A stretch of 64,000 nucleotides of DNA from Spirochaetia bacterium (GTDB lineage: Bacteria > Spirochaetota > Spirochaetia > CAKZLE01). Shown in pieces: positions 1 through 64,000 of the stretch. The notes under the pieces are model-generated. The model ran no database searches. It was not told the origin of the DNA and saw only the letters and a list, made by a program, of their open reading frames with translations. The first letter of the stretch is position 1; each line of letters starts with the position of its first letter. Where the stretch lies: positions 416,001 to 480,000 of the forward strand of contig OY782041.1 in the NCBI GenBank assembly GCA_963677595.1. Reading direction: 5' to 3'. The position numbers were made by a program, and so were the translations under genes.

Positions 1-704
1 ACAAGCAGGTTGAGTTCCCTGAATGCCAGATCGAACTCATGGACTGAATGGTCCTCTCTCTTGGTGAGGAGTTCCTCGATGAGCGGCAGGCGCATCGGTC
101 TCTCACCGAACCCGGTCGCGACGAGTCTGGGATCCAGGCACTTCCTGTCAGCAGAGAACCACATGGAGAGGGCGAAGCTCATGATCACCTTCGAGGCACT
201 GGACTGCCGAACACGCCTGACAGCGCTTGCCTTCGAGTTTATGGGGATGAGGACTGCCGTGATCAGGTCGCCCCTGCTGGAATCCACGTACTCCTCGACC
301 GTGACGGTCGACCCGTCGGCAAGTTCGACTCTCGCCCCGAGCACGATCAGGCTCGGGACCAGCGCTGAATGGGTCCAGCATGCCGCTATATTCCCCCCGA
401 CCGTGGCCATGTTCCGGACGCTGCGCGAGTAGATCCCCCGGGCAGCCTCCTTGATCACCGGCATGACCAGGGTCGAGTCGATGAGTTCCTGCAGCCTGAC
501 GGCAGCACCGACCCTCAGGAGACCTCCCTCCAGGGATATCCCCCCCAGCCCCAGCTCACCGATCGATATCACGTTCGTATAGGGGGAAGCTGTATCCATG
601 TGGTTGATGCTCGTCCCCCCGGCATAATAGCCGGCATGACTGTAGTGTTCGTACAGGGAGACCGCCTCCTCAACCATCTGAGGTTGTTTAAAGTTCCTAA
701 TCAT
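1..704 (-). CDS. Xanthine dehydrogenase-family FAD-binding subunit (XdhB/YgfM/CoxM-like); C-terminus runs off the window
   Basis: Not in the ORF track. Read manually on the minus strand from ATG at 704 with GGAGG upstream: MIRNFKQPQMVEEAVSL..YYAGGTSIN..RNMATVGGNIA. AGGT and RNxAT(V/I)GGN are the FAD-binding motifs of this family. Confidence 0.8.
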   Translation of the reverse strand, partial: MIRNFKQPQMVEEAVSLYEHYSHAGYYAGGTSINHMDTASPYTNVISIGELGLGGISLEGGLLRVGAAVRLQELIDSTLVMPVIKEAARGIYSRSVRNMATVGGNIAACWTHSALVPSLIVLGARVELADGSTVTVEEYVDSSRGDLITAVLIPINSKASAVRRVRQSSASKVIMSFALSMWFSADRKCLDPRLVATGFGERPMRLPLIEELLTKREDHSVHEFDLAFRELNLL

Positions 705-775
705 CCAACCCTCCAAATCCTTTTCATATCTGTCCCCTGATTGTAGCCTGAATCTCCGTGAACTGCCATGGGCCT

Positions 776-1447
776 TTACTGTGCATCGCTCAAATAATCG
801 AGCAGCGAGACCTCCTCACCGGGCTCCTTCACGATCACCTCATGGTCCCACTCCTCGGTGAAGAGTTTCAGCATGAGGCGCTGGTCTCCCGTGATCTCAT
901 GGTACTCAAGATCGTAGAGTTCACAGAATTTCCTGGCAAGCTCCTTGTAGGGAGTCGTATCATACTCCCCGGTATCCACGACGGCTGCCCGCTCGTAGTG
1001 TTCCAGGACCATCCTGGTATACTGCTGCGCCAGCTCCTCCCCGTACCGTTCGATGTACTTGTCATACTCGAGCAGGTGGTAGGTCCCGTCCTCGGACTCG
1101 ATGAACCGTTTCGTGAGGAAGAGCGTCCCGATCGCCTCGTTCCGGTGTTTCTCGAAACAGGTTTGGGAGCCGCAGAAGAGGGCTATGCAGTCGTGGATCC
1201 TCGGGAGTATGAGACGGTGGTGCGCAGAGGTGAGCCCCACCGTCGCATTCGAGCAGAGACCGTAGCCGAGCACGATCGTATCCCCCTTGCCGGGAATCCC
1301 GTCGATCACCTCCTGGAGGTGTGACCTGAGGAGGTCCGGCTTCTCATGCAGGGAGAAGGATTGTCTCATGATGATCATATCATCCGGGATGATCGACCTG
1401 GATTCTACCAGGATCGTATCACAGATGATGAGGTAGGTCTTGCTCAT
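776..1447 (-). CDS. DUF1638-family protein (typical neighbour of corrinoid methyltransferases)
   Basis: Motifs LHEKPDLLR..LQEVID, LGYGLCSNATVGL, PRIHDCIALF and YIERYGEE. Confidence 0.75.
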   Translation of the reverse strand: MSKTYLIICDTILVESRSIIPDDMIIMRQSFSLHEKPDLLRSHLQEVIDGIPGKGDTIVLGYGLCSNATVGLTSAHHRLILPRIHDCIALFCGSQTCFEKHRNEAIGTLFLTKRFIESEDGTYHLLEYDKYIERYGEELAQQYTRMVLEHYERAAVVDTGEYDTTPYKELARKFCELYDLEYHEITGDQRLMLKLFTEEWDHEVIVKEPGEEVSLLDYLSDAQ

Positions 1448-1517
1448 ACTCCATTACTCATTAGTATTTACTCGTTCGCTGCAGGGCTCTCACCCCCTGC
1501 AGCGTATTCCCGCGGGA

Positions 1518-2213
1518 CTAGATGTTCAATGCCCCGATGATGATCGGGTCTGCCGCACCGCCTGCGGCTCCCCTGGTCACCAGCTGCTTGCAGAGGTCCA
1601 CGCATTCACTTGCGGTGTTCGAATACCCGTCTGCCTTGATCATCGTCGTCCACTGCGGGGTGACAGGTCCTCCTCCGAGGATGACCTGGTACTTCTCCCG
1701 CATGCCCATGGCACCGAGGGTCTCGATGAGTTCCTTCTGGTACGGGAGGCTGGTGGTGATCAGGGTCGAGCAGGCGATGATGGTCGCGTTCTCACGCTGT
1801 GCAGCATCGATATACTCCCTGACGCTCACGTCGATCCCGAGGTCGATGACCTTGAAGCCGTTAGCCGAGAGGATCGCCTTGACCAGGTTCTTCCCGATAT
1901 CGTGGTGGTCACCAGCCATCACGCCGAGCACGACCGTGCCGGAATCTGCACCTGCACCACCGTCTTCCCGGATCTTCGCAAGGAGCACGTCCATCGCCAT
2001 GGTGGCAGCGTCACCGGCGAGCATCAACTCAGGGAGGAAGGCCTCCCCGTTCTCGAACTGCTCACCCATCAGGTCCATCGCAGCCTGGATGCCGCCCCGG
2101 ATCATCTCGAGGGGGTCTATGCCCTCCGCGATACTCTCCTGGGCGATCTCGAGTGCGTCATCCTCTTCACCTTCGATGACTGCATCATATAGTCTTTTGA
2201 TCAATTCGCTCAT
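1518..2213 (-). CDS. Cobalamin-binding corrinoid protein (MtmC/MtbC/MttC-like)
   Basis: Cap domain (GEAFLPELM) plus B12 motif GDHHDIGKNLV, DLGIDV and GGGPV. Confidence 0.93.
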   Translation of the reverse strand: MSELIKRLYDAVIEGEEDDALEIAQESIAEGIDPLEMIRGGIQAAMDLMGEQFENGEAFLPELMLAGDAATMAMDVLLAKIREDGGAGADSGTVVLGVMAGDHHDIGKNLVKAILSANGFKVIDLGIDVSVREYIDAAQRENATIIACSTLITTSLPYQKELIETLGAMGMREKYQVILGGGPVTPQWTTMIKADGYSNTASECVDLCKQLVTRGAAGGAADPIIIGALNI

Positions 2214-2248
2214 ATCTGTATTTCTCCTAAACTCTTGTTACTTCGTGA

Positions 2249-3634
2249 TCAGATTGCATCAAGCGGCAGGCCGAACTCTTTCGCCCTGGTCCGTACTTCG
2301 TTGTATGCAGCCTCTGCTTCCGGCAGCGGGCGGAAGTTCTTGAGGTCCCACACTTCCTGTACCGGCTTCCCGATGTTCGGGGTCTTTATATTCGCCTCGA
2401 ATTCCGGGAGGAACTCATTAGCCAGGTCGTTCACGGCCGAGAGGTCCATACCGGATGCAGCATGGGCAACCTCAGCACACCATCGGCAGTCGAGGGGTGA
2501 GAGGTAGTCATTGAACTTCCCGCCTGCTGATCTCGGGCCTGTCGAGAAGGATGCACCTGAAGCGGCGATGATCGATACACCTACGAGCGTCTCGTAGAGC
2601 AGTTCCTTCGTTCCCGGACCCGACACCTGGTTCGCGATACCGTGGGTCAGGAGATGGGTGTTCCTGCTCAGAGCCTGGTGGGTCATGCTCAATGCCCAGA
2701 GGCCTTCCCGGTTCACGTTGGAGAGGTACCTGATGTCGTAGAGCTCCCCGCCGCCGACGGTCGAGAAGAGTACGGCATACTGGAGCAGTGACGCCGCGAT
2801 GCTCGAGATGACCGCACCCTCGGGAGGTCCCGGCATCCCGCCGATCATTCCCGGAGAACCGGCGAATACCATACCGCCCATGGCGAGGGTATGTACTACC
2901 TTGTGCATGGTCTGGTTGTTGATCTTCATCTCCGAAGGATAGAGGATCAGTGAGAGGTCGGTGGTATAGAAGTTGTCCCGTGTCCCATAGCAGAACTGGC
3001 CGAACTCGGTGACCGCGGAGATGTTCCCGATACCGGGCATACCTTCTCTTCCTGCTTTTCGCCGGAGCACCCGGTGCATACGTCCCTGCTCATAGCAGAG
3101 CAGGGTCTCTGACGGGTCACCGGGGAGGGCCTCCAAGCCGTTGATCGCAGTGAGCGACCCGCTCTCGAGCAAGTCGACCTGCGGCTGGCGTGCGATCCCT
3201 TCAGTGATCCAGGGCCATGCCTCTTCCGACATGGTGATCCCCAGCGATGACCCGAAGAGCATCGGGGTGGGGTCTGAGGGGGTACGTGACTTCATGATCC
3301 GCTTGTCGTGCCCGAACCCGAGCTCGACCTCTGACGGTGCGAGGTGGAGCGTGGTCACGAGCTCCTCTTCATCTATCTTGATGATCCTGTCGCGTGCCTC
3401 GTTGAGCATGCCGAGTTCCAGGGCAAGTTCGAAGCCTGCCTTGTAGAACTCATCGGCAAGCTCCATATCGGTGTTGACAGGGTTCTCCTTGTCAACGGTC
3501 TTCTGCAGGTTGTACTTCTTCAGCATCGACTTGACAGCCTTGGGGACTCGCTTCACATCCCAGTCATGGGCGCTGCAGTACTCACCTTCTCGAGACCTGC
3601 GCAGGATCTCGGTAAGATCAGGTTTCTGTTTCAT
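2249..3634 (-). CDS. mtmB: Monomethylamine methyltransferase MtmB-family protein lacking pyrrolysine
   Basis: Full-length similarity, by recall, to Methanosarcina MtmB (GExC..DWD, KAGFE, AGRxGM, GP.T.E.L.E, EVA.A..G). No internal stop. Start placed at ATG 3634 after GGAGAA. Confidence 0.85.
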   Translation of the reverse strand: MKQKPDLTEILRRSREGEYCSAHDWDVKRVPKAVKSMLKKYNLQKTVDKENPVNTDMELADEFYKAGFELALELGMLNEARDRIIKIDEEELVTTLHLAPSEVELGFGHDKRIMKSRTPSDPTPMLFGSSLGITMSEEAWPWITEGIARQPQVDLLESGSLTAINGLEALPGDPSETLLCYEQGRMHRVLRRKAGREGMPGIGNISAVTEFGQFCYGTRDNFYTTDLSLILYPSEMKINNQTMHKVVHTLAMGGMVFAGSPGMIGGMPGPPEGAVISSIAASLLQYAVLFSTVGGGELYDIRYLSNVNREGLWALSMTHQALSRNTHLLTHGIANQVSGPGTKELLYETLVGVSIIAASGASFSTGPRSAGGKFNDYLSPLDCRWCAEVAHAASGMDLSAVNDLANEFLPEFEANIKTPNIGKPVQEVWDLKNFRPLPEAEAAYNEVRTRAKEFGLPLDAI

Positions 3635-3755
3635 ACTATTCTCCTTAACCAAATGTTTGACTTCTTCATCTCAGGAGGCAGCGGCCTCCCGTGTTTATCC
3701 TCGCATACGGCTTCCTGTCGTGCAGTATCGTATATGAGCTATCCATCTTCACCAA

Positions 3756-3804
3756 ACAAGCTCCTGGTTTTAGACTTGTCCCGGACAAGGTTGCGAATGC
3801 TTGC
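3756..3804 (-). promoter_or_regulatory. Putative cis-regulatory RNA motif, copy 1 (mtmB leader)
   Basis: CGCAAC-[CUUGUC CGG GACAAG]-UCUAAAACCAG, shared with the copy at 10591-10645. Confidence 0.5.
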
Positions 3805-3847
3805 AGGTCGGCCTACGCCTTGACGTCGATCTCCCTATCCTACCTCC

Positions 3848-5704
3848 TTACTCATTCGCTGCACCCTCGAAGTACATATTCATAGCCAGGTCCCTGGAAA
3901 AACCCTTCCGACCTGACAGGTCGATGATCCTCATCTCATTCCTCATGGTCTCGCACCGGTCCCGGAACTCCCTGCTCAGCAGGGCAGAGACGGCGCTCCT
4001 GCCCGAAGTGTTCCCGACACAGACCACCCGGTCGGCAAGCTGCGGCGGGATCAGACCGATCTCCGCAGCACTCGATATCCTGATGCGGCTGCCGAAGCCC
4101 CCGGCGATGTAGAGACGGCTGACCTCATCAGCCGTGATCCCTGCTTCATCGAGGAGCGCCTCGATCCCGGTACGGATCGCTGACTTGGCAAGCTGGATCT
4201 CCCTGATGTCAGCCTGGGAGAGGTAGACGGTCTCCCCGGAGATGGTGAAGGCAGGTTTCCCCTTCACTTCAGCCATCCTCGAGGATAGCGCATGTTCACC
4301 TCTGGCAAAGCGTCCTTTCCGGTCGACGAGTCCTTCCCTGACGAGGAGTGCGGTCACATCGAGCACCCCGGATCCGCAGACGGCTGCGGGGACCTGGTCG
4401 TGGATGGTCGTGAACCGCAGCGCTTCCCCGTCATAGGATACACTGTCGATCGCCCCGGAGACCCCGCCTGACCCGCAGGAGAGGTTCGCCCCCTCGAAGG
4501 CAGGGCCGGCGGCAGTCGAACAGGCGAAGAGTCCTGCTGGACTTTTCAGGACGATCTCCCCATTGGTCCCGATATCGACGAAGAGGGAACACTCATCAGC
4601 TGTGTCCAGATGGACCGCAGCAGCCCCCCCCACGATATCGGCCCCGATGTACCCAGAGGCACTCGGGAGCAGGTAGACGGAACATCCTTCAAGTTCGCTG
4701 AAGAGATCCCGGATGATCTGAGAGGAGGTGAAGACCGGATTGAACGGTACCCTGCTGATGCTGCCTGCATCGATCCCGAGCAGGAGATGCAGCATGGTGG
4801 TGTTCCCTGCGACGGCACAGGAGGTGACCTGCCCGGTCATGATCCCGTTCCGCCCGCAGAGCTCCAGGATCATCTCCTGCAGCTGTTCGGTGATCACACG
4901 TGCGAGCTCTTCAGAGCCTTTTGCCTTTATCAGGGTATAGCCGATACGGGCGATGACATCGGCACCCGCGATGTGCTGTGCGTTCAGGGCCGATTCGGTA
5001 TCGATGATCTCCCCGGATGAGAGGTCCACCAGGTAACATGCTACGGTAGTCGTCCCGATATCGACTGCGATACCGTAGAATCGTTCCACGCCCTCAGCAG
5101 GGCAGACTGAGATGACAGTCCCGTCGCAGATATGTGCCCAGATCCCTGCCGGCTGCTTCATGTCCATGAGATGCCGCATCATGACCGGCAGCTGGTGGAG
5201 CACGACAGGAGAGACATCCGCCACGGCGATACCGCACTGGTCAGACAGGGCTTCTATGACCCGCAGGGCACCATCTCGGTTATCGTCGAAGGTCGGGACA
5301 CTCATCATGACACGGAAGCTCTCGACAAGCCGTCCCTGCAGGTGGTCCTCAGACTCTCCTGAGAACCCGGTCTCGACCTCCATGATGCGCTGTTCTGCAG
5401 CTTCGGCAATGGTGAGGTCACCCTCAGCAGTCGCATAGCAGGCAAGCCTGATACCCGCGATGATATCATCCTCACTGAGGTGCTGTTCCTCCTGGGGTCC
5501 CATCGGGGAGACTTCACCGGAGATGATGCGGATCCTGCACTTCCCGCAGGTCCCCGCTCCCCCGCAGGGACTCGTATACCCGAAGGCCTGTCCGCTGTCT
5601 GTTATCATGCTGCTGATCACGGTATGGAGATCGGTCCCGAACGCTGCCTTGGTAGTGAGTTTCTGGGGTATCATGGTTATACTGCAGCTGCGTGCCTCAG
5701 ACAT
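3848..5704 (-). CDS. Reductive activator of corrinoid proteins (RamA/RACo; 2Fe-2S + ASKHA ATPase)
   Basis: N-terminal CGGAGTCGKC..RLAC ferredoxin, then DIGTTT, GADVIARI, GNTTM, DIGTNGE, AAGPAFEG, CGSG and AGGFG. Confidence 0.92.
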   Translation of the reverse strand: MSEARSCSITMIPQKLTTKAAFGTDLHTVISSMITDSGQAFGYTSPCGGAGTCGKCRIRIISGEVSPMGPQEEQHLSEDDIIAGIRLACYATAEGDLTIAEAAEQRIMEVETGFSGESEDHLQGRLVESFRVMMSVPTFDDNRDGALRVIEALSDQCGIAVADVSPVVLHQLPVMMRHLMDMKQPAGIWAHICDGTVISVCPAEGVERFYGIAVDIGTTTVACYLVDLSSGEIIDTESALNAQHIAGADVIARIGYTLIKAKGSEELARVITEQLQEMILELCGRNGIMTGQVTSCAVAGNTTMLHLLLGIDAGSISRVPFNPVFTSSQIIRDLFSELEGCSVYLLPSASGYIGADIVGGAAAVHLDTADECSLFVDIGTNGEIVLKSPAGLFACSTAAGPAFEGANLSCGSGGVSGAIDSVSYDGEALRFTTIHDQVPAAVCGSGVLDVTALLVREGLVDRKGRFARGEHALSSRMAEVKGKPAFTISGETVYLSQADIREIQLAKSAIRTGIEALLDEAGITADEVSRLYIAGGFGSRIRISSAAEIGLIPPQLADRVVCVGNTSGRSAVSALLSREFRDRCETMRNEMRIIDLSGRKGFSRDLAMNMYFEGAANE

Positions 5705-5710
5705 AGATAC

Positions 5711-6652
5711 TTACCGTTCCTCCCTGAAGTAGGGGACGCCGAGGCTCTGCGGGGCATTCCCCCGGGCCTTTCGCCTCATCGAGTCGAGCACCAGGACGAT
5801 GATCGTCATGACGTAGGGCAGCGAGTCAAGGACGTAGATCGAGACCGGCAGGTCGAACTGCTGCAGGCGGAATCCCACGATATTGAGCCCGCCGAAGAAG
5901 AGCGCACCGAGGAACGCCCGGTAGGGGTTCCATTTGGAGAAGATGACCAGCGCCACAGCGATCCATCCCCGCCCGGAGATGATCGAGTCCTGCCATGCAG
6001 GTACATAGATCAGGGAGAGGTACCCTCCGGCGAGGCCGCAGAGCACCCCGCCGATGGCAAGGTGGATGTAGCGGTACTTGATGACCGAGATCCCGAGGGA
6101 GTCTGCAGCCCTCGGGTTCTCTCCGACCATCGACCCGTTCAGGCCGTATCGTGTCTTATAGAGATAGATCCCGACGACCACGATCAGCACATACGTGATA
6201 TAGATCATGTAGTCCTGGTTGAAGAGGATCTCACCGATGACCGGGATATCACCCAACAGGGGGATCTTCACCTTCACGAAGGTGGAGATGATCCTCTCTG
6301 GGGCCCTCGTCCCGATGATCGGCGTCCCGATGAAGCCGGCGAAGCCGGTACCGAACATCGTCAGGGTGAGCCCGGTGACGATCTGGTTGGCCCGCAGGGT
6401 GATGGTGACGAAACCGAAGATCATGGCCCCGAGCACACCGGCGAGGGCCGCTGCGATGAATGACAGGAGTGGGCTCGCTGTCTGGAGGGATACCATGAAC
6501 CCGATGATCGCACCCATGTACATCATACCCTCGACACCGAGGTTGAGCGAACCGCTCTTCTCGGTGACGAGCTCCCCCATCGTGGCGAGGAGGAGCGGGG
6601 TCCCGGCAACCACGGCGGCCCCGAGAAAACAAACGAACCAGTTCAGGTCCAT
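5711..6652 (-). CDS. ABC permease, nucleoside/CUT2 family (YufQ/NupC-like)
   Basis: EKSGSLNLGVEGMM, GENPRAADSLGI, GRGWIAVALV and P.SLG.PY. Confidence 0.92.
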   Translation of the reverse strand: MDLNWFVCFLGAAVVAGTPLLLATMGELVTEKSGSLNLGVEGMMYMGAIIGFMVSLQTASPLLSFIAAALAGVLGAMIFGFVTITLRANQIVTGLTLTMFGTGFAGFIGTPIIGTRAPERIISTFVKVKIPLLGDIPVIGEILFNQDYMIYITYVLIVVVGIYLYKTRYGLNGSMVGENPRAADSLGISVIKYRYIHLAIGGVLCGLAGGYLSLIYVPAWQDSIISGRGWIAVALVIFSKWNPYRAFLGALFFGGLNIVGFRLQQFDLPVSIYVLDSLPYVMTIIVLVLDSMRRKARGNAPQSLGVPYFREER

Positions 6653-6653
6653 A

Positions 6654-7730
6654 TCATGCGCCTCCCTTTGCTGAAGTCACTCGCTTCGATTCCCGGATCA
6701 CCCGGTACTTGAGGAAGAACTCGCTTCCCAGGACGAAGAAGAGGATGAGTCCCTGCAGCAGCGATGCTGCTGCCTGGGGTATCTGGAACACGGTCTGGAT
6801 ATAGGATCCTCCCTCCACCATGACGGCAAAGAGGAAGGAGACGACCAGGATGGCTATGGCATTGAGCTGGCCGAGCCAGGCGATGATGATCGCGGTATAC
6901 CCTACCCCGTTGCTTACATCTATACTCAGGGTCATGTTCACCCCGGAGACCTGGATCATACCGACGATCCCGCAGATCCCCCCGCTGATGAAGAGGGTCC
7001 CGAGGATGATCTTCGAGGTAGGCATGCCCGCATAGCGGGCTGTCGCCTCGTTCTCCCCGATGACCCGGATCTCATAGCCTCGTTTGGTGTAGTTGATGAA
7101 GAGGTAGATGAGGACGACCAGCACGGGTACGAGGATGATCCCGATATGGACGCCGAACAGCTTGGGCAGCTGGGCGTTCTTCACGAGGTTCGGGATCTTC
7201 GGGTAGCCGAATGCGTGTTCATCCTTCCAAGCCACGTACTGCAGGTAGGTGATCCACTTCAATGCCACGTAGTTGAGCATGAGGGTGAGGATCGTCTCAT
7301 TGGTCTTGAACTTCACCTTGAGGAATGCCGGGATCAGTGCCCACAGCCCGCCGCCGACGAGTCCCGCAGCCACCATGAGCGGCAGCAGGATGATCTTCGG
7401 GAGCGACTGGAAGTTGAGGCCGACATAGGTGGCGGCAGCTGCCCCCATCATGATCTGCCCTTCCCCGCCGATATTCCAGAACTTCATCCTGAAGGATAAG
7501 CCTATCCCGAGGGCAGTCAGGGCATAGGGGATGGTCCTCGTGAGGGTCTCCCGGACACGGTAGCCGGATCCCAGGCCCCCGTCTATCATGGAGGCGTAGA
7601 CCTCGAACGGGTTATGCCCGAGGAAGAGCAGGAGGAATCCCGAGAGGGTGAATGCAAGAAGGATCGCATAGACGCGCACGCGGATCTTCTTGGCCATGGA
7701 ACAGGTTTCAAGCGGTACGATCCTAGCCAT
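6654..7730 (-). CDS. ABC permease, nucleoside/CUT2 family (YufP/NupB-like)
   Basis: WNIGGEGQ, NETILTLMLNY and GENEATARYAG. Confidence 0.92.
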   Translation of the reverse strand: MARIVPLETCSMAKKIRVRVYAILLAFTLSGFLLLFLGHNPFEVYASMIDGGLGSGYRVRETLTRTIPYALTALGIGLSFRMKFWNIGGEGQIMMGAAAATYVGLNFQSLPKIILLPLMVAAGLVGGGLWALIPAFLKVKFKTNETILTLMLNYVALKWITYLQYVAWKDEHAFGYPKIPNLVKNAQLPKLFGVHIGIILVPVLVVLIYLFINYTKRGYEIRVIGENEATARYAGMPTSKIILGTLFISGGICGIVGMIQVSGVNMTLSIDVSNGVGYTAIIIAWLGQLNAIAILVVSFLFAVMVEGGSYIQTVFQIPQAAASLLQGLILFFVLGSEFFLKYRVIRESKRVTSAKGGA

Positions 7731-9249
7731 TGCTGCACTCCTCCCCGATCGTCGTCATCAGGACTCCCAGTTCATTCTTCGTGATCTCGTCAGGGTTCGC
7801 GATCCCTGAGACCTGTCCGCAATAGAGGACCATGACCCGGTCGCAGACTTCCAGCAGCAGGTCCAGATCCTCTGCCAGGAGCAGGACCCCGGCCCCTCTG
7901 GCCTTCTGCTCATTGAGCAGTTCGATGACCTTGTGGGTGACCCCGAGATCGAGTCCCCGTACGGGGTAGGAGGCGATGAGGACCTTCGGGTCACTCATGA
8001 TCTCACGCCCGATGAGTATCTTCTGCAGGTTGCCGCCCGAGAGAACGCTGATCGGCCGGTCGATCCCGGGATGCATGACATCGAGGGATTCGACGAGCCG
8101 TTCGGTCATCTCGTAGGCACGCTTCGAGTCGATGAAGATCCCCTTGCCTGCATGGTAGTCACGGAGCATGACGTTGTCGACGAGGCTCATGCTGCCGACC
8201 AGTCCCATCCCGAGCCGGTCCTCAGGCACGAAGTTGATCGGGACGACACCCTGCCGGAAGATCTCACTCGCGCTCTTGCCTGCGATCTCCTTCCCGTTCG
8301 CCTTCACCGACCCGGAATCTATCTTCTGCAGGCCTACCAGGGCCTGGCAGAGCTGTTTCTGGCCGCTCCCCGATACCCCGGCCACGCCGAGGATCTCGCC
8401 GGCATGGAGGTCGAAGGAGACGCCCCTGAGCTGCCGCATCGCTGCGGCATCATTTACGTGGAGGTCACTCACCTCCAGGACGACGTCTCCAGCGGGGACC
8501 CTCAGCCTCGGGAACTCCATCTTCATGGACTTCCCGACCATGATATCAGCGAGCTCCTTCTGGGTCGTCTCTGCCGTACTGAGGGTCTTCACGACCCTTC
8601 CCTTGCGCATGATGGTGACACGGTCGCTGATCTCCATGACCTCATACAGCTTATGGGTGATGATGATCGCTGTCTTACCAGCATCACGCATAGTCCGGAT
8701 GATGGAGAAGAGCCGTTCGGTCTCCTGCGGGGTCAGTACGGTGGTTGGTTCATCAAGGATGAGGATCTCAGCCCCCCGGTAGAGGACCTTGAGGATCTCC
8801 AGTGTCTGCTTCTGCCCGACGCCCATGTCCGAGACATAAGCTTCCAGGTCCAGAGAGAGACCTGTCTCCCGGCAGATCTCAGCGATCCGTTTACGGCAGC
8901 CCTTCCTGTCAAGGAAGAGTGAGCCGTTCGGCCCCGCTATGATATTCTGCCAGGCCTTCATGGCATCCACCAGCTTGAAATGCTGGTAGATCATGCCGAT
9001 GCCTGCATCGATGGAGTCTTGGGGAGAGCCGAAAGTCTCCTCGCTGCCGTCGATCATGATGGTCCCGGCATCGGGGGTGTAGATCCCTGAGAGGATGTTC
9101 ATCAAGGTACTCTTGCCCGCCCCGTTCTCGCCGAGGATGGCATGCACCTCTCCCCGCCTGATGTCCAGGTCCACATCGTCATTGGCCTTGAGGGGACCGA
9201 ATTCCTTGGTGATCCCCCGCATGCTGATCACGACTTCATTACTCACCAT
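7723..9249 (-). CDS. ABC ATPase with two NBDs (nucleoside/sugar importer, YufO/NupA-like)
   Basis: GENGAGKST, LDEPT and LSGGNLQK. Start placed after GGAG. Confidence 0.93.
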   Translation of the reverse strand: MVSNEVVISMRGITKEFGPLKANDDVDLDIRRGEVHAILGENGAGKSTLMNILSGIYTPDAGTIMIDGSEETFGSPQDSIDAGIGMIYQHFKLVDAMKAWQNIIAGPNGSLFLDRKGCRKRIAEICRETGLSLDLEAYVSDMGVGQKQTLEILKVLYRGAEILILDEPTTVLTPQETERLFSIIRTMRDAGKTAIIITHKLYEVMEISDRVTIMRKGRVVKTLSTAETTQKELADIMVGKSMKMEFPRLRVPAGDVVLEVSDLHVNDAAAMRQLRGVSFDLHAGEILGVAGVSGSGQKQLCQALVGLQKIDSGSVKANGKEIAGKSASEIFRQGVVPINFVPEDRLGMGLVGSMSLVDNVMLRDYHAGKGIFIDSKRAYEMTERLVESLDVMHPGIDRPISVLSGGNLQKILIGREIMSDPKVLIASYPVRGLDLGVTHKVIELLNEQKARGAGVLLLAEDLDLLLEVCDRVMVLYCGQVSGIANPDEITKNELGVLMTTIGEECSNG

Positions 9250-9334
9250 ATACTCCTGCATCTTATACGAAGAAGATGCTGAGGAATGAGCGGGGACCGC
9301 TCATTCCTTTGCATCATATAAACTGACTTGCTGG

Positions 9335-10411
9335 TTACTCGATAGAACCGATGACGCCGTCAACGAGGAAGCTCATGCCGAGCTTGTCGCCGTCGCTCAT
9401 GACTTCGCCGTCTGCCAGTACGAGGTTGCCCTGGTTGTCATACAGCGGGCCTGCGAAGACCTCGAAGGAACCGTCGATGATCTTTGCCTGTACCTCATCC
9501 ACGATCGCCTGTGCCCCTGCAGGAGCGTTCTTGCCGAGCGGTGCGAGCCGAACGACATCGTCTTCCATGCCGCCCCAGTAGTTGCTTGCGTCCCAGGTGC
9601 CGTTCATGACTTCCTGAGTCACTGCCACATAATAGGGATCCCAGTTCCAGTAGGGAGAGGTGAGGCATGCTTCAGGTGCAGCTGCGTTCATGTCCGCATG
9701 GTAGCCGACACCCCATACACCCCTGGCCTCTGCTGCCTGGAGGTTCGCAGGAGCAGTCTGGTGCTGGGCGATGACGTCACAGCCCTTGTCGATGAGTGCG
9801 AAGGTTGCTTCCTTCTCGTTCGGCGGGTTGTCCCAGTCAAGGGTCCAGGTCACTTCGACCGTCACGTCTGGGTTCACGCTCTTTGCACCAAGGGTGAAGG
9901 CGTTGATTCCCCGGACGACTTCCGGGATACTGAAGGCTGCGATATACCCGAGCTTGTTGGTCTCGGTCTTGAGTCCTGCCACGATACCGGAGAGGTAACG
10001 AGCCTGGTAGATCTTTCCGAGGTAGTTGACCGCATTCTCTGTCTGCATGTATCCGCCGCAGTGGAAGAAAGCGACTTCCGGATGCTCTGCAGCGACTTCA
10101 AGCATATAGTCCATGTAGCCGAAGCTGGTAGCGAAGATCATCTTGGCACCCTGGGCGATCATGTCCCTCATGACTTTCGCACTCTCCTGGGTGTTGGGGA
10201 CGTTCTCTTTGTAGAGGGTCTCCACGCCGAGCTCCTTCTCAATAGCCAGCCTTCCTGCATTGTGCTGCTGGGTCCAGCCCATGTCACCGATAGGTCCGGT
10301 GAAGACGAAACCGACCTTGAACACCTCTTCTTTCTTCTCTTCCTGAGCCCCGCCCGCGAACAGCGGAGACAGCACCAGCAGGATCGCTAAGAGACATAGC
10401 ACTTTCTTCAT
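9335..10411 (-). CDS. BMP-family ABC substrate-binding protein (purine/nucleoside-type)
   Basis: Signal peptide, then GPIGDMGW..HN.G, TSFGY, YQARYLSG and PEVVRGINAF. Confidence 0.92.
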   Translation of the reverse strand: MKKVLCLLAILLVLSPLFAGGAQEEKKEEVFKVGFVFTGPIGDMGWTQQHNAGRLAIEKELGVETLYKENVPNTQESAKVMRDMIAQGAKMIFATSFGYMDYMLEVAAEHPEVAFFHCGGYMQTENAVNYLGKIYQARYLSGIVAGLKTETNKLGYIAAFSIPEVVRGINAFTLGAKSVNPDVTVEVTWTLDWDNPPNEKEATFALIDKGCDVIAQHQTAPANLQAAEARGVWGVGYHADMNAAAPEACLTSPYWNWDPYYVAVTQEVMNGTWDASNYWGGMEDDVVRLAPLGKNAPAGAQAIVDEVQAKIIDGSFEVFAGPLYDNQGNLVLADGEVMSDGDKLGMSFLVDGVIGSIE

Positions 10412-10590
10412 ACCCTAAACTCCTTACGTGTAGCCAAAATATTCTCATCCGCCATACAGGCGGCCTTGAGTCTATCCAAAAGACATCCACATACACCGCT
10501 GAATCCACGGCTATGGACATACCTGCTACCACACAGGTCTGATACTGAGACGGATTCTGTTCGTTAACATTGATCCACACTAGATGTGCG

Positions 10591-10645
10591 ACAAGGAACT
10601 GGCTGTTTTAGACTTGCAAAGCCTGCAAGGTTTCGTGGTTACTGT
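10591..10645 (-). promoter_or_regulatory. Putative cis-regulatory RNA motif, copy 2 (BMP leader)
   Basis: CGAAAC-[CUUGCA GGCUU UGCAAG]-UCUAAAACAGCCAG. Confidence 0.5.
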
Positions 10646-10963
10646 GTATACATAAAGTGCTCATGTATCAGTTGACCATAATAGATTCTGAACCATATCG
10701 TACCATCTGCTCAATAATTATGCAATCTTTTTCATTATATTACATTTTGTTGTCTGATTTTACGATTCAGTACCTACAGGATGTCATGGTGTTCCCACCA
10801 ATCATGTCTTATCTTAAATAAATGCAATTTTCATGCCATCAATTATATAGAGCATATTATCAACAAAACGGGGAGATTTTGCAACAATTTTTAGATGATA
10901 ACGAACAATATTCTCATGATGTTGCAGAACAAAACCTATCCTGCAACATCACGCATCACGTAA

Positions 10964-10992
10964 ATGTAGGATTCCGTCACAGAATCCTACAT
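10964..10992 (-). terminator. Hairpin just downstream of mscS (probable terminator)
   Basis: Inverted repeat ATGTAGGATT..AATCCTACAT directly after the stop. A second IR (GATGTTGCAG/CTGCAACATC) lies at about 10918-10950. Confidence 0.45.
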
Positions 10993-10997
10993 GGATG

Positions 10998-11819
10998 TCA
11001 GGATTCTTCAACCCGGTGCAGATAGACGTCCTGCTGCGGATAGGGGATCGTGATATCCTCGGCATCGAACCGGAGTTTTATCTCCTTCACCAGGTCGAAC
11101 CTGACAGGCCAGTAGTCTGCTACCGCTACCCAGGGTCGTACAGCGAAGTTCACGCTGCTGTCCCCGAGTTCGAGCACCGCGACCTTGTAGGCGGGTTCCG
11201 TGAGAACTCGTGCTTCCGCATCGAGGATCTCCACCAGCAGCTTCTCGACCACCCTGATATCGTCATCGTAGCTCACTCCGATGACCAGGTCGATCCGCCT
11301 CTGGTCCTTGGCGCTGTAGTTGGTGATGGTCCCGCCCATGACCTGGGTGTTAGGAACAGTCACCATCTTGTTGTCAGGGGTGGTCAGGGTCGTGGTGAAC
11401 ATCCCGATGGCGGCGACGGTGCCGGCAGTCCCCCCGCCCTCTATGTAGTCGCCGATCTTGAAGGGATGCAGCAAGATGATCAGGACGCCTGATGCGAAGT
11501 TAGCGAGCGATCCCTGGAGTGCCAGGCCGATCGCAAGGCCTGCAGCACCGATGACTGCGACCAGGCTGGTTGTCTGGACCCCGAGCTGGCCGAGGGCTGC
11601 GATGACGACGAAGGCGAGCAGCAGGATGTGGAGCAGGCTGCCCAGGAATGAGGTCAGCGTTGCATCGAATTTACGTCTCGTGAAGAAGGCCTTCATCCCC
11701 TTCACGATCAGCTTGACGGCAATCAAGCCGATGATGAGGATCAGGATGGCGAATACCACGTTCAACCCGTAGGTGAGTATGAGTTCCTGTACCGTTCCCA
11801 GGATATTTGTCCAGTCCAT
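10998..11819 (-). CDS. mscS: Small-conductance mechanosensitive channel
   Basis: GAAGLAIGLALQGSLANFASG, PFKIGD and PYPQQDV. Confidence 0.95.
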   Translation of the reverse strand: MDWTNILGTVQELILTYGLNVVFAILILIIGLIAVKLIVKGMKAFFTRRKFDATLTSFLGSLLHILLLAFVVIAALGQLGVQTTSLVAVIGAAGLAIGLALQGSLANFASGVLIILLHPFKIGDYIEGGGTAGTVAAIGMFTTTLTTPDNKMVTVPNTQVMGGTITNYSAKDQRRIDLVIGVSYDDDIRVVEKLLVEILDAEARVLTEPAYKVAVLELGDSSVNFAVRPWVAVADYWPVRFDLVKEIKLRFDAEDITIPYPQQDVYLHRVEES

Positions 11820-11921
11820 AATGCACTCCTCCAGAAATGTGTATTTTCCCTATCATACCATATTTGCAGATCTCGAAAAACTGCTTTGTACATTCTATGA
11901 AAATATGGTAATTTAGTTCTC

Positions 11922-14096
11922 ATGGATCAGAAAGTCATAAACCATATTAACAGCAAGACAAGCATACCAGCGCAGCAGGTGATCCCTGTCCTGCGTCTGC
12001 TCGATGAGGGATGTACGGTCCCATTCATCGCCCGATACCGGAAAGAGGCGACAGGGGGTCTGGATGAGGTCCAGATCATCGCTGTCCGTGACACCCGTGA
12101 GATCTGGAACGAGCTGCAGAAGCGGAAGGAGGCTGTACTCTCCAACCTCAAGGAGCGGGAACTCCTCACCGGGGAGCTCGAGCAGGCCATCGCTGATGCA
12201 GAGACTCTTACCCGTGTCGAGGATATATACCTCCCCTTCAAGCAGAAGAAGAAGACGAAGGGAATGGTCGCCAAGGAGGCCGGTCTCCAGCCGCTGGCTG
12301 ACTGGCTCTATGCCAGGGGCACGCGGCGCGAGGATGTTCCCAAGGAGAAGGTCCACGAGAAGGCTAAGGAGTTCATCAACCCGGAGAAGATGATCTTCGC
12401 CCCGATCGAGGCCCTGAACGGGGCCAAGCATATCCTGGCGGAGCGGTTCAACGAGGATGCAGAGATCAGGCAGGAGATGCGGGACTTCTTCCATTACAAC
12501 GGGGTCATGTCCTCCCGCCCGGTACCGGGGAAGCATGACGACCGGGATGCCCAGAAGTTCAAGGACTACTTCCAGTGGGAAGAGACTGCCTCCAAGGCTC
12601 CCTCCCACCGGATACTGGCAATCCTCCGGGGTACCGATGAGGGATTCCTCATCTCACACTTCAGGCCGGATGAGGATGAGGCGGTCATACGGCTGACCAG
12701 GCGTATCCTGGGACGGATCGACCTGGAACGGAACCAGGCGGCTTCATGGCTCGAGGCTGCCATCATCGACGGCTACAAGCGCCTGATCGCCCCCTCCCTC
12801 GAGAACGGGCTTCGCAAGGAGTGCAAGGACCGGGCTGATGAGGATGCGATCAAGGTCTTCACCGATAACGCACGGGAATTGCTGTTAGCCTCACCCCTTG
12901 GGTCGAAACGGATCCTCGCAGTGGACCCGGGCCTGCGAACCGGCTGCAAAGTAGTAGCGCTTGATGAGAAGGGAGACCTCCTCCACCATGATGCGATCTA
13001 CCCCCTGGTCCCCCATAGGAAGGAGCGTGAGGCTGCTGTCCTGATCAAGAACTGGATCAGGCTCTACCATATAGAAGCGATCGCCGTAGGCAACGGTACC
13101 GGCGGCCGGGAGGCCGAACGGTTCCTCAAAACCACGATAAAAGATTTGGATCTAGACATCCCCGTGATCATGGTAAACGAGAGCGGCGCATCGATCTATT
13201 CTGCCTCCAGGGTCGCACGGGAAGAGTTCCCTGACAAGGATGTCACCGTCCGTGGTGCGGTATCGATCGGCAGGCGACTCATGGACCCGCTCGCAGAGCT
13301 GGTCAAGATCGACCCGAAGTCGATCGGGGTCGGCCAGTACCAGCATGACGTGAACCAGTCGATGCTTGCCCAGTCGCTTTCCGACGTCGTCCAGTCCTGT
13401 GTGAACTCGGTCGGTGTCCAGATCAATACGGCCAGTGCCCAGCTGCTCAAGTATGTATCGGGGATCACCCCGAGGACTGCCGAGGCGATCACCAGGTACC
13501 GTGAGATCCACGGGCCCTTCCGAGACCGTTCACAGGTCATGATGGTCACCGGTATCGGAGCAAAAAGTTTTGAACAGTCAGCGGGTTTCTTGCGGATCAG
13601 GAATGCAGAGAACCCGCTGGACAGCAGCGCTGTCCACCCGGAGGCTTACCCCATCGTGGAGCAGATGGCAACAGACCTGCAGTGTTCTATCAAGGATCTG
13701 GTTTCCATGCCGGAATTACGGAAGAAGATTAAAATACGGGATTATGTTACAGATACCGTAGGTATTCCAACCCTTGAAGACATCATGGGAGAGCTGGAGA
13801 AGCCCGGTCGTGATCCCAGGGAGGATTTCACCTATGCCTCCTTCTCTGACGACGTCCATGAGATCACGGACCTCATGCCGGGGATGGAACTGCCGGGAGT
13901 AGTCACCAACGTGACGGCATTCGGGGCATTCGTTGACATCGGGGTACACCAGGACGGCCTGGTCCATATCAGTAAGCTGGCCAACCGTTTCGTGCGGGAC
14001 CCGAACGAGATCGTGACAGTAAACCAGCAGGTAACGGTAACCGTCGTAGATGTTGACCTGGACAGGAGAAGGATATCGTTGAGCATGTGTGATTAG
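11922..14096 (+). CDS. tex: Tex-family transcription accessory RNA-binding protein
   Basis: TVPFIARYRKE, DPGLRTGCK, ESGASIYSAS, DPKSIGVGQYQHDV and a C-terminal S1 domain. Confidence 0.96.
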   Translation: MDQKVINHINSKTSIPAQQVIPVLRLLDEGCTVPFIARYRKEATGGLDEVQIIAVRDTREIWNELQKRKEAVLSNLKERELLTGELEQAIADAETLTRVEDIYLPFKQKKKTKGMVAKEAGLQPLADWLYARGTRREDVPKEKVHEKAKEFINPEKMIFAPIEALNGAKHILAERFNEDAEIRQEMRDFFHYNGVMSSRPVPGKHDDRDAQKFKDYFQWEETASKAPSHRILAILRGTDEGFLISHFRPDEDEAVIRLTRRILGRIDLERNQAASWLEAAIIDGYKRLIAPSLENGLRKECKDRADEDAIKVFTDNARELLLASPLGSKRILAVDPGLRTGCKVVALDEKGDLLHHDAIYPLVPHRKEREAAVLIKNWIRLYHIEAIAVGNGTGGREAERFLKTTIKDLDLDIPVIMVNESGASIYSASRVAREEFPDKDVTVRGAVSIGRRLMDPLAELVKIDPKSIGVGQYQHDVNQSMLAQSLSDVVQSCVNSVGVQINTASAQLLKYVSGITPRTAEAITRYREIHGPFRDRSQVMMVTGIGAKSFEQSAGFLRIRNAENPLDSSAVHPEAYPIVEQMATDLQCSIKDLVSMPELRKKIKIRDYVTDTVGIPTLEDIMGELEKPGRDPREDFTYASFSDDVHEITDLMPGMELPGVVTNVTAFGAFVDIGVHQDGLVHISKLANRFVRDPNEIVTVNQQVTVTVVDVDLDRRRISLSMCD

Positions 14097-14121
14097 TCAA
14101 CGGGATTTCTCCATACCCCTA

Positions 14122-14150
14122 TTGACGTTGCAGTAGGTTCTATATATACT
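14122..14150 (+). promoter_or_regulatory. Sigma70 promoter for the tRNA pair
   Basis: TTGACG-17 nt-TATACT. Confidence 0.75.
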
Positions 14151-14164
14151 CTGATTTCGTCTGA

Positions 14165-14237
14165 CGGGGTGTTGCCTAGTGGCTAAGGCGCCTGCTTTGG
14201 GAGCAGGAGATCGGAGGTTCGAGTCCTCTCACCCCGA
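14165..14237 (+). tRNA. tRNA-Pro(TGG)
   Basis: Acceptor stem CGGGGTG/CACCCCG, anticodon arm CCTGC-TTTGGGA-GCAGG, T-loop GTTCGAG. CCA not encoded. Confidence 0.95.
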
Positions 14238-14246
14238 TTAACATAT

Positions 14247-14320
14247 GCGCTCATAGCTCAGCTGGATAGAGCAACGGCCTTCTAAGCCGTAGGTCGCAGG
14301 TTCGAACCCTGCTGGGCGTA
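14247..14320 (+). tRNA. tRNA-Arg(TCT)
   Basis: D-arm TAGCTCAGCTGGATAGAGC, anticodon arm ACGGC-CTTCTAA-GCCGT, T-loop GTTCGAA. Confidence 0.95.
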
Positions 14321-14688
14321 AACTATCCCTCCTTCAAACAGACAAATTCACTCACAATCTACGACTCATGATTTTGTCACATATTGCGAATCCCAGCGGA
14401 CGCATATGGGTATGTAATACACCCCTACAACCAAATAACATGTATGAGGAGTGCTGGTCGGATGACGTGATCATGCGTGCATGACTATCCCCGTAAGTTG
14501 GGTGATAGATTCAGACGTAATGAGTATGTATTTTGCAGGAGGCGAACCCAACTTATGTTAGTAGAATATTTTTTCCGAATGTCTTCCGAATTCTTTCCTA
14601 AATCATATCAGATCCAAATTGAGCGTCTCTGAACAGCTTGCATATCTCAATCCGATATATTAGTTTGCCTACTGAAATCTCCCAATTG

Positions 14689-14823
14689 TTGACTCCTCTA
14701 TCTGTATAAGCTACTATGGATTACGGAGATTGGATTTAGTTCAATGAAAGGGAAGAGGCAGGAGGAGGCTCCTGCCGAGTACCACTCCACAAGCAAAACG
14801 CATCCATTTCGGGTGCGTTTTCT
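14689..14823 (+). ncRNA. Putative ~100-nt small RNA with its own promoter and terminator
   Basis: TTGACT-17-TACTAT (14689-14717), hairpin GGCAGGAG/CTCCTGCC, and terminator AAAACGCATCC/GGGTGCGTTTT. Confidence 0.45.
14794..14823. terminator. Bidirectional intrinsic terminator at the CRISPR trailer end
   Basis: GC-rich stem flanked by A4 and T4-5 tracts. Confidence 0.65.
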
Positions 14824-14887
14824 CATATCTAAACCGACGCACGAGAGTCGCCTCAGAACGCTCCGACCACCGAATAGGGTCATTAAC

Positions 14888-16563
14888 CGATTCATCCCCG
14901 CAGGTGCGGGGAACGGGACTCAATCTCGCCCCTTGCTGACTCAATATACGGTTCATCCCCGCAGGTGCGGGGAACAGTTTCACATATTCAAGATTTTTAT
15001 ATGCATGATCGGTTCATCCCCGCAGGTGCGGGGAACAGATCAGGTATGTCCAGGAGCAGACGAACTACCGCGGTTCATCCCCGCAGGTGCGGGGAACAGG
15101 TTCTGGACGAGCAGGTCGGTGAGCGCAAGAGCGGTTCATCCCCGCAGGTGCGGGGAACAGACCATCTTCATAAGTTCCGTCAATCTCAAGAACGGTTCAT
15201 CCCCGCAGGTGCGGGGAACAGGTGCAGCGCTACAGTTAGCTATTTGACTACAACGGTTCATCCCCGCAGGTGCGGGGAACAGTCCGCATCACGCTTGATG
15301 TCGATCCCCAAAATCGGTTCATCCCCGCAGGTGCGGGGAACATTCGTAAATGTGTCCAGGATCGGTCTCAAACTACGGTTCATCCCCGCAGGTGCGGGGA
15401 ACAGTCCGCATCACGCTTGATGTCGATCCCCAAAATCGGTTCATCCCCGCAGGTGCGGGGAACATTCGTAAATGTGTCCAGGATCGGTCTCAAACTACGG
15501 TTCATCCCCGCAGGTGCGGGGAACAGTACCCGGCTTTCTCCATACCTTCCATACAGTCCGGTTCATCCCCGCAGGTGCGGGGAACAGACAGCTACTATGC
15601 AGATATTGCCTTCGCATCTCGGTTCATCCCCGCAGGTGCGGGGAACAGGTCTTTGTATGATCCGAGTTCACGAATGGCAGCGGTTCATCCCCGCAGGTGC
15701 GGGGAACAGAAGGTGTACTCCCGTTTCGGCTGCAGTATTATCGGTTCATCCCCGCAGGTGCGGGGAACAGAGCTCTTTGCCATACTGCAGCGTATGGGCG
15801 ATCGGTTCATCCCCGCAGGTGCGGGGAACAGGATCTCACACTGATCTGTGAGAGAGTTGTACCCGGTTCATCCCCGCAGGTGCGGGGAACAGGCGGCGGC
15901 AGGAAAGATGGAAAACTTTGCAGACGGTTCATCCCCGCAGGTGCGGGGAACAGGCGGTCACTGAGGAAAAGGACAAGTATACATCCGGTTCATCCCCGCA
16001 GGTGCGGGGAACAGTGCACCCATTCAGGGGCCTGCGTGAACAGGTTCGGTTCATCCCCGCAGGTGCGGGGAACAGGAAAACTCATCCTCAATACCGCAGT
16101 ACTTGGACGGTTCATCCCCGCAGGTGCGGGGAACAGAATCTCTCAGTTCACGAACTCATGCAAGGTTGCGGTTCATCCCCGCAGGTGCGGGGAACAGGTA
16201 TTCTACGGAGTACCTAAGGTTCAGGAGAGCGGTTCATCCCCGCAGGTGCGGGGAACAGTTGATTGGCTCGTCGATGACTGCGGTAAGTTCCGGTTCATCC
16301 CCGCAGGTGCGGGGAACAGGTAAAGATCATCTTTGCTCTTGTATGGGTAATCGGTTCATCCCCGCAGGTGCGGGGAACAGTACGAGCGTACGTACTCGTA
16401 CTACAATCTCGGCGGTTCATCCCCGCAGGTGCGGGGAACAGCTTTGTCCCCGCGAGTGCGTTCTGTTCATATTCGGTTCATCCCCGCAGGTGCGGGGAAC
16501 AGACCTCAGCCGAAGAATCTGATCATCGTTCTGGCGGTTCATCCCCGCAGGTGCGGGGAACAG
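14888..16563 (-). CRISPR. Type I-E CRISPR array: 28 repeats (29 bp) and 27 spacers (32 bp)
   Basis: Plus-strand repeat CGGTTCATCCCCGCAGGTGCGGGGAACAG at a strict 61-bp period, resembling the E. coli I-E repeat. The degenerate repeat at 14888 marks the trailer, so transcription is on the minus strand. Confidence 0.99.
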
Positions 16564-16703
16564 ACTTACGAGTAAATTATACTCATATAATGAGATAAAT
16601 CAACTTAAATTTTCTACCATGATTTTTCTATCGGTTACTATCATATGCACGCTTTAAATAGCTATGTCAAAAACGGGGCGTGTCTTACTCAAACAGGTTG
16701 AAT
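16564..16703 (-). promoter_or_regulatory. CRISPR leader
   Basis: AT-rich segment between cas2 and the first repeat, containing TGGTAGA as in I-E leaders. Confidence 0.75.
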
Positions 16704-17907
<1,204 letters not shown>

Positions 17908-17917
17908 GTTTGCTTTC

Positions 17918-18580
17918 CTAAGATATCCCTGCTAGTGACAGGAGACCGAACCCAAACCCTTTAGCACGCCCAAACCCATTCACGAGGCCTTCAATCGCAA
18001 GTTCAGGGTTGTTGATACGTATGATCCCATCAAATAGGACCCCACCGATTTCTAACCTGCTCTTCTGACTGGTGCCCAGTTTCCGTATCACGGTAACAGG
18101 TTCTCTGATACATTCCAGAGTCTGAAGTGTGATCTGTAACGCCCCGAATTTTCGCTTCATCCAATCATGACATTCATTCTCATCCTTCAAGGCCACTCTT
18201 GTTCCCCTCCTCCCATATTGACCTGAAGGGATACTCTTTGTCGGATTGGCTCGCAACCGAAATCGATAAGACTTATATCTCTCCAGATTGATTGTTAATC
18301 TCTTAGTTTCAATCGTTCCGCATGAAGAAAGTAGAGAATCAGTATTAATTCTAGCATCATATCCATGCTGGATTAGAAGCGTGGGGACAACCCGTTGATA
18401 ACTATCCAAAGCAACTTCCATACGATAAAGAACTCTATTCTCAGTTCTTGTATCACCTACTAGTCTGTATACGGCTTGATGCACTAGATATGGGTCAGAA
18501 GCCAACTTGATTGTCATAGGATATGCCGGAAGCAGCTGTACCCTTGTTAGACCTATTTGACATGTATATGTATTCAGCAT
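17918..18580 (-). CDS. cas6e: Cas6e (CasE/Cse3)
   Basis: DPY.VHQ, FRLRANPTK and the C-terminal GFGRAKGFGFGLLSL G-loop. Confidence 0.93.
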   Translation of the reverse strand: MLNTYTCQIGLTRVQLLPAYPMTIKLASDPYLVHQAVYRLVGDTRTENRVLYRMEVALDSYQRVVPTLLIQHGYDARINTDSLLSSCGTIETKRLTINLERYKSYRFRLRANPTKSIPSGQYGRRGTRVALKDENECHDWMKRKFGALQITLQTLECIREPVTVIRKLGTSQKSRLEIGGVLFDGIIRINNPELAIEGLVNGFGRAKGFGFGLLSLAGIS

Positions 18581-18595
18581 TATTACCTCTCCACA

Positions 18596-19294
18596 TCATC
18601 CGATGATTTTAACATTCCGATAAATGGTTTTCACATAACGAGTTTTGTATGTCCTCTTATAAATATCAAAAGATCCGGGGATATCTAATCTCGTCTCTCC
18701 TCGCTTCTCTTTATCCGGAACTATAAACCTGACAGATTTACTATCAGATTCATCTAAATCACAATCAAGATCAAGTGTAAGCCTCATCCCAAAGTCACGT
18801 GATATCGGGATCTCTTTCTCTAAGATCTCCTCAGGAGATTTGTTGGTCAGAAACAGGCTTTGCATCTCTGGGTACAAAATCGGACAGGAAGGGACATATG
18901 ATTTTCTCCCAAAGAAGGGTGGATAAACGGGACAGGACAGTGCATCAAATATTCTACGAAGAAGCGTTTCTTCTCCCTCTAAAGCTACATGGAATTCCGC
19001 ATCAGATAAGAAATCCCTATGGATCAACTGATCCTGCTTAGTTCCACTAGCTGTAAGAACCCCTTGAGCAGTCTGAAACTCCTGCTGAAGGATTCCTTCC
19101 CGATCAACACGTACTGTCATCTCCAAGGAGCAGAGAAATGATATATCCTCTGAACGTTCTATTCCCATTGCAGCTGCTATGAGACCAACAATACCAGAGA
19201 AAGTCGGTTCCCGTTCCGTATCACGATACTCAAAACGACTTCGGCTGCCCCATGACTGCATGGGGGCAGCAATGTGTAATAGAATGAATGACAT
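18596..19294 (-). CDS. cas5e: Cas5e (CasD)
   Basis: APMQSWG..R.T..EPT.SGIVGLIAAAMG and GRKS..P..P. Confidence 0.93.
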   Translation of the reverse strand: MSFILLHIAAPMQSWGSRSRFEYRDTEREPTFSGIVGLIAAAMGIERSEDISFLCSLEMTVRVDREGILQQEFQTAQGVLTASGTKQDQLIHRDFLSDAEFHVALEGEETLLRRIFDALSCPVYPPFFGRKSYVPSCPILYPEMQSLFLTNKSPEEILEKEIPISRDFGMRLTLDLDCDLDESDSKSVRFIVPDKEKRGETRLDIPGSFDIYKRTYKTRYVKTIYRNVKIIG

Positions 19295-19296
19295 AA

Positions 19297-20439
19297 TTAG
19301 TTATTCCACTTTGAACTCTTAGAAGCTACAGCTTTTTCTACTGTTTCCAGAGTCTCCGCTAAAGAACCATCGCTTTTTGAGATAGTGAATCCAGTTTTTA
19401 TTACTGAGTCAGACACACCATAAACTTTAGCTAAAGCTTCCCAATAGTTTATCATAGTTTCGGATGTCACTTCTTCAAGAGATTTATCAGAATGTGATGT
19501 TACAGGTTTTGAGAAAGCACCTGCCAGATTCCACAGTTTACCATCATCCCGTATTAGGACTAAAACAGAGAAAGGTGGATTATGGGCTGCCATGGAATTC
19601 TGCTTACCGGTAGGTATAGACTCGATGAATGATCTAATAAAACCGCCAACCGTTGCTGAGGTAAGATAAGAGTTGAACCCTAGATTGCTGTACAAAGAAG
19701 AAACATCAATATTGGCATACCGATAATGGCAAGACCCATTCATCTCTGTATATCCGATCATCCCAGCTCCAGTCTCATCTTCAGCATTCAGATCATCAAC
19801 TGCGGTGAAGTAATCAATATCCATCGAGACTTTATGAGATGAGATACTATGGGCGACCTGACACGATGCGTCAACATTCAGTGTTTTATCATCTGCAAAC
19901 ATTCGTCCGAACAAAGCAATGTCGGCAGCATAGGCTTTACCTGTATTTGAAAAGATCTTCTTCATTTCTTTTATAATCTTCTTACGAGCTGAATCATTTG
20001 TATTTTCCATTAGCAGTATATCTTTGTTTACCACCAACTGACTTACAAGTTCTTGGATATCCTGCTCTCCTATATATAGAAGATACTCCGTATCTGTCTT
20101 TTTTTTAATCTTCACGCCAATAATCTCAGTAATGCTTATCTCACTTAATTTCACAGCTTCTTCTTCATCCAATGCAAATGAGGATACCAGTTGCTGTATG
20201 ATCTCACCCATGATCTTCTTTGTTCTGATTCCGGTATCACCACCAGCACCTTTCACTGTTTCAGTAAATACAGGATTGGTTCTAATTGCTCGTTTCCATG
20301 CCTGACTACTGATTCTAGCTCTCCGTACTCCTCCAAACACACAGTCCTTGGGACTCCCGACATCATCTCGATTCAGGTTGTTTGTTGTAAAATTCTGAAT
20401 TGCATGAATCTCAACATATAATCTTCTTTCATTTGCCAT
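19297..20439 (-). CDS. cas7e: Cas7e (CasC/Cse4)
   Basis: NLNRDDVGSPK..FGGVRRARISSQ, DIALFGRM, DYFTAVDD and PTGKQNS. Confidence 0.96.
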   Translation of the reverse strand: MANERRLYVEIHAIQNFTTNNLNRDDVGSPKDCVFGGVRRARISSQAWKRAIRTNPVFTETVKGAGGDTGIRTKKIMGEIIQQLVSSFALDEEEAVKLSEISITEIIGVKIKKKTDTEYLLYIGEQDIQELVSQLVVNKDILLMENTNDSARKKIIKEMKKIFSNTGKAYAADIALFGRMFADDKTLNVDASCQVAHSISSHKVSMDIDYFTAVDDLNAEDETGAGMIGYTEMNGSCHYRYANIDVSSLYSNLGFNSYLTSATVGGFIRSFIESIPTGKQNSMAAHNPPFSVLVLIRDDGKLWNLAGAFSKPVTSHSDKSLEEVTSETMINYWEALAKVYGVSDSVIKTGFTISKSDGSLAETLETVEKAVASKSSKWNN

Positions 20440-20461
20440 AGTGTAATCCTCCAATGTGATT

Positions 20462-21073
20462 TTATCCTCTGTAGAAATCAGAAACCCAACGCTTCTGTAC
20501 CGAATTATCCTCGTTTGTCCAAAATGCGATATCCATCGCTAACGCCTCATAGTCCTTGAAGGACATCGGAGTAGTTGTTTTAGATATCCGTTGGACAATC
20601 CCACGCAAACGCCTGCCTAAAAAATCCATCTCCGTAGAGATTATTGTCTTCAATAACCGTTCTGTGCTTGAGATTTTATCATTACCTGAAGGATCAGCAT
20701 GCATCTTCTCTTCCAACTCCAGTTGATGCAATTTTGCTCCAATAGACGAACCATACTTTCCCTCAATCTCAGTTTGATCAGTATTTCTAGCCGGCCCAAC
20801 AGAAGGGGGGAACATGCTATATACCTGTGCAATTATCAACGCCTCTTCAATATATAGAGATTTCCTTGATCTACTACTGACTGGCAGGTGTGGAATAATA
20901 TAGGGATAAGCAGAGACTTCAAATACCCCTCCCCTTATCGAATTCCTTAATTGTGCAAAAGCCCCTGTATCACCTCGATTTCCAAACTCAGATGAATTCT
21001 TTGGTTGGAGCTTCCATAACTCAAAAACGAGTTTCTTTGGCCAAGGTATCTTTTTCTGTCCTGTATCGACCAT
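20462..21073 (-). CDS. cse2: Cas11e small subunit (CasB/Cse2)
   Basis: Lies between cas8e and cas7e; GAFAQLR, ERL and LA.D..W..QKRW..DFY. Confidence 0.82.
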   Translation of the reverse strand: MVDTGQKKIPWPKKLVFELWKLQPKNSSEFGNRGDTGAFAQLRNSIRGGVFEVSAYPYIIPHLPVSSRSRKSLYIEEALIIAQVYSMFPPSVGPARNTDQTEIEGKYGSSIGAKLHQLELEEKMHADPSGNDKISSTERLLKTIISTEMDFLGRRLRGIVQRISKTTTPMSFKDYEALAMDIAFWTNEDNSVQKRWVSDFYRG

Positions 21074-21077
21074 GTTC

Positions 21078-22703
21078 CTACACCTCCTGCAATAATAGGC
21101 CTAAAGCCTGTTTCTTCTTGTATATACTACGTCTTAAAAACCGTCTTGCTTTCTCTTGTGCTGGAAATAATCGTATATCATTCTTCACGAATTGGTTGAA
21201 AAAACCAGCAATGCTCTCTTCGGCAATCTGAAATACTGTCATCAGAAATTCGTTGCTTTCAGGGTTTGCATCTAAACTATGTATGAACTTTGTAAATGTA
21301 GTTTCTAAAGCAGCCCAATAACAACGAAGAACATAACTATTACGTGCAAATCTGACAGCACTGGAATCTTTACGCGACTTTCCTTGATCTTCCCCTAGTG
21401 CTTCTGCATAGAATCGTTCCAACGTATACTGAATGGTCCCACCCATTTCTTCTGCTAATTCCAGATTTGTTTTTATGAATTGTATGAGTTGCGGATTCTG
21501 GCCATCCACCAAATGCATCGGTAAGTTCAATGACTCCTTACGCCATAGAAGAGGTTTTGCTTTATCATTAGCCAGTGCCATAACAGAGACAGATCGCCAA
21601 TTTGAAAGATCTTTGTAATATTTTCGATAAGAGTTATAGATCCGTATCGATTGAGGAGAGATATAGGCTCTATTCTGCTTCTGGGAGACTGCACCTATCA
21701 ATGCTCCGATATCTCTCCATACCGCTCTCTCAGGGGCTAGACTCACCACATGGTATTCCTGTTTCTTTAGATCTTTGCCTTTGGATGTCCAGGGCTCATC
21801 CATGACATCCTGTACCACACCTTGAGCAATAGCAATACACTCAATACTAGCAGCAGATCCATTTGATAAATTGGGAATCAGACGAACATATCTTGACCAT
21901 GGAAGAAACATCTCAAGGAATGAAGGGTTAAGTGGATTACCTTCTCGCCCAGCATGCGGTAGCCTCGTAAAATCTGCAGGCAGATTCTGGGCCCAAGGAG
22001 GGTTGCCAAGGTTTTGAATAGACCTTGTATTACCTACTATCCGAAATTTCTTCGGGATCGTATTGAATAGGATTGTTTCAAATAGTGAATCCCCATCAAC
22101 TAATGTAGGCATTCCTGCAACCAATGAGGCATGATTGTAACTTTTCTGAAGACCAAGATAGTTCGTTGTTTTTTTATTTAGACCTCCTAAAGAAAAGAAC
22201 TGCGACGTTACCAGCAATCGAGCTGATTCTTGTGGACTATATGATTTTATATGCGTATCGAGTCTATGGGAGAAAAGCGTTTTATTGTTACCAGAAGCTT
22301 CAGCTAGATCTAACGTGACTAAGGGAACAGGTCTCTCATCCCCTGTTTTTGTATCTATATTCTTCAAACCCGGTATTTGCCAGAATGGATATTTTGGATG
22401 AAACAGGTAGAATCGATCTTTCCATGGAGATTCTTCAAAATACTCCTTAAGGAGTCTCTCATCAAAATGGTATAAGGTGAATCTCTCTTTCCAATCCTTC
22501 TCATCCTTAATATCACCAAACATATGCTGTACGAGCCCTACCAGCATCCGAAGTATACTGATTGATTCCAACGGGGAGTTCAACTCTAACTCTTTGATCT
22601 CATGTGCATCCTTCAACAGATTAGATAATCCGCATGAGATTGATGAGCCATCTTTATAAACCACGGGAATCCAGGGTTCATAACGTAAATCATACATGTC
22701 CAT
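21078..22703 (-). CDS. cas8e: Cas8e large subunit (CasA/Cse1)
   Basis: DL..EPWIPV, RF.LFHP..PF.Q, GNN.TLF.H and LFET..N. Confidence 0.9.
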   Translation of the reverse strand: MDMYDLRYEPWIPVVYKDGSSISCGLSNLLKDAHEIKELELNSPLESISILRMLVGLVQHMFGDIKDEKDWKERFTLYHFDERLLKEYFEESPWKDRFYLFHPKYPFWQIPGLKNIDTKTGDERPVPLVTLDLAEASGNNKTLFSHRLDTHIKSYSPQESARLLVTSQFFSLGGLNKKTTNYLGLQKSYNHASLVAGMPTLVDGDSLFETILFNTIPKKFRIVGNTRSIQNLGNPPWAQNLPADFTRLPHAGREGNPLNPSFLEMFLPWSRYVRLIPNLSNGSAASIECIAIAQGVVQDVMDEPWTSKGKDLKKQEYHVVSLAPERAVWRDIGALIGAVSQKQNRAYISPQSIRIYNSYRKYYKDLSNWRSVSVMALANDKAKPLLWRKESLNLPMHLVDGQNPQLIQFIKTNLELAEEMGGTIQYTLERFYAEALGEDQGKSRKDSSAVRFARNSYVLRCYWAALETTFTKFIHSLDANPESNEFLMTVFQIAEESIAGFFNQFVKNDIRLFPAQEKARRFLRRSIYKKKQALGLLLQEV

Positions 22704-22735
22704 ATGCTAAATCCTCCTAAAGATGTAGAACACTT

Positions 22736-24613
22736 TCACATAATCGAGAGTCCTGTTTCGTTACTGTATCTGAAGACAATACCCTCTATCGAGGCTTGTG
22801 AATTAGACAACACGAGAGGACGAGCTCCCGCTAGAAACCAATGAGATTTCCAGACTTCAGGTACTTCCATTGCTAACAGTTTCTTTACAGCATGCGTAGA
22901 AGTAACTTTTACCGAACGATTGATTAGTATCTTAGGATCGGCATTTTCAGAAACGTTCTCGCTCAACAGCACAACATCAATTGACAAGCCTCCGAGTCTC
23001 GTAGCAATTCTTTCATCTTCAAGATCAAAGAACCTATCAGCAAGTAATGTAAGACCTGGGTCATACTCAAAGGCTTGAACAGGACTCAAGGATACATGAT
23101 TTGCTTGATTTCTTTGTGCATATTTGACTCCAAGAGCCTCTTCTTCCCAGAGTTCGAATTGTTCCTTTAGATCAGGAGGTATTGAAATAGTTCTCTCCTC
23201 CTCATCATAGACCATCGCTAACAATGAACTGTCATCTCCAGGCAGCTCGATACTATCTCCACAGGTCTTCAGAGCTTGTAGGCTCTTTGCCAATACAGCT
23301 GGCAGGTATACTGCTGACGGTCCTGATCGGAATCTGAAAGTGGCTTCTTCCGGGATTAAGATGGCCATTACGGGCGTGGCATGAGAATTCCTTTCCCGAG
23401 TATGCCTATGCAGCCGGCCTGCCCGTTGTATCAGCAGGTCAATGGGAGCTAGATCAGAGATAAGGAAATCAAAATCAATATCCAGGCTCTGCTCAAGCAC
23501 CTGAGTCCCAATGATCACAGCTCTCTCGGGTCTATCACTTGATTTAGGCCCCAGCAAGTTGGAAAGGTCCTGTTCCCAAGCATGCCTGTCTTCTCTCGTG
23601 AATCGCGAGTGGGCAAGTAGTACAGGTATCGAGGGATCTATAGTATCTCTTACTCTTTCTGCAACATTCTGGGCATCACTAACTGTATTCAGAATACACC
23701 CTATACAACCCCCCTTTTCCACTTCTGTCAGCAACAGGTCAGTTATTTGATTGTAGAACTCATCATCAGTGATACAAGAATGAATCAAACGGAGGAAGAC
23801 TGGCTTGCCCGGGATATCAGGAATCGGTTCTGATTGAATAAGCTCGTCAGTACACACAGTAATATTCGGACCCGCAAGCAGGTCCATTTTTTCATATTGC
23901 GTATTCCCGGAGTAGGCAGAGATCAAGTCAAGTTTCATTTGAACGGGTAATGTCGCAGATAACAAAACAACAGGGGTCCCTATTGCATGCAGCCAAGAGA
24001 GTAGGTCACAGATGATACTGCTCATATATGAGTCATAGGCATGTATCTCATCAATCACGACGGTCTTGTCAAATAAACCTAACATCCTCACAAACTGGTG
24101 TTTGGTGAGCATGCTAGCAAGCATAATCTGGTCAACCGTCCCAACAGCATTTCTTGCCAGGAGGGCCCGTTTCCGCCCATTGAACCAATCATAAGCCAGG
24201 ACAGTTTCGTCAGACCCGTTTCCTGTTCGCCCCCTAGCTAATAGTGTCTTAAAATCTTCATTCATAAATGATTCAGATTGAGCTAAATGAAACGAGGTCG
24301 GAGAGTCTTGATATAGCCTCTGGAGGAAACTCTTGATCCTTAAGAACATCGCATTGGTTGTTGCCATCGTTGGTAATCCAACATACAATCCCCCAGTCCC
24401 TATCAACCCCTGATTTCTCCTCAAAGCATAGGAATATGCACAGGCTTCCGTTTTTCCAGTTCCTGTTGGGGATTCAACTATAGCCATGTAGGGTTTTTCA
24501 AGCTTACCGGTCATTTCAGCCAGCAGCGTCTGTCCGCTGTTTGGGATCCATGCTGAATCCCCATCCTCTGGGCTGAATAGATCATTAAAAAGAGCTTCTC
24601 TGAGTTTACTCAT
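22736..24613 (-). CDS. cas3: Cas3' helicase (separate ORF)
   Basis: PTGTGKTE, DEIH, LSAT, HSRF, EQSLDIDFD and QRAGRLHRH. Its ATG overlaps the end of the HD ORF. Confidence 0.92.
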   Translation of the reverse strand: MSKLREALFNDLFSPEDGDSAWIPNSGQTLLAEMTGKLEKPYMAIVESPTGTGKTEACAYSYALRRNQGLIGTGGLYVGLPTMATTNAMFLRIKSFLQRLYQDSPTSFHLAQSESFMNEDFKTLLARGRTGNGSDETVLAYDWFNGRKRALLARNAVGTVDQIMLASMLTKHQFVRMLGLFDKTVVIDEIHAYDSYMSSIICDLLSWLHAIGTPVVLLSATLPVQMKLDLISAYSGNTQYEKMDLLAGPNITVCTDELIQSEPIPDIPGKPVFLRLIHSCITDDEFYNQITDLLLTEVEKGGCIGCILNTVSDAQNVAERVRDTIDPSIPVLLAHSRFTREDRHAWEQDLSNLLGPKSSDRPERAVIIGTQVLEQSLDIDFDFLISDLAPIDLLIQRAGRLHRHTRERNSHATPVMAILIPEEATFRFRSGPSAVYLPAVLAKSLQALKTCGDSIELPGDDSSLLAMVYDEEERTISIPPDLKEQFELWEEEALGVKYAQRNQANHVSLSPVQAFEYDPGLTLLADRFFDLEDERIATRLGGLSIDVVLLSENVSENADPKILINRSVKVTSTHAVKKLLAMEVPEVWKSHWFLAGARPLVLSNSQASIEGIVFRYSNETGLSIM

Positions 24614-25340
24614 GAACCAATCCCACCTCAATAAGAGTCTTACGGATTTGATCCATCCGAATGGTACGATACGCTTTATCGGTTTCTGCTTTGACAGGAA
24701 ACGGGAGGGATGAGCCTATCCAGTCTGCAAGACTGACCAATCCTGCTCCCAGCATTGTCCACTGTGGTGTGATCCATTCCGGATTATCTGGTAAGGGGAA
24801 TATTTGTTCATCTGGGAACCATAAAGCACAAATGGCTTTTACATGATCCATTCGAGCCTGTTCCCATACGTCATGAATTCTATCATCTGCACCTGGTGCA
24901 TAATAATATCCATGATGTGCTGCAGGAATCTGAGCAAACGCACTGATAATATCAGGATCACAATCAGGCCATAGACACCCAAAGAATGCATCTAGAAATT
25001 CCGCAGTATCCTGTCCATGCGAAGAATGTCCGTTAGTCATCAAAGGTCCTGGATAGCCTTGAGAAAAAAGATCTTGTCCTAAAGACTGTACTTTATTTTG
25101 GAAGATAGCTGTTATCTTGCCAATGTCATGCAAAGCAGCAAGACAACATAATGCTTTCTTGCCGGTGTCCTCTTCCTCATAAGGGCGACATAATATATCT
25201 TGCAGTGAGAAAAAGCGACTATCAATCAGAAACTCTGCGGTGAATCCCACATCTATTGAATGATGATACACCGAGTGTATTGTTTCCCAAGAAATCGGTA
25301 TTTCTGAATCAATAGGAGTTTTTGCCCAAAAGATATCCAT
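24606..25340 (-). CDS. cas3: Cas3'' HD nuclease (separate ORF)
   Basis: FWAK, HSIDV, LHDIGK, AHHG and LADWIGS. Confidence 0.9.
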   Translation of the reverse strand: MDIFWAKTPIDSEIPISWETIHSVYHHSIDVGFTAEFLIDSRFFSLQDILCRPYEEEDTGKKALCCLAALHDIGKITAIFQNKVQSLGQDLFSQGYPGPLMTNGHSSHGQDTAEFLDAFFGCLWPDCDPDIISAFAQIPAAHHGYYYAPGADDRIHDVWEQARMDHVKAICALWFPDEQIFPLPDNPEWITPQWTMLGAGLVSLADWIGSSLPFPVKAETDKAYRTIRMDQIRKTLIEVGLVHE

Positions 25341-25888
25341 CGTTCACCTGTTTACTGTATTTTATGATAAGACCAACCCCGGCTTTCCGGAAGTAATCTC
25401 AATAATAAACATACATACTATTGTAGTGCATCGGGATGTAGGAAACAACCAAAATATGAAATAATTATAGTGTATTAATTGTGTAATTTATAGAAATACT
25501 TCTACCATATTACTTGCTACAGCACACAATACACAGGGCTAAGGTATATCTTAATCTATAATACACTTTTTAACATTATCGCTTATAACTAACTTGTCAA
25601 ATACAGCTCACATACTCTATTTCTGTGTGTAGTTATAGAAAACCTCTTATAAATTTTCTTCCTACGTTTGCAGCAGCACACTTCATAGGTGTGGTTTTTG
25701 AATGCTGTATAGGGGCTACTTCAACCCCCTTACACATTACCCAGGGGCACCTGAACAACCTCACTTGTCTCAACTTATAGGATTTAGCTGATTCCATACG
25801 AGTATCAGCAGAAATCGACTCATCTATACAGTTTGAATAGACACTACTTACTCTTGACGATACTATCTTGACAGGTTATCATATGCAT

Positions 25889-26170
25889 ATGATCATTGGC
25901 TTTGCATCCAAAGAGACAGAGAAGATATGGCTGGGGAAGCTTTCAAAGAAGCTCCCCCAGGATATTCAACAGACAGCTCGACGGAAACTCAGGATGCTGA
26001 ACAATGCTCAAAGGCTTGATGATTTGAAGCTTCCACCCAATAACCGGCTGGAAGTGCTCAAAGGGGATAGGAAGGGATATTTCAGCATACGGATCAATGT
26101 CCAATGGAGAATATGTTTCTCATGGGAACATGGGAATTGTGACCATGTTGAGATAGTGGATTACCACTAG
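25889..26170 (+). CDS. higB: HigB/RelE-family toxin
   Basis: ARRKL.ML, PP.NRLE.LKGDRKG..SIRIN.QWRICF.W and EIVDYH. Confidence 0.94.
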   Translation: MIIGFASKETEKIWLGKLSKKLPQDIQQTARRKLRMLNNAQRLDDLKLPPNNRLEVLKGDRKGYFSIRINVQWRICFSWEHGNCDHVEIVDYH

Positions 26171-26180
26171 GAGGAATAGA

Positions 26181-26471
26181 ATGGACAGATTACCAAATAT
26201 ACATCCAGGTGAGATACTGCTGGAAGAGTTTCTGAAACCCCTGGAGATAAGTGCTTATAGACTCGCGAAAGACATTAATATCCCACAGACTCGTGTTTCA
26301 CTCATCCTGAAGGGAAAGCGACGAATCACTGCAGATACCGCATTACGACTCTCTGCATTTTTCGGCACTACACCGCAATTCTGGCTAGGCCTCCAAGATG
26401 ATTATGATATCGAAGAAGAAAGAGTTCGCATAGAAAAAGAACTTGCGCTCATAACCAGGATCACTGCCTGA
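26181..26471 (+). CDS. higA: HigA antitoxin (XRE HTH)
   Basis: IHPGEILLEEFL, RITADTALRL and FWLGLQ. Confidence 0.95.
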   Translation: MDRLPNIHPGEILLEEFLKPLEISAYRLAKDINIPQTRVSLILKGKRRITADTALRLSAFFGTTPQFWLGLQDDYDIEEERVRIEKELALITRITA

Positions 26472-26711
26472 ATACATATGCCTTGCCCGTAGGCTGGAAT
26501 AGTACGCCGATCTTGACACTCTAAATTTCGCATAGTTTTTACAGCCTTGAGTCCTGCTAATATCTCAAGCCCACCGTATCTAAAGGAGTCGATTTCGACT
26601 CCTTTAACCTACGATATCCCATCTGCTAAACCGTGTGTCAGCATAAAACTCATCATACTGGACAATTTCCACAAATTTCGAAAGAATGTGAGGAAAGGAG
26701 TTCATATTGTG

Positions 26712-27428
26712 ATGAAACGAGAACATGTGCTTCAGGGCCGTGAAGATATCTGCAGCTGTATTCGGCAGCATCGGGAGAAGATGAACAACATGCTGCCCCC
26801 AGCCGTCATCTTCGACATCGACTCCACGATCATGAATACTGAACCCCGTAATCAGCGTATTCTTGCGGAATTAGCTTCTGAACACCCCGAGTTCAGGGAT
26901 TATCTGGCACCGCTAGGACGAGATGGCATCGGCTGGAATATCGCCCGAGCACTGGAACGTGAAGGGTTGTCAGACCCTACCCTGCTGGCACTATCCCTGC
27001 GATTCTGGAAAGACCGATTCTTCCATAACGACTATGTCATCTCTGACGAACCATATCCTGAAGCAATCGACTGCGTGAAAGAACTGGAGGAAGAAGGATT
27101 TCATATCCTGCTCGTTACAGGACGTGATGAGCCTGGAATGGGAATCGGGACGAGGGCTCATTTTGCTGAATACGGACTGGAGGAGCGTGAGACGCTTCGC
27201 TTCTTCCTGAAGCCCGACTTCGCTATGAGCGATGTCGATTTCAAAGGGTCATTCTGCACTGACGCGGCACTGCACTACTCGATCACGGCAACGATGGAGA
27301 ACGAGCCGAAGAATGCGAATCTGTTTAACAGAACATTCCCAGACGCACTCCACATCTTCATCGAGACGATCACCTCGCCGGACCCGGAACCGCTTGATAC
27401 CAGCATCATCCGGGCCCGCTGGTGCTAG
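26712..27428 (+). CDS. HAD-superfamily hydrolase/phosphatase
   Basis: Motif I FDIDST and motif II VTGR. Start placed after AAAGGAG. Confidence 0.75.
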   Translation: MKREHVLQGREDICSCIRQHREKMNNMLPPAVIFDIDSTIMNTEPRNQRILAELASEHPEFRDYLAPLGRDGIGWNIARALEREGLSDPTLLALSLRFWKDRFFHNDYVISDEPYPEAIDCVKELEEEGFHILLVTGRDEPGMGIGTRAHFAEYGLEERETLRFFLKPDFAMSDVDFKGSFCTDAALHYSITATMENEPKNANLFNRTFPDALHIFIETITSPDPEPLDTSIIRARWC

Positions 27429-28930
27429 ATGAATCGCTGCCTGATCTCGGCACTCACATAGTCTAGGATCGATACCGTGACAGCGATGAACCAGACGGCG
27501 ATCCCCGCAGCCCGATAGTCGAGCAGCCTGATATACTGAACGAGCAGGAACCCGATACCGCCTCCACCGACCATACCAATGACCGTTGACATCCTCACGT
27601 TTATGTCCCAGCGATAGATTGTGAAGGAGACGAATGGCGGGATCATCTGCGGGACGACCGCATAGAGGATCGTCTGAAGCCGGGTTGCCCCGGTCGCCTG
27701 GATCGCCTCGATCGGCCCGTCGTCGATGTTCTCGATCGCCTCGGAATAGAGCTTGCCCAGTGCCGCGATCGTATGGATCGTGAGGGCCAGGATACCGGCA
27801 AACGGCCCGAGACCTACCCATACGACGGCGATCAGAGCCCAGATCATCGGTTCGATCGATCGTATAATATTAAGGATAGCCCGCACGATGTAGTAGATCG
27901 CCATTGTGACCCAGGAGCCGGACATGAGGTTACGGGCAGCAAGGAAGCTGACCGGAACCGAGATGATGATACCGAACAGGGTCGCCATCATTCCCATGAA
28001 GATCGTCTCGATCATCAGCTCAATCGTCAGCCGCAGCGGCTCACTGGCCAGCGGGCCGCCCACCTGGAAGGTCTGGCGCGCCTCGACCGTGTGTATCTGC
28101 TGACCCACAGCGCTCGGCGGTACCAGACGGTATGGCATGACGAGATCGAAGGAGAATCCCCCTTCGGCATCGGTCATCACCGTGACGTACTCGCGGTTCT
28201 GCCTCGGTCTGAACTCATTACCCCCGGCATCTGTCCACCATATCTCGGTGAAGGTGTCAGGTTCAAAACCTGAACCCGTGATTTTCAACGTATCACCGAG
28301 GATCATGTTGTTCGCACTGTCGGTATGCGACATATTTCCGAAGTTCGGCTCTGAAAGCAGGTATGGTTCCCCCTCTACCTGCGGAGCAGGTACGGGAGGG
28401 TTCTCCGTATCATCCACGAGGATCTTTGCCTCTGCGGAGATCCTCTCCTCATCATAGGTGATCGCAGCCTCCCAGGGCCAGAGGATCTTGGAGAGAGGCG
28501 GCCATGCGTCAGGGAACTCTTTTGCCATCTTGACCAGGTTGATCTCACTGATCTGCCAGCCGACAGTGAAGAAGAGGATGAGGATCACGACGAAGAGCAT
28601 GGGGCTCTTCTTCTGTTTGCCTGCAAGCAGCCACGCATCACGGCTGTTCCAGAGCCAGACAGCAAGGATCCCGAGGAGCGTCAGGGCAACGAAGAACGGG
28701 GCCCTGGAGAAGGCCTTGGCAAGCTTTGCCGCTGCTGTGACCTCGAGGTGGGCAAGCAGGTTGATCCTCCAGATAGCAAGGCCGATCAGGGTCACCATGG
28801 AGATCAACAGCAGAATACCCCTGCGGACCTGGCCTGCAAGCAGTTGGCCGAAGCCGGGTATCAGGAGGGAGAGGATAGAGAGGGTGATCCGTTTCTTCCC
28901 TGCTTTCGGGGTTCCATCGGACTTGTTCAT
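27425..28930 (-). CDS. phnE: PhnE/PtxC-family ABC permease with an extended N-terminus and a soluble insertion
   Basis: C-terminal LAARN, GKLYSEAIE, EAIQATGA and YRWDINVR..IG.VGGGGIG; 501 aa. Confidence 0.85.
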   Translation of the reverse strand: MNKSDGTPKAGKKRITLSILSLLIPGFGQLLAGQVRRGILLLISMVTLIGLAIWRINLLAHLEVTAAAKLAKAFSRAPFFVALTLLGILAVWLWNSRDAWLLAGKQKKSPMLFVVILILFFTVGWQISEINLVKMAKEFPDAWPPLSKILWPWEAAITYDEERISAEAKILVDDTENPPVPAPQVEGEPYLLSEPNFGNMSHTDSANNMILGDTLKITGSGFEPDTFTEIWWTDAGGNEFRPRQNREYVTVMTDAEGGFSFDLVMPYRLVPPSAVGQQIHTVEARQTFQVGGPLASEPLRLTIELMIETIFMGMMATLFGIIISVPVSFLAARNLMSGSWVTMAIYYIVRAILNIIRSIEPMIWALIAVVWVGLGPFAGILALTIHTIAALGKLYSEAIENIDDGPIEAIQATGATRLQTILYAVVPQMIPPFVSFTIYRWDINVRMSTVIGMVGGGGIGFLLVQYIRLLDYRAAGIAVWFIAVTVSILDYVSAEIRQRFI

Positions 28931-29721
28931 ACGGCACCCCCTTTTCCCGAGATCGAGGCATCATCGACACGGATAGCCTCCTCTCCGTACACTTCCTTGA
29001 ACTGCTCATCCGTCATGGTACGAATATCGGCTCCAGTACCGCGGTAAACTACCTTGCCGTCCTTGAGGCCGACGACTTTCGTGGCATACCGCTGTACGAG
29101 GTCAAGATAATGGAGTGAGCAGATGACCGTGATCCCCTGCTCCCGGTTGAGTTTCTCGAGATAGCCGAGGATCGAATGGGCAAGCACCGGGTCAAGACTG
29201 GCGACCGGTTCGTCTGCCAGGATCAGCTTAGGGTCCTGCATGAGCGCCCGGGCTATCCCTACACGCTGCTGCTGCCCTCCTGAGAGCTCATCGGCACGCT
29301 TCCTGGCTTGGTCCTTGATGCCGACCATCTCGAGGGCATCGAAAGCGCGTTTGCGGTCCTTATCAGGGAAGTGGTAGAGCAGACTCTGCATCGGGTTCAC
29401 ATACCCGAGTCGGCCGGAGAGCACGTTGGTGAGCACGCTCGATCGTTTGACCAGGTTGAAATGCTGGAAGATCATGCCGATCTTCCTCCTGACCTCCCGA
29501 AGCTCTTTCGGCGGGACAGCACTGATCTCGACACCGTCCCAGACGATCGCACCGTCGGTCGGTTCTATCAGCCGGTTGATACAGCGCAGCAGGGTGGATT
29601 TCCCCGACCCTGACAGGCCAATGATCACGAGGAAGTCCCCCTCCTCTACTTCAAAACTGACGCCCTTCAGGGCCTCAGTGCCATCGGGATAGGTCTTTCT
29701 CAAGTCTTTGAATTCCAGCAT
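28927..29721 (-). CDS. phnC: Phosphonate/phosphite ABC ATPase
   Basis: [22 protein letters not shown] and [10 protein letters not shown]. Confidence 0.93.
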
Positions 29722-29756
29722 GGCAACCTCTGTTAACTAGGAGAAGATAAGAAAAA

Positions 29757-29800
29757 CCAGGCAGTCGGGAAGCATGGTGATCATGTTCCCGGCAGCCTGG
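29757..29800. terminator. Stem-loop between phnD and phnC
   Basis: Imperfect IR CCAGGCAGTCGGGAA..TTCCCGGCAGCCTGG. Confidence 0.45.
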
Positions 29801-29811
29801 CAAATTGATGG

Positions 29812-30714
29812 TTAGTTCAGTTCGGTGATATCAAGGCCGGCAGCCTGGAGTACCTGACGGAACGGATCGTAGAAGGTATCATCGTGTTCTTCGAGAGCAT
29901 CCCACTGGTACGCTGTACTCAGTGCAGCTTTTCCCTCTTCGGTAGAGACGATCTTCAGCAGGGCTGCGACGATCTTCTTTCGCATCTCGGGATCGAAGGA
30001 CGGGATGAACTGGACACCGTCATTCGGAATGTCGGTCGTCAGGCCGATGATCTTCACGTCGTCCATGACATTGGGGTAATCACCCTCTACACGTGTACGT
30101 GCATCCACATAGCTGGCACCTGCATCGACATCCCCGTTGAGGACAGCTGCGACTACTGCGTCATGGCTTCCTGCATCGACGATTCCCTTCAGGTCGGTAG
30201 GATTGACACCTGCTGCCCGCATGGTCAGCATGGGAATGATCCAGCCGCTCGTTGAGAGGGGGTCAGGGCGGGCAAAGGTCTTCCCTGCCAGGTCGGCAGG
30301 AGAGTTGATCCCGCTGTCGGTACGAGCCATGAGCTGTCCGTTATAGGTCGGGCTCCCATATCGTACGGAGACCAGGGCTGCATCAGCAACACCTCGATCA
30401 GCTGCGAGGACATATGCGAAGGTAGCCAGTGAAGCCATGTGGGCTTCAGCAGGTTCGCTTGCCATAGCCTCGATGACCCCTGCATACTCGGTAGCCACAT
30501 TGGTGTCGAAATAGTAGCCTGTCTCCTTGTGCAGAAGGTCAGCGACATCCTGGGCACCTGCAGCCACACGCTCCATCTCACCTGACGGGACGAATGACCA
30601 GATGATAGGATTCGCCTCCGTACCGAGCGGAGACTCCACGGCACCCTGAGCGAAGATTGCGGCAGCACTGCCGATGAGACAGAACAGAATAGTAAGAATC
30701 ATGATTTTCTTCAC
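29812..30714 (-). CDS. phnD: Phosphonate/phosphite/phosphate ABC substrate-binding protein
   Basis: Signal peptide, Y..VIEAM, DPLSTSGW..P and GSHDAVV. GTG start after AAGGAGG. Confidence 0.88.
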   Translation of the reverse strand: MKKIMILTILFCLIGSAAAIFAQGAVESPLGTEANPIIWSFVPSGEMERVAAGAQDVADLLHKETGYYFDTNVATEYAGVIEAMASEPAEAHMASLATFAYVLAADRGVADAALVSVRYGSPTYNGQLMARTDSGINSPADLAGKTFARPDPLSTSGWIIPMLTMRAAGVNPTDLKGIVDAGSHDAVVAAVLNGDVDAGASYVDARTRVEGDYPNVMDDVKIIGLTTDIPNDGVQFIPSFDPEMRKKIVAALLKIVSTEEGKAALSTAYQWDALEEHDDTFYDPFRQVLQAAGLDITELN

Positions 30715-30747
30715 AACGTTTCCTCCTTGTTGAAACTCTGTGATCGA

Positions 30748-30862
30748 TCAACTCCCAAAAGACTGGGAGAACTGACTGTGGACCCCCCGAACACTCAGCC
30801 AACTCACAAACGGTATCATCGTGCCCTAAGGCCCCGACCCTTCCTGGTTCTCTCCAGTCTTT
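30748..30862 (-). promoter_or_regulatory. Structured leader RNA candidate upstream of phnD
   Basis: 15-bp closing stem with a competing alternative hairpin. Confidence 0.45.
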
Positions 30863-31054
30863 GACGATCCTGATAAAGAACCAGACAAGAGTCATTACAT
30901 AAGACTATAGTTCAGTATAGCCCTGCTGCACTTAAAGATAAAGGGGAAAGTGCAAGTTCATGGATATCACTGAGATTTTCAACCACAAAAAAGAGAGTAC
31001 CGCGATCTGACAGCGCAATACCCTCTTTCTATGTTTTGTTTTTGATGTGTCAGC

Positions 31055-32077
31055 TTATTCGACGATATAGATCCAGCCTTCAGGCCCCTCTATATCACCG
31101 AACTGGATACCGCAGAGGGTATCGTAGAGCTTATGGGTCACTGGTCCCGTCTCGGTCTCGGAGTAGAACACATGGAGGTTCCCGCCGTATTGGATCCCGC
31201 CGATCGGTGTGATCACTGCAGCGGTACCGCAGGCACCGGCTTCGATGAAGTCGTCAAGGCTGGTGATCGGGACATCACGCTCGATGACGGTCATCCCGAG
31301 TTCCCCTTCCGCGATCGCGATCAGGGAGCGCTTCGTGATGCTTGCTAAAATCGAGGGGGACTTCGGCGTGACGAACTCATTGTCAGCCGTGATCCCGAAG
31401 AAGTTGGCTGCACCAACCTCCTCGATGTTGGTATGGGTCGCAGGATCGAGGTAGATGCAGTCAGCGTATCCCTGCTGTGCAGCTTCCTTATGGGGAAGCA
31501 TGGAGGCTGCGTAGTTGCCGCCCACCTTGGCCTGACCTGTACCCTGGGGTGCGGCGCGGTCCATCCCCGTCACGGAGAAGTTGACCGGTGTCAGGCCGCC
31601 CTTGAAATAGGGGCCTACCGGGACACAGAAGATCGAGAAGATATACTCAGGGGCGGGCTTCACCCCGATGTTGCTTCCGACACCGATCATGAACGGGCGG
31701 ATGTAGAGTGTAGCCCCCGTTCCGTAGGGCGGGACCCATTGCTCGTTCGCCTTCACCACCTGCATACAGGCGTCGATGAACTTGTCGACCGGGATCGTTG
31801 GCATCAGGACCCGCTGGCAGCTCAGCTGCATCCTCTCGGCATTCAAATCAGGCCTGAAGAGCCTGATCTTCCCATCTTTTCCCCGGTATGCCTTCAGCCC
31901 CTCGAAGCACTGCTGGCCGTAATGGAGGGCTGTGGATGCCTCGCTTATATGGAGGGTATTGTCTTCGGTCAGGACACCGTCATCCCAGGATCCGTCTTTC
32001 CAGACTGAAAGGTATCTCTTGTCAGTCTTGATGTAATCGAAACCGAGCTTGTCCCAATCGGGTAATGTGCTTGCCAT
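31055..32077 (-). CDS. ilvE: Branched-chain amino acid aminotransferase
   Basis: LHYGQQCFEGLKAY, AKVGGNYAAS and GACGTAAVITP. Confidence 0.96.
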   Translation of the reverse strand: MASTLPDWDKLGFDYIKTDKRYLSVWKDGSWDDGVLTEDNTLHISEASTALHYGQQCFEGLKAYRGKDGKIRLFRPDLNAERMQLSCQRVLMPTIPVDKFIDACMQVVKANEQWVPPYGTGATLYIRPFMIGVGSNIGVKPAPEYIFSIFCVPVGPYFKGGLTPVNFSVTGMDRAAPQGTGQAKVGGNYAASMLPHKEAAQQGYADCIYLDPATHTNIEEVGAANFFGITADNEFVTPKSPSILASITKRSLIAIAEGELGMTVIERDVPITSLDDFIEAGACGTAAVITPIGGIQYGGNLHVFYSETETGPVTHKLYDTLCGIQFGDIEGPEGWIYIVE

Positions 32078-32240
32078 AGATATACTCTCCTTTTTATCAT
32101 GTATGAACTGCTGCGATGCGGTATCGCAGTACAAGAATCATACAACAATATGAAAAGCGGTACAATTATCTCAAGAGAATTTCAGTAAAAATATACAGGT
32201 TTTATTCTGACTGAACACCGGTGATCTGTCGAGAAAAAGG

Positions 32241-32945
32241 TCAATCCTTCTTAGCGTCACGCTGTTCCTCGAGCCGCTTCTCCATCTCCGGGTTCTTTGC
32301 CATGAAGCCGCTGATCGCGTTCGAGAAGGCATTCTGCCTCCTGTCCCGCAGCGTGAAGTACCCGGTTACCGACACGATGATCCCCCCGATGGTATCGATG
32401 ATCAGGTCGCCCATGGTGTCATGCAGCCCCGATTTCTGCATATTGGTCCCGAAGAAGAGGTCCATCAGGTATTCGAACACCTCCCAGACCACCCCGCAGG
32501 TCACCGCGAAGCAGAGAGCGAAGAATGCGATAAAGAAGGGGGACATGACCACATCAAGACGGGAAGCCTCGTTGAGGATGTAGACCAGGAGGAACCCGAC
32601 CATGCCGAGCAGTACCCCGGACCAGCCATGGAGGGCCAGGTCCCACCACCAGAACCGCTCATAGTAGTTGTTGATCTCCCCGAGGAACTGGGCCCCGAAG
32701 ATGAAGATGAGCAGTACGATCTGGAATGAGGGAGGGAGACTCACATGGATGCTCCGCTCGAGGATCGAGGGTATGAATGTCAGCAGGAACGATGCTGCAG
32801 TCACCGGTACCATCGACCAGTTCCCGGTGACCAGGCTGATCACGAATGCTGCGATGAAGAGGAACCGCAGGAAGTATGCCAGGATGAGATCCCCCCTCTT
32901 CAGGAGCCTGCTGCCCCATAACTTTCTTGTCTTACTACCGTTCAT
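32241..32945 (-). CDS. Conserved inner-membrane protein (DUF2238/YjdF-like)
   Basis: Several TM helices; YY..WWD..LH, WEVFEY and DTM.DL. Confidence 0.6.
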   Translation of the reverse strand: MNGSKTRKLWGSRLLKRGDLILAYFLRFLFIAAFVISLVTGNWSMVPVTAASFLLTFIPSILERSIHVSLPPSFQIVLLIFIFGAQFLGEINNYYERFWWWDLALHGWSGVLLGMVGFLLVYILNEASRLDVVMSPFFIAFFALCFAVTCGVVWEVFEYLMDLFFGTNMQKSGLHDTMGDLIIDTIGGIIVSVTGYFTLRDRRQNAFSNAISGFMAKNPEMEKRLEEQRDAKKD

Positions 32946-32976
32946 CCTGCTACTTAATCATATTTCCCGGTTAACA

Positions 32977-34299
32977 TCAATCTCTCCCTGCCCTGCTGCT
33001 CCCGGACACGACATACCCTGCCTTCCGGACAGCTTCTTCCGCCTCAGCGATATCCACATCCCCGTCAATGAAGGCACATCCACCTTCCAGGCTCACATCG
33101 ACGGTCTTCATTCCCGTCACAGTTCGCAAAGCCCTTTCCACACTTGCAGAACAGTGACTGCAGTCCATCCCCTCGATGCCGATCCTCGTCAAGCTGTCAA
33201 CCTTTATCTGGAACTCCTCATCTTCCCCTATCGAGCGTGCTGAGGTACGGAGACGTACCTTTCGAATCAGCACGATGATGAGCATGAGCAGGAAGAAGAT
33301 GGAGACACCGATCTCGAAGATCGTAAACGGATTCTCTCCCGGCAGAAGAGCCTCCGTACTGGAAAAGGGCTGGAGACCAAGTCCTGTATAGATGAAATCC
33401 ATCAAAAAGCCGAAGATCATACTGCCGGTTATGATGGTAACCAGGTACCTGACTGTAGTCTTCTTCCCCAGCATCCGGGTAATGATCGCAAGGGATGCCG
33501 CATTGGTCGCAGGGCCTGCGACGAGGAAGACATAGGCCGCTCCCGGGGAGAGGCCCTTGGCGATCATGGCTACCGCGATCGGGATGCTCGAGGTCGAGCA
33601 GATATACATCGGGATCCCGATCAGTACCATGAGTACCATGCTGATGAGGGGATTCCCTATGACCGACCCGGCAAAGAAATCCTCGGGAATGAGCAGGGTG
33701 ATGGCTGCAGCGATCGCAAGCCCGATGAGGAACTGCACCGCGATGTCATCCAGCAGTTCGAAGAATGCATAATCGAAGATCTTCCTCAGCTTACCAATGA
33801 TCCCGTTCTCTGTCAGAGTTTCCACAGTTACTGCAGGCTTTCCCGTATCCATCTCATCCTTCCGACGGGCAGGGCGGCCTGTCTTCTCGAAAAGGAAATC
33901 CGCGATCCCGCCCAGGGTCCCCATGACGAGGGCTGCCGCTGCCTTGAAGATGGCGAACAATGGTCCGAGCATCCCCCAGGTGGCAGCGATGCTGTCTACC
34001 CCGGTCTGGGGGGTCGATACCAGGAACGAGAGCACAGACGACTTGGACGCCCCTGAGTTCTTCAGGTACACGGCAGTCGGCACCACGCCGCAGGAACAGA
34101 GCGGGAGCGGGACCCCGAAGAGGGCTGCCTTGAATACTGAGGAGACAGTATTCCCCCCGATATGGCGGGAGACGAAGTCCTCCCTGAGGAAGACATGGAG
34201 TACCCCAGCGATGAGGACCCCCAATGTGATGTAAGGAACCATCTCGATGAACAGGAGGACCATCTCACTGAAAAACCGAACGATACTATCTACTACCAT
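32977..34299 (-). CDS. DUF318/ArsP-type permease fused to a C-terminal HMA domain (Cu/Zn-type metal transporter)
   Basis: PLPLCSCGVVP, PMYICST, and HMA motif GMDCSHC. Confidence 0.88.
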   Translation of the reverse strand: MVVDSIVRFFSEMVLLFIEMVPYITLGVLIAGVLHVFLREDFVSRHIGGNTVSSVFKAALFGVPLPLCSCGVVPTAVYLKNSGASKSSVLSFLVSTPQTGVDSIAATWGMLGPLFAIFKAAAALVMGTLGGIADFLFEKTGRPARRKDEMDTGKPAVTVETLTENGIIGKLRKIFDYAFFELLDDIAVQFLIGLAIAAAITLLIPEDFFAGSVIGNPLISMVLMVLIGIPMYICSTSSIPIAVAMIAKGLSPGAAYVFLVAGPATNAASLAIITRMLGKKTTVRYLVTIITGSMIFGFLMDFIYTGLGLQPFSSTEALLPGENPFTIFEIGVSIFFLLMLIIVLIRKVRLRTSARSIGEDEEFQIKVDSLTRIGIEGMDCSHCSASVERALRTVTGMKTVDVSLEGGCAFIDGDVDIAEAEEAVRKAGYVVSGSSRAGRD

Positions 34300-34314
34300 T
34301 GCTGCGCACCTTCC

Positions 34315-34668
34315 TTATTCATCTGTATGTTCCAGCCCGATGGCAAGGATCGCAGTTATATGATCATCGCTGAGTGAGTAGAAGACATGCTTCCCCTCTT
34401 TGCGGTAGCGAACCAGGCGGACCTGCCTCAGCAGCTTCAGCTGGTGGCTCACGGCAGTCTGCTGTAGTTCAAGCATCCCTGCGATATCATGGACACAGAA
34501 CTCACCCTGCTTCAGCAGGAACAGGATACGAAGTCGTGTCGGATCCCCGAAGATCTTGAAGAACTCCGAGAGGTCCTGCAGCTCCTCATCCACCGGGAGC
34601 TGCTCCCTGAACTGTTCTGCCTCTCCCTCTTCAACACAGCCCCATCTATTCTCTTCCTCTCGTCCCAT
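34315..34668 (-). CDS. ArsR/SmtB metalloregulator
   Basis: FKIFGDPTRLRIL, CVHDIA, AVSHQL and an alpha5-type DDH..EH site. Confidence 0.92.
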   Translation of the reverse strand: MGREEENRWGCVEEGEAEQFREQLPVDEELQDLSEFFKIFGDPTRLRILFLLKQGEFCVHDIAGMLELQQTAVSHQLKLLRQVRLVRYRKEGKHVFYSLSDDHITAILAIGLEHTDE

Positions 34669-34694
34669 GCTTCCTCCATGAATCACTTCATAAT

Positions 34695-34720
34695 TACATA
34701 TGAATATGTGTTCATATGTA
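34695..34720. promoter_or_regulatory. ArsR/SmtB operator
   Basis: IR TACATATGAA-N6-TTCATATGTA directly upstream of the regulator. Confidence 0.75.
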
Positions 34721-34856
34721 TAATACATAAGCATGATTCCGTTGTCAATACGAACCGGTAAAAACCATGCAAGAATCTTTCCCTCTTCCCTTCCACAGAA
34801 GACCATATCAGGCTATAGTCTTCTTTGGATAACAACACTGGAGGAGTTAACAGCAG

Positions 34857-35918
34857 ATGAGTACAGAAACGATCAGACTGTTATGCGAATTGTCGGACCT
34901 GCATGGATGCCCGAGCGGGGAGCATGCGGTACGTGCCTATATGAAGCAGAGACTGGAACCAGTCTCTGACGAGATCGTCTATGATAACCTCGGTGGCATC
35001 TTCGCCGTCAAGCACTCGGAGAGGACTGATGCACCGCGTCTCATGATGGCAGGCCATATGGACGAAGTCGGGTTCATGGTCATCTCGGTCACTGCAAACG
35101 GGATGCTGCGGGTACGGAACCTCGGGGGTATCTGGGGCAATGCGCTGCTGCAGCAGCGGGTAGTCATACCGGTACAAGGGACCCTGATCCCCGGTCTGAT
35201 CGTACCCTGGACCTCGAGGCCGGACAGTACTGCACCAGTCACGATCGATGATGTCGTCATCGACATCGGTGCCGCCTCTGACCAGGAGGTCGCCGAATGG
35301 GGTATCTACCCAGGCCAGCTGGTCTCCTTCGACACGAAAGCGGTCTTCATGAACAACCAGAAGTACATCATGGGCAAGGCCTGGGACGACCGTGTCGGCT
35401 GCGCGATGGCCATCCAGGTCATGGAAGGGCTCAAAGACGAATCACTCGGATGCGAACTCATCGCCGGCGGGACCGTACAGGAGGAAGCCGGCAGGAGGGG
35501 TGCTGCGGCAGCGGCCGGCCTCATCAAGCCTGACCTCTTCTTCGCCCTGGAAGGGCCTCCTGCCGCTGATATAAGCGGGGACCCGAAAGCCTTCGGCCGC
35601 CTCGGGGAAGGGGTGCAGTTCCGGGTGATCGACAGGGAGTTGCTGTTAAGCCCTGAACTGAGGGACCTCTTCCTCGATATCGCGCATACCCACCACATCC
35701 CCTACCAGTTCTTCATCTCCCCGGGTGGGACGGATGCCGGGATCATCCAGACGACCGGCAGGGGCGTACTCTCATCAGTGATCGGCATCCCTGTCCGCAC
35801 TCCGCACACACCGCAGTCGATCATCCATATCGATGACTACGAGGCGGCAGTGGAGTTCGTCCTGCAGTTCACCAGGGCCTTTGACCGGTCGGTATTCGAG
35901 AGCCTGCTGCCCAGATAG
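34857..35918 (+). CDS. M42-family (TET/glutamyl) aminopeptidase
   Basis: GHMDEVG, KAWDDR, QEE.G and GGTDAG. Confidence 0.9.
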   Translation: MSTETIRLLCELSDLHGCPSGEHAVRAYMKQRLEPVSDEIVYDNLGGIFAVKHSERTDAPRLMMAGHMDEVGFMVISVTANGMLRVRNLGGIWGNALLQQRVVIPVQGTLIPGLIVPWTSRPDSTAPVTIDDVVIDIGAASDQEVAEWGIYPGQLVSFDTKAVFMNNQKYIMGKAWDDRVGCAMAIQVMEGLKDESLGCELIAGGTVQEEAGRRGAAAAAGLIKPDLFFALEGPPAADISGDPKAFGRLGEGVQFRVIDRELLLSPELRDLFLDIAHTHHIPYQFFISPGGTDAGIIQTTGRGVLSSVIGIPVRTPHTPQSIIHIDDYEAAVEFVLQFTRAFDRSVFESLLPR

Positions 35919-35992
35919 GGTCTCCCGCCCATTCGCAACCAGCGGATGGGCCTGCAGTGCCCCTCAGGCACGTGAGAATGCGCAGGAGTCCA

Positions 35993-36976
35993 TCATTCAC
36001 CGGATTTCGATAATCTATCCCAGATCCAGCCGATTCCCAGCAGGACCAATACTCCGCCGTATAGGGCCACCGGAATGAAGGTGATCTCATAGAGGTGCGA
36101 GAACCCCCGTACGAACCCGTAGACCAGCAGGATCATGGCGACATAGGTACTGATAAGGAGTCCAGAATAGAACCTGCCCGGCTTCCAGACATATACTTGT
36201 GTGAAGACGAACATCGCAAGGAACCCGAAGAGGAACATCGGCCAGATCTCATTATGCTTGTATATCGTGATCAGGGTCCCGTGGATGGTCACGAGTGACT
36301 CGAGCAGGACGATCCAGTACCGGTTCAGGTGTGTCTTCGTACCGACGAGCTGGATCTGGGTAAAGAGCAGGAACATGTAGATAAACCCTGAAAGCAGACC
36401 CCAGTTCCCCTCCATGGGATGGAACCAGAAGGTGTAGACGACAGCCCATGAGATGAAGATACCGTGCCGCTTCCTGATGAAGGAGAGCATCTTTGCAGGA
36501 GGTGCGAACCGTTTCCCGAAGAAGAGACCCCTGACGGGGATCATCATATAGAGGATAAGCACCAGCATGACGATGACCGATCCCTGTGACGTCCAGATCG
36601 GGACATCCCGTGCCAACCCGTCATACCAGACATGGGTCTGCAGCAGGTGCAGGAGCACGAAGAAGATGTTGGCAGCCAAGAGCACATACTGTACCCTGCT
36701 GATCTCGTTCTTACCTGATACTCTCACCTTCCTGGCACGCACCACCAGGTACCAGATGACTATCTGATGCAGCAGGTACCCGATGATGTACGAGGCTCTT
36801 ATAGCCCATCCCGTCCGGGCAGTCTGCCAGTAGTACCAGGAGGGTCCCTGGTCAGGTGGTAATGGGTGGAATACCCGCACCAGCCGGGGGCCGAGCAGAA
36901 CCATGACCAGGGTTACCAGCCCATAGGCTCCCAGGGATAGGAGCAGGTATCTCCTGCTGCTGCTCATATCAGACAA
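35993..36976 (-). CDS. Conserved polytopic membrane protein of unknown function
   Basis: About 9 TM segments with His/Trp motifs (WYYWQ, HQ, HLLQTH.WYDGLA.DV, FWFHPME). Confidence 0.65.
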   Translation of the reverse strand: MSDMSSSRRYLLLSLGAYGLVTLVMVLLGPRLVRVFHPLPPDQGPSWYYWQTARTGWAIRASYIIGYLLHQIVIWYLVVRARKVRVSGKNEISRVQYVLLAANIFFVLLHLLQTHVWYDGLARDVPIWTSQGSVIVMLVLILYMMIPVRGLFFGKRFAPPAKMLSFIRKRHGIFISWAVVYTFWFHPMEGNWGLLSGFIYMFLLFTQIQLVGTKTHLNRYWIVLLESLVTIHGTLITIYKHNEIWPMFLFGFLAMFVFTQVYVWKPGRFYSGLLISTYVAMILLVYGFVRGFSHLYEITFIPVALYGGVLVLLGIGWIWDRLSKSGE

Positions 36977-37970
36977 GCTCCCAGAAACCGCTCTTTATCG
37001 AGCGGTAGATCGCATCGATCACCCGCTGGTTCTTCCGTGCATGCTCAAGGGCCCCTGCGAAGGGCACCCCTTCCAGGATGCTTTGCCTGAACGCCTCTGC
37101 CTGCAGGGTGTACTGGTCACAGGTACCGAACGTCTCAAACACACCCATATCCTCAGGCAGGATGCCTGTCAGCTTACTGATCGTGAGCTCCCGGTCATTC
37201 GGGGCATTGAAGGGGGTGTCGAGGGTCAGCACCCCTCTATCCCCGTAGATCCTCATCTGCTGGTAGCCTGATATCTGCATCGAACAGGTGAAGGAAGCCG
37301 TACAGGAGGGGAACTCCATGATGACTGAGGTGACCGAATCGATACCGAGTTCTGGATCGATGACACCCTTGGCCACGAGACGTACCGGCTCCTCCCCGAG
37401 GACCATCCTCATGGTGACCACAGGATAGACCCCGATATCATAGGAGGAACCACCGCCGTAGTCCGGTTTGTTCCGTATATTACCCGGATCGGGATTGTAG
37501 AAACTGAAGAACCCGTCGACGTGACGGACTGTCCCCACTTCACCGGAATTGACCAGCTCCTTCACACGTTTCCATCTCGGGTGGTGGAGGACCATGAAGG
37601 CCTCGCCTGCAAGTAGTCCAGTAGCATCCCGGAGGGAGATCAGCTCATTGATCTCATCGGCATGCAGGGCCATCGGCTTCTCGCACAGGACATGCTTCCC
37701 CGCCTCAAGGCACTTCTTCATCCAGTGGACATGCATATGGTTCGGGAGCGGGATATAGACCGCATCTATACCGGGATCAGCAAGCAACTCCTCGTAGGAG
37801 GAGAAACTCCTCGGAATGCCGAGTTCCGAGGCGACTGCCGCAGCCCGCGCGCCATCGCGTGAAGCGATCGCATCTACCATACAGCCTTCTGCCTTCTGTA
37901 TCGCCGGAATGACCTTCGTCCTGCCGATCTTTGCCGTGCTGAGCACACCCCATCGAATGATCCTGTCCAT
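36969..37970 (-). CDS. Gfo/Idh/MocA oxidoreductase
   Basis: RWGVLSTAKIG, YIPLPNH.H, GKHVLCEKP and GGG..DIG.Y. Confidence 0.92.
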   Translation of the reverse strand: MDRIIRWGVLSTAKIGRTKVIPAIQKAEGCMVDAIASRDGARAAAVASELGIPRSFSSYEELLADPGIDAVYIPLPNHMHVHWMKKCLEAGKHVLCEKPMALHADEINELISLRDATGLLAGEAFMVLHHPRWKRVKELVNSGEVGTVRHVDGFFSFYNPDPGNIRNKPDYGGGSSYDIGVYPVVTMRMVLGEEPVRLVAKGVIDPELGIDSVTSVIMEFPSCTASFTCSMQISGYQQMRIYGDRGVLTLDTPFNAPNDRELTISKLTGILPEDMGVFETFGTCDQYTLQAEAFRQSILEGVPFAGALEHARKNQRVIDAIYRSIKSGFWELV

Positions 37971-38100
37971 TGTCTTCCTCCGAATACTCTTTTTCATTTT
38001 TAGTATACCACAGGAGCGGACAGAAACGGTATACATAACGGGAAGTGAAAAAAATGGCTGCCCACGAATGAGCAGCCTATAGATTCAATTAAGTGAATTA

Positions 38101-39999
38101 CTATTTCAGAAGCTTGAGGTCGTTCTCCATACCCTTCTGTGCGAAGAATCGTGGTGAAGCGAACCAGTTGTCATCTGCAGCAGCTTCAACAGTACCGAGG
38201 AACTTGTCACCCATCATGAAGCCCTTGATCAGGTCAACTGAGTAGGATGACTTCACTCGTGAAGCGATCTCGCTCTTTGAGAGTCCAACACCTCGTGAGA
38301 GGAATCCGCCGACATCATAAGCTCGGTAAGCGTTGAGGACTACCGTATAGGTCTGGTCTTTCTGGAACTTCTCAGTCGATCCGTCAGCCTTGATGAAGGT
38401 CTTGATGTTGACCTTGTCGCCGGCAGGTTTCTTGACGTCTACGACGTAGTTGATTCCAGCAGCGCTGTCGAAGTTGTAGTAGTCGAGTCCGCCGAGGAGG
38501 TTGTCGTTGATGGTCTTCATCACGTTGAACCAGTTAGCGTATGAGTACTCGAGGTATGCATCGATCTCAGCACCAGTCATCTCTCCGGTATAGAGCCATG
38601 TCTGGTTGCTTTCCAGCCCGAATGCTTCCATCACGTAGAGGGCGTCACGAACAGTGATCGGTCCCTTCTTCAGGGTGATGTTGGCTACTGGAGGAGCAGC
38701 GAATGAGATCTGTGCACCAGTCATCTGCATCTGCAGTGTGTGCATGATATCGACCATAGCGGAGTCGCCGAAGAGTGCATCGTTCGCATCAACGTCATTT
38801 GCAAGGTATCCGATCGGTGTTGACAGGACCTTGTCGAGTTCGTCAAGAGCGAAGCCGAATGCTGCCTTGGCAACGGGGCTTACAGGATAAGCAGCCATGC
38901 TCTGTGATCGGGCTGTTACCTTTGCGACATCGAACTTCTTTGAAGCCTTGTCCCATGAGAGGACCAGGTCAGCAGTAGCTACTGACTTAGCATCTTCCAT
39001 GGCACCGACAACGTAGATAGTCTCGCCGTCAGGGTTGACAGCCTTTACAGTCTTGGTACCGGCGATCACGAGGTCGAGGCCTCGAACCTGCTCAGCAACC
39101 TTGATACCGTCATCTGAACCTTCTGTCTGGCAGAGGGCGATGATCACATCAGGATTGACCTTAGCCTGGATGACAGGAACCATCTTCTTGGCTGCGGTGA
39201 CCATGTCTGCGATCTCGATGCCTGCGCCGGCAGGAACAGCGATTGACGGAGAAGTCAGGCCCATGACTGCGATAGTCGCACCGTTTTTCTCGATCACTGC
39301 ATATCGGAATCCTTCGAAGTTCCTTCCTGACTGTGAGCTTACGACGTTAGCTCCGATCCAGGGGAAGGCTGAGTCTGAACCGATCTGGAAGAGTACTTCA
39401 GCACCCATGGCTGCATCGAGTGCGCCGGGGACTGCAGCATCATAAGCCATAGCGTTCATGACAGCAGGTACGATATTGTGTGAAGCGGGATACAGGAGGT
39501 TGTTGGCATCTACCAACAGGCTTCCCTGCATGACGTTACCACCATCCAGGAGAACGACGCCCTGTGATTTATCGCCTCGTTCCTCTTCGATGAAGGAATA
39601 GATCTGAGCAAGTGAAGTATCAGCTGCCCGACCTGTTACCAGGTTATCAGGGAATAGCTTGCCCTGAATGTCCATCGTTGCGATAACCTTGATATTGATA
39701 TCTTCAATAACTGGTTCTGGTGCCGGAGCTGGTTCCGGAGCTGGTGCCGGAGCTGGTGCTGGCTCAGGTTCTGGTGCTGGTTCCGGAGCAGGAGCAGGTT
39801 CTGGCGCTGGTGCTGGTTCCGGAGCAGGTGCCGGTTCTGGTTTCGGAGCTGGCGCAGGAGCTGGTGCTGGTTCAGCTGCCTTGACCTCTTCGGTCGCAAC
39901 CTGTACTGGCTCTTCCTCAGGAGCAGTAGTATTACATCCGGCTAGGGATATGATCAAAACTAAGCCGACCATCAAACGCAAGAGTGTTTGCTTCTTCAT
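38101..39999 (-). CDS. Lipoprotein of the 5'-nucleotidase / 2',3'-cyclic phosphodiesterase (CpdB/UshA) family with degenerate metal ligands
   Basis: Lipobox LAGC, Pro/Ala linker, metallophosphoesterase-like domain and 5'-NT C-terminal domain (YNFDSAAG..Y..D). Confidence 0.78.
   Translation of the reverse strand: MKKQTLLRLMVGLVLIISLAGCNTTAPEEEPVQVATEEVKAAEPAPAPAPAPKPEPAPAPEPAPAPEPAPAPEPAPEPEPAPAPAPAPEPAPAPEPVIEDINIKVIATMDIQGKLFPDNLVTGRAADTSLAQIYSFIEEERGDKSQGVVLLDGGNVMQGSLLVDANNLLYPASHNIVPAVMNAMAYDAAVPGALDAAMGAEVLFQIGSDSAFPWIGANVVSSQSGRNFEGFRYAVIEKNGATIAVMGLTSPSIAVPAGAGIEIADMVTAAKKMVPVIQAKVNPDVIIALCQTEGSDDGIKVAEQVRGLDLVIAGTKTVKAVNPDGETIYVVGAMEDAKSVATADLVLSWDKASKKFDVAKVTARSQSMAAYPVSPVAKAAFGFALDELDKVLSTPIGYLANDVDANDALFGDSAMVDIMHTLQMQMTGAQISFAAPPVANITLKKGPITVRDALYVMEAFGLESNQTWLYTGEMTGAEIDAYLEYSYANWFNVMKTINDNLLGGLDYYNFDSAAGINYVVDVKKPAGDKVNIKTFIKADGSTEKFQKDQTYTVVLNAYRAYDVGGFLSRGVGLSKSEIASRVKSSYSVDLIKGFMMGDKFLGTVEAAADDNWFASPRFFAQKGMENDLKLLK
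39715..39876 (-). repeat. Tandem (E)PAPAP coding repeat, about 18-bp unit
   Basis: About 9 degenerate units encoding EPAPAP/APAPAP. Confidence 0.9.
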
Positions 40000-40457
40000 G
40001 TATTCCCCCTAAATTCATTGTTGTTTCTGTAGTATAACATGATTATGATATAAGGCTTGAAAAAGATAATCAAGCTTTTTCCTTGTTTTTTACGATTCTA
40101 CAGAACATTCACTTTGTATTATCTATCTTAAAAGATATTTTGTAAACCACAATACGAAAAAATCACATTCCGTACCGCGGCTTACAATATTAAAGCTCTC
40201 TGGGAAAATCTGGTTACACTGAAGTATGAAAAACATTGTTTAACTAGTCCAGAACGCAGAAAAGACCTATATCCGATAACGAGTTACCTCGAAGAATTTT
40301 TTTTAGGTTTTTTGGCGGGAAACTTCAAATCATGCTGCAATCAATATATTTCTGGACAATCACACAGCAAAAGTAAGGTCCAAGATAAAAACGACCTGAT
40401 GATGCTTCATTCTTTTTCTGAGCTGGTACTCTTTGTTGTGATGCAGATGATTCCTGC

Positions 40458-41696
40458 CTATCCAACCTCCGGGAGCTCTGACCAGCAGGTCGTGTAGCGG
40501 GACGAGAGCAGGGCGCGCCTCATCCGCCACTCCTCGCTGCGGCCGGGGCTGCGGCAGGTGATCACATCCCGGCCGTAGAGTTCCTGCAGGCGGTAGACCG
40601 CCTCAGCCGCCCTCCTCCGCTTCTCCCTCCCCTCATCGAAGAAGTCGGGCTGGTAATGGTCCGTCCCGTCGATCTCATGGAGGTAGATCCCGACCTTCGT
40701 GTAGGGAAGACCCTCGAGGAAGATGGCATGGAGTCCCCTCACCGCAGGCCCCACGATATCAGGGAGGTAGCAGGTTGACCTCGGCAGCCTCATGCTGATG
40801 CTGTTCCCGTAGTAGGAGGGTTTGTGCCGGTGGGTCTGGAGAAATACAGTGATCATCATCGCTTCCGACCCCTGGTCCTGGAGCTTCCGCACGGCCGTCG
40901 CCGCATAGGAGACGAGCGCCGTCTCGATGGCGTAGAGGTCAGTGAGCTCCTCGCTGAACCCGAGGGAGGAGAGGATACCCTTCCGGTCCGGCCTCTCGAC
41001 CTCCCGCTCGATCGCATGGGTGCCCCTGAGCTCCCAGACCGTCCGGAGCGTGGTGAACGTCAGGTGTCTGCGGACCCAGTCATCCTGGCACTGGCGCAGG
41101 TCCCAGGCAGTGATGACCCCCTTCGTGAAGAGGAACCTCGCCTTCCGCGTCCCGATCCCCCAGACATCAATGAGGTTAAGCCCTTTCAGGACCCCCTCCT
41201 CCTCATCGTCCCGCAGCAGGAAGACACCGCTGCCCCGCTTCGCATACCGGTTGGCGATCTTCGCCAGCGTCTTCGTCCTGCCGAAGCCGACGGAGACGGG
41301 GATACCCGTCTGCATCCGGACCGCGGCCCTGATCTCGCCGCCCAGCCTCACCAGGGCGGGGCAGTCCGCGCTGCTGAAGAGGAAGGCCTCATCGATGGAA
41401 TATACCTCGACAGGGTCCCCGAAGGACCTGATCACCTCCATCACCCGGTTGGAGAGGTCCTGGTAGAGCGTGTAGTTCGAGGAGAATACCGCCGCCCCGC
41501 AGGATGCGAGCTGGTCCCGTACCTGGAAGTAGGGGGCGCCCCTCCGTACCCCAAGCTGCTTGAGCTCGCTGCTCATGGCCACGATGCACCCGTCGTTGTT
41601 GGAGAGGACCGCTACCGGGACCCCTGCGAGGTCGGGGCGGAAGACACGTTCACAGGAGGCATAGAAGCTGTTGCAGTCGATGAGCCCGACCATCAC
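40458..41696 (-). CDS. umuC: Y-family DNA polymerase V subunit UmuC
   Basis: DCNSFYASCE, VLSNNDGC, YSIDEAF, TKTLAK.AN and a C-terminal W.M.R..LS.RYTT.W.EL. Confidence 0.95.
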   Translation of the reverse strand: MMVGLIDCNSFYASCERVFRPDLAGVPVAVLSNNDGCIVAMSSELKQLGVRRGAPYFQVRDQLASCGAAVFSSNYTLYQDLSNRVMEVIRSFGDPVEVYSIDEAFLFSSADCPALVRLGGEIRAAVRMQTGIPVSVGFGRTKTLAKIANRYAKRGSGVFLLRDDEEEGVLKGLNLIDVWGIGTRKARFLFTKGVITAWDLRQCQDDWVRRHLTFTTLRTVWELRGTHAIEREVERPDRKGILSSLGFSEELTDLYAIETALVSYAATAVRKLQDQGSEAMMITVFLQTHRHKPSYYGNSISMRLPRSTCYLPDIVGPAVRGLHAIFLEGLPYTKVGIYLHEIDGTDHYQPDFFDEGREKRRRAAEAVYRLQELYGRDVITCRSPGRSEEWRMRRALLSSRYTTCWSELPEVG

Positions 41697-41697
41697 C

Positions 41698-42126
41698 CTA
41701 CCCCTGGCGGAACTGCCGCACCACGGAGGTCACGACCCCGAAGAGGAGGAAATCCTCCTCCGGCCCGATGACGATCGGGTCGAACCGGTCGTTCTCCGGC
41801 TGGAGAATGACCTGCCCGCTCCGCCTGAAGAACCGCTTCACGGTGAACTCCCCGCCCACGGAGGCCACCACGATATCGCGGTTGGAGGGTTGGAGGGACC
41901 TGTCCACCACGATGATGTCCCCCGGGTATATCCCGGCCCCGAGCATGGACTCACCTGAGACCCTGAGGCAGTAGGTGGAAGCCTTCCGACGGATGAGCAG
42001 TTCATTGAAGTCCAGGCCGTCCTCGGCATAATCTGCCGCAGGGGACGGGAATCCTGCATGGATCGGGGAGATATAGAGAGGGACCGTGATCCGGCTCAGT
42101 TCGCTTCTCAACAATATACTTAACAT
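41698..42126 (-). CDS. umuD: UmuD (S24 peptidase, Pol V subunit)
   Basis: AGFPSPA cleavage site, GESM serine and FTVKR lysine. Confidence 0.94.
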   Translation of the reverse strand: MLSILLRSELSRITVPLYISPIHAGFPSPAADYAEDGLDFNELLIRRKASTYCLRVSGESMLGAGIYPGDIIVVDRSLQPSNRDIVVASVGGEFTVKRFFRRSGQVILQPENDRFDPIVIGPEEDFLLFGVVTSVVRQFRQG

Positions 42127-42140
42127 AAGTTAAGTATATT
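42113..42140. promoter_or_regulatory. Perfect 12-bp inverted repeat over the umuD start
   Basis: AATATACTTAAC-ATAA-GTTAAGTATATT. Confidence 0.6.
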
Positions 42141-42891
42141 ACAGGATAGAGAGATTATCAACCTCAGGTATACCGGTATACTGAATATCACTGATCCCCG
42201 GCGCAGTAGAGGAACCATCCCGGGCATAGAGCGCTCGTGAGACGGGATGGGCGAACAGCTCATACTCCCTTCCGCCCATCAGCCGGTCCACCTCCTCCGC
42301 CGGCAGGGCGGCATCGAGCCATGCACCATAGTTCCCCGGTTCGATGAGCAGCGGCATACGGTGCTTCTTGTTGTGGATCGTGTCCACGATCCCGGCAGCA
42401 GGGACGGTGAGGACCGAGAAACCCCGGTAGGCCCTCCCGGTCTCCGGGCCGAACCAGTCCTCATAGATGCCGCCGAGGGCGAAGAGCTCTCCCTTCCGGT
42501 GAAGGTAGAAGGGGTAGCTCTTCCCCCCGTAGGCGTGCGGCTCGAAGAACCCGCTCACCGGGATGAGACAGCGCTTCTGCTGCTTCATCGAGTCCCGGAA
42601 CGAGGGAAGCTGCCGGACGGTCTCGCTCCTCGCATTCAGGGTCTTCTCCCTGATCGCTAGGGCTGCCTCCCGGTCCTTCGCCCAGCGGGGGACCAGTCCC
42701 CATACCCCGGAAGAGGCCATGCGCCTGTCACCCGCCGGGATGATCGGCCAGGCGGGGTGGGAGAACCCGGACCGCTGGTGATAGAGGATCCTGCCGCCAT
42801 CGGAGGCGAACGAGGGGTGACCCTCGAATACTGCGCCGAAGTCCTCCTCGAGCTGCAGCAGATCCGTGACGATCGACATATTGAAACACAT
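42139..42891 (-). CDS. SRAP (YedK/HMCES) abasic-site protection protein
   Basis: N-terminal MC, WGLVP.W, NARSET, RCLIP..GFFE and IH..RMP. Confidence 0.92.
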   Translation of the reverse strand: MCFNMSIVTDLLQLEEDFGAVFEGHPSFASDGGRILYHQRSGFSHPAWPIIPAGDRRMASSGVWGLVPRWAKDREAALAIREKTLNARSETVRQLPSFRDSMKQQKRCLIPVSGFFEPHAYGGKSYPFYLHRKGELFALGGIYEDWFGPETGRAYRGFSVLTVPAAGIVDTIHNKKHRMPLLIEPGNYGAWLDAALPAEEVDRLMGGREYELFAHPVSRALYARDGSSTAPGISDIQYTGIPEVDNLSIL

Positions 42892-42984
42892 GGGACGTTC
42901 CCCCTTCCCCCCAATCCTATCACAGATGCAGATACCATACACTGATACCTACCGCTTTTTTCCGGTTTGTGGTATACTCCAGTC

Positions 42985-44400
42985 ATGCAACCGGCACACA
43001 CATTACTATGGTATGACCTGGAGACGTTCGGCACTCATACACAATACGACAGAATAGCTCAGTTCGCTGCCATCAGGACGAACATGGACCTCGAGATCGT
43101 CCAGGAACCCATGGTCCTCTACTGCAGGATCACCCCGGACTACCTCCCGGACCCCCTCGCCTGCCTGCTCACCGGAATCACGCCCCAGGACACCCTGGAG
43201 AAGGGGCTCCCTGAGAAGGAGTTCATCGACCGGGTCTTCACCGAGTTCTCCCGCCCCAATACCTGTGTCGTGGGCTATAACAACATCAGCTTCGATGATG
43301 AACTGGTACGGAATGCCCTCTACCGGAACTTCTACGATCCCTATGTGAGGGAGTACGCCAACGGGAACAGCAGGTGGGATGTCATGGACATGCTCAGGGC
43401 CGCACATGACCTGCGGCCTGATGGGATCACCTGGCCGAGGAATGAGAAGGACAGGCCCTCCTTCAAGCTCGAGCACCTGACGAAGGCCAACAACATCAGC
43501 CATGAGGATGCGCATGACGCCCTTGCCGATGTCTATGCGACCATCAGTGTCGCACGGCTCGTGAAGCAGCACCAGCCGAACCTCTACAACTATGCCTTCT
43601 CCCACCGGCTCAAGCGGACCCTCAAGGGTGAGATCGACATGCACAAGCAGACACCCTTCCTCCACACGGCGGGTTCCCATACGACCGAACACGGCTGTTC
43701 AGCACTGCTGATGCCGCTCGCGGCAGACCCGCACAACAGCAACGCGGTCTACTGCTTCGATCTCTCACACGACCCGGAGGAGCTGATTCACGCAAAGACG
43801 GAGGACCTGAGCTCTCACTTCATGCTTACTAAGGTCAGCCTCAACAAGTGTCCATTCATCTCACCCCTGTCGATCTTCACCGACGAGGTAGCAGACCGGC
43901 TCCATATCGACAAGGAGCTGTGCAGGAAGAACTACAAGCGCTTGAGGGAACGTCCTGACGTCATCGGGAAGATCCATGCCTTCTACGGTGCCCCCTACCA
44001 GGAAGCGAGTAATGACCCCGACTTCCAGATCTACTCCGGGGGCTTCTTCAATGACGATGATAAGGAACGCTTCTCCATCATCCACCGCGCTGATCCCGGG
44101 GACCTGCTGCAGCTGAACCTCAGGTTCGAGGACAAGAGGATCGCGGAGATGCTCTGGAGATACACCTGCAGGAACTATCCAGAGGCGCTCTCACCCGAAG
44201 AGAAGCGGAAGTGGGACAACTTCTGCGCGAGCAGGCTCCTCTTCCCTCCCGGGGATATCATGATCAGCTACCAGTTCTATACCCGGAAGATCAGGGAGAA
44301 GGCGGAGAGCAAGGAGACCACAGGTGAGCAGAAGCTCATCCTGAAAGCCCTCGAGGAGTACGGGAAGCAGGTCCACGACGCCGTGATCATAACGAGGTGA
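42985..44400 (+). CDS. sbcB: Exodeoxyribonuclease I
   Basis: DLETFG..DR..QFA.IRT, GYN.I.FDDE..R, SFKLEHL and [10 protein letters not shown]. Confidence 0.93.
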
Positions 44401-45583
44401 TCACCCCGGTCCTCAGGCCGACCCGCTTGAAGGCATCAATAGCACGATCCAGGTCCTCATCCGTGTGGGCAGCGGAGATCTGGACCCTGATCCTTGCCTT
44501 CCCCTTCGGCACGACGGGATAGACGAACCCGATCACGTAGATCCCCTCTTTCAGCAGCTCATCTGCGAACGAGACGGCAGTGACCTCATCATAGAGCATG
44601 ACCGGTACGATCGGCGTATCACCTCTCACGATATCGAATCCGGCTTTGACCATCTCAGACTTGAAATATCTCGCTGATTCGGTCACGCGCCTCCGTGCAG
44701 CTGAGTCGCCCTCGAGTTTGTCCAGCACGGCCAGGGTCCCCCCGACGACTGCCGGGGCAAGGGTGTTCGAGAAGAGATAGGGGCGTGAACGCTGCCTGAG
44801 CAGCTCGATGAGCTCCTTCCGACCGGAGGTACAGCCCCCGTTCGCACCGCCTAACGCCTTGCCGAAGGTGGTGGTGACCAGGTCGACACGACCAAGCACA
44901 CCGCAGTACTCGCTCGTCCCCCGGCCGTTCTCCCCGATGAATCCCGTGGCATGGGAGTCATCGACCATGACGAGGGCATCATACTTCTCGGCAAGGTCGC
45001 ATATCCCCTTCAGGTCTGCGATATCCCCATCCATGGAGAAGACCCCGTCGGTAGCGATCAGCCGGTACCGTGCATCCTTCGCCTCTACCAGGCACCGTTC
45101 CAGGTCCGCCATATCCGAATGGGCATAGCGGAACCTCCGGGCTTTGCACAGCCGGACCCCGTCGATGATGGAGGCATGGTTGAGCTCATCGGAGATGAGT
45201 GCATCCTCCGCTCCGAGCAATGGTTCGAAGAGCCCGCCGTTCGCATCGAAGCAGGCGGCATAGAGGATGGTATCCTCGGTGCCGAGGAACCTGCTCACCC
45301 TGCTCTCCAGCTCCTTGTGGATCGCCTGGGTCCCGCAGATGAACCTGACCGAGGAGAGGCCGTAGCCCCACTCCCGCATCGTCCGGGAAGCCGCCTCGAC
45401 CACATCGGGGTCATTGGCGAGGCCGAGGTAGTTGTTCGCGCAGAAGTTCAGCACCTCCTCTCCCGTCGACACCTGTATATGGGAATCCTGCGGGGTCGTG
45501 ATGATGCGTTCCCGCTTGTAGAGCCCCTGTGTATCCAGCTCCTTGAACAGACTCCTAAGGTCATCCTTCATCCTGTCAAACAT
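44387..45583 (-). CDS. kbl: 2-amino-3-ketobutyrate CoA ligase (glycine C-acetyltransferase)
   Basis: [30 protein letters not shown] and [11 protein letters not shown]. Confidence 0.96.
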
Positions 45584-46544
45584 CCTCTTTGCCTCCTCTT
45601 CTTCTGTCCTGCAGGGTCCTGATCATATCTGCAGTCATGGCATGCAGGTCATACTTCGGCTTCCAGCCCCACTCGACCCTGGCAGCATAATCCTCAAGGG
45701 AGTTGGGCCAGGAATCGGCGATAGCCTGCTTCACCGGGTCGATCTTGTAGCTGATCTGGAAATCCGGTATATGGTTCCTGATATAGGCTGCCTGCTCTTC
45801 CGGGCAGAAGCTCATCGCGGTCACGTTGAAGGCATTGCGATGCCTCAGCCGGCCCCCGTCAGCCTCCATGATGGAGACAGCAGCCTCCACAGCATCAGGC
45901 ATATACATCATGTCAAGGTAGGTGCTGCCTGAGAGCGGACATTCGTACCTTCCCTGCTCGACTGCCGCATAGTAGATCTCGACGGCATAGTCGGTCGTCC
46001 CGCCCCCGGGAGGGGTCATGTTCGAGATGATCCCGGGGTACCGGACCCCTCTCGTATCGACATCGTACTTATGGTAGTAGTAGTCGCACAAGAGCTCTCC
46101 CGCCACCTTCGTGATGCCGTACATGGAAGTAGGCCGCTGTACCGTATCCTGCGGCGTGAAGTCCTTCGGTGTGGTCGGCCCGAAGGAACCGATGGATGAG
46201 GGGGTGAAGATCGAGCACCCCTCGCCCCTGGCCACCTCTAAGGCTACCATGAGCCCGTTCATGTTGATATCCCAGGCTACCTGGGGCTTCATCTCCGCTG
46301 TCGCGGAGAGCAGCGCAGCCAGGTGGTAGATCGTATCGACCCGGTATTCCCTCACCAGCTCGGCCAGCCGCTCCCCATCCCGGCAGTCCACCTTGTAGAA
46401 CGGCCCTGAATTGACCAGTTCCACGTTGGCATCATCCCTGATGTCGGTGAGGATGACGTTATCGCACCCGTACCGCTCCCTCAGTGCTACGGCGATCTCA
46501 GATCCGAGCTGTCCGAGTGACCCGTTTATCATAATCCGTTTCAT
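45576..46544 (-). CDS. tdh: SDR-type L-threonine 3-dehydrogenase
   Basis: [20 protein letters not shown] and [10 protein letters not shown]; adjacent to kbl. Confidence 0.9.
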
Positions 46545-46590
46545 GAACTCTTACCTGCCTCTCTTTCTTGACGAATATCCTGATTCACAA

Positions 46591-46662
46591 TACAATATAG
46601 TGAACTGTTTTCATTATAGTAAACTTGTTTCACTATGTCAAACCTGTTCCACTATATCAAAC
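46591..46662. promoter_or_regulatory. Four tandem quasi-palindromic operator sites
   Basis: Units resembling GTTTCACTATAGTGAAAC at about 19-bp spacing between the divergent tdh and XRE genes. Confidence 0.7.
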
Positions 46663-46685
46663 AGAGACCGGTAAGGAGATAATCA

Positions 46686-47264
46686 ATGGAAAGACCACCG
46701 AAGATCGGCAAGAACATCCAGCAGCTGAGGAATTCACAGGGATTCACCCTGAACGTGCTCTCCGAGCGCAGCGGGGTATCCAAGGCGATGCTGAGCCAGA
46801 TAGAATCTGATAAAGTCAACCCGACGGTCGCGACCGTATGGAAGATAGCCCAAGGCCTCGGGGTCGAGATACATTCGCTCCTCGCGGGTGACACTGAACC
46901 CCAGCGGAAGTTCAGGATCAACCGGTACGAGAACATCACCACCCTCGACACCGATGATGAGGGAGTCCACATCCACGTACTCTCCCCCCTGAGCATGGTG
47001 GAGGATCTTGAGATGTATATCCTGACCATCGCCCCGGGTGCCAGTCTCTCCTCGGATGCCCACTTCCCGAAGACCGAGGAGTTCCTCTCGGTCATCAAGG
47101 GGGAGGTCAGGGTGCGGGCCGGTTCCAATACCGGTGACCTGAAGAAGGGGGATTTCATCTCATACCACTGTGATATCGAGCACTCCATAGAGAATATCGG
47201 GAAGAGCGAGGCGAAGGTCCACCTCGTCGTGCGGTACAACCAGCAGATCAGCTCCGGACAATAG
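46686..47264 (+). CDS. XRE HTH-cupin transcriptional regulator
   Basis: SGVSKAMLSQIE..NPT..WKIA and a C-terminal cupin (H..E..H). Confidence 0.92.
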   Translation: MERPPKIGKNIQQLRNSQGFTLNVLSERSGVSKAMLSQIESDKVNPTVATVWKIAQGLGVEIHSLLAGDTEPQRKFRINRYENITTLDTDDEGVHIHVLSPLSMVEDLEMYILTIAPGASLSSDAHFPKTEEFLSVIKGEVRVRAGSNTGDLKKGDFISYHCDIEHSIENIGKSEAKVHLVVRYNQQISSGQ

Positions 47265-48615
47265 GGACGATGCGTCCCTCCTTCCGGGCCCGTTCGGCAG
47301 CGAAGCCGATCCGGTAGCTCACAAGGAGCTCCTCGAGTGTTGGGGTACTGTCCTCCTCATGGTTGAGGAAGATCGATTCCATCAGCCCGATGTCCCCTCC
47401 GCCGTGACCGGAGGGGGTATTCTTCTCCTCCCAGAGCAGCCACTTCTTCCCATCTCGGTGATCGAAGTACCAGAGCCGTTCCCCGGCCATGGTGAACCAC
47501 CCCTCGAGGGTCCCTGCCGAACCGTCGATACGGATCCACCGTCCCTCGAGGTAGGAGTGGCCCTCCATGGTAAGGACCGCACTCTTCCCGCCTGCTGTCT
47601 GCATCATGACCACCTGGTGGTCGGGCACGTCATTGTCACAGCGGTATACACACCTCCCGTAGGGTCCGTCCTTCAGGGCAGCGAGCTTCCCTTCGGCAGT
47701 GAGGTCGGTAGTGACAGCCGTGGCAGGCCAGAGGTCCCATTCCGAGAGGAACCTCAGCGGCCTGAACCTGCTGCAGAGTTTTCTCACGAACTCAGGGCAT
47801 GCGGTGATGAACGTACCTGCTGCCCTGAGCAGCCGGCTCTCAGCATGCCGGAACCCGCTGACTAACGGCAGAGCCTGCCGGTAGACCCGCGGGGCATACC
47901 AGGGGCATGTCCTCTCTTCCGGACATCCGTCCAGGCAGTAAGGGGGAGCCCCCGCAGGTGCATGTGCCCCGGTGTACCACGTAAGGGCCCCGGTCGAGGC
48001 GACGGAGATGACAGGATCGTCGAGCAGCCAGGAGATGATGTCTATGTCATGGCAGCATTTGGCGATGACCACCGGGGAGGAGTCTGCCTCCCTCCGCCAG
48101 TTCCCCCTCACATAGGAGTGGGAGAAGTGCCAGTAGGTGACGTGCTCAGCCTGCTCGATATGGATGATCTCCCCGATGAGTCCTGAGGCGATGCTTCGTT
48201 TCACGGTTGAGAAGAACCCGGTATACCTGAGGACGTGGCAGAGGTAGAGCTTCCGCCCCAGCTGCTTCGCTGTACGGTAGACCCTCTCGCACTCCTCTTC
48301 GGTCACCCCGAGCGGCTTCTCGAGGATCACGTCGTACCCGATCTCCATCGCGGCGACTGCAGGCCCCGCATGGAGCCGGTCCTGGGTGCAGATCAACGCT
48401 ATATCGGCCGGTATGCGCTCCTGCAGCAGTTCTTCGTACGTAGGGAAGAGCGCTTTCTCCCCTAAAGAGAAGAGCTTCGCGGCAGCGGACCTCCGGAGGG
48501 GGTCAGGTTCTGCGACCGCGGTTACCCGCGCAGCCTCCGGATGGGAGGCGAGCCAGGTCCCGTAGATATCAAGGCCCCTGAGCCCTGCCCCGATGAGTAC
48601 TACCCGCTTGACCAT
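47248..48615 (-). CDS. Gfo/Idh/MocA oxidoreductase
   Basis: GAGLRG, LEKP, HSYVRGNWR, KCCHDID and GHGGGD. Confidence 0.9.
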   Translation of the reverse strand: MVKRVVLIGAGLRGLDIYGTWLASHPEAARVTAVAEPDPLRRSAAAKLFSLGEKALFPTYEELLQERIPADIALICTQDRLHAGPAVAAMEIGYDVILEKPLGVTEEECERVYRTAKQLGRKLYLCHVLRYTGFFSTVKRSIASGLIGEIIHIEQAEHVTYWHFSHSYVRGNWRREADSSPVVIAKCCHDIDIISWLLDDPVISVASTGALTWYTGAHAPAGAPPYCLDGCPEERTCPWYAPRVYRQALPLVSGFRHAESRLLRAAGTFITACPEFVRKLCSRFRPLRFLSEWDLWPATAVTTDLTAEGKLAALKDGPYGRCVYRCDNDVPDHQVVMMQTAGGKSAVLTMEGHSYLEGRWIRIDGSAGTLEGWFTMAGERLWYFDHRDGKKWLLWEEKNTPSGHGGGDIGLMESIFLNHEEDSTPTLEELLVSYRIGFAAERARKEGRIVPIVRS

Positions 48616-48617
48616 GG

Positions 48618-49115
48618 TCAGGTTCCCGTATGGTTGTGGAGATACTCCTCTACCTGGTCAGGGTCAAGATCATCAAGGGGATGCTCATCGCAGTAGGAGG
48701 AGAAACGCCGGAGCCACTGGTCCTTCCCTCCCTCCTGCTCATACTGGTACCGCATGAACTGAATGAGGTGCCTGAGGGTATGGCGATTGAGCCCATGCTC
48801 CATCATGCAGGCCTGTTCCTCGGCTTCCCCGGGTTCGATCCCGATGATCCGCTCGAAGAACTCACAGATGATCCGGTGCTTCTGGAAGACGAACTTCGCC
48901 TGGTTCTCGCCGGCCTCAGTCAGGGTTACCAGGCCGTAGGGCTCGTAATTGACCAAGCCTTCCCGTGCAAGGGTCTGCAGGGCGGAGGTGACGCTCGGCT
49001 TGCTGACATCCAGCTCCTCGGCGATCTCCTTCGGTCGTACCACCGGTTTCTCCTGCAGGATCTTATGGATCGCCTCGAGGTAATCCTCCTGGTTGCTCGT
49101 CATCTTTCTTTTCAC
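48618..49115 (-). CDS. DtxR/MntR metal-dependent repressor
   Basis: EDYLEAI, VSKPSVT, KH and AC.MEH. Confidence 0.92.
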   Translation of the reverse strand: MKRKMTSNQEDYLEAIHKILQEKPVVRPKEIAEELDVSKPSVTSALQTLAREGLVNYEPYGLVTLTEAGENQAKFVFQKHRIICEFFERIIGIEPGEAEEQACMMEHGLNRHTLRHLIQFMRYQYEQEGGKDQWLRRFSSYCDEHPLDDLDPDQVEEYLHNHTGT

Positions 49116-49223
49116 CTGCTCACTTCCTTATCTTCCGTATCATCAGTCAGTGTACCCGCTATCTGCTTCATCCGTCAACAATGGTATTGCATCACCCAAA
49201 CCATTTGGCTATACTCGCACATT

Positions 49224-50108
49224 ATGTGGAAATACTACTCGAAAGCCATACTTGCCTGCCTGCTCTGGTCAACTGCCTTCGCAGGTGTCAAGCTGGGACT
49301 CACCTACGCTGATCCCCTCTTCTTCGCAGGCATCAGGTTCATGCTCGCGGGGCTGCTCGTACTGCTGCTGACCAAAGAGCGTAAGAACCTCCTGGGCTTC
49401 CTGAAAGCCAGCTGGAGGACAGCCCTCCTCGTCGGCCTGCTACAGACAGGGATCATGTACGGTCTCTACTTCAACGGGGTCAACCTGCTCCCGGCAGCCA
49501 TTGCCGCGATCATAAACGGTGCAGGACCTCTCGTTACCGCGATCACCACCCATTTCTGCATCTCCAACGACCGGCTGAACCGCCAGAAGGTCATCAGCCT
49601 CTCCATTGCCCTCACAGGGGTCATCCTGATCAGTATCGGCAGGAACAGCGGTACCCCGACAGGGAACGCCGAGCTGCTGGGGATCGGGCTGCTCATCCTA
49701 TCGAGCGTCACGAACGCATTCAGCCAGGTGATCGTCAAGACCCGGCCGAACAGCCCGCTCCTGCTCAATGCTACCCAGCTCTTCATCGGGGGCTTCATGC
49801 TGCTCGCTGCCTCACTGATCTTCGAGGGCAGGCCGACCTTCGACCTCCCGCTCGAGTTCTATGGGGCTCTCCTCTGGCTGAGCATCGTCTCCGCCGCGGC
49901 ATTCTCGATCTGGTACACCATGCTGCAGGTACCGGAGATCAAGGTGAGTGAGATCAACATCTTCAAGTTCATCATCCCGGTAGCCGGTGCGATCCTGAGC
50001 TGGATCATCTTCCCCGCCGACAAGGCGGACCTCATCAGCGTCACCGGCATGGTGATCATCGCCTTCTCGGTCCTGCTCTACTACCGCAACCGCCCGGAAC
50101 GCATCTAG
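49224..50108 (+). CDS. DMT/EamA transporter
   Basis: LWSTAF..VK.G..FAGIRF..AG; about 10 TM segments. Confidence 0.88.
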   Translation: MWKYYSKAILACLLWSTAFAGVKLGLTYADPLFFAGIRFMLAGLLVLLLTKERKNLLGFLKASWRTALLVGLLQTGIMYGLYFNGVNLLPAAIAAIINGAGPLVTAITTHFCISNDRLNRQKVISLSIALTGVILISIGRNSGTPTGNAELLGIGLLILSSVTNAFSQVIVKTRPNSPLLLNATQLFIGGFMLLAASLIFEGRPTFDLPLEFYGALLWLSIVSAAAFSIWYTMLQVPEIKVSEINIFKFIIPVAGAILSWIIFPADKADLISVTGMVIIAFSVLLYYRNRPERI

Positions 50109-50626
50109 AACTCGATCCCCTTCTGCGCGGGGATCCCCCGGGTGAAGTGATGCTTCACATCCCGGATCTCCGAGACCATATCGGCGAGTTCTATGACTGG
50201 TTCCGGCATCTTCCTCCCGGTCAGCAGCAGCGTCGGGAGTTCCTCCCGATGCCCTGAGAGCCAGGAGACCACTTCTCCCGCATCGAGCCACCCATAGGTG
50301 AGCACATAGGAGATCTCATCGAGGAGGATGAGGTCATAGCGCCCTGAGAGCATCCAGCGTTTCGCCTGCTCCCAGCCGTTGCGGACCTCCTCGATGGACC
50401 TGCTGTGATCCTTCTCCTTCCAGGTGAACCCGTTCCCGTAATTCTCCCAGTCGATCCCGAGTCTCTTTGCCGTCTTGTATTCGCCCCAGTCTTCCGGCCC
50501 GCTCTTGATGAACTGGAGCACCCCGCACTGCCCCCCATGGCCGCAGGCCCTGAAGATCATCCCGAGTGCCGCTGTCGTCTTTCCCTTTCCGTTGCCGGTA
50601 TAGACCCCTATTATGTTCTGTTTCAT
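50105..50626 (-). CDS. cobO: Cob(I)alamin adenosyltransferase (CobO/BtuR)
   Basis: YTGNGKGKTTAA, QFIK, LDE, TGR and KH..G..AQKGIEF. Confidence 0.94.
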   Translation of the reverse strand: MKQNIIGVYTGNGKGKTTAALGMIFRACGHGGQCGVLQFIKSGPEDWGEYKTAKRLGIDWENYGNGFTWKEKDHSRSIEEVRNGWEQAKRWMLSGRYDLILLDEISYVLTYGWLDAGEVVSWLSGHREELPTLLLTGRKMPEPVIELADMVSEIRDVKHHFTRGIPAQKGIEF

Positions 50627-50684
50627 CTCATGATCATACCACCTCTTCTTGATGTTGTCATGCACTCGAACTATACTGTCACGC

Positions 50685-55696
<5,012 letters not shown>

Positions 55697-55718
55697 CCAA
55701 TACTGAACAATTCATTCA

Positions 55719-55755
55719 AGAAGAACCCGCTCATTGTAAGCGGGTTCTTCTCTTC
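55719..55755. terminator. Bidirectional terminator between tetR and gltD
   Basis: IR AGAAGAACCCGCT/AGCGGGTTCTTCT. Confidence 0.75.
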
Positions 55756-55773
55756 TGGGGCAATGAAAGATTC

Positions 55774-57189
55774 TTATAGCGACTTCAGGTATGCATCGAT
55801 GCCTTCAGCGGCATTCCGTCCCTGCGCAATGGCATGGACCACCAGGGAGGCTCCCATGACGGCATCACCGGTAGCGAACACACCGTCTACCGAGCTCATG
55901 TAGTCCTCTTCCACGGCGATGTTTCCGCGTTCATCGGTAGCGAGGCCGAAGCCTTCAACCAGGGGAGAGTCCTTGTAGGGAACGAACCCCATACTCAGCA
56001 GCACGATGTCAGCATCGATGAGGAAGTCCGATCCGGTGATCTCCTTGAAGGATCGCCCTTCCCAGTCCAGCCGGGCACAGCCGACCTTGGTGACCTTCCC
56101 GTTCTTGCCGTAGATCTCCTTGGTGGCGATGCTCCAGAGACGCTCGCAGCCCTCCTTGTGGGAGGTCGAGGTCCTCAGGATCCTCGGCCACTCCGGCCAG
56201 GGGTTCCCTACCTCACGGCCCTCCGACGGCTGGGGGAGCAGCTCGATCTGGGTCACGGACTTGCAGCCGCGCCTGATCACGGAACCGACACAGTCAGAAC
56301 CGGTGTCCCCGCCCCCGATGACCACGATCTTCTTCCCCTTGGGATCGATCAGCTCATCCTTGGGGATGGTGTCTCCAAGCACCTGTTTCGTCTGCTGGGC
56401 AAGGAAATCGAGGGCAAAGTAGACCCCCTTGAGGTCCCTGCCGGGAACAGCGAGGTCCCTCGGCTTCGGGGTACCCGCAGCGATCAGCACCACATCGTAG
56501 TTCTTCTTGAGGTAACGGGTCGAAATATCACGCCCGACCTCGACCTCGGTCTCGAATTTCACACCCTCAGCCCGCATCTGGTCGAGCCGTCTCTCGACGA
56601 CCCCCTTCTCCAGCTTGAAGTTCGGGATGCCGTACATGAGCAGCCCGCCGATCCGGTCGGACTTCTCGAACACGGTGACATCATGTCCCTGGCGGGCGAG
56701 CTGCTGGGCTGCAGCAAGGCCTGATGGCCCTGACCCGATCACGGCAATGCTCTTTCCGGTCTTAACCGGTGCGACCTGGGGGGTGATCCACCCCTGCTCC
56801 CAGCCGTGCTCGGCGATCTTCATCTCGATATGCTGACAGGTCGTCGGCTCATCATTGATCGAGAGGGTACAGGCCGCCTCACAGAGGGCGGGACAGATCC
56901 TCCCGGTGAAATCAGGGAAGTTGTTCGTCGAATGGAGGAGCTCTAAGGCCTCCTCCCAGTTGTCATGGTAGAGGGCATCGGAGTAGTCCGGGACCCTGTT
57001 CCCCACCGGGCAGCCGTACATATGGCAGAACGGCACACCGCAGTCCATGCACCGGTTAGCCTGCTTCTTGATCTGCTCATCGGAGAGATCTACCTGGACC
57101 GGATCGAAATCCTTCTTACGCTCATCCACGGGCCGGTACGATGGTGCTTGCCGGTCGATCGTCATGAATCCATTATGTTTAGCCATCAT
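55774..57189 (-). CDS. gltD: Glutamate synthase small subunit
   Basis: RCMDCGVPFC, TGRICPA.CE, GSGPSG and GGGDTGSDC. Confidence 0.96.
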   Translation of the reverse strand: MMAKHNGFMTIDRQAPSYRPVDERKKDFDPVQVDLSDEQIKKQANRCMDCGVPFCHMYGCPVGNRVPDYSDALYHDNWEEALELLHSTNNFPDFTGRICPALCEAACTLSINDEPTTCQHIEMKIAEHGWEQGWITPQVAPVKTGKSIAVIGSGPSGLAAAQQLARQGHDVTVFEKSDRIGGLLMYGIPNFKLEKGVVERRLDQMRAEGVKFETEVEVGRDISTRYLKKNYDVVLIAAGTPKPRDLAVPGRDLKGVYFALDFLAQQTKQVLGDTIPKDELIDPKGKKIVVIGGGDTGSDCVGSVIRRGCKSVTQIELLPQPSEGREVGNPWPEWPRILRTSTSHKEGCERLWSIATKEIYGKNGKVTKVGCARLDWEGRSFKEITGSDFLIDADIVLLSMGFVPYKDSPLVEGFGLATDERGNIAVEEDYMSSVDGVFATGDAVMGASLVVHAIAQGRNAAEGIDAYLKSL

Positions 57190-60100
57190 AGACCTCCTCG
57201 GTTACTGACAGAGTCTCATTGTCCCTGTCCTCGTTCATCTTCATTCGTTCCAGTACCTTTCGGTAGTCAACGGGGATGACCTTCACGAAGAGCGGGAGCT
57301 GGGCTTCCCAGTTCTCGAGGATCATCTGTGCTACCCGGCTTCCCGTCAGGTCGTAGTGCTCCTGGATGAGTCCCTTGAGCACATACTTGTCATCCTTGCT
57401 CCAGACACCTTCGAGCTCTACCATATCGAGGTTGCACCTGGTATCGAAGAGCTCGGAAGGATCATAGACATAGGCGATCCCGCCGCTCATACCTGCGGCG
57501 AAGTTCTTGCCGGTATCACCGATGACGACCACCGTTCCCCCGGTCATGTACTCACATCCGTGGTCACCCACACCTTCGACTACCGCGGTAGCCCCGCTGT
57601 TCCGGACAGCGAACCGTTCGCCGGCCATCCCGTTGATGTAGATCTCACCACTGGTGGCACCGTAGAGCACGACGTTCCCGCTGATGATGTTCCGCTCTGG
57701 CTTGAATCTGGATCCTTCGGTCGGGGTGAGCACGATCTTTCCGCCGCTCAGGCCCTTCCCCATGTAGTCGTTCACATCACCCTTGAGATCGAGCGTGATG
57801 CCGGGTGCGAGGAACGCACCGAAACTCTGGCCTGCGGACCCCTTCAGCTTTATCGTGAGGGTGTCATCCGGGAGGCCGTCAGGCCCGAACTGCTGCACGA
57901 GCCTGCCGCTGATCGCGGCCCCCACCGTACGGTGGATGTTCCGTATCGGGAACTCGATCGTCGTCGGGGTGGGGTCCTTCCAGAACTTCTTGAGCTCTTT
58001 CTCGATCGCGAGGTCGAGGTCCGTCGGGTGGTTCTCGATGATCTTCTTCGTGAAGTGGAGCACGGGCTTGTCCTCGAGGTGTTCCGCATTGAGGATCTTC
58101 TCAAGGTTCACATGGTTGGCCTTCCACTTGTCGATAGCCGGCTGGAAGTCGAGCAGGTCGACACGTCCGACCATCTCCTCGACACTCCTGAATCCCAGCT
58201 GGGCCATGTACTCCCTGAACTCCCTGGCGACGAACCGCAGGAATGCCTCGGCGTAATCGGCCTTCCCCTTGAACCGTTTCCTCAGTTCAGGGTCCTGGGT
58301 GGCCACACCTACGGGGCAGGTATTGAGGTGGCACTTCCGCATCATGACGCATCCGAGCGTGATGAGCAGGGAGGTACCGAACCCGTACTCCTCAGCACCG
58401 AGGAGGGTCGCGATCGCCAGGTCACGGCCGGTCTTGAGGTGACCGTCCACCTGGACGATGATCTGGCTCCTGAGGTTGTTGAGGATCAGCGACTGCTGGG
58501 TCTCGGCAAGCCCGAGTTCCCACGGCAGTCCTGCATGCTTGATAGCGGTCAGCGGGGAGGCCCCGGTACCGCCGTTCTGTCCTGAGATGAGGACCCTGTC
58601 GGCCTTCGCCTTCGCGACGCCGGAGGCGATGGTCCCGACACCCGCTTCTGATACCAGCTTGACTGAGACCTCGGCACCGCTGTTGACGGTCTTGAGGTCC
58701 TTGATCAGCTGGGCGAGATCCTCGATCGAGTAGATATCATGGTGGGGCGGAGGTGAGATGAGCGTCACACCGGGTGTGGTATGACGGATCTTCGCGATAT
58801 ACTCGGAGACCTTCGCTCCCGGGAGCTGTCCGCCCTCCCCGGGCTTGGCTCCCTGGGCCATCTTGATCTGCAGCTCGTCTGCACTCATGAGGTATTCGGT
58901 GGTCACGCCGAACCGTCCGGAGGCGATCTGCTTGATCCTCGACCGCTTAGAGTCGCCGTTTGGCAGGGGCTTGGACCGTACCGGGTCCTCACCGCCCTCA
59001 CCGCTGTTGCTCTTCGCCCCGATCCTGTTCATGGCGATCGCCACAGTCTCGTGGGCTTCCCTGCTGATCGAACCGATGGACATCGCTGCTGAGACGAACC
59101 GCTTCGTGATTGATTCCAGCGGCTCCACCTCATCGAGAGGTATTGGCTTCGTATCCTTGAAGTGGATCAGGCCCCTGATCTCACCGTTCTCCCGGTAGGA
59201 CTCATCCATGAGGGAGGAGAACTGCTTGAAGACCGAGTAGTCGTTCGTCTTGGTCGCATGCTGGAGCTTGTAGATGGCTTCAGGGGACCAGTAGTGCTTG
59301 ATGCTGTTCCTCCGGTACCGATAGGCACCGCCGGGCTCACGCAGCCTCGGGGCTATCCCGTTCGACGGGTAGCTCTGTTCCATCCTGGCGGCGGCTTCCT
59401 TGTTGAGCTCCTCGAGCCCGACACCGCCGATCCGCGATACGGTACCGGTGAAGTAGGTTTCGATGATATCGTGGTTGAGGCCGACTGCCTCGAAGATCTG
59501 CGTATTGAAGAAACTGTGCAGGGTCGAGATACCCATCCTGCTGAAGGTCTTCAACAGACCCTTCTTGATGGCATTGACATAGTTGTCGGATGCGATCTCT
59601 GGGGTGAGGTGGCCGAGCTTGCCGGTCTCTGCCAGGTCCCTTACGGTAGAGAATGCGATATACGGGCAGAATGCATCACAGCCGAAGGCGATGAGCAGGG
59701 CGAAGTGGAAGACTTCCCTGGCTTCACCGGTCTCGATGATGATACCGATCTTTCCGCGGAGTCCTTTCCTGATCATATGCTGGTGCAGGCCGGAGACCGC
59801 CAGCAGTGAAGGGATCGGGGCCCTTCCCGGGCCTGCGTTCTTGTCAGTGAGGATCAGCAGGGAGGTCCCTGAGTTCGCAAGCTCCTCAGCCTGTTCGAAG
59901 ATCCCGGCAAGGGCAGCTTCGAGGTTCTTCCCCGTCTCGTCCGGCTCGAAGGTAATATCGAGGTCGACGGTCTTCAGGTCCTCATGACTGTTGTTCCTCA
60001 GACGCATCATGTCGCGTGTGCTCAAGATCGGGTGACCGAGCTTCAGTGCCCGGTACTGCGTCTCCTCGATGTCGAGGGGGTTGCTCTCGTTCTCGATATA

Positions 60101-61765
60101 ACTCTCGAGGGACATGACGAGCTGTTCCCGCAGGGGGTCGATCGGCGGGTTCGTCACCTGGGCGAACATCTGCTTGAAGTAGCTGAAAAGGAGGTCAGAA
60201 CGGTTGGAGAGGACAGCGAGCCCGGTGTCGTTCCCCATCGACCCGATCGCCTCCTGGCCCTGTTTTGCCATCGGGGTCATGAGCGTCTTGAGGTCCTCGT
60301 CGGTGTAGCCGAAGAGGATCTGCTTGTGGAGCAGCTCATCCTTGTCCATCTTGGGCACGCCTGACGGCATGAAGAGCCCTCGGAGTTCGATCTTCCGGTC
60401 CTTCACCCATCGCCTGTAGGGATACTGCCTCGAGAGTTTCGCCTTGATGACGTTGTCCGGGACGATGGCATGCTGCTCCAGGTCGACGAGGAACATCTTC
60501 CCCGGCTGGAGCCGGCCCTTACTCCGGACCTGCTCCGCGGGAAGGTCGACGACCCCGGTCTCCGAGGCCAGGATGATCAGGCCGTCCTGGGTCACGGTAT
60601 ACCGTGCCGGCCGCAGGCCGTTTCGGTCGAGTGTTGCCCCGATGTACCTGCCGTCGGTGAAGACGACAGCTGCAGGGCCGTCCCACGGTTCCATGATCGT
60701 GGTATGGTATTCATAGAACGCCCGTTTGTCAGCGCTCATCTGGATCTCTGGGGAATAGGCCTCGGGGATCATCATCATCATGACATGGGGGATAGACCTC
60801 CCTGCCATGGTGAAGAGCTCGAGGACGTTATCGAAGATCGCGGAGTCCGAACCGGACTCATCGATGATCGGGATGATGTCCCGGATCTCGTCCCCGATGA
60901 CCTTGGAGGACATGAAGCCCTCCCTTGCCCGCTGCCTGTTTATGTTACCCTTCACGGTGTTGATCTCACCATTGTGGGCTAGATACCTGAAAGGCTGTGC
61001 AAGCCTCCACTCGGGGAGGGTATTGGTACTGAACCGTGAATGGACGATCGAGAAGGGGCTGGTGAAGTACTCATCAGAGAGGTCCGGGTAGTACTCCGGC
61101 ACCTGGTCCCCAGTGAGGAGTCCTTTATAGACGATGACGGTGTGCGAGAGACTGCAGATGTAGAACTGGCTCAGATCAAGGTCCTTGGGTTTCTCAAGCG
61201 CCTTCTCGATCCTCCGGCGCAGGACATAGAGCTTCCGCTGCAAACATTCACGCTCCTGACCGGGCATCGTGATGAAGAACTGCTTCACCTGCGGCTCGGT
61301 GGAGAGCGCGAGCTCTCCCAGGCAGGACCCGTCCACCGGTACATCCCGCCAGCCGAGCAGGTTGAAGCCGTTCGCGGCGATCACTTCCTCGGTTGTCTGG
61401 ACACAGACTGAGGCGGCATGGGGCTCGGAGGGGATGAAGGTCATCCCGACTGCATAGCATTCATCCTCAGGGAGGGTGAAATCCACGATCACCTTGCGGA
61501 AGAAGGCATCAGGGACCTGGCACATGATGCCTGCCCCGTCACCGGTGAGGGAGTCCCCTCCGACAGCACCACGGTGCTGCAGGTTCTTGAGGACCTGAAT
61601 CCCTTCCTGTATGATGGAATGGCGGGGTTCGCCATCCAGATGCGCGATAAAACCCACTCCACAACTGTCATGCTCGAAGGAGGGATCGTACAGCCCGTAG
61701 GATCCTTTCCTGCCGGAAGCATTGCGGTTTTCCGCAAATCGTTGCCCAGGATTGATTTGTTGCAT
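57179..61765 (-). CDS. gltB: Glutamate synthase large subunit
   Basis: EHDSCGVG, HNGEINT, EPWDGP, AQGAKPGEGG and CVMMRKCHLNTCP. Confidence 0.97.
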   Translation of the reverse strand: MQQINPGQRFAENRNASGRKGSYGLYDPSFEHDSCGVGFIAHLDGEPRHSIIQEGIQVLKNLQHRGAVGGDSLTGDGAGIMCQVPDAFFRKVIVDFTLPEDECYAVGMTFIPSEPHAASVCVQTTEEVIAANGFNLLGWRDVPVDGSCLGELALSTEPQVKQFFITMPGQERECLQRKLYVLRRRIEKALEKPKDLDLSQFYICSLSHTVIVYKGLLTGDQVPEYYPDLSDEYFTSPFSIVHSRFSTNTLPEWRLAQPFRYLAHNGEINTVKGNINRQRAREGFMSSKVIGDEIRDIIPIIDESGSDSAIFDNVLELFTMAGRSIPHVMMMMIPEAYSPEIQMSADKRAFYEYHTTIMEPWDGPAAVVFTDGRYIGATLDRNGLRPARYTVTQDGLIILASETGVVDLPAEQVRSKGRLQPGKMFLVDLEQHAIVPDNVIKAKLSRQYPYRRWVKDRKIELRGLFMPSGVPKMDKDELLHKQILFGYTDEDLKTLMTPMAKQGQEAIGSMGNDTGLAVLSNRSDLLFSYFKQMFAQVTNPPIDPLREQLVMSLESYIENESNPLDIEETQYRALKLGHPILSTRDMMRLRNNSHEDLKTVDLDITFEPDETGKNLEAALAGIFEQAEELANSGTSLLILTDKNAGPGRAPIPSLLAVSGLHQHMIRKGLRGKIGIIIETGEAREVFHFALLIAFGCDAFCPYIAFSTVRDLAETGKLGHLTPEIASDNYVNAIKKGLLKTFSRMGISTLHSFFNTQIFEAVGLNHDIIETYFTGTVSRIGGVGLEELNKEAAARMEQSYPSNGIAPRLREPGGAYRYRRNSIKHYWSPEAIYKLQHATKTNDYSVFKQFSSLMDESYRENGEIRGLIHFKDTKPIPLDEVEPLESITKRFVSAAMSIGSISREAHETVAIAMNRIGAKSNSGEGGEDPVRSKPLPNGDSKRSRIKQIASGRFGVTTEYLMSADELQIKMAQGAKPGEGGQLPGAKVSEYIAKIRHTTPGVTLISPPPHHDIYSIEDLAQLIKDLKTVNSGAEVSVKLVSEAGVGTIASGVAKAKADRVLISGQNGGTGASPLTAIKHAGLPWELGLAETQQSLILNNLRSQIIVQVDGHLKTGRDLAIATLLGAEEYGFGTSLLITLGCVMMRKCHLNTCPVGVATQDPELRKRFKGKADYAEAFLRFVAREFREYMAQLGFRSVEEMVGRVDLLDFQPAIDKWKANHVNLEKILNAEHLEDKPVLHFTKKIIENHPTDLDLAIEKELKKFWKDPTPTTIEFPIRNIHRTVGAAISGRLVQQFGPDGLPDDTLTIKLKGSAGQSFGAFLAPGITLDLKGDVNDYMGKGLSGGKIVLTPTEGSRFKPERNIISGNVVLYGATSGEIYINGMAGERFAVRNSGATAVVEGVGDHGCEYMTGGTVVVIGDTGKNFAAGMSGGIAYVYDPSELFDTRCNLDMVELEGVWSKDDKYVLKGLIQEHYDLTGSRVAQMILENWEAQLPLFVKVIPVDYRKVLERMKMNEDRDNETLSVTEEVYDG

Positions 61766-62000
61766 ATAGTCTCCTATCGATAGAATTGTATATTTATACA
61801 AAAATTATGCATATTTACTAAGGTTAACGTATATTATTCAATAAAACAGGTTTTGGTCAATAGTCCAACACCCGGTGAACAACCCACTAGATTATTATAA
61901 TAAATAGAATTAAGATCACGTTTTTAGGTATACAGAAAAATAGCCCATGGGGTATTTATATATTCCACATGATGACTGAAAAAGATGCGTAAAAAAGAAA

Positions 62001-62038
62001 AACCCTTCCCGGGATATTTTCATATGCCGGAAAGGGTT
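62001..62038 (-). terminator. Terminator after the lipoprotein gene
   Basis: Stem AACCCTT..CCGG/CCGG..AAGGGTT with an adjacent plus-strand A-tract (U-tract on minus). Confidence 0.6.
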
Positions 62039-62057
62039 CAAGTATAGCAGGAAAACC

Positions 62058-63110
62058 CTAGTACTGGGAAGCCGCCTTGAGGTATTCTGCCTTCACATTC
62101 TTCAGTCTCAGGAGTTCTGTATAGGCATCCGGTGAATGCGTGGCATCATGGACCTCCTCCATGATGGCGATCGCCTGGTCGAACTGGCCGAGGACCTCAT
62201 AGACGATAGCAGCATTGAAGCCGGCAGCCATGTTGGTGCTGCTGTACCAGAGATCAAGGTAGATATCGAGGGCCTGCTGGTACTGGGAGTTCTTGATCAA
62301 CTCTTCAGCCATCTCGGATCTTGGGTTCTTGGTCTCATCCTTCTTCAGGGACCGGTACTCACGTACGTAGTAGGGAGCAAGCTGCCTGCTGATCGTCGAC
62401 TCGAAGCCCCTGATGATGTTCTGGTAGAGCGGCTCGAGCAGCGGTGCGGTGAAGGTGTTGGCATTCTCTATGAGGGTAGACCGGCTGTTCTCCCCTGAGA
62501 GGTACTTGGTAGCGAGGATCTGTCCCCGCTTCAGGTCGATGACCGTGTAGCTGACGCCGAGCTCGACTTCCTGCACGAAGTAGTTCTCGATGAAGATATC
62601 GAACTGCTGGGTCGTGTCGTTCCAGACGCTCTTCTCCCGTTCCTGGACCTGTTCGTAATAGTCAAGGTCCTCGATCGTACCCAGGATAGCGGCCTCGATC
62701 CCAAGATTCTCGTAGAGGATCCGGTTGGTGACGATCGCTGATGCCGCAGAATGCTGGTACGGCCTGATCTGGTCCTGGGAGACCACCGTGAAGTAGTTGG
62801 TCCGGTTGAGGGTGCTGATGGTCCTCTCCGTCATGTAGTCGGCCACATCATCATCAAGACCGATACGGTAGCCGGTGGTGGTGAAGTCATCCGAGTTGCC
62901 AAACAGGATATCGAGGATCAGCTTCCCGGCGAAGACCTCGTCCGAGATCTCGTAGGGATCGTAATCGAAGACTGCCAGGGTCCGGTAGTCAGCCATGTTC
63001 ACTTCAGCCGGCTTGAGGACATCGAATCCGATGGTCGTCGCACAGCCGGTGAACGCCAGGGTAAGCAGTATCAGGAGGATACCGGTACAGGTCACTTTTT
63101 TCATACTCAT
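62058..63110 (-). CDS. Lipoprotein with a CsgG/TolB_N-like region and C-terminal TPR-like helices
   Basis: Lipobox FTGC; C-terminal AAGFNAAIVYEVLGQFDQA. Confidence 0.6.
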   Translation of the reverse strand: MSMKKVTCTGILLILLTLAFTGCATTIGFDVLKPAEVNMADYRTLAVFDYDPYEISDEVFAGKLILDILFGNSDDFTTTGYRIGLDDDVADYMTERTISTLNRTNYFTVVSQDQIRPYQHSAASAIVTNRILYENLGIEAAILGTIEDLDYYEQVQEREKSVWNDTTQQFDIFIENYFVQEVELGVSYTVIDLKRGQILATKYLSGENSRSTLIENANTFTAPLLEPLYQNIIRGFESTISRQLAPYYVREYRSLKKDETKNPRSEMAEELIKNSQYQQALDIYLDLWYSSTNMAAGFNAAIVYEVLGQFDQAIAIMEEVHDATHSPDAYTELLRLKNVKAEYLKAASQY

Positions 63111-63275
63111 ACTCCATTTGGTAAGCTTGAGCCCATTATACCACAGGAGGGCACTCCGGCAGGAGGCCTTTCTGTGAAGATTCTGGATCTCATTGTTCTC
63201 AACCGATCCGGAGAATCCCGGATCACACTCTCTCCACTACTGCTAACCATCAATCATGCGCAAAGGTTACACCTC

Positions 63276-64000
63276 TCAAGATACTGGCCAGACCCCGCGC
63301 TCCTGCAGCTGTTTCTCAGCGGCTTCTGCCCAGCCCCGGTTAGCGATGGGGCTTGCGGGACTCGGGTGCAGCACCCAGGTCACTCTCGGCTTGGCGCTGT
63401 CGGGGAACTCCATCCCTGCCAGGATGGAAGCGAACTGCTTCTCGGCATACTTCCCCACCCCGACGAGGATCTCTGGTTTCATCATCCTGATGACCTCCCT
63501 GACGTAGCGGTCGCAGACAGCCTCCAGCGGCTCCCTGTCCGATTTCAGGAGCTTGTCCGGGGTGAGGTTCTTCCCGCTCGGTTCCATGAACACCAGCGGG
63601 CAGTAGTTGAGGACGAAATGGGCAGCGAAGAAATCGTCCGGGTCGGGGTACTTCTGCGACATCAGGCCCCAGAGCCGCTGCCCGCTCACCTCGCTGCGTG
63701 TCGTGTAGAATCCGAGGATCGGCCGTTTCGGGTGTTCTCCCCGCGGTTTCCCGACCTTCTCCTCGATCCCCATCCAGTCCCGTACGGCATTGATCTCGCC
63801 GAAGGGGACCCCGGTCTGGGCCATACCCCAGGGGCCGGGATTCATCCCTAGGAAGATGATCTTCTTCTTTCCCCGCCCGAAGCGCCTCAGGTAGGCCGCA
63901 TGGGCTTCCCAGGCATAGGTCAGGGGGTTATATACGGTGAGGTCGTCACGGCTGAAGGAGAGCCGGTCGACCTCGTCCGAGAGTACGTTCGTTCGTGCAA
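63276..64000 (-). CDS. SMUG1-type (family 3) uracil-DNA glycosylase; 5' end beyond the window
   Basis: GMNPGPWGMAQTGVPFG, SEVSG.R, NYCPL.F and HPSP.SP.AN. The frame continues upstream (YNPL.YA). Confidence 0.9.
   Translation of the reverse strand, partial: ARTNVLSDEVDRLSFSRDDLTVYNPLTYAWEAHAAYLRRFGRGKKKIIFLGMNPGPWGMAQTGVPFGEINAVRDWMGIEEKVGKPRGEHPKRPILGFYTTRSEVSGQRLWGLMSQKYPDPDDFFAAHFVLNYCPLVFMEPSGKNLTPDKLLKSDREPLEAVCDRYVREVIRMMKPEILVGVGKYAEKQFASILAGMEFPDSAKPRVTWVLHPSPASPIANRGWAEAAEKQLQERGVWPVS

Follow-up and report, generated by a model that had tools for sequence, protein, structure and literature searches.

A candidate operon for corrinoid-dependent demethylation of N-methylated purines in a Spirochaetia bacterium

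What does an MtmB-family methyltransferase that lacks pyrrolysine act on when its gene stands beside those of a purine-type importer and a molybdoenzyme? The question is raised by the left end of a 64,000-nucleotide stretch of a Spirochaetia bacterium genome (GCA_963677595.1, contig OY782041.1, positions 416,001 to 480,000), referred to here as the window. RNA turnover, DNA repair and caffeine metabolism all release methylated purines that reach anoxic habitats, whereas the known N-demethylases for such compounds need oxygen. Caffeine N-methyl carbon reportedly ends up in methane in sediment, according to a 2026 preprint that does not name the enzyme.

Results

An eleven-gene run conserved among spirochaetes

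Profile searches placed the nine co-oriented minus-strand genes at 1..10411 in the families named in a preliminary description of the locus (BMP, ABC ATPase, two permeases, RACo, MtmB, corrinoid protein, DUF1638 and FAD_binding_5). The count of nine holds within the window, but the full run comprises eleven genes once the DNA to its left is included (Table 1). There, the FAD gene overlaps a 958-aa Mo/FeS gene by 4 nt, and a 455-aa UroD/MtaA-like gene lies 28 nt beyond the Mo/FeS gene, followed by a terminator-like hairpin. Intergenic distances range from -8 to 73 nt, with the exception of 213 nt ahead of mtmB. The Mo/FeS subunit expected to the left of the window was found as an XdhD-type gene, whereas the THF methyltransferase sought in the same place turned up neither there nor as a standalone copy elsewhere in the genome (95.4% complete), in which MetH is the only pterin-binding protein; the MtaA-like gene is found instead. 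Endonuclease III, encoded beyond the UroD-like gene, was considered as a further member and ruled out by the terminator-like hairpin and by its non-adjacent position in relatives.

The order from the BMP to the UroD-like gene is intact in four other spirochaete genomes (L005, L007, L008 and L009), and in L006 a contig end interrupts it. This conservation in relatives indicates that the gene run is more than chance. The same order is kept in L010 and L011, which lack only the FAD and Mo genes, so that XdhD is not an obligatory partner.

Table 1. Features of the gene run and candidate regulatory RNA copies (window positions unless stated otherwise)
Feature	Position	Strand	Basis or remark
BMP-family binding protein, free-purine (AtzT/3s99) type	9335..10411	-	PF02608
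ABC ATPase, two nucleotide-binding domains	7723..9261	-	profile match
ABC permease	6654..7730	-	PF02653
ABC permease (second)	5711..6652	-	PF02653
RACo-type reductive activator of corrinoid proteins	3848..5704	-	PF14574, PF17651, PF00111
Non-pyrrolysine MtmB-family methyltransferase, 461 aa	2249..3634	-	PF05369, structure model
Corrinoid (B12-binding) protein	1518..2213	-	PF02310 + PF02607
DUF1638 protein	776..1447	-	profile match; single copy in genome
YgfM-like FAD subunit, 269 aa	1..716	-	end ~93 nt beyond left edge of window
XdhD-type Mo + Fe-S subunit, 958 aa	G000:C1:413034-415910 = L001:17034-19910, outside window		TIGR03313
UroD/MtaA-like methyltransferase, thioredoxin-like CxxC tail, 455 aa	G000:C1:411638-413005 = L001:15638-17005, outside window		PF01208
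Candidate cis-regulatory RNA copy 1	10588..10648	-	~180 nt upstream of BMP start
Candidate cis-regulatory RNA copy 2	3750..3808	-	RACo-mtmB spacer, ~115 nt upstream of mtmB ATG

A pyrrolysine-free MtmB within a three-component corrinoid system

The methyltransferase matched PF05369 with 219 bits (cut-off 25) and aligned to the Methanosarcina barkeri MtmB structure with an E-value of 1e-42, and its predicted model gave a TM-score of 0.88 to 1nth/1l2q at 24% identity. As the preliminary description had it, the protein is a non-pyrrolysine homolog. The frame, read from ATG 3634 rather than from TTG 3652 chosen by the ORF finder, is free of internal stops; the 461-aa form has isoleucine (codon ATC at 3031-3029) at position 202, which aligns with Pyl202 of PDB 1l2q; and a profile search of the genome (95.4% complete) found no PylS above the cut-off. 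MtmB residues E205, E229, E259 and Q333, which we take to function in amine binding, are replaced by I, L, G and I. Lacking both pyrrolysine at position 202 and the acidic pocket E205/E229/E259, the protein falls outside the pyrrolysine-dependent monomethylamine methyltransferases. It shares family and fold with the M. barkeri MtmB/MtmC/RamA system but differs in these residues and in its RACo-type activator.

The statement that characterized MtmB needs pyrrolysine has been overtaken by MtqB (2026), a non-pyrrolysine MtmB acting on choline and tetramethylammonium (PMC13044021). MtqB/MtqC of Methanococcoides methylutens Q3c likewise combines such an MtmB with a cognate corrinoid protein and an activator for three-component transfer. 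Compared by description rather than by sequence, MtqB delivers methyl groups to coenzyme M in a methanogen, whereas the present clade is bacterial and purine-linked, with its own importer and molybdoenzyme.

The operon co-encodes the donor methyltransferase, corrinoid protein and activator of a three-component corrinoid system. The activator contains Fer2, RACo middle and ASKHA domains, and the corrinoid protein scored 185.9 bits against TIGR02370, under the cut-off of 215.3. The UroD-like protein likewise remained under the TIGR01463 cut-off (137.5 against 235.4 bits), has Phe where the His-Cys-Cys zinc site would have its His, and retrieved only unnamed UroD-thioredoxin clusters in an Atlas search. 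Type 1 mlp clusters (PMC10418091) similarly contain MtaA-like proteins, a corrinoid protein and an activator without a folate methyltransferase. Clusters of this type have two or more MtaA-like genes that encode the His-Cys-Cys site, whereas the operon has a single one, in which Phe replaces the zinc-site His and a CxxC tail is present, and MtmB is the likely donor enzyme. The genome (95.4% complete) encodes Fhs and MTHFR, and neither MttB nor acetyl-CoA synthase was found in it.

A probable importer of the purine-base type

The closest matches of the binding protein were 3s99 (E 7e-79) and AtzT (E 1e-78), against only 2.6e-5 for TmpC/PnrA. Aromatic sandwich, Ser97, Phe98, Glu165 and Trp194 equivalents are shared with AtzT, which binds 2-hydroxyatrazine (PMC6834077), and with 3s99. 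Of the seven named AtzT contacts, five are either identical or conservatively substituted; the exceptions are Asn218 and Asn220 (His and Thr/Ser, respectively). Asn169 is replaced by Gly. The sandwich and the Ser/Phe/Glu contacts are kept in all eight BMP orthologs, in which a small residue, Thr or Ser, takes the place of Asn220, and the nearest solved relatives contain guanine and a purine modelled as adenine. The importer thus resembles a binder of free bases rather than of nucleosides, and of the purine/nucleoside type originally proposed only the purine-base part is retained.

An additional XdhD copy

The Mo subunit passed TIGR03313 (1316.9 bits, cut-off 1101.9) and is 56% identical to E. 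coli XdhD, with Glu606, the fused Fe-S and Mo domains and the upstream FAD partner in common. Since E. coli XdhD reduces urate to 2,8-dioxopurine (PMC12507026), the suggestion that the unit oxidizes the ring appears doubtful. For the FAD subunit, TIGR03312 was the best-scoring family, with 134.5 on the 238 aa within the window against a cut-off of 241.5; the canonical FAD copy of the same genome also fell under this cut-off (111.9).

A canonical ygfK-ssnA-ygeY-xdhD-ygeW cluster lies at 3.96-3.98 Mb of the genome and includes its own xdhD, which makes the operon XdhD an extra copy, and the same holds in five relatives. Unlike E. coli XdhD, the operon copy stands outside a ygfK/ssnA cluster, is coupled to a methyltransferase module and carries changes that recur among operon copies (D450E in 6/6, Y726F in 5/6). 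In a tree of 15 XdhD rows the operon copies did not come together as one supported clade. One of the rows (G004_b) had been extracted in the wrong frame; its motifs were re-read, while the tree rests on the original rows. Neither a deaminase nor a nucleosidase is among the genes of the spirochaete operon.

Linkage of the MtmB clade to purine-related genes

Gene-neighborhood analysis bore out the proposed link of non-pyrrolysine MtmB to BMP and xdh genes. Of 41 clade loci, which come from four phyla, 34 (31 of 36 by genome) carry a BMP, a TRZ/ATZ-type deaminase or an XDH-family Mo gene beside MtmB, as do all 19 loci of the tight clade (at least 64% identical). The corresponding counts were 0/20 for MttB loci, drawn from 11 of these genomes, and 2/20 for loci of distant MtmB clades; loci share ancestry in these counts, and marker queries were partly taken from the tested loci. 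The same markers occurred in 8.0% of random windows of the bacterium's own genome. Deaminase-family genes are present in 23 of the 41 loci, and 11 of 19 neighboring amidohydrolases tested passed the 8-oxoguanine deaminase cut-off. One relative (G012) places the clade MtmB ahead of core reductive urate genes in a co-oriented run, MeTr-MtmB-corrinoid-RACo-BMP-ABC-8-oxoguanine deaminase-YgfM-XdhD-YgfK-SsnA-YgeY-YgeW.

Islands in Chloroflexota contain at least 10 MtmB paralogs with differing pocket residues, and relatives' islands also carry cytosine-deaminase-like and UbiD genes. The XDH, BMP and TRZ/ATZ families act on pterins, pyridines and triazines too. Within the tight clade, the same MtmB stands beside BMPs that are merely 25-35% alike and beside non-orthologous Mo enzymes, so the neighbors fail to fix a single substrate. 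Among individual loci, L014 has an MTA phosphorylase-like gene and an AdoHcy hydrolase gene near the module, and in L023 and L030 (2/41 loci) the enzyme has CobT- and CobS-like genes in its vicinity.

A candidate regulatory RNA

A hairpin motif of ~60 nt has exactly two copies in the genome, both within the operon, one of them in the 175-nt mtmB leader, and the same motif precedes the same enzyme in Chloroflexota. In the motif alignment 92.5% of cells were paired, 22 with two-sided change, and none of 500 shuffles scored equally high. The covariation lies in the inner stem, the outer stem being just 61% paired in the automatic alignment; for the inner stem, the motif combines the riboswitch features of covarying conserved structure and a position always 5' of related genes. 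Neither copy in the window folds better than shuffled sequences do (z -0.58 and +1.03), and no motif was detected ahead of the enzyme in 8 of the 19 tight-clade loci. A fixed-spacing protein operator was considered and put aside, as the distance separating the two conserved boxes differs by more than 20 nt and the intervening stretch stays paired.

Rfam gave no match for the motif. An exact-pattern metagenome scan returned 56 matches, two of them tied to the operon and the remainder chance-like; the exact pattern had no match in 400 genomes of the phylum, and model R2 under strict filters found no further copy in 149 other genomes of the order of G016. Like the Xanthine-I (NMT1 motif) riboswitch (PMC7373994), the motif is a small RNA of two stems whose junction nucleotides are conserved and which stands ahead of purine-oxidation genes, but it differs in its hosts and genes and is a candidate known from sequence. 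The twice-repeated conserved hairpin probably represents a class of regulatory RNA that has not been described before. It is the new element here.

Discussion

The clade-specific linkage and the binding pocket suggest that the eleven-gene unit probably carries out corrinoid-dependent demethylation of an N-methylated purine base. Of the originally proposed sequence of import of an N-methylated heterocycle, methyl transfer to cobalamin and ring oxidation, demethylation is retained for a purine, and oxidation is doubtful. The ABC system would import the free methylated purine, and RACo, perhaps with DUF1638, would keep the corrinoid as Co(I). MtmB would transfer the methyl group to the B12 protein, most easily from an oxidized purine of the methylurate or methyl-dioxopurine type, as its anion is a fair leaving group. 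The MtaA-like protein may pass the methyl group to a sulfur acceptor, proposed because neither a standalone folate methyltransferase nor acetyl-CoA synthase was found in the genome. The second XdhD/YgfM copy would reduce the urate-type ring at C6, either while still methylated or just after demethylation, YgfK, SsnA, YgeY and YgeW, encoded elsewhere, would complete ring breakdown, and the hairpin motif may act as a riboswitch-like sensor of substrate or product. The operon is likely an oxygen-independent salvage unit from which the demethylated ring would enter reductive urate breakdown.

Every observation on the purine context would fit equally an O- or S-methyl purine donor (O6-methylguanine, 2-methoxy- or 2-methylthio-adenine types), or uptake of such a methyl group by the MtaA-like protein. 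The L014 genes would agree with this, as would the O- and S-demethylases of the UroD family (PMC10418091); it is nevertheless unlikely, as characterized MtmB-fold and MttB enzymes use N-methyl groups (PMC13044021) and the UroD-like gene is present in merely 13 of the 41 clade loci, drawn from different subfamilies. Hydroxylation by the Mo enzyme of a non-purine N-methyl heterocycle (trigonelline/N-methylnicotinamide type, methylated pterin or pyrimidine) is quite unlikely. On chemical grounds, a cationic N-methyl pyridine would come pre-activated as a quaternary amine does, and cytosine-deaminase-like and UbiD genes occur in relatives' islands, but the Mo subunit belongs to the XdhD type and has Glu606, the nearest solved BMP relatives hold purines, and G012 joins the module to core urate genes in one run.

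It is very unlikely that deaminases free methylamine from exocyclic N-methyl purines (N6-methyladenine, N2-methylguanine) for capture by the MtmB homolog without pyrrolysine. The frequent deaminase-family neighbors and the low methylamine activity of MtqB (11 nmol/min/mg) speak for such a route, whereas the spirochaete operon has no deaminase, the presumed amine-binding residues are replaced, and at least 10 island paralogs with varied pockets would be unneeded for one small amine. MtqB is the only non-pyrrolysine MtmB with a shown function (PMC13044021), and an MtqB-like choline/tetramethylammonium demethylase could stand among purine genes by chance. However, the choline-kinase-like and acetyl-CoA synthase genes expected for that role neighbor other MtmB clades and not the purine-linked one, and a purine-type importer lies within the same run, which makes this highly improbable. 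Corrinoid methyl transfers are reversible, and the CobT- and CobS-like genes would suit a unit that methylates a purine, for example for a methylated cobamide lower ligand, but these genes are confined to two loci and the importer, deaminases, XdhD, YgfK and SsnA indicate uptake and breakdown, so that this direction is the least probable of all.

Beyond demethylation of a purine base by this unit, we tentatively raise the possibility that a large, uncharacterized branch of pyrrolysine-free MtmB is a position-specific anaerobic toolkit for methylated nucleobases and methylxanthines, diversified in the Chloroflexota islands, with the ortholog described here under a new methylpurine-sensing riboswitch class. 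The operon names candidate enzymes for anaerobic purine demethylation and ties in with the urate pathway that was worked out in 2025. A second and cheap route to the substrate is offered by the RNA motif, whose putative ligand could add a riboswitch class. If purine demethylation is the function of the unit, the chemistry of non-pyrrolysine MtmB would be widened from quaternary amines to heterocycles.

Operon extent and host genome

The preliminary description reported nine minus-strand genes at the left end of the window, and both the genes and the families it named were confirmed. Once the genome left of the window was included, the operon comprised eleven genes. That description had also suggested looking leftward for molybdenum/Fe-S subunits and a THF methyltransferase; a Mo/Fe-S gene was found, no THF methyltransferase was present there, and a UroD/MtaA-like gene stood instead. 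The operon MtmB has its nearest relatives in Spirochaetia, which makes a spirochaete the most likely host, and its gene probably starts at the ATG where homologs begin.

Features of the operon, and separate observations in the window and at other loci (G handles, genomes, G000 being the genome under study; L handles, loci)
Feature	Location	Length	Remarks
FAD gene		269 aa	overlaps Mo + Fe-S gene by 4 nt
Mo + Fe-S gene	left of window, after FAD gene	958 aa
UroD/MtaA-like gene	28 nt past Mo + Fe-S gene	455 aa	thioredoxin-like tail
Terminator-like hairpin	after UroD/MtaA-like gene
mtmB start (probable)	window 3634		ATG
RNA motif before mtmB	window 3750..3808 (-)
RNA motif before BMP gene	window 10588..10648 (-)
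Two tRNA genes	window 14165-14320		between Tex gene and repeat array
CRISPR-like repeat array, then type I-E-like cas operon	window 14700-25340		Cse1, Cas3 with separate HD gene
SOS-type cluster	window 40458-44400		ImpB/MucB-family polymerase, SRAP protein and exonuclease I-like gene adjoining
BMP ortholog in two ORFs	L006:177-1254		frameshift or assembly error probable; contig end close by
Second MtmB paralog	G000:C1:4025621-4026967 (L046:15619-17088)		28% identity; ECF-type transporter next
XdhA/PucD-like enzymes	G000:C1:4105000-4175000 (L054-L056)		clustered with SsnA-, YgeY- and YgeW-like paralogs, PreA-like reductases and BMPs
Two further UroD-thioredoxin-type genes	G000:C1:298500-305000 and 1912600-1917400 (L050, L051)		60% and 50% identical; CobW-like GTPases adjoin
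MtmB match with one reported TAG	G125:C87:3152-4525 (L129)
MtmB islands	G016:C1:145000-205000 (L058-L061); G014:C1:1-52000 (L067-L069); G021:C13:80000-128000 (L063-L065)		per island, about 10 to 14 MtmB paralogs, among which lie genes for GntR-UTRA regulators, BMP importers, corrinoid proteins, deaminases and Mo enzymes; pocket residues paralog-specific, conserved across genomes
A-rich 3' box of RNA motif	L012:3390-3430; L013 and L014:9180-9215		Kiritimatiellae/Verrucomicrobiota; box alone kept before corrinoid gene, without hairpin; possibly a motif variant
Short conserved inverted repeat	L023, L024, L025, L026		about 40-70 nt upstream of corrinoid gene; Acidimicrobiia-type loci without RNA motif; resembles a transcription-factor site

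A non-pyrrolysine MtmB homolog with an altered pocket

The operon MtmB matched M. barkeri MtmB in sequence (E 1e-42), and its predicted model (pLDDT 87.8) superposed on that protein with a TM-score of 0.88. The Pyl202 position is Ile (codon ATC), and no PylS scored above its cut-off. Residues E205, E229, E259 and Q333 of the solved MtmB, which we take to be amine binding, are I, L, G and I in the operon protein; a literature search found no paper on that role. The aligned rows at least 50% identical (n = 46) form one clade (FastTree support 0.98), in which no row has Glu at 205, 229 or 259 and 20 have Asp at 259. A non-pyrrolysine MtmB, MtqB, has already been characterised, demethylating choline and tetramethylammonium, and methylamine weakly; the clade may be among the 1,061 members of that paper's tree (PMC13044021).

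The second MtmB paralog of the same genome lacks a corrinoid gene in the surrounding 15 kb or so. At L129, a full-length ORF begins just inside the match, so the TAG is probably upstream of the start and not a pyrrolysine codon.

Linkage of mtmB to purine genes

A GTDB scan yielded 41 loci in 36 genomes, from Spirochaetota, Kiritimatiellae/Verrucomicrobiota, Chloroflexota, Acidimicrobiia and a few others. The neighbourhood linkage anticipated by the preliminary description was borne out, with an XDH-family Mo gene, TRZ/ATZ-type deaminase or BMP gene in 34 of the 41 loci (a Mo gene or deaminase in 30), 29 of 32 loci of at least 11 kb, 31 of 36 genomes and all 19 loci of the tight clade (MtmB at least 64% identical), these loci sharing kinship and the marker queries being mostly drawn from the test loci. 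These markers were found in 0/20 MttB loci, hand-picked for long contigs from matches in 11 test genomes, and in 2/20 loci of distant MtmB clades (BMP in 0/20), picked among 45 matches listed in other Spirochaetota, where the neighbours were choline-kinase-like, acetyl-CoA synthase and symporter genes. Of eight additional loci of distant MtmBs in the test genomes, three had markers, as did 8.0% of 21.4-kb windows drawn at random from the own genome.

The most telling locus for the purine link is in G012, another genome, where genes for MeTr, MtmB (71%), corrinoid protein, RACo, BMP (about 70%), ABC and 8-oxoguanine deaminase are continued on the same strand by YgfM, XdhD, YgfK, SsnA, YgeY and YgeW, the last five above their cut-offs. 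The 8-oxoguanine deaminase cut-off of NCBIfam was passed by 11 of the 19 neighbouring amidohydrolases submitted, from a total of 30. Among Mo genes at non-spirochaete loci (n = 8), none passed TIGR03313 and one passed PucD, which suggests that different Mo enzymes were recruited per lineage. Between 11 and 21 MtmB matches, with varied pocket residues, occur in some Anaerolineales and Acidimicrobiia; many lie in islands where cytosine-deaminase-like genes, deaminases, BMPs and Mo enzymes are intermixed. This is as would be expected of a set of position-specific demethylases.

Separately, distant non-Pyl MtmB clades in Spirochaetota (L113-L132, mostly family f19; 15/17 genomes of one family) adjoin choline/ethanolamine-kinase-like and acetyl-CoA synthase genes and are candidates for choline or phosphocholine demethylation.

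Importer, molybdoenzyme and methyl sink

Among solved structures, 3s99 and AtzT stand closest to the operon BMP protein (E about 1e-78), compared with 2.6e-5 for the nucleoside binder TmpC. The available text on AtzT gives affinities of 110 nM for guanine and 2.5 uM for adenine, and describes adenine modelled in 3s99 (PMC6834077). With an inferred offset to AtzT numbering, all eight BMP orthologs keep two stacking aromatics, Ser97, Phe98 and Glu165, and replace Asn218 by His and Asn220 by Thr/Ser; the 52% paralog in the own genome has Asp at the Asn220 position. It is a guess that a smaller residue there could leave space for a methyl group.

The preliminary description had the operon oxidising the ring. 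Since its Mo enzyme scores above the TIGR03313 cut-off, retains Glu606 and shares 56% identity with E. coli XdhD, this step is better read as likely reduction of a urate-type ring. In E. coli, XdhD-YgfM converts urate to 2,8-dioxopurine by reduction, with a substrate-orienting role proposed for Glu606 from a model (PMC12507026). Asp450 of other XdhD copies is Glu in 6/6 aligned operon copies. A second, canonical xdhD of the own genome sits in a ygfK-ssnA-ygeY-ygeW cluster, close to yqeB, yqeC and selD. Among relatives with the same operon, G001-G005 carry two xdhD copies each and G006 and G007 one each; the operons of the latter two are without xdhD, which is thus dispensable. About 10 XDH-family Mo genes were counted in the own genome.

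Because a pterin-binding domain was found in the own genome in MetH only and acetyl-CoA synthase was not found there, the operon route is probably not acetogenic. At the position of the His-Cys-Cys of S-methyltransferases (PMC10418091), the MtaA-like protein shows Phe-x-Cys and a further Cys, with Phe in place of His, and it has a conserved CxxC tail besides. The methyl group would pass to a sulfur acceptor. Other sinks among the 41 loci were MeTr (10), a weakly assigned MetH-activation-like domain (18) and UroD-like genes (13). One of the two further UroD-thioredoxin-type loci encodes a RACo, a PocR-AraC regulator and a corrinoid protein of its own and no recognisable donor methyltransferase.

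A candidate regulatory RNA

The spacers hold a motif made of the core AACCTTG, a variable hairpin and then CAAGTCTAAAAC. The 4.3-Mb own genome has exactly two copies, one ahead of the BMP gene and the other ahead of mtmB, and each of G001-G007 has two in the same places. Model search, trained on 15 of these 16 copies, reported none in 16 other genomes. Non-training sites in three Anaerolineales genomes lie just before the corrinoid-mtmB pair, at weak model scores (E 0.05 to 0.08), and a fourth such site came from a pattern scan. In each of two Anaerolineales islands covered over a wider stretch, the motif stood once, before this mtmB ortholog only. Among 61 relatives, the motif was present in the seven genomes that carry the close ortholog, all training genomes, and absent from the other 54, five of which carry distant MtmBs only. 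It was not found in 8 of the 19 tight-clade loci, two of which are cut short upstream.

The inner stem is paired in 92.5% of cells over 20 copies, with two-sided changes at three pairs, against at most 47.5% in slid controls, the structure being derived from the same 20 copies, which are related. In the Anaerolineales copies this stem is far longer, with an A-U pair in place of G-C, and one motif copy has a GAAA tetraloop. The outer stem is predicted in 4 or 5 of 6 singly folded copies and is 61% paired in a poor alignment. The window's copies were no more stable than shuffles, and an Rfam search gave no match. The architecture resembles that of small two-stem riboswitches such as xanthine-I, as far as the available text of PMC7373994 describes them. 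We tentatively consider the motif a candidate metabolite-sensing riboswitch, the alternative being a protein-binding or processing element.

Relation to described routes

The literature search, covering few subscription papers, yielded no paper on a route by which a corrinoid system acts on methylated purines or methylxanthines, and nothing linking MtmB with xanthine dehydrogenase. The accessible text of one preprint describes N-methyl carbon from caffeine ending up in methane, with about 85% of the caffeine left over, credits Methanosarcina with no enzyme named, and gives an 8.7-fold enriched Anaerolineae taxon (10.64898/2026.01.06.697959). Nothing in the literature searched describes this RNA motif, this class of substrate or such a link to reductive urate breakdown. 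The operon is real and its system type is that of the known three-component corrinoid methyltransferases, and we hold with moderate confidence that it functions in the N-demethylation of methylated purines.
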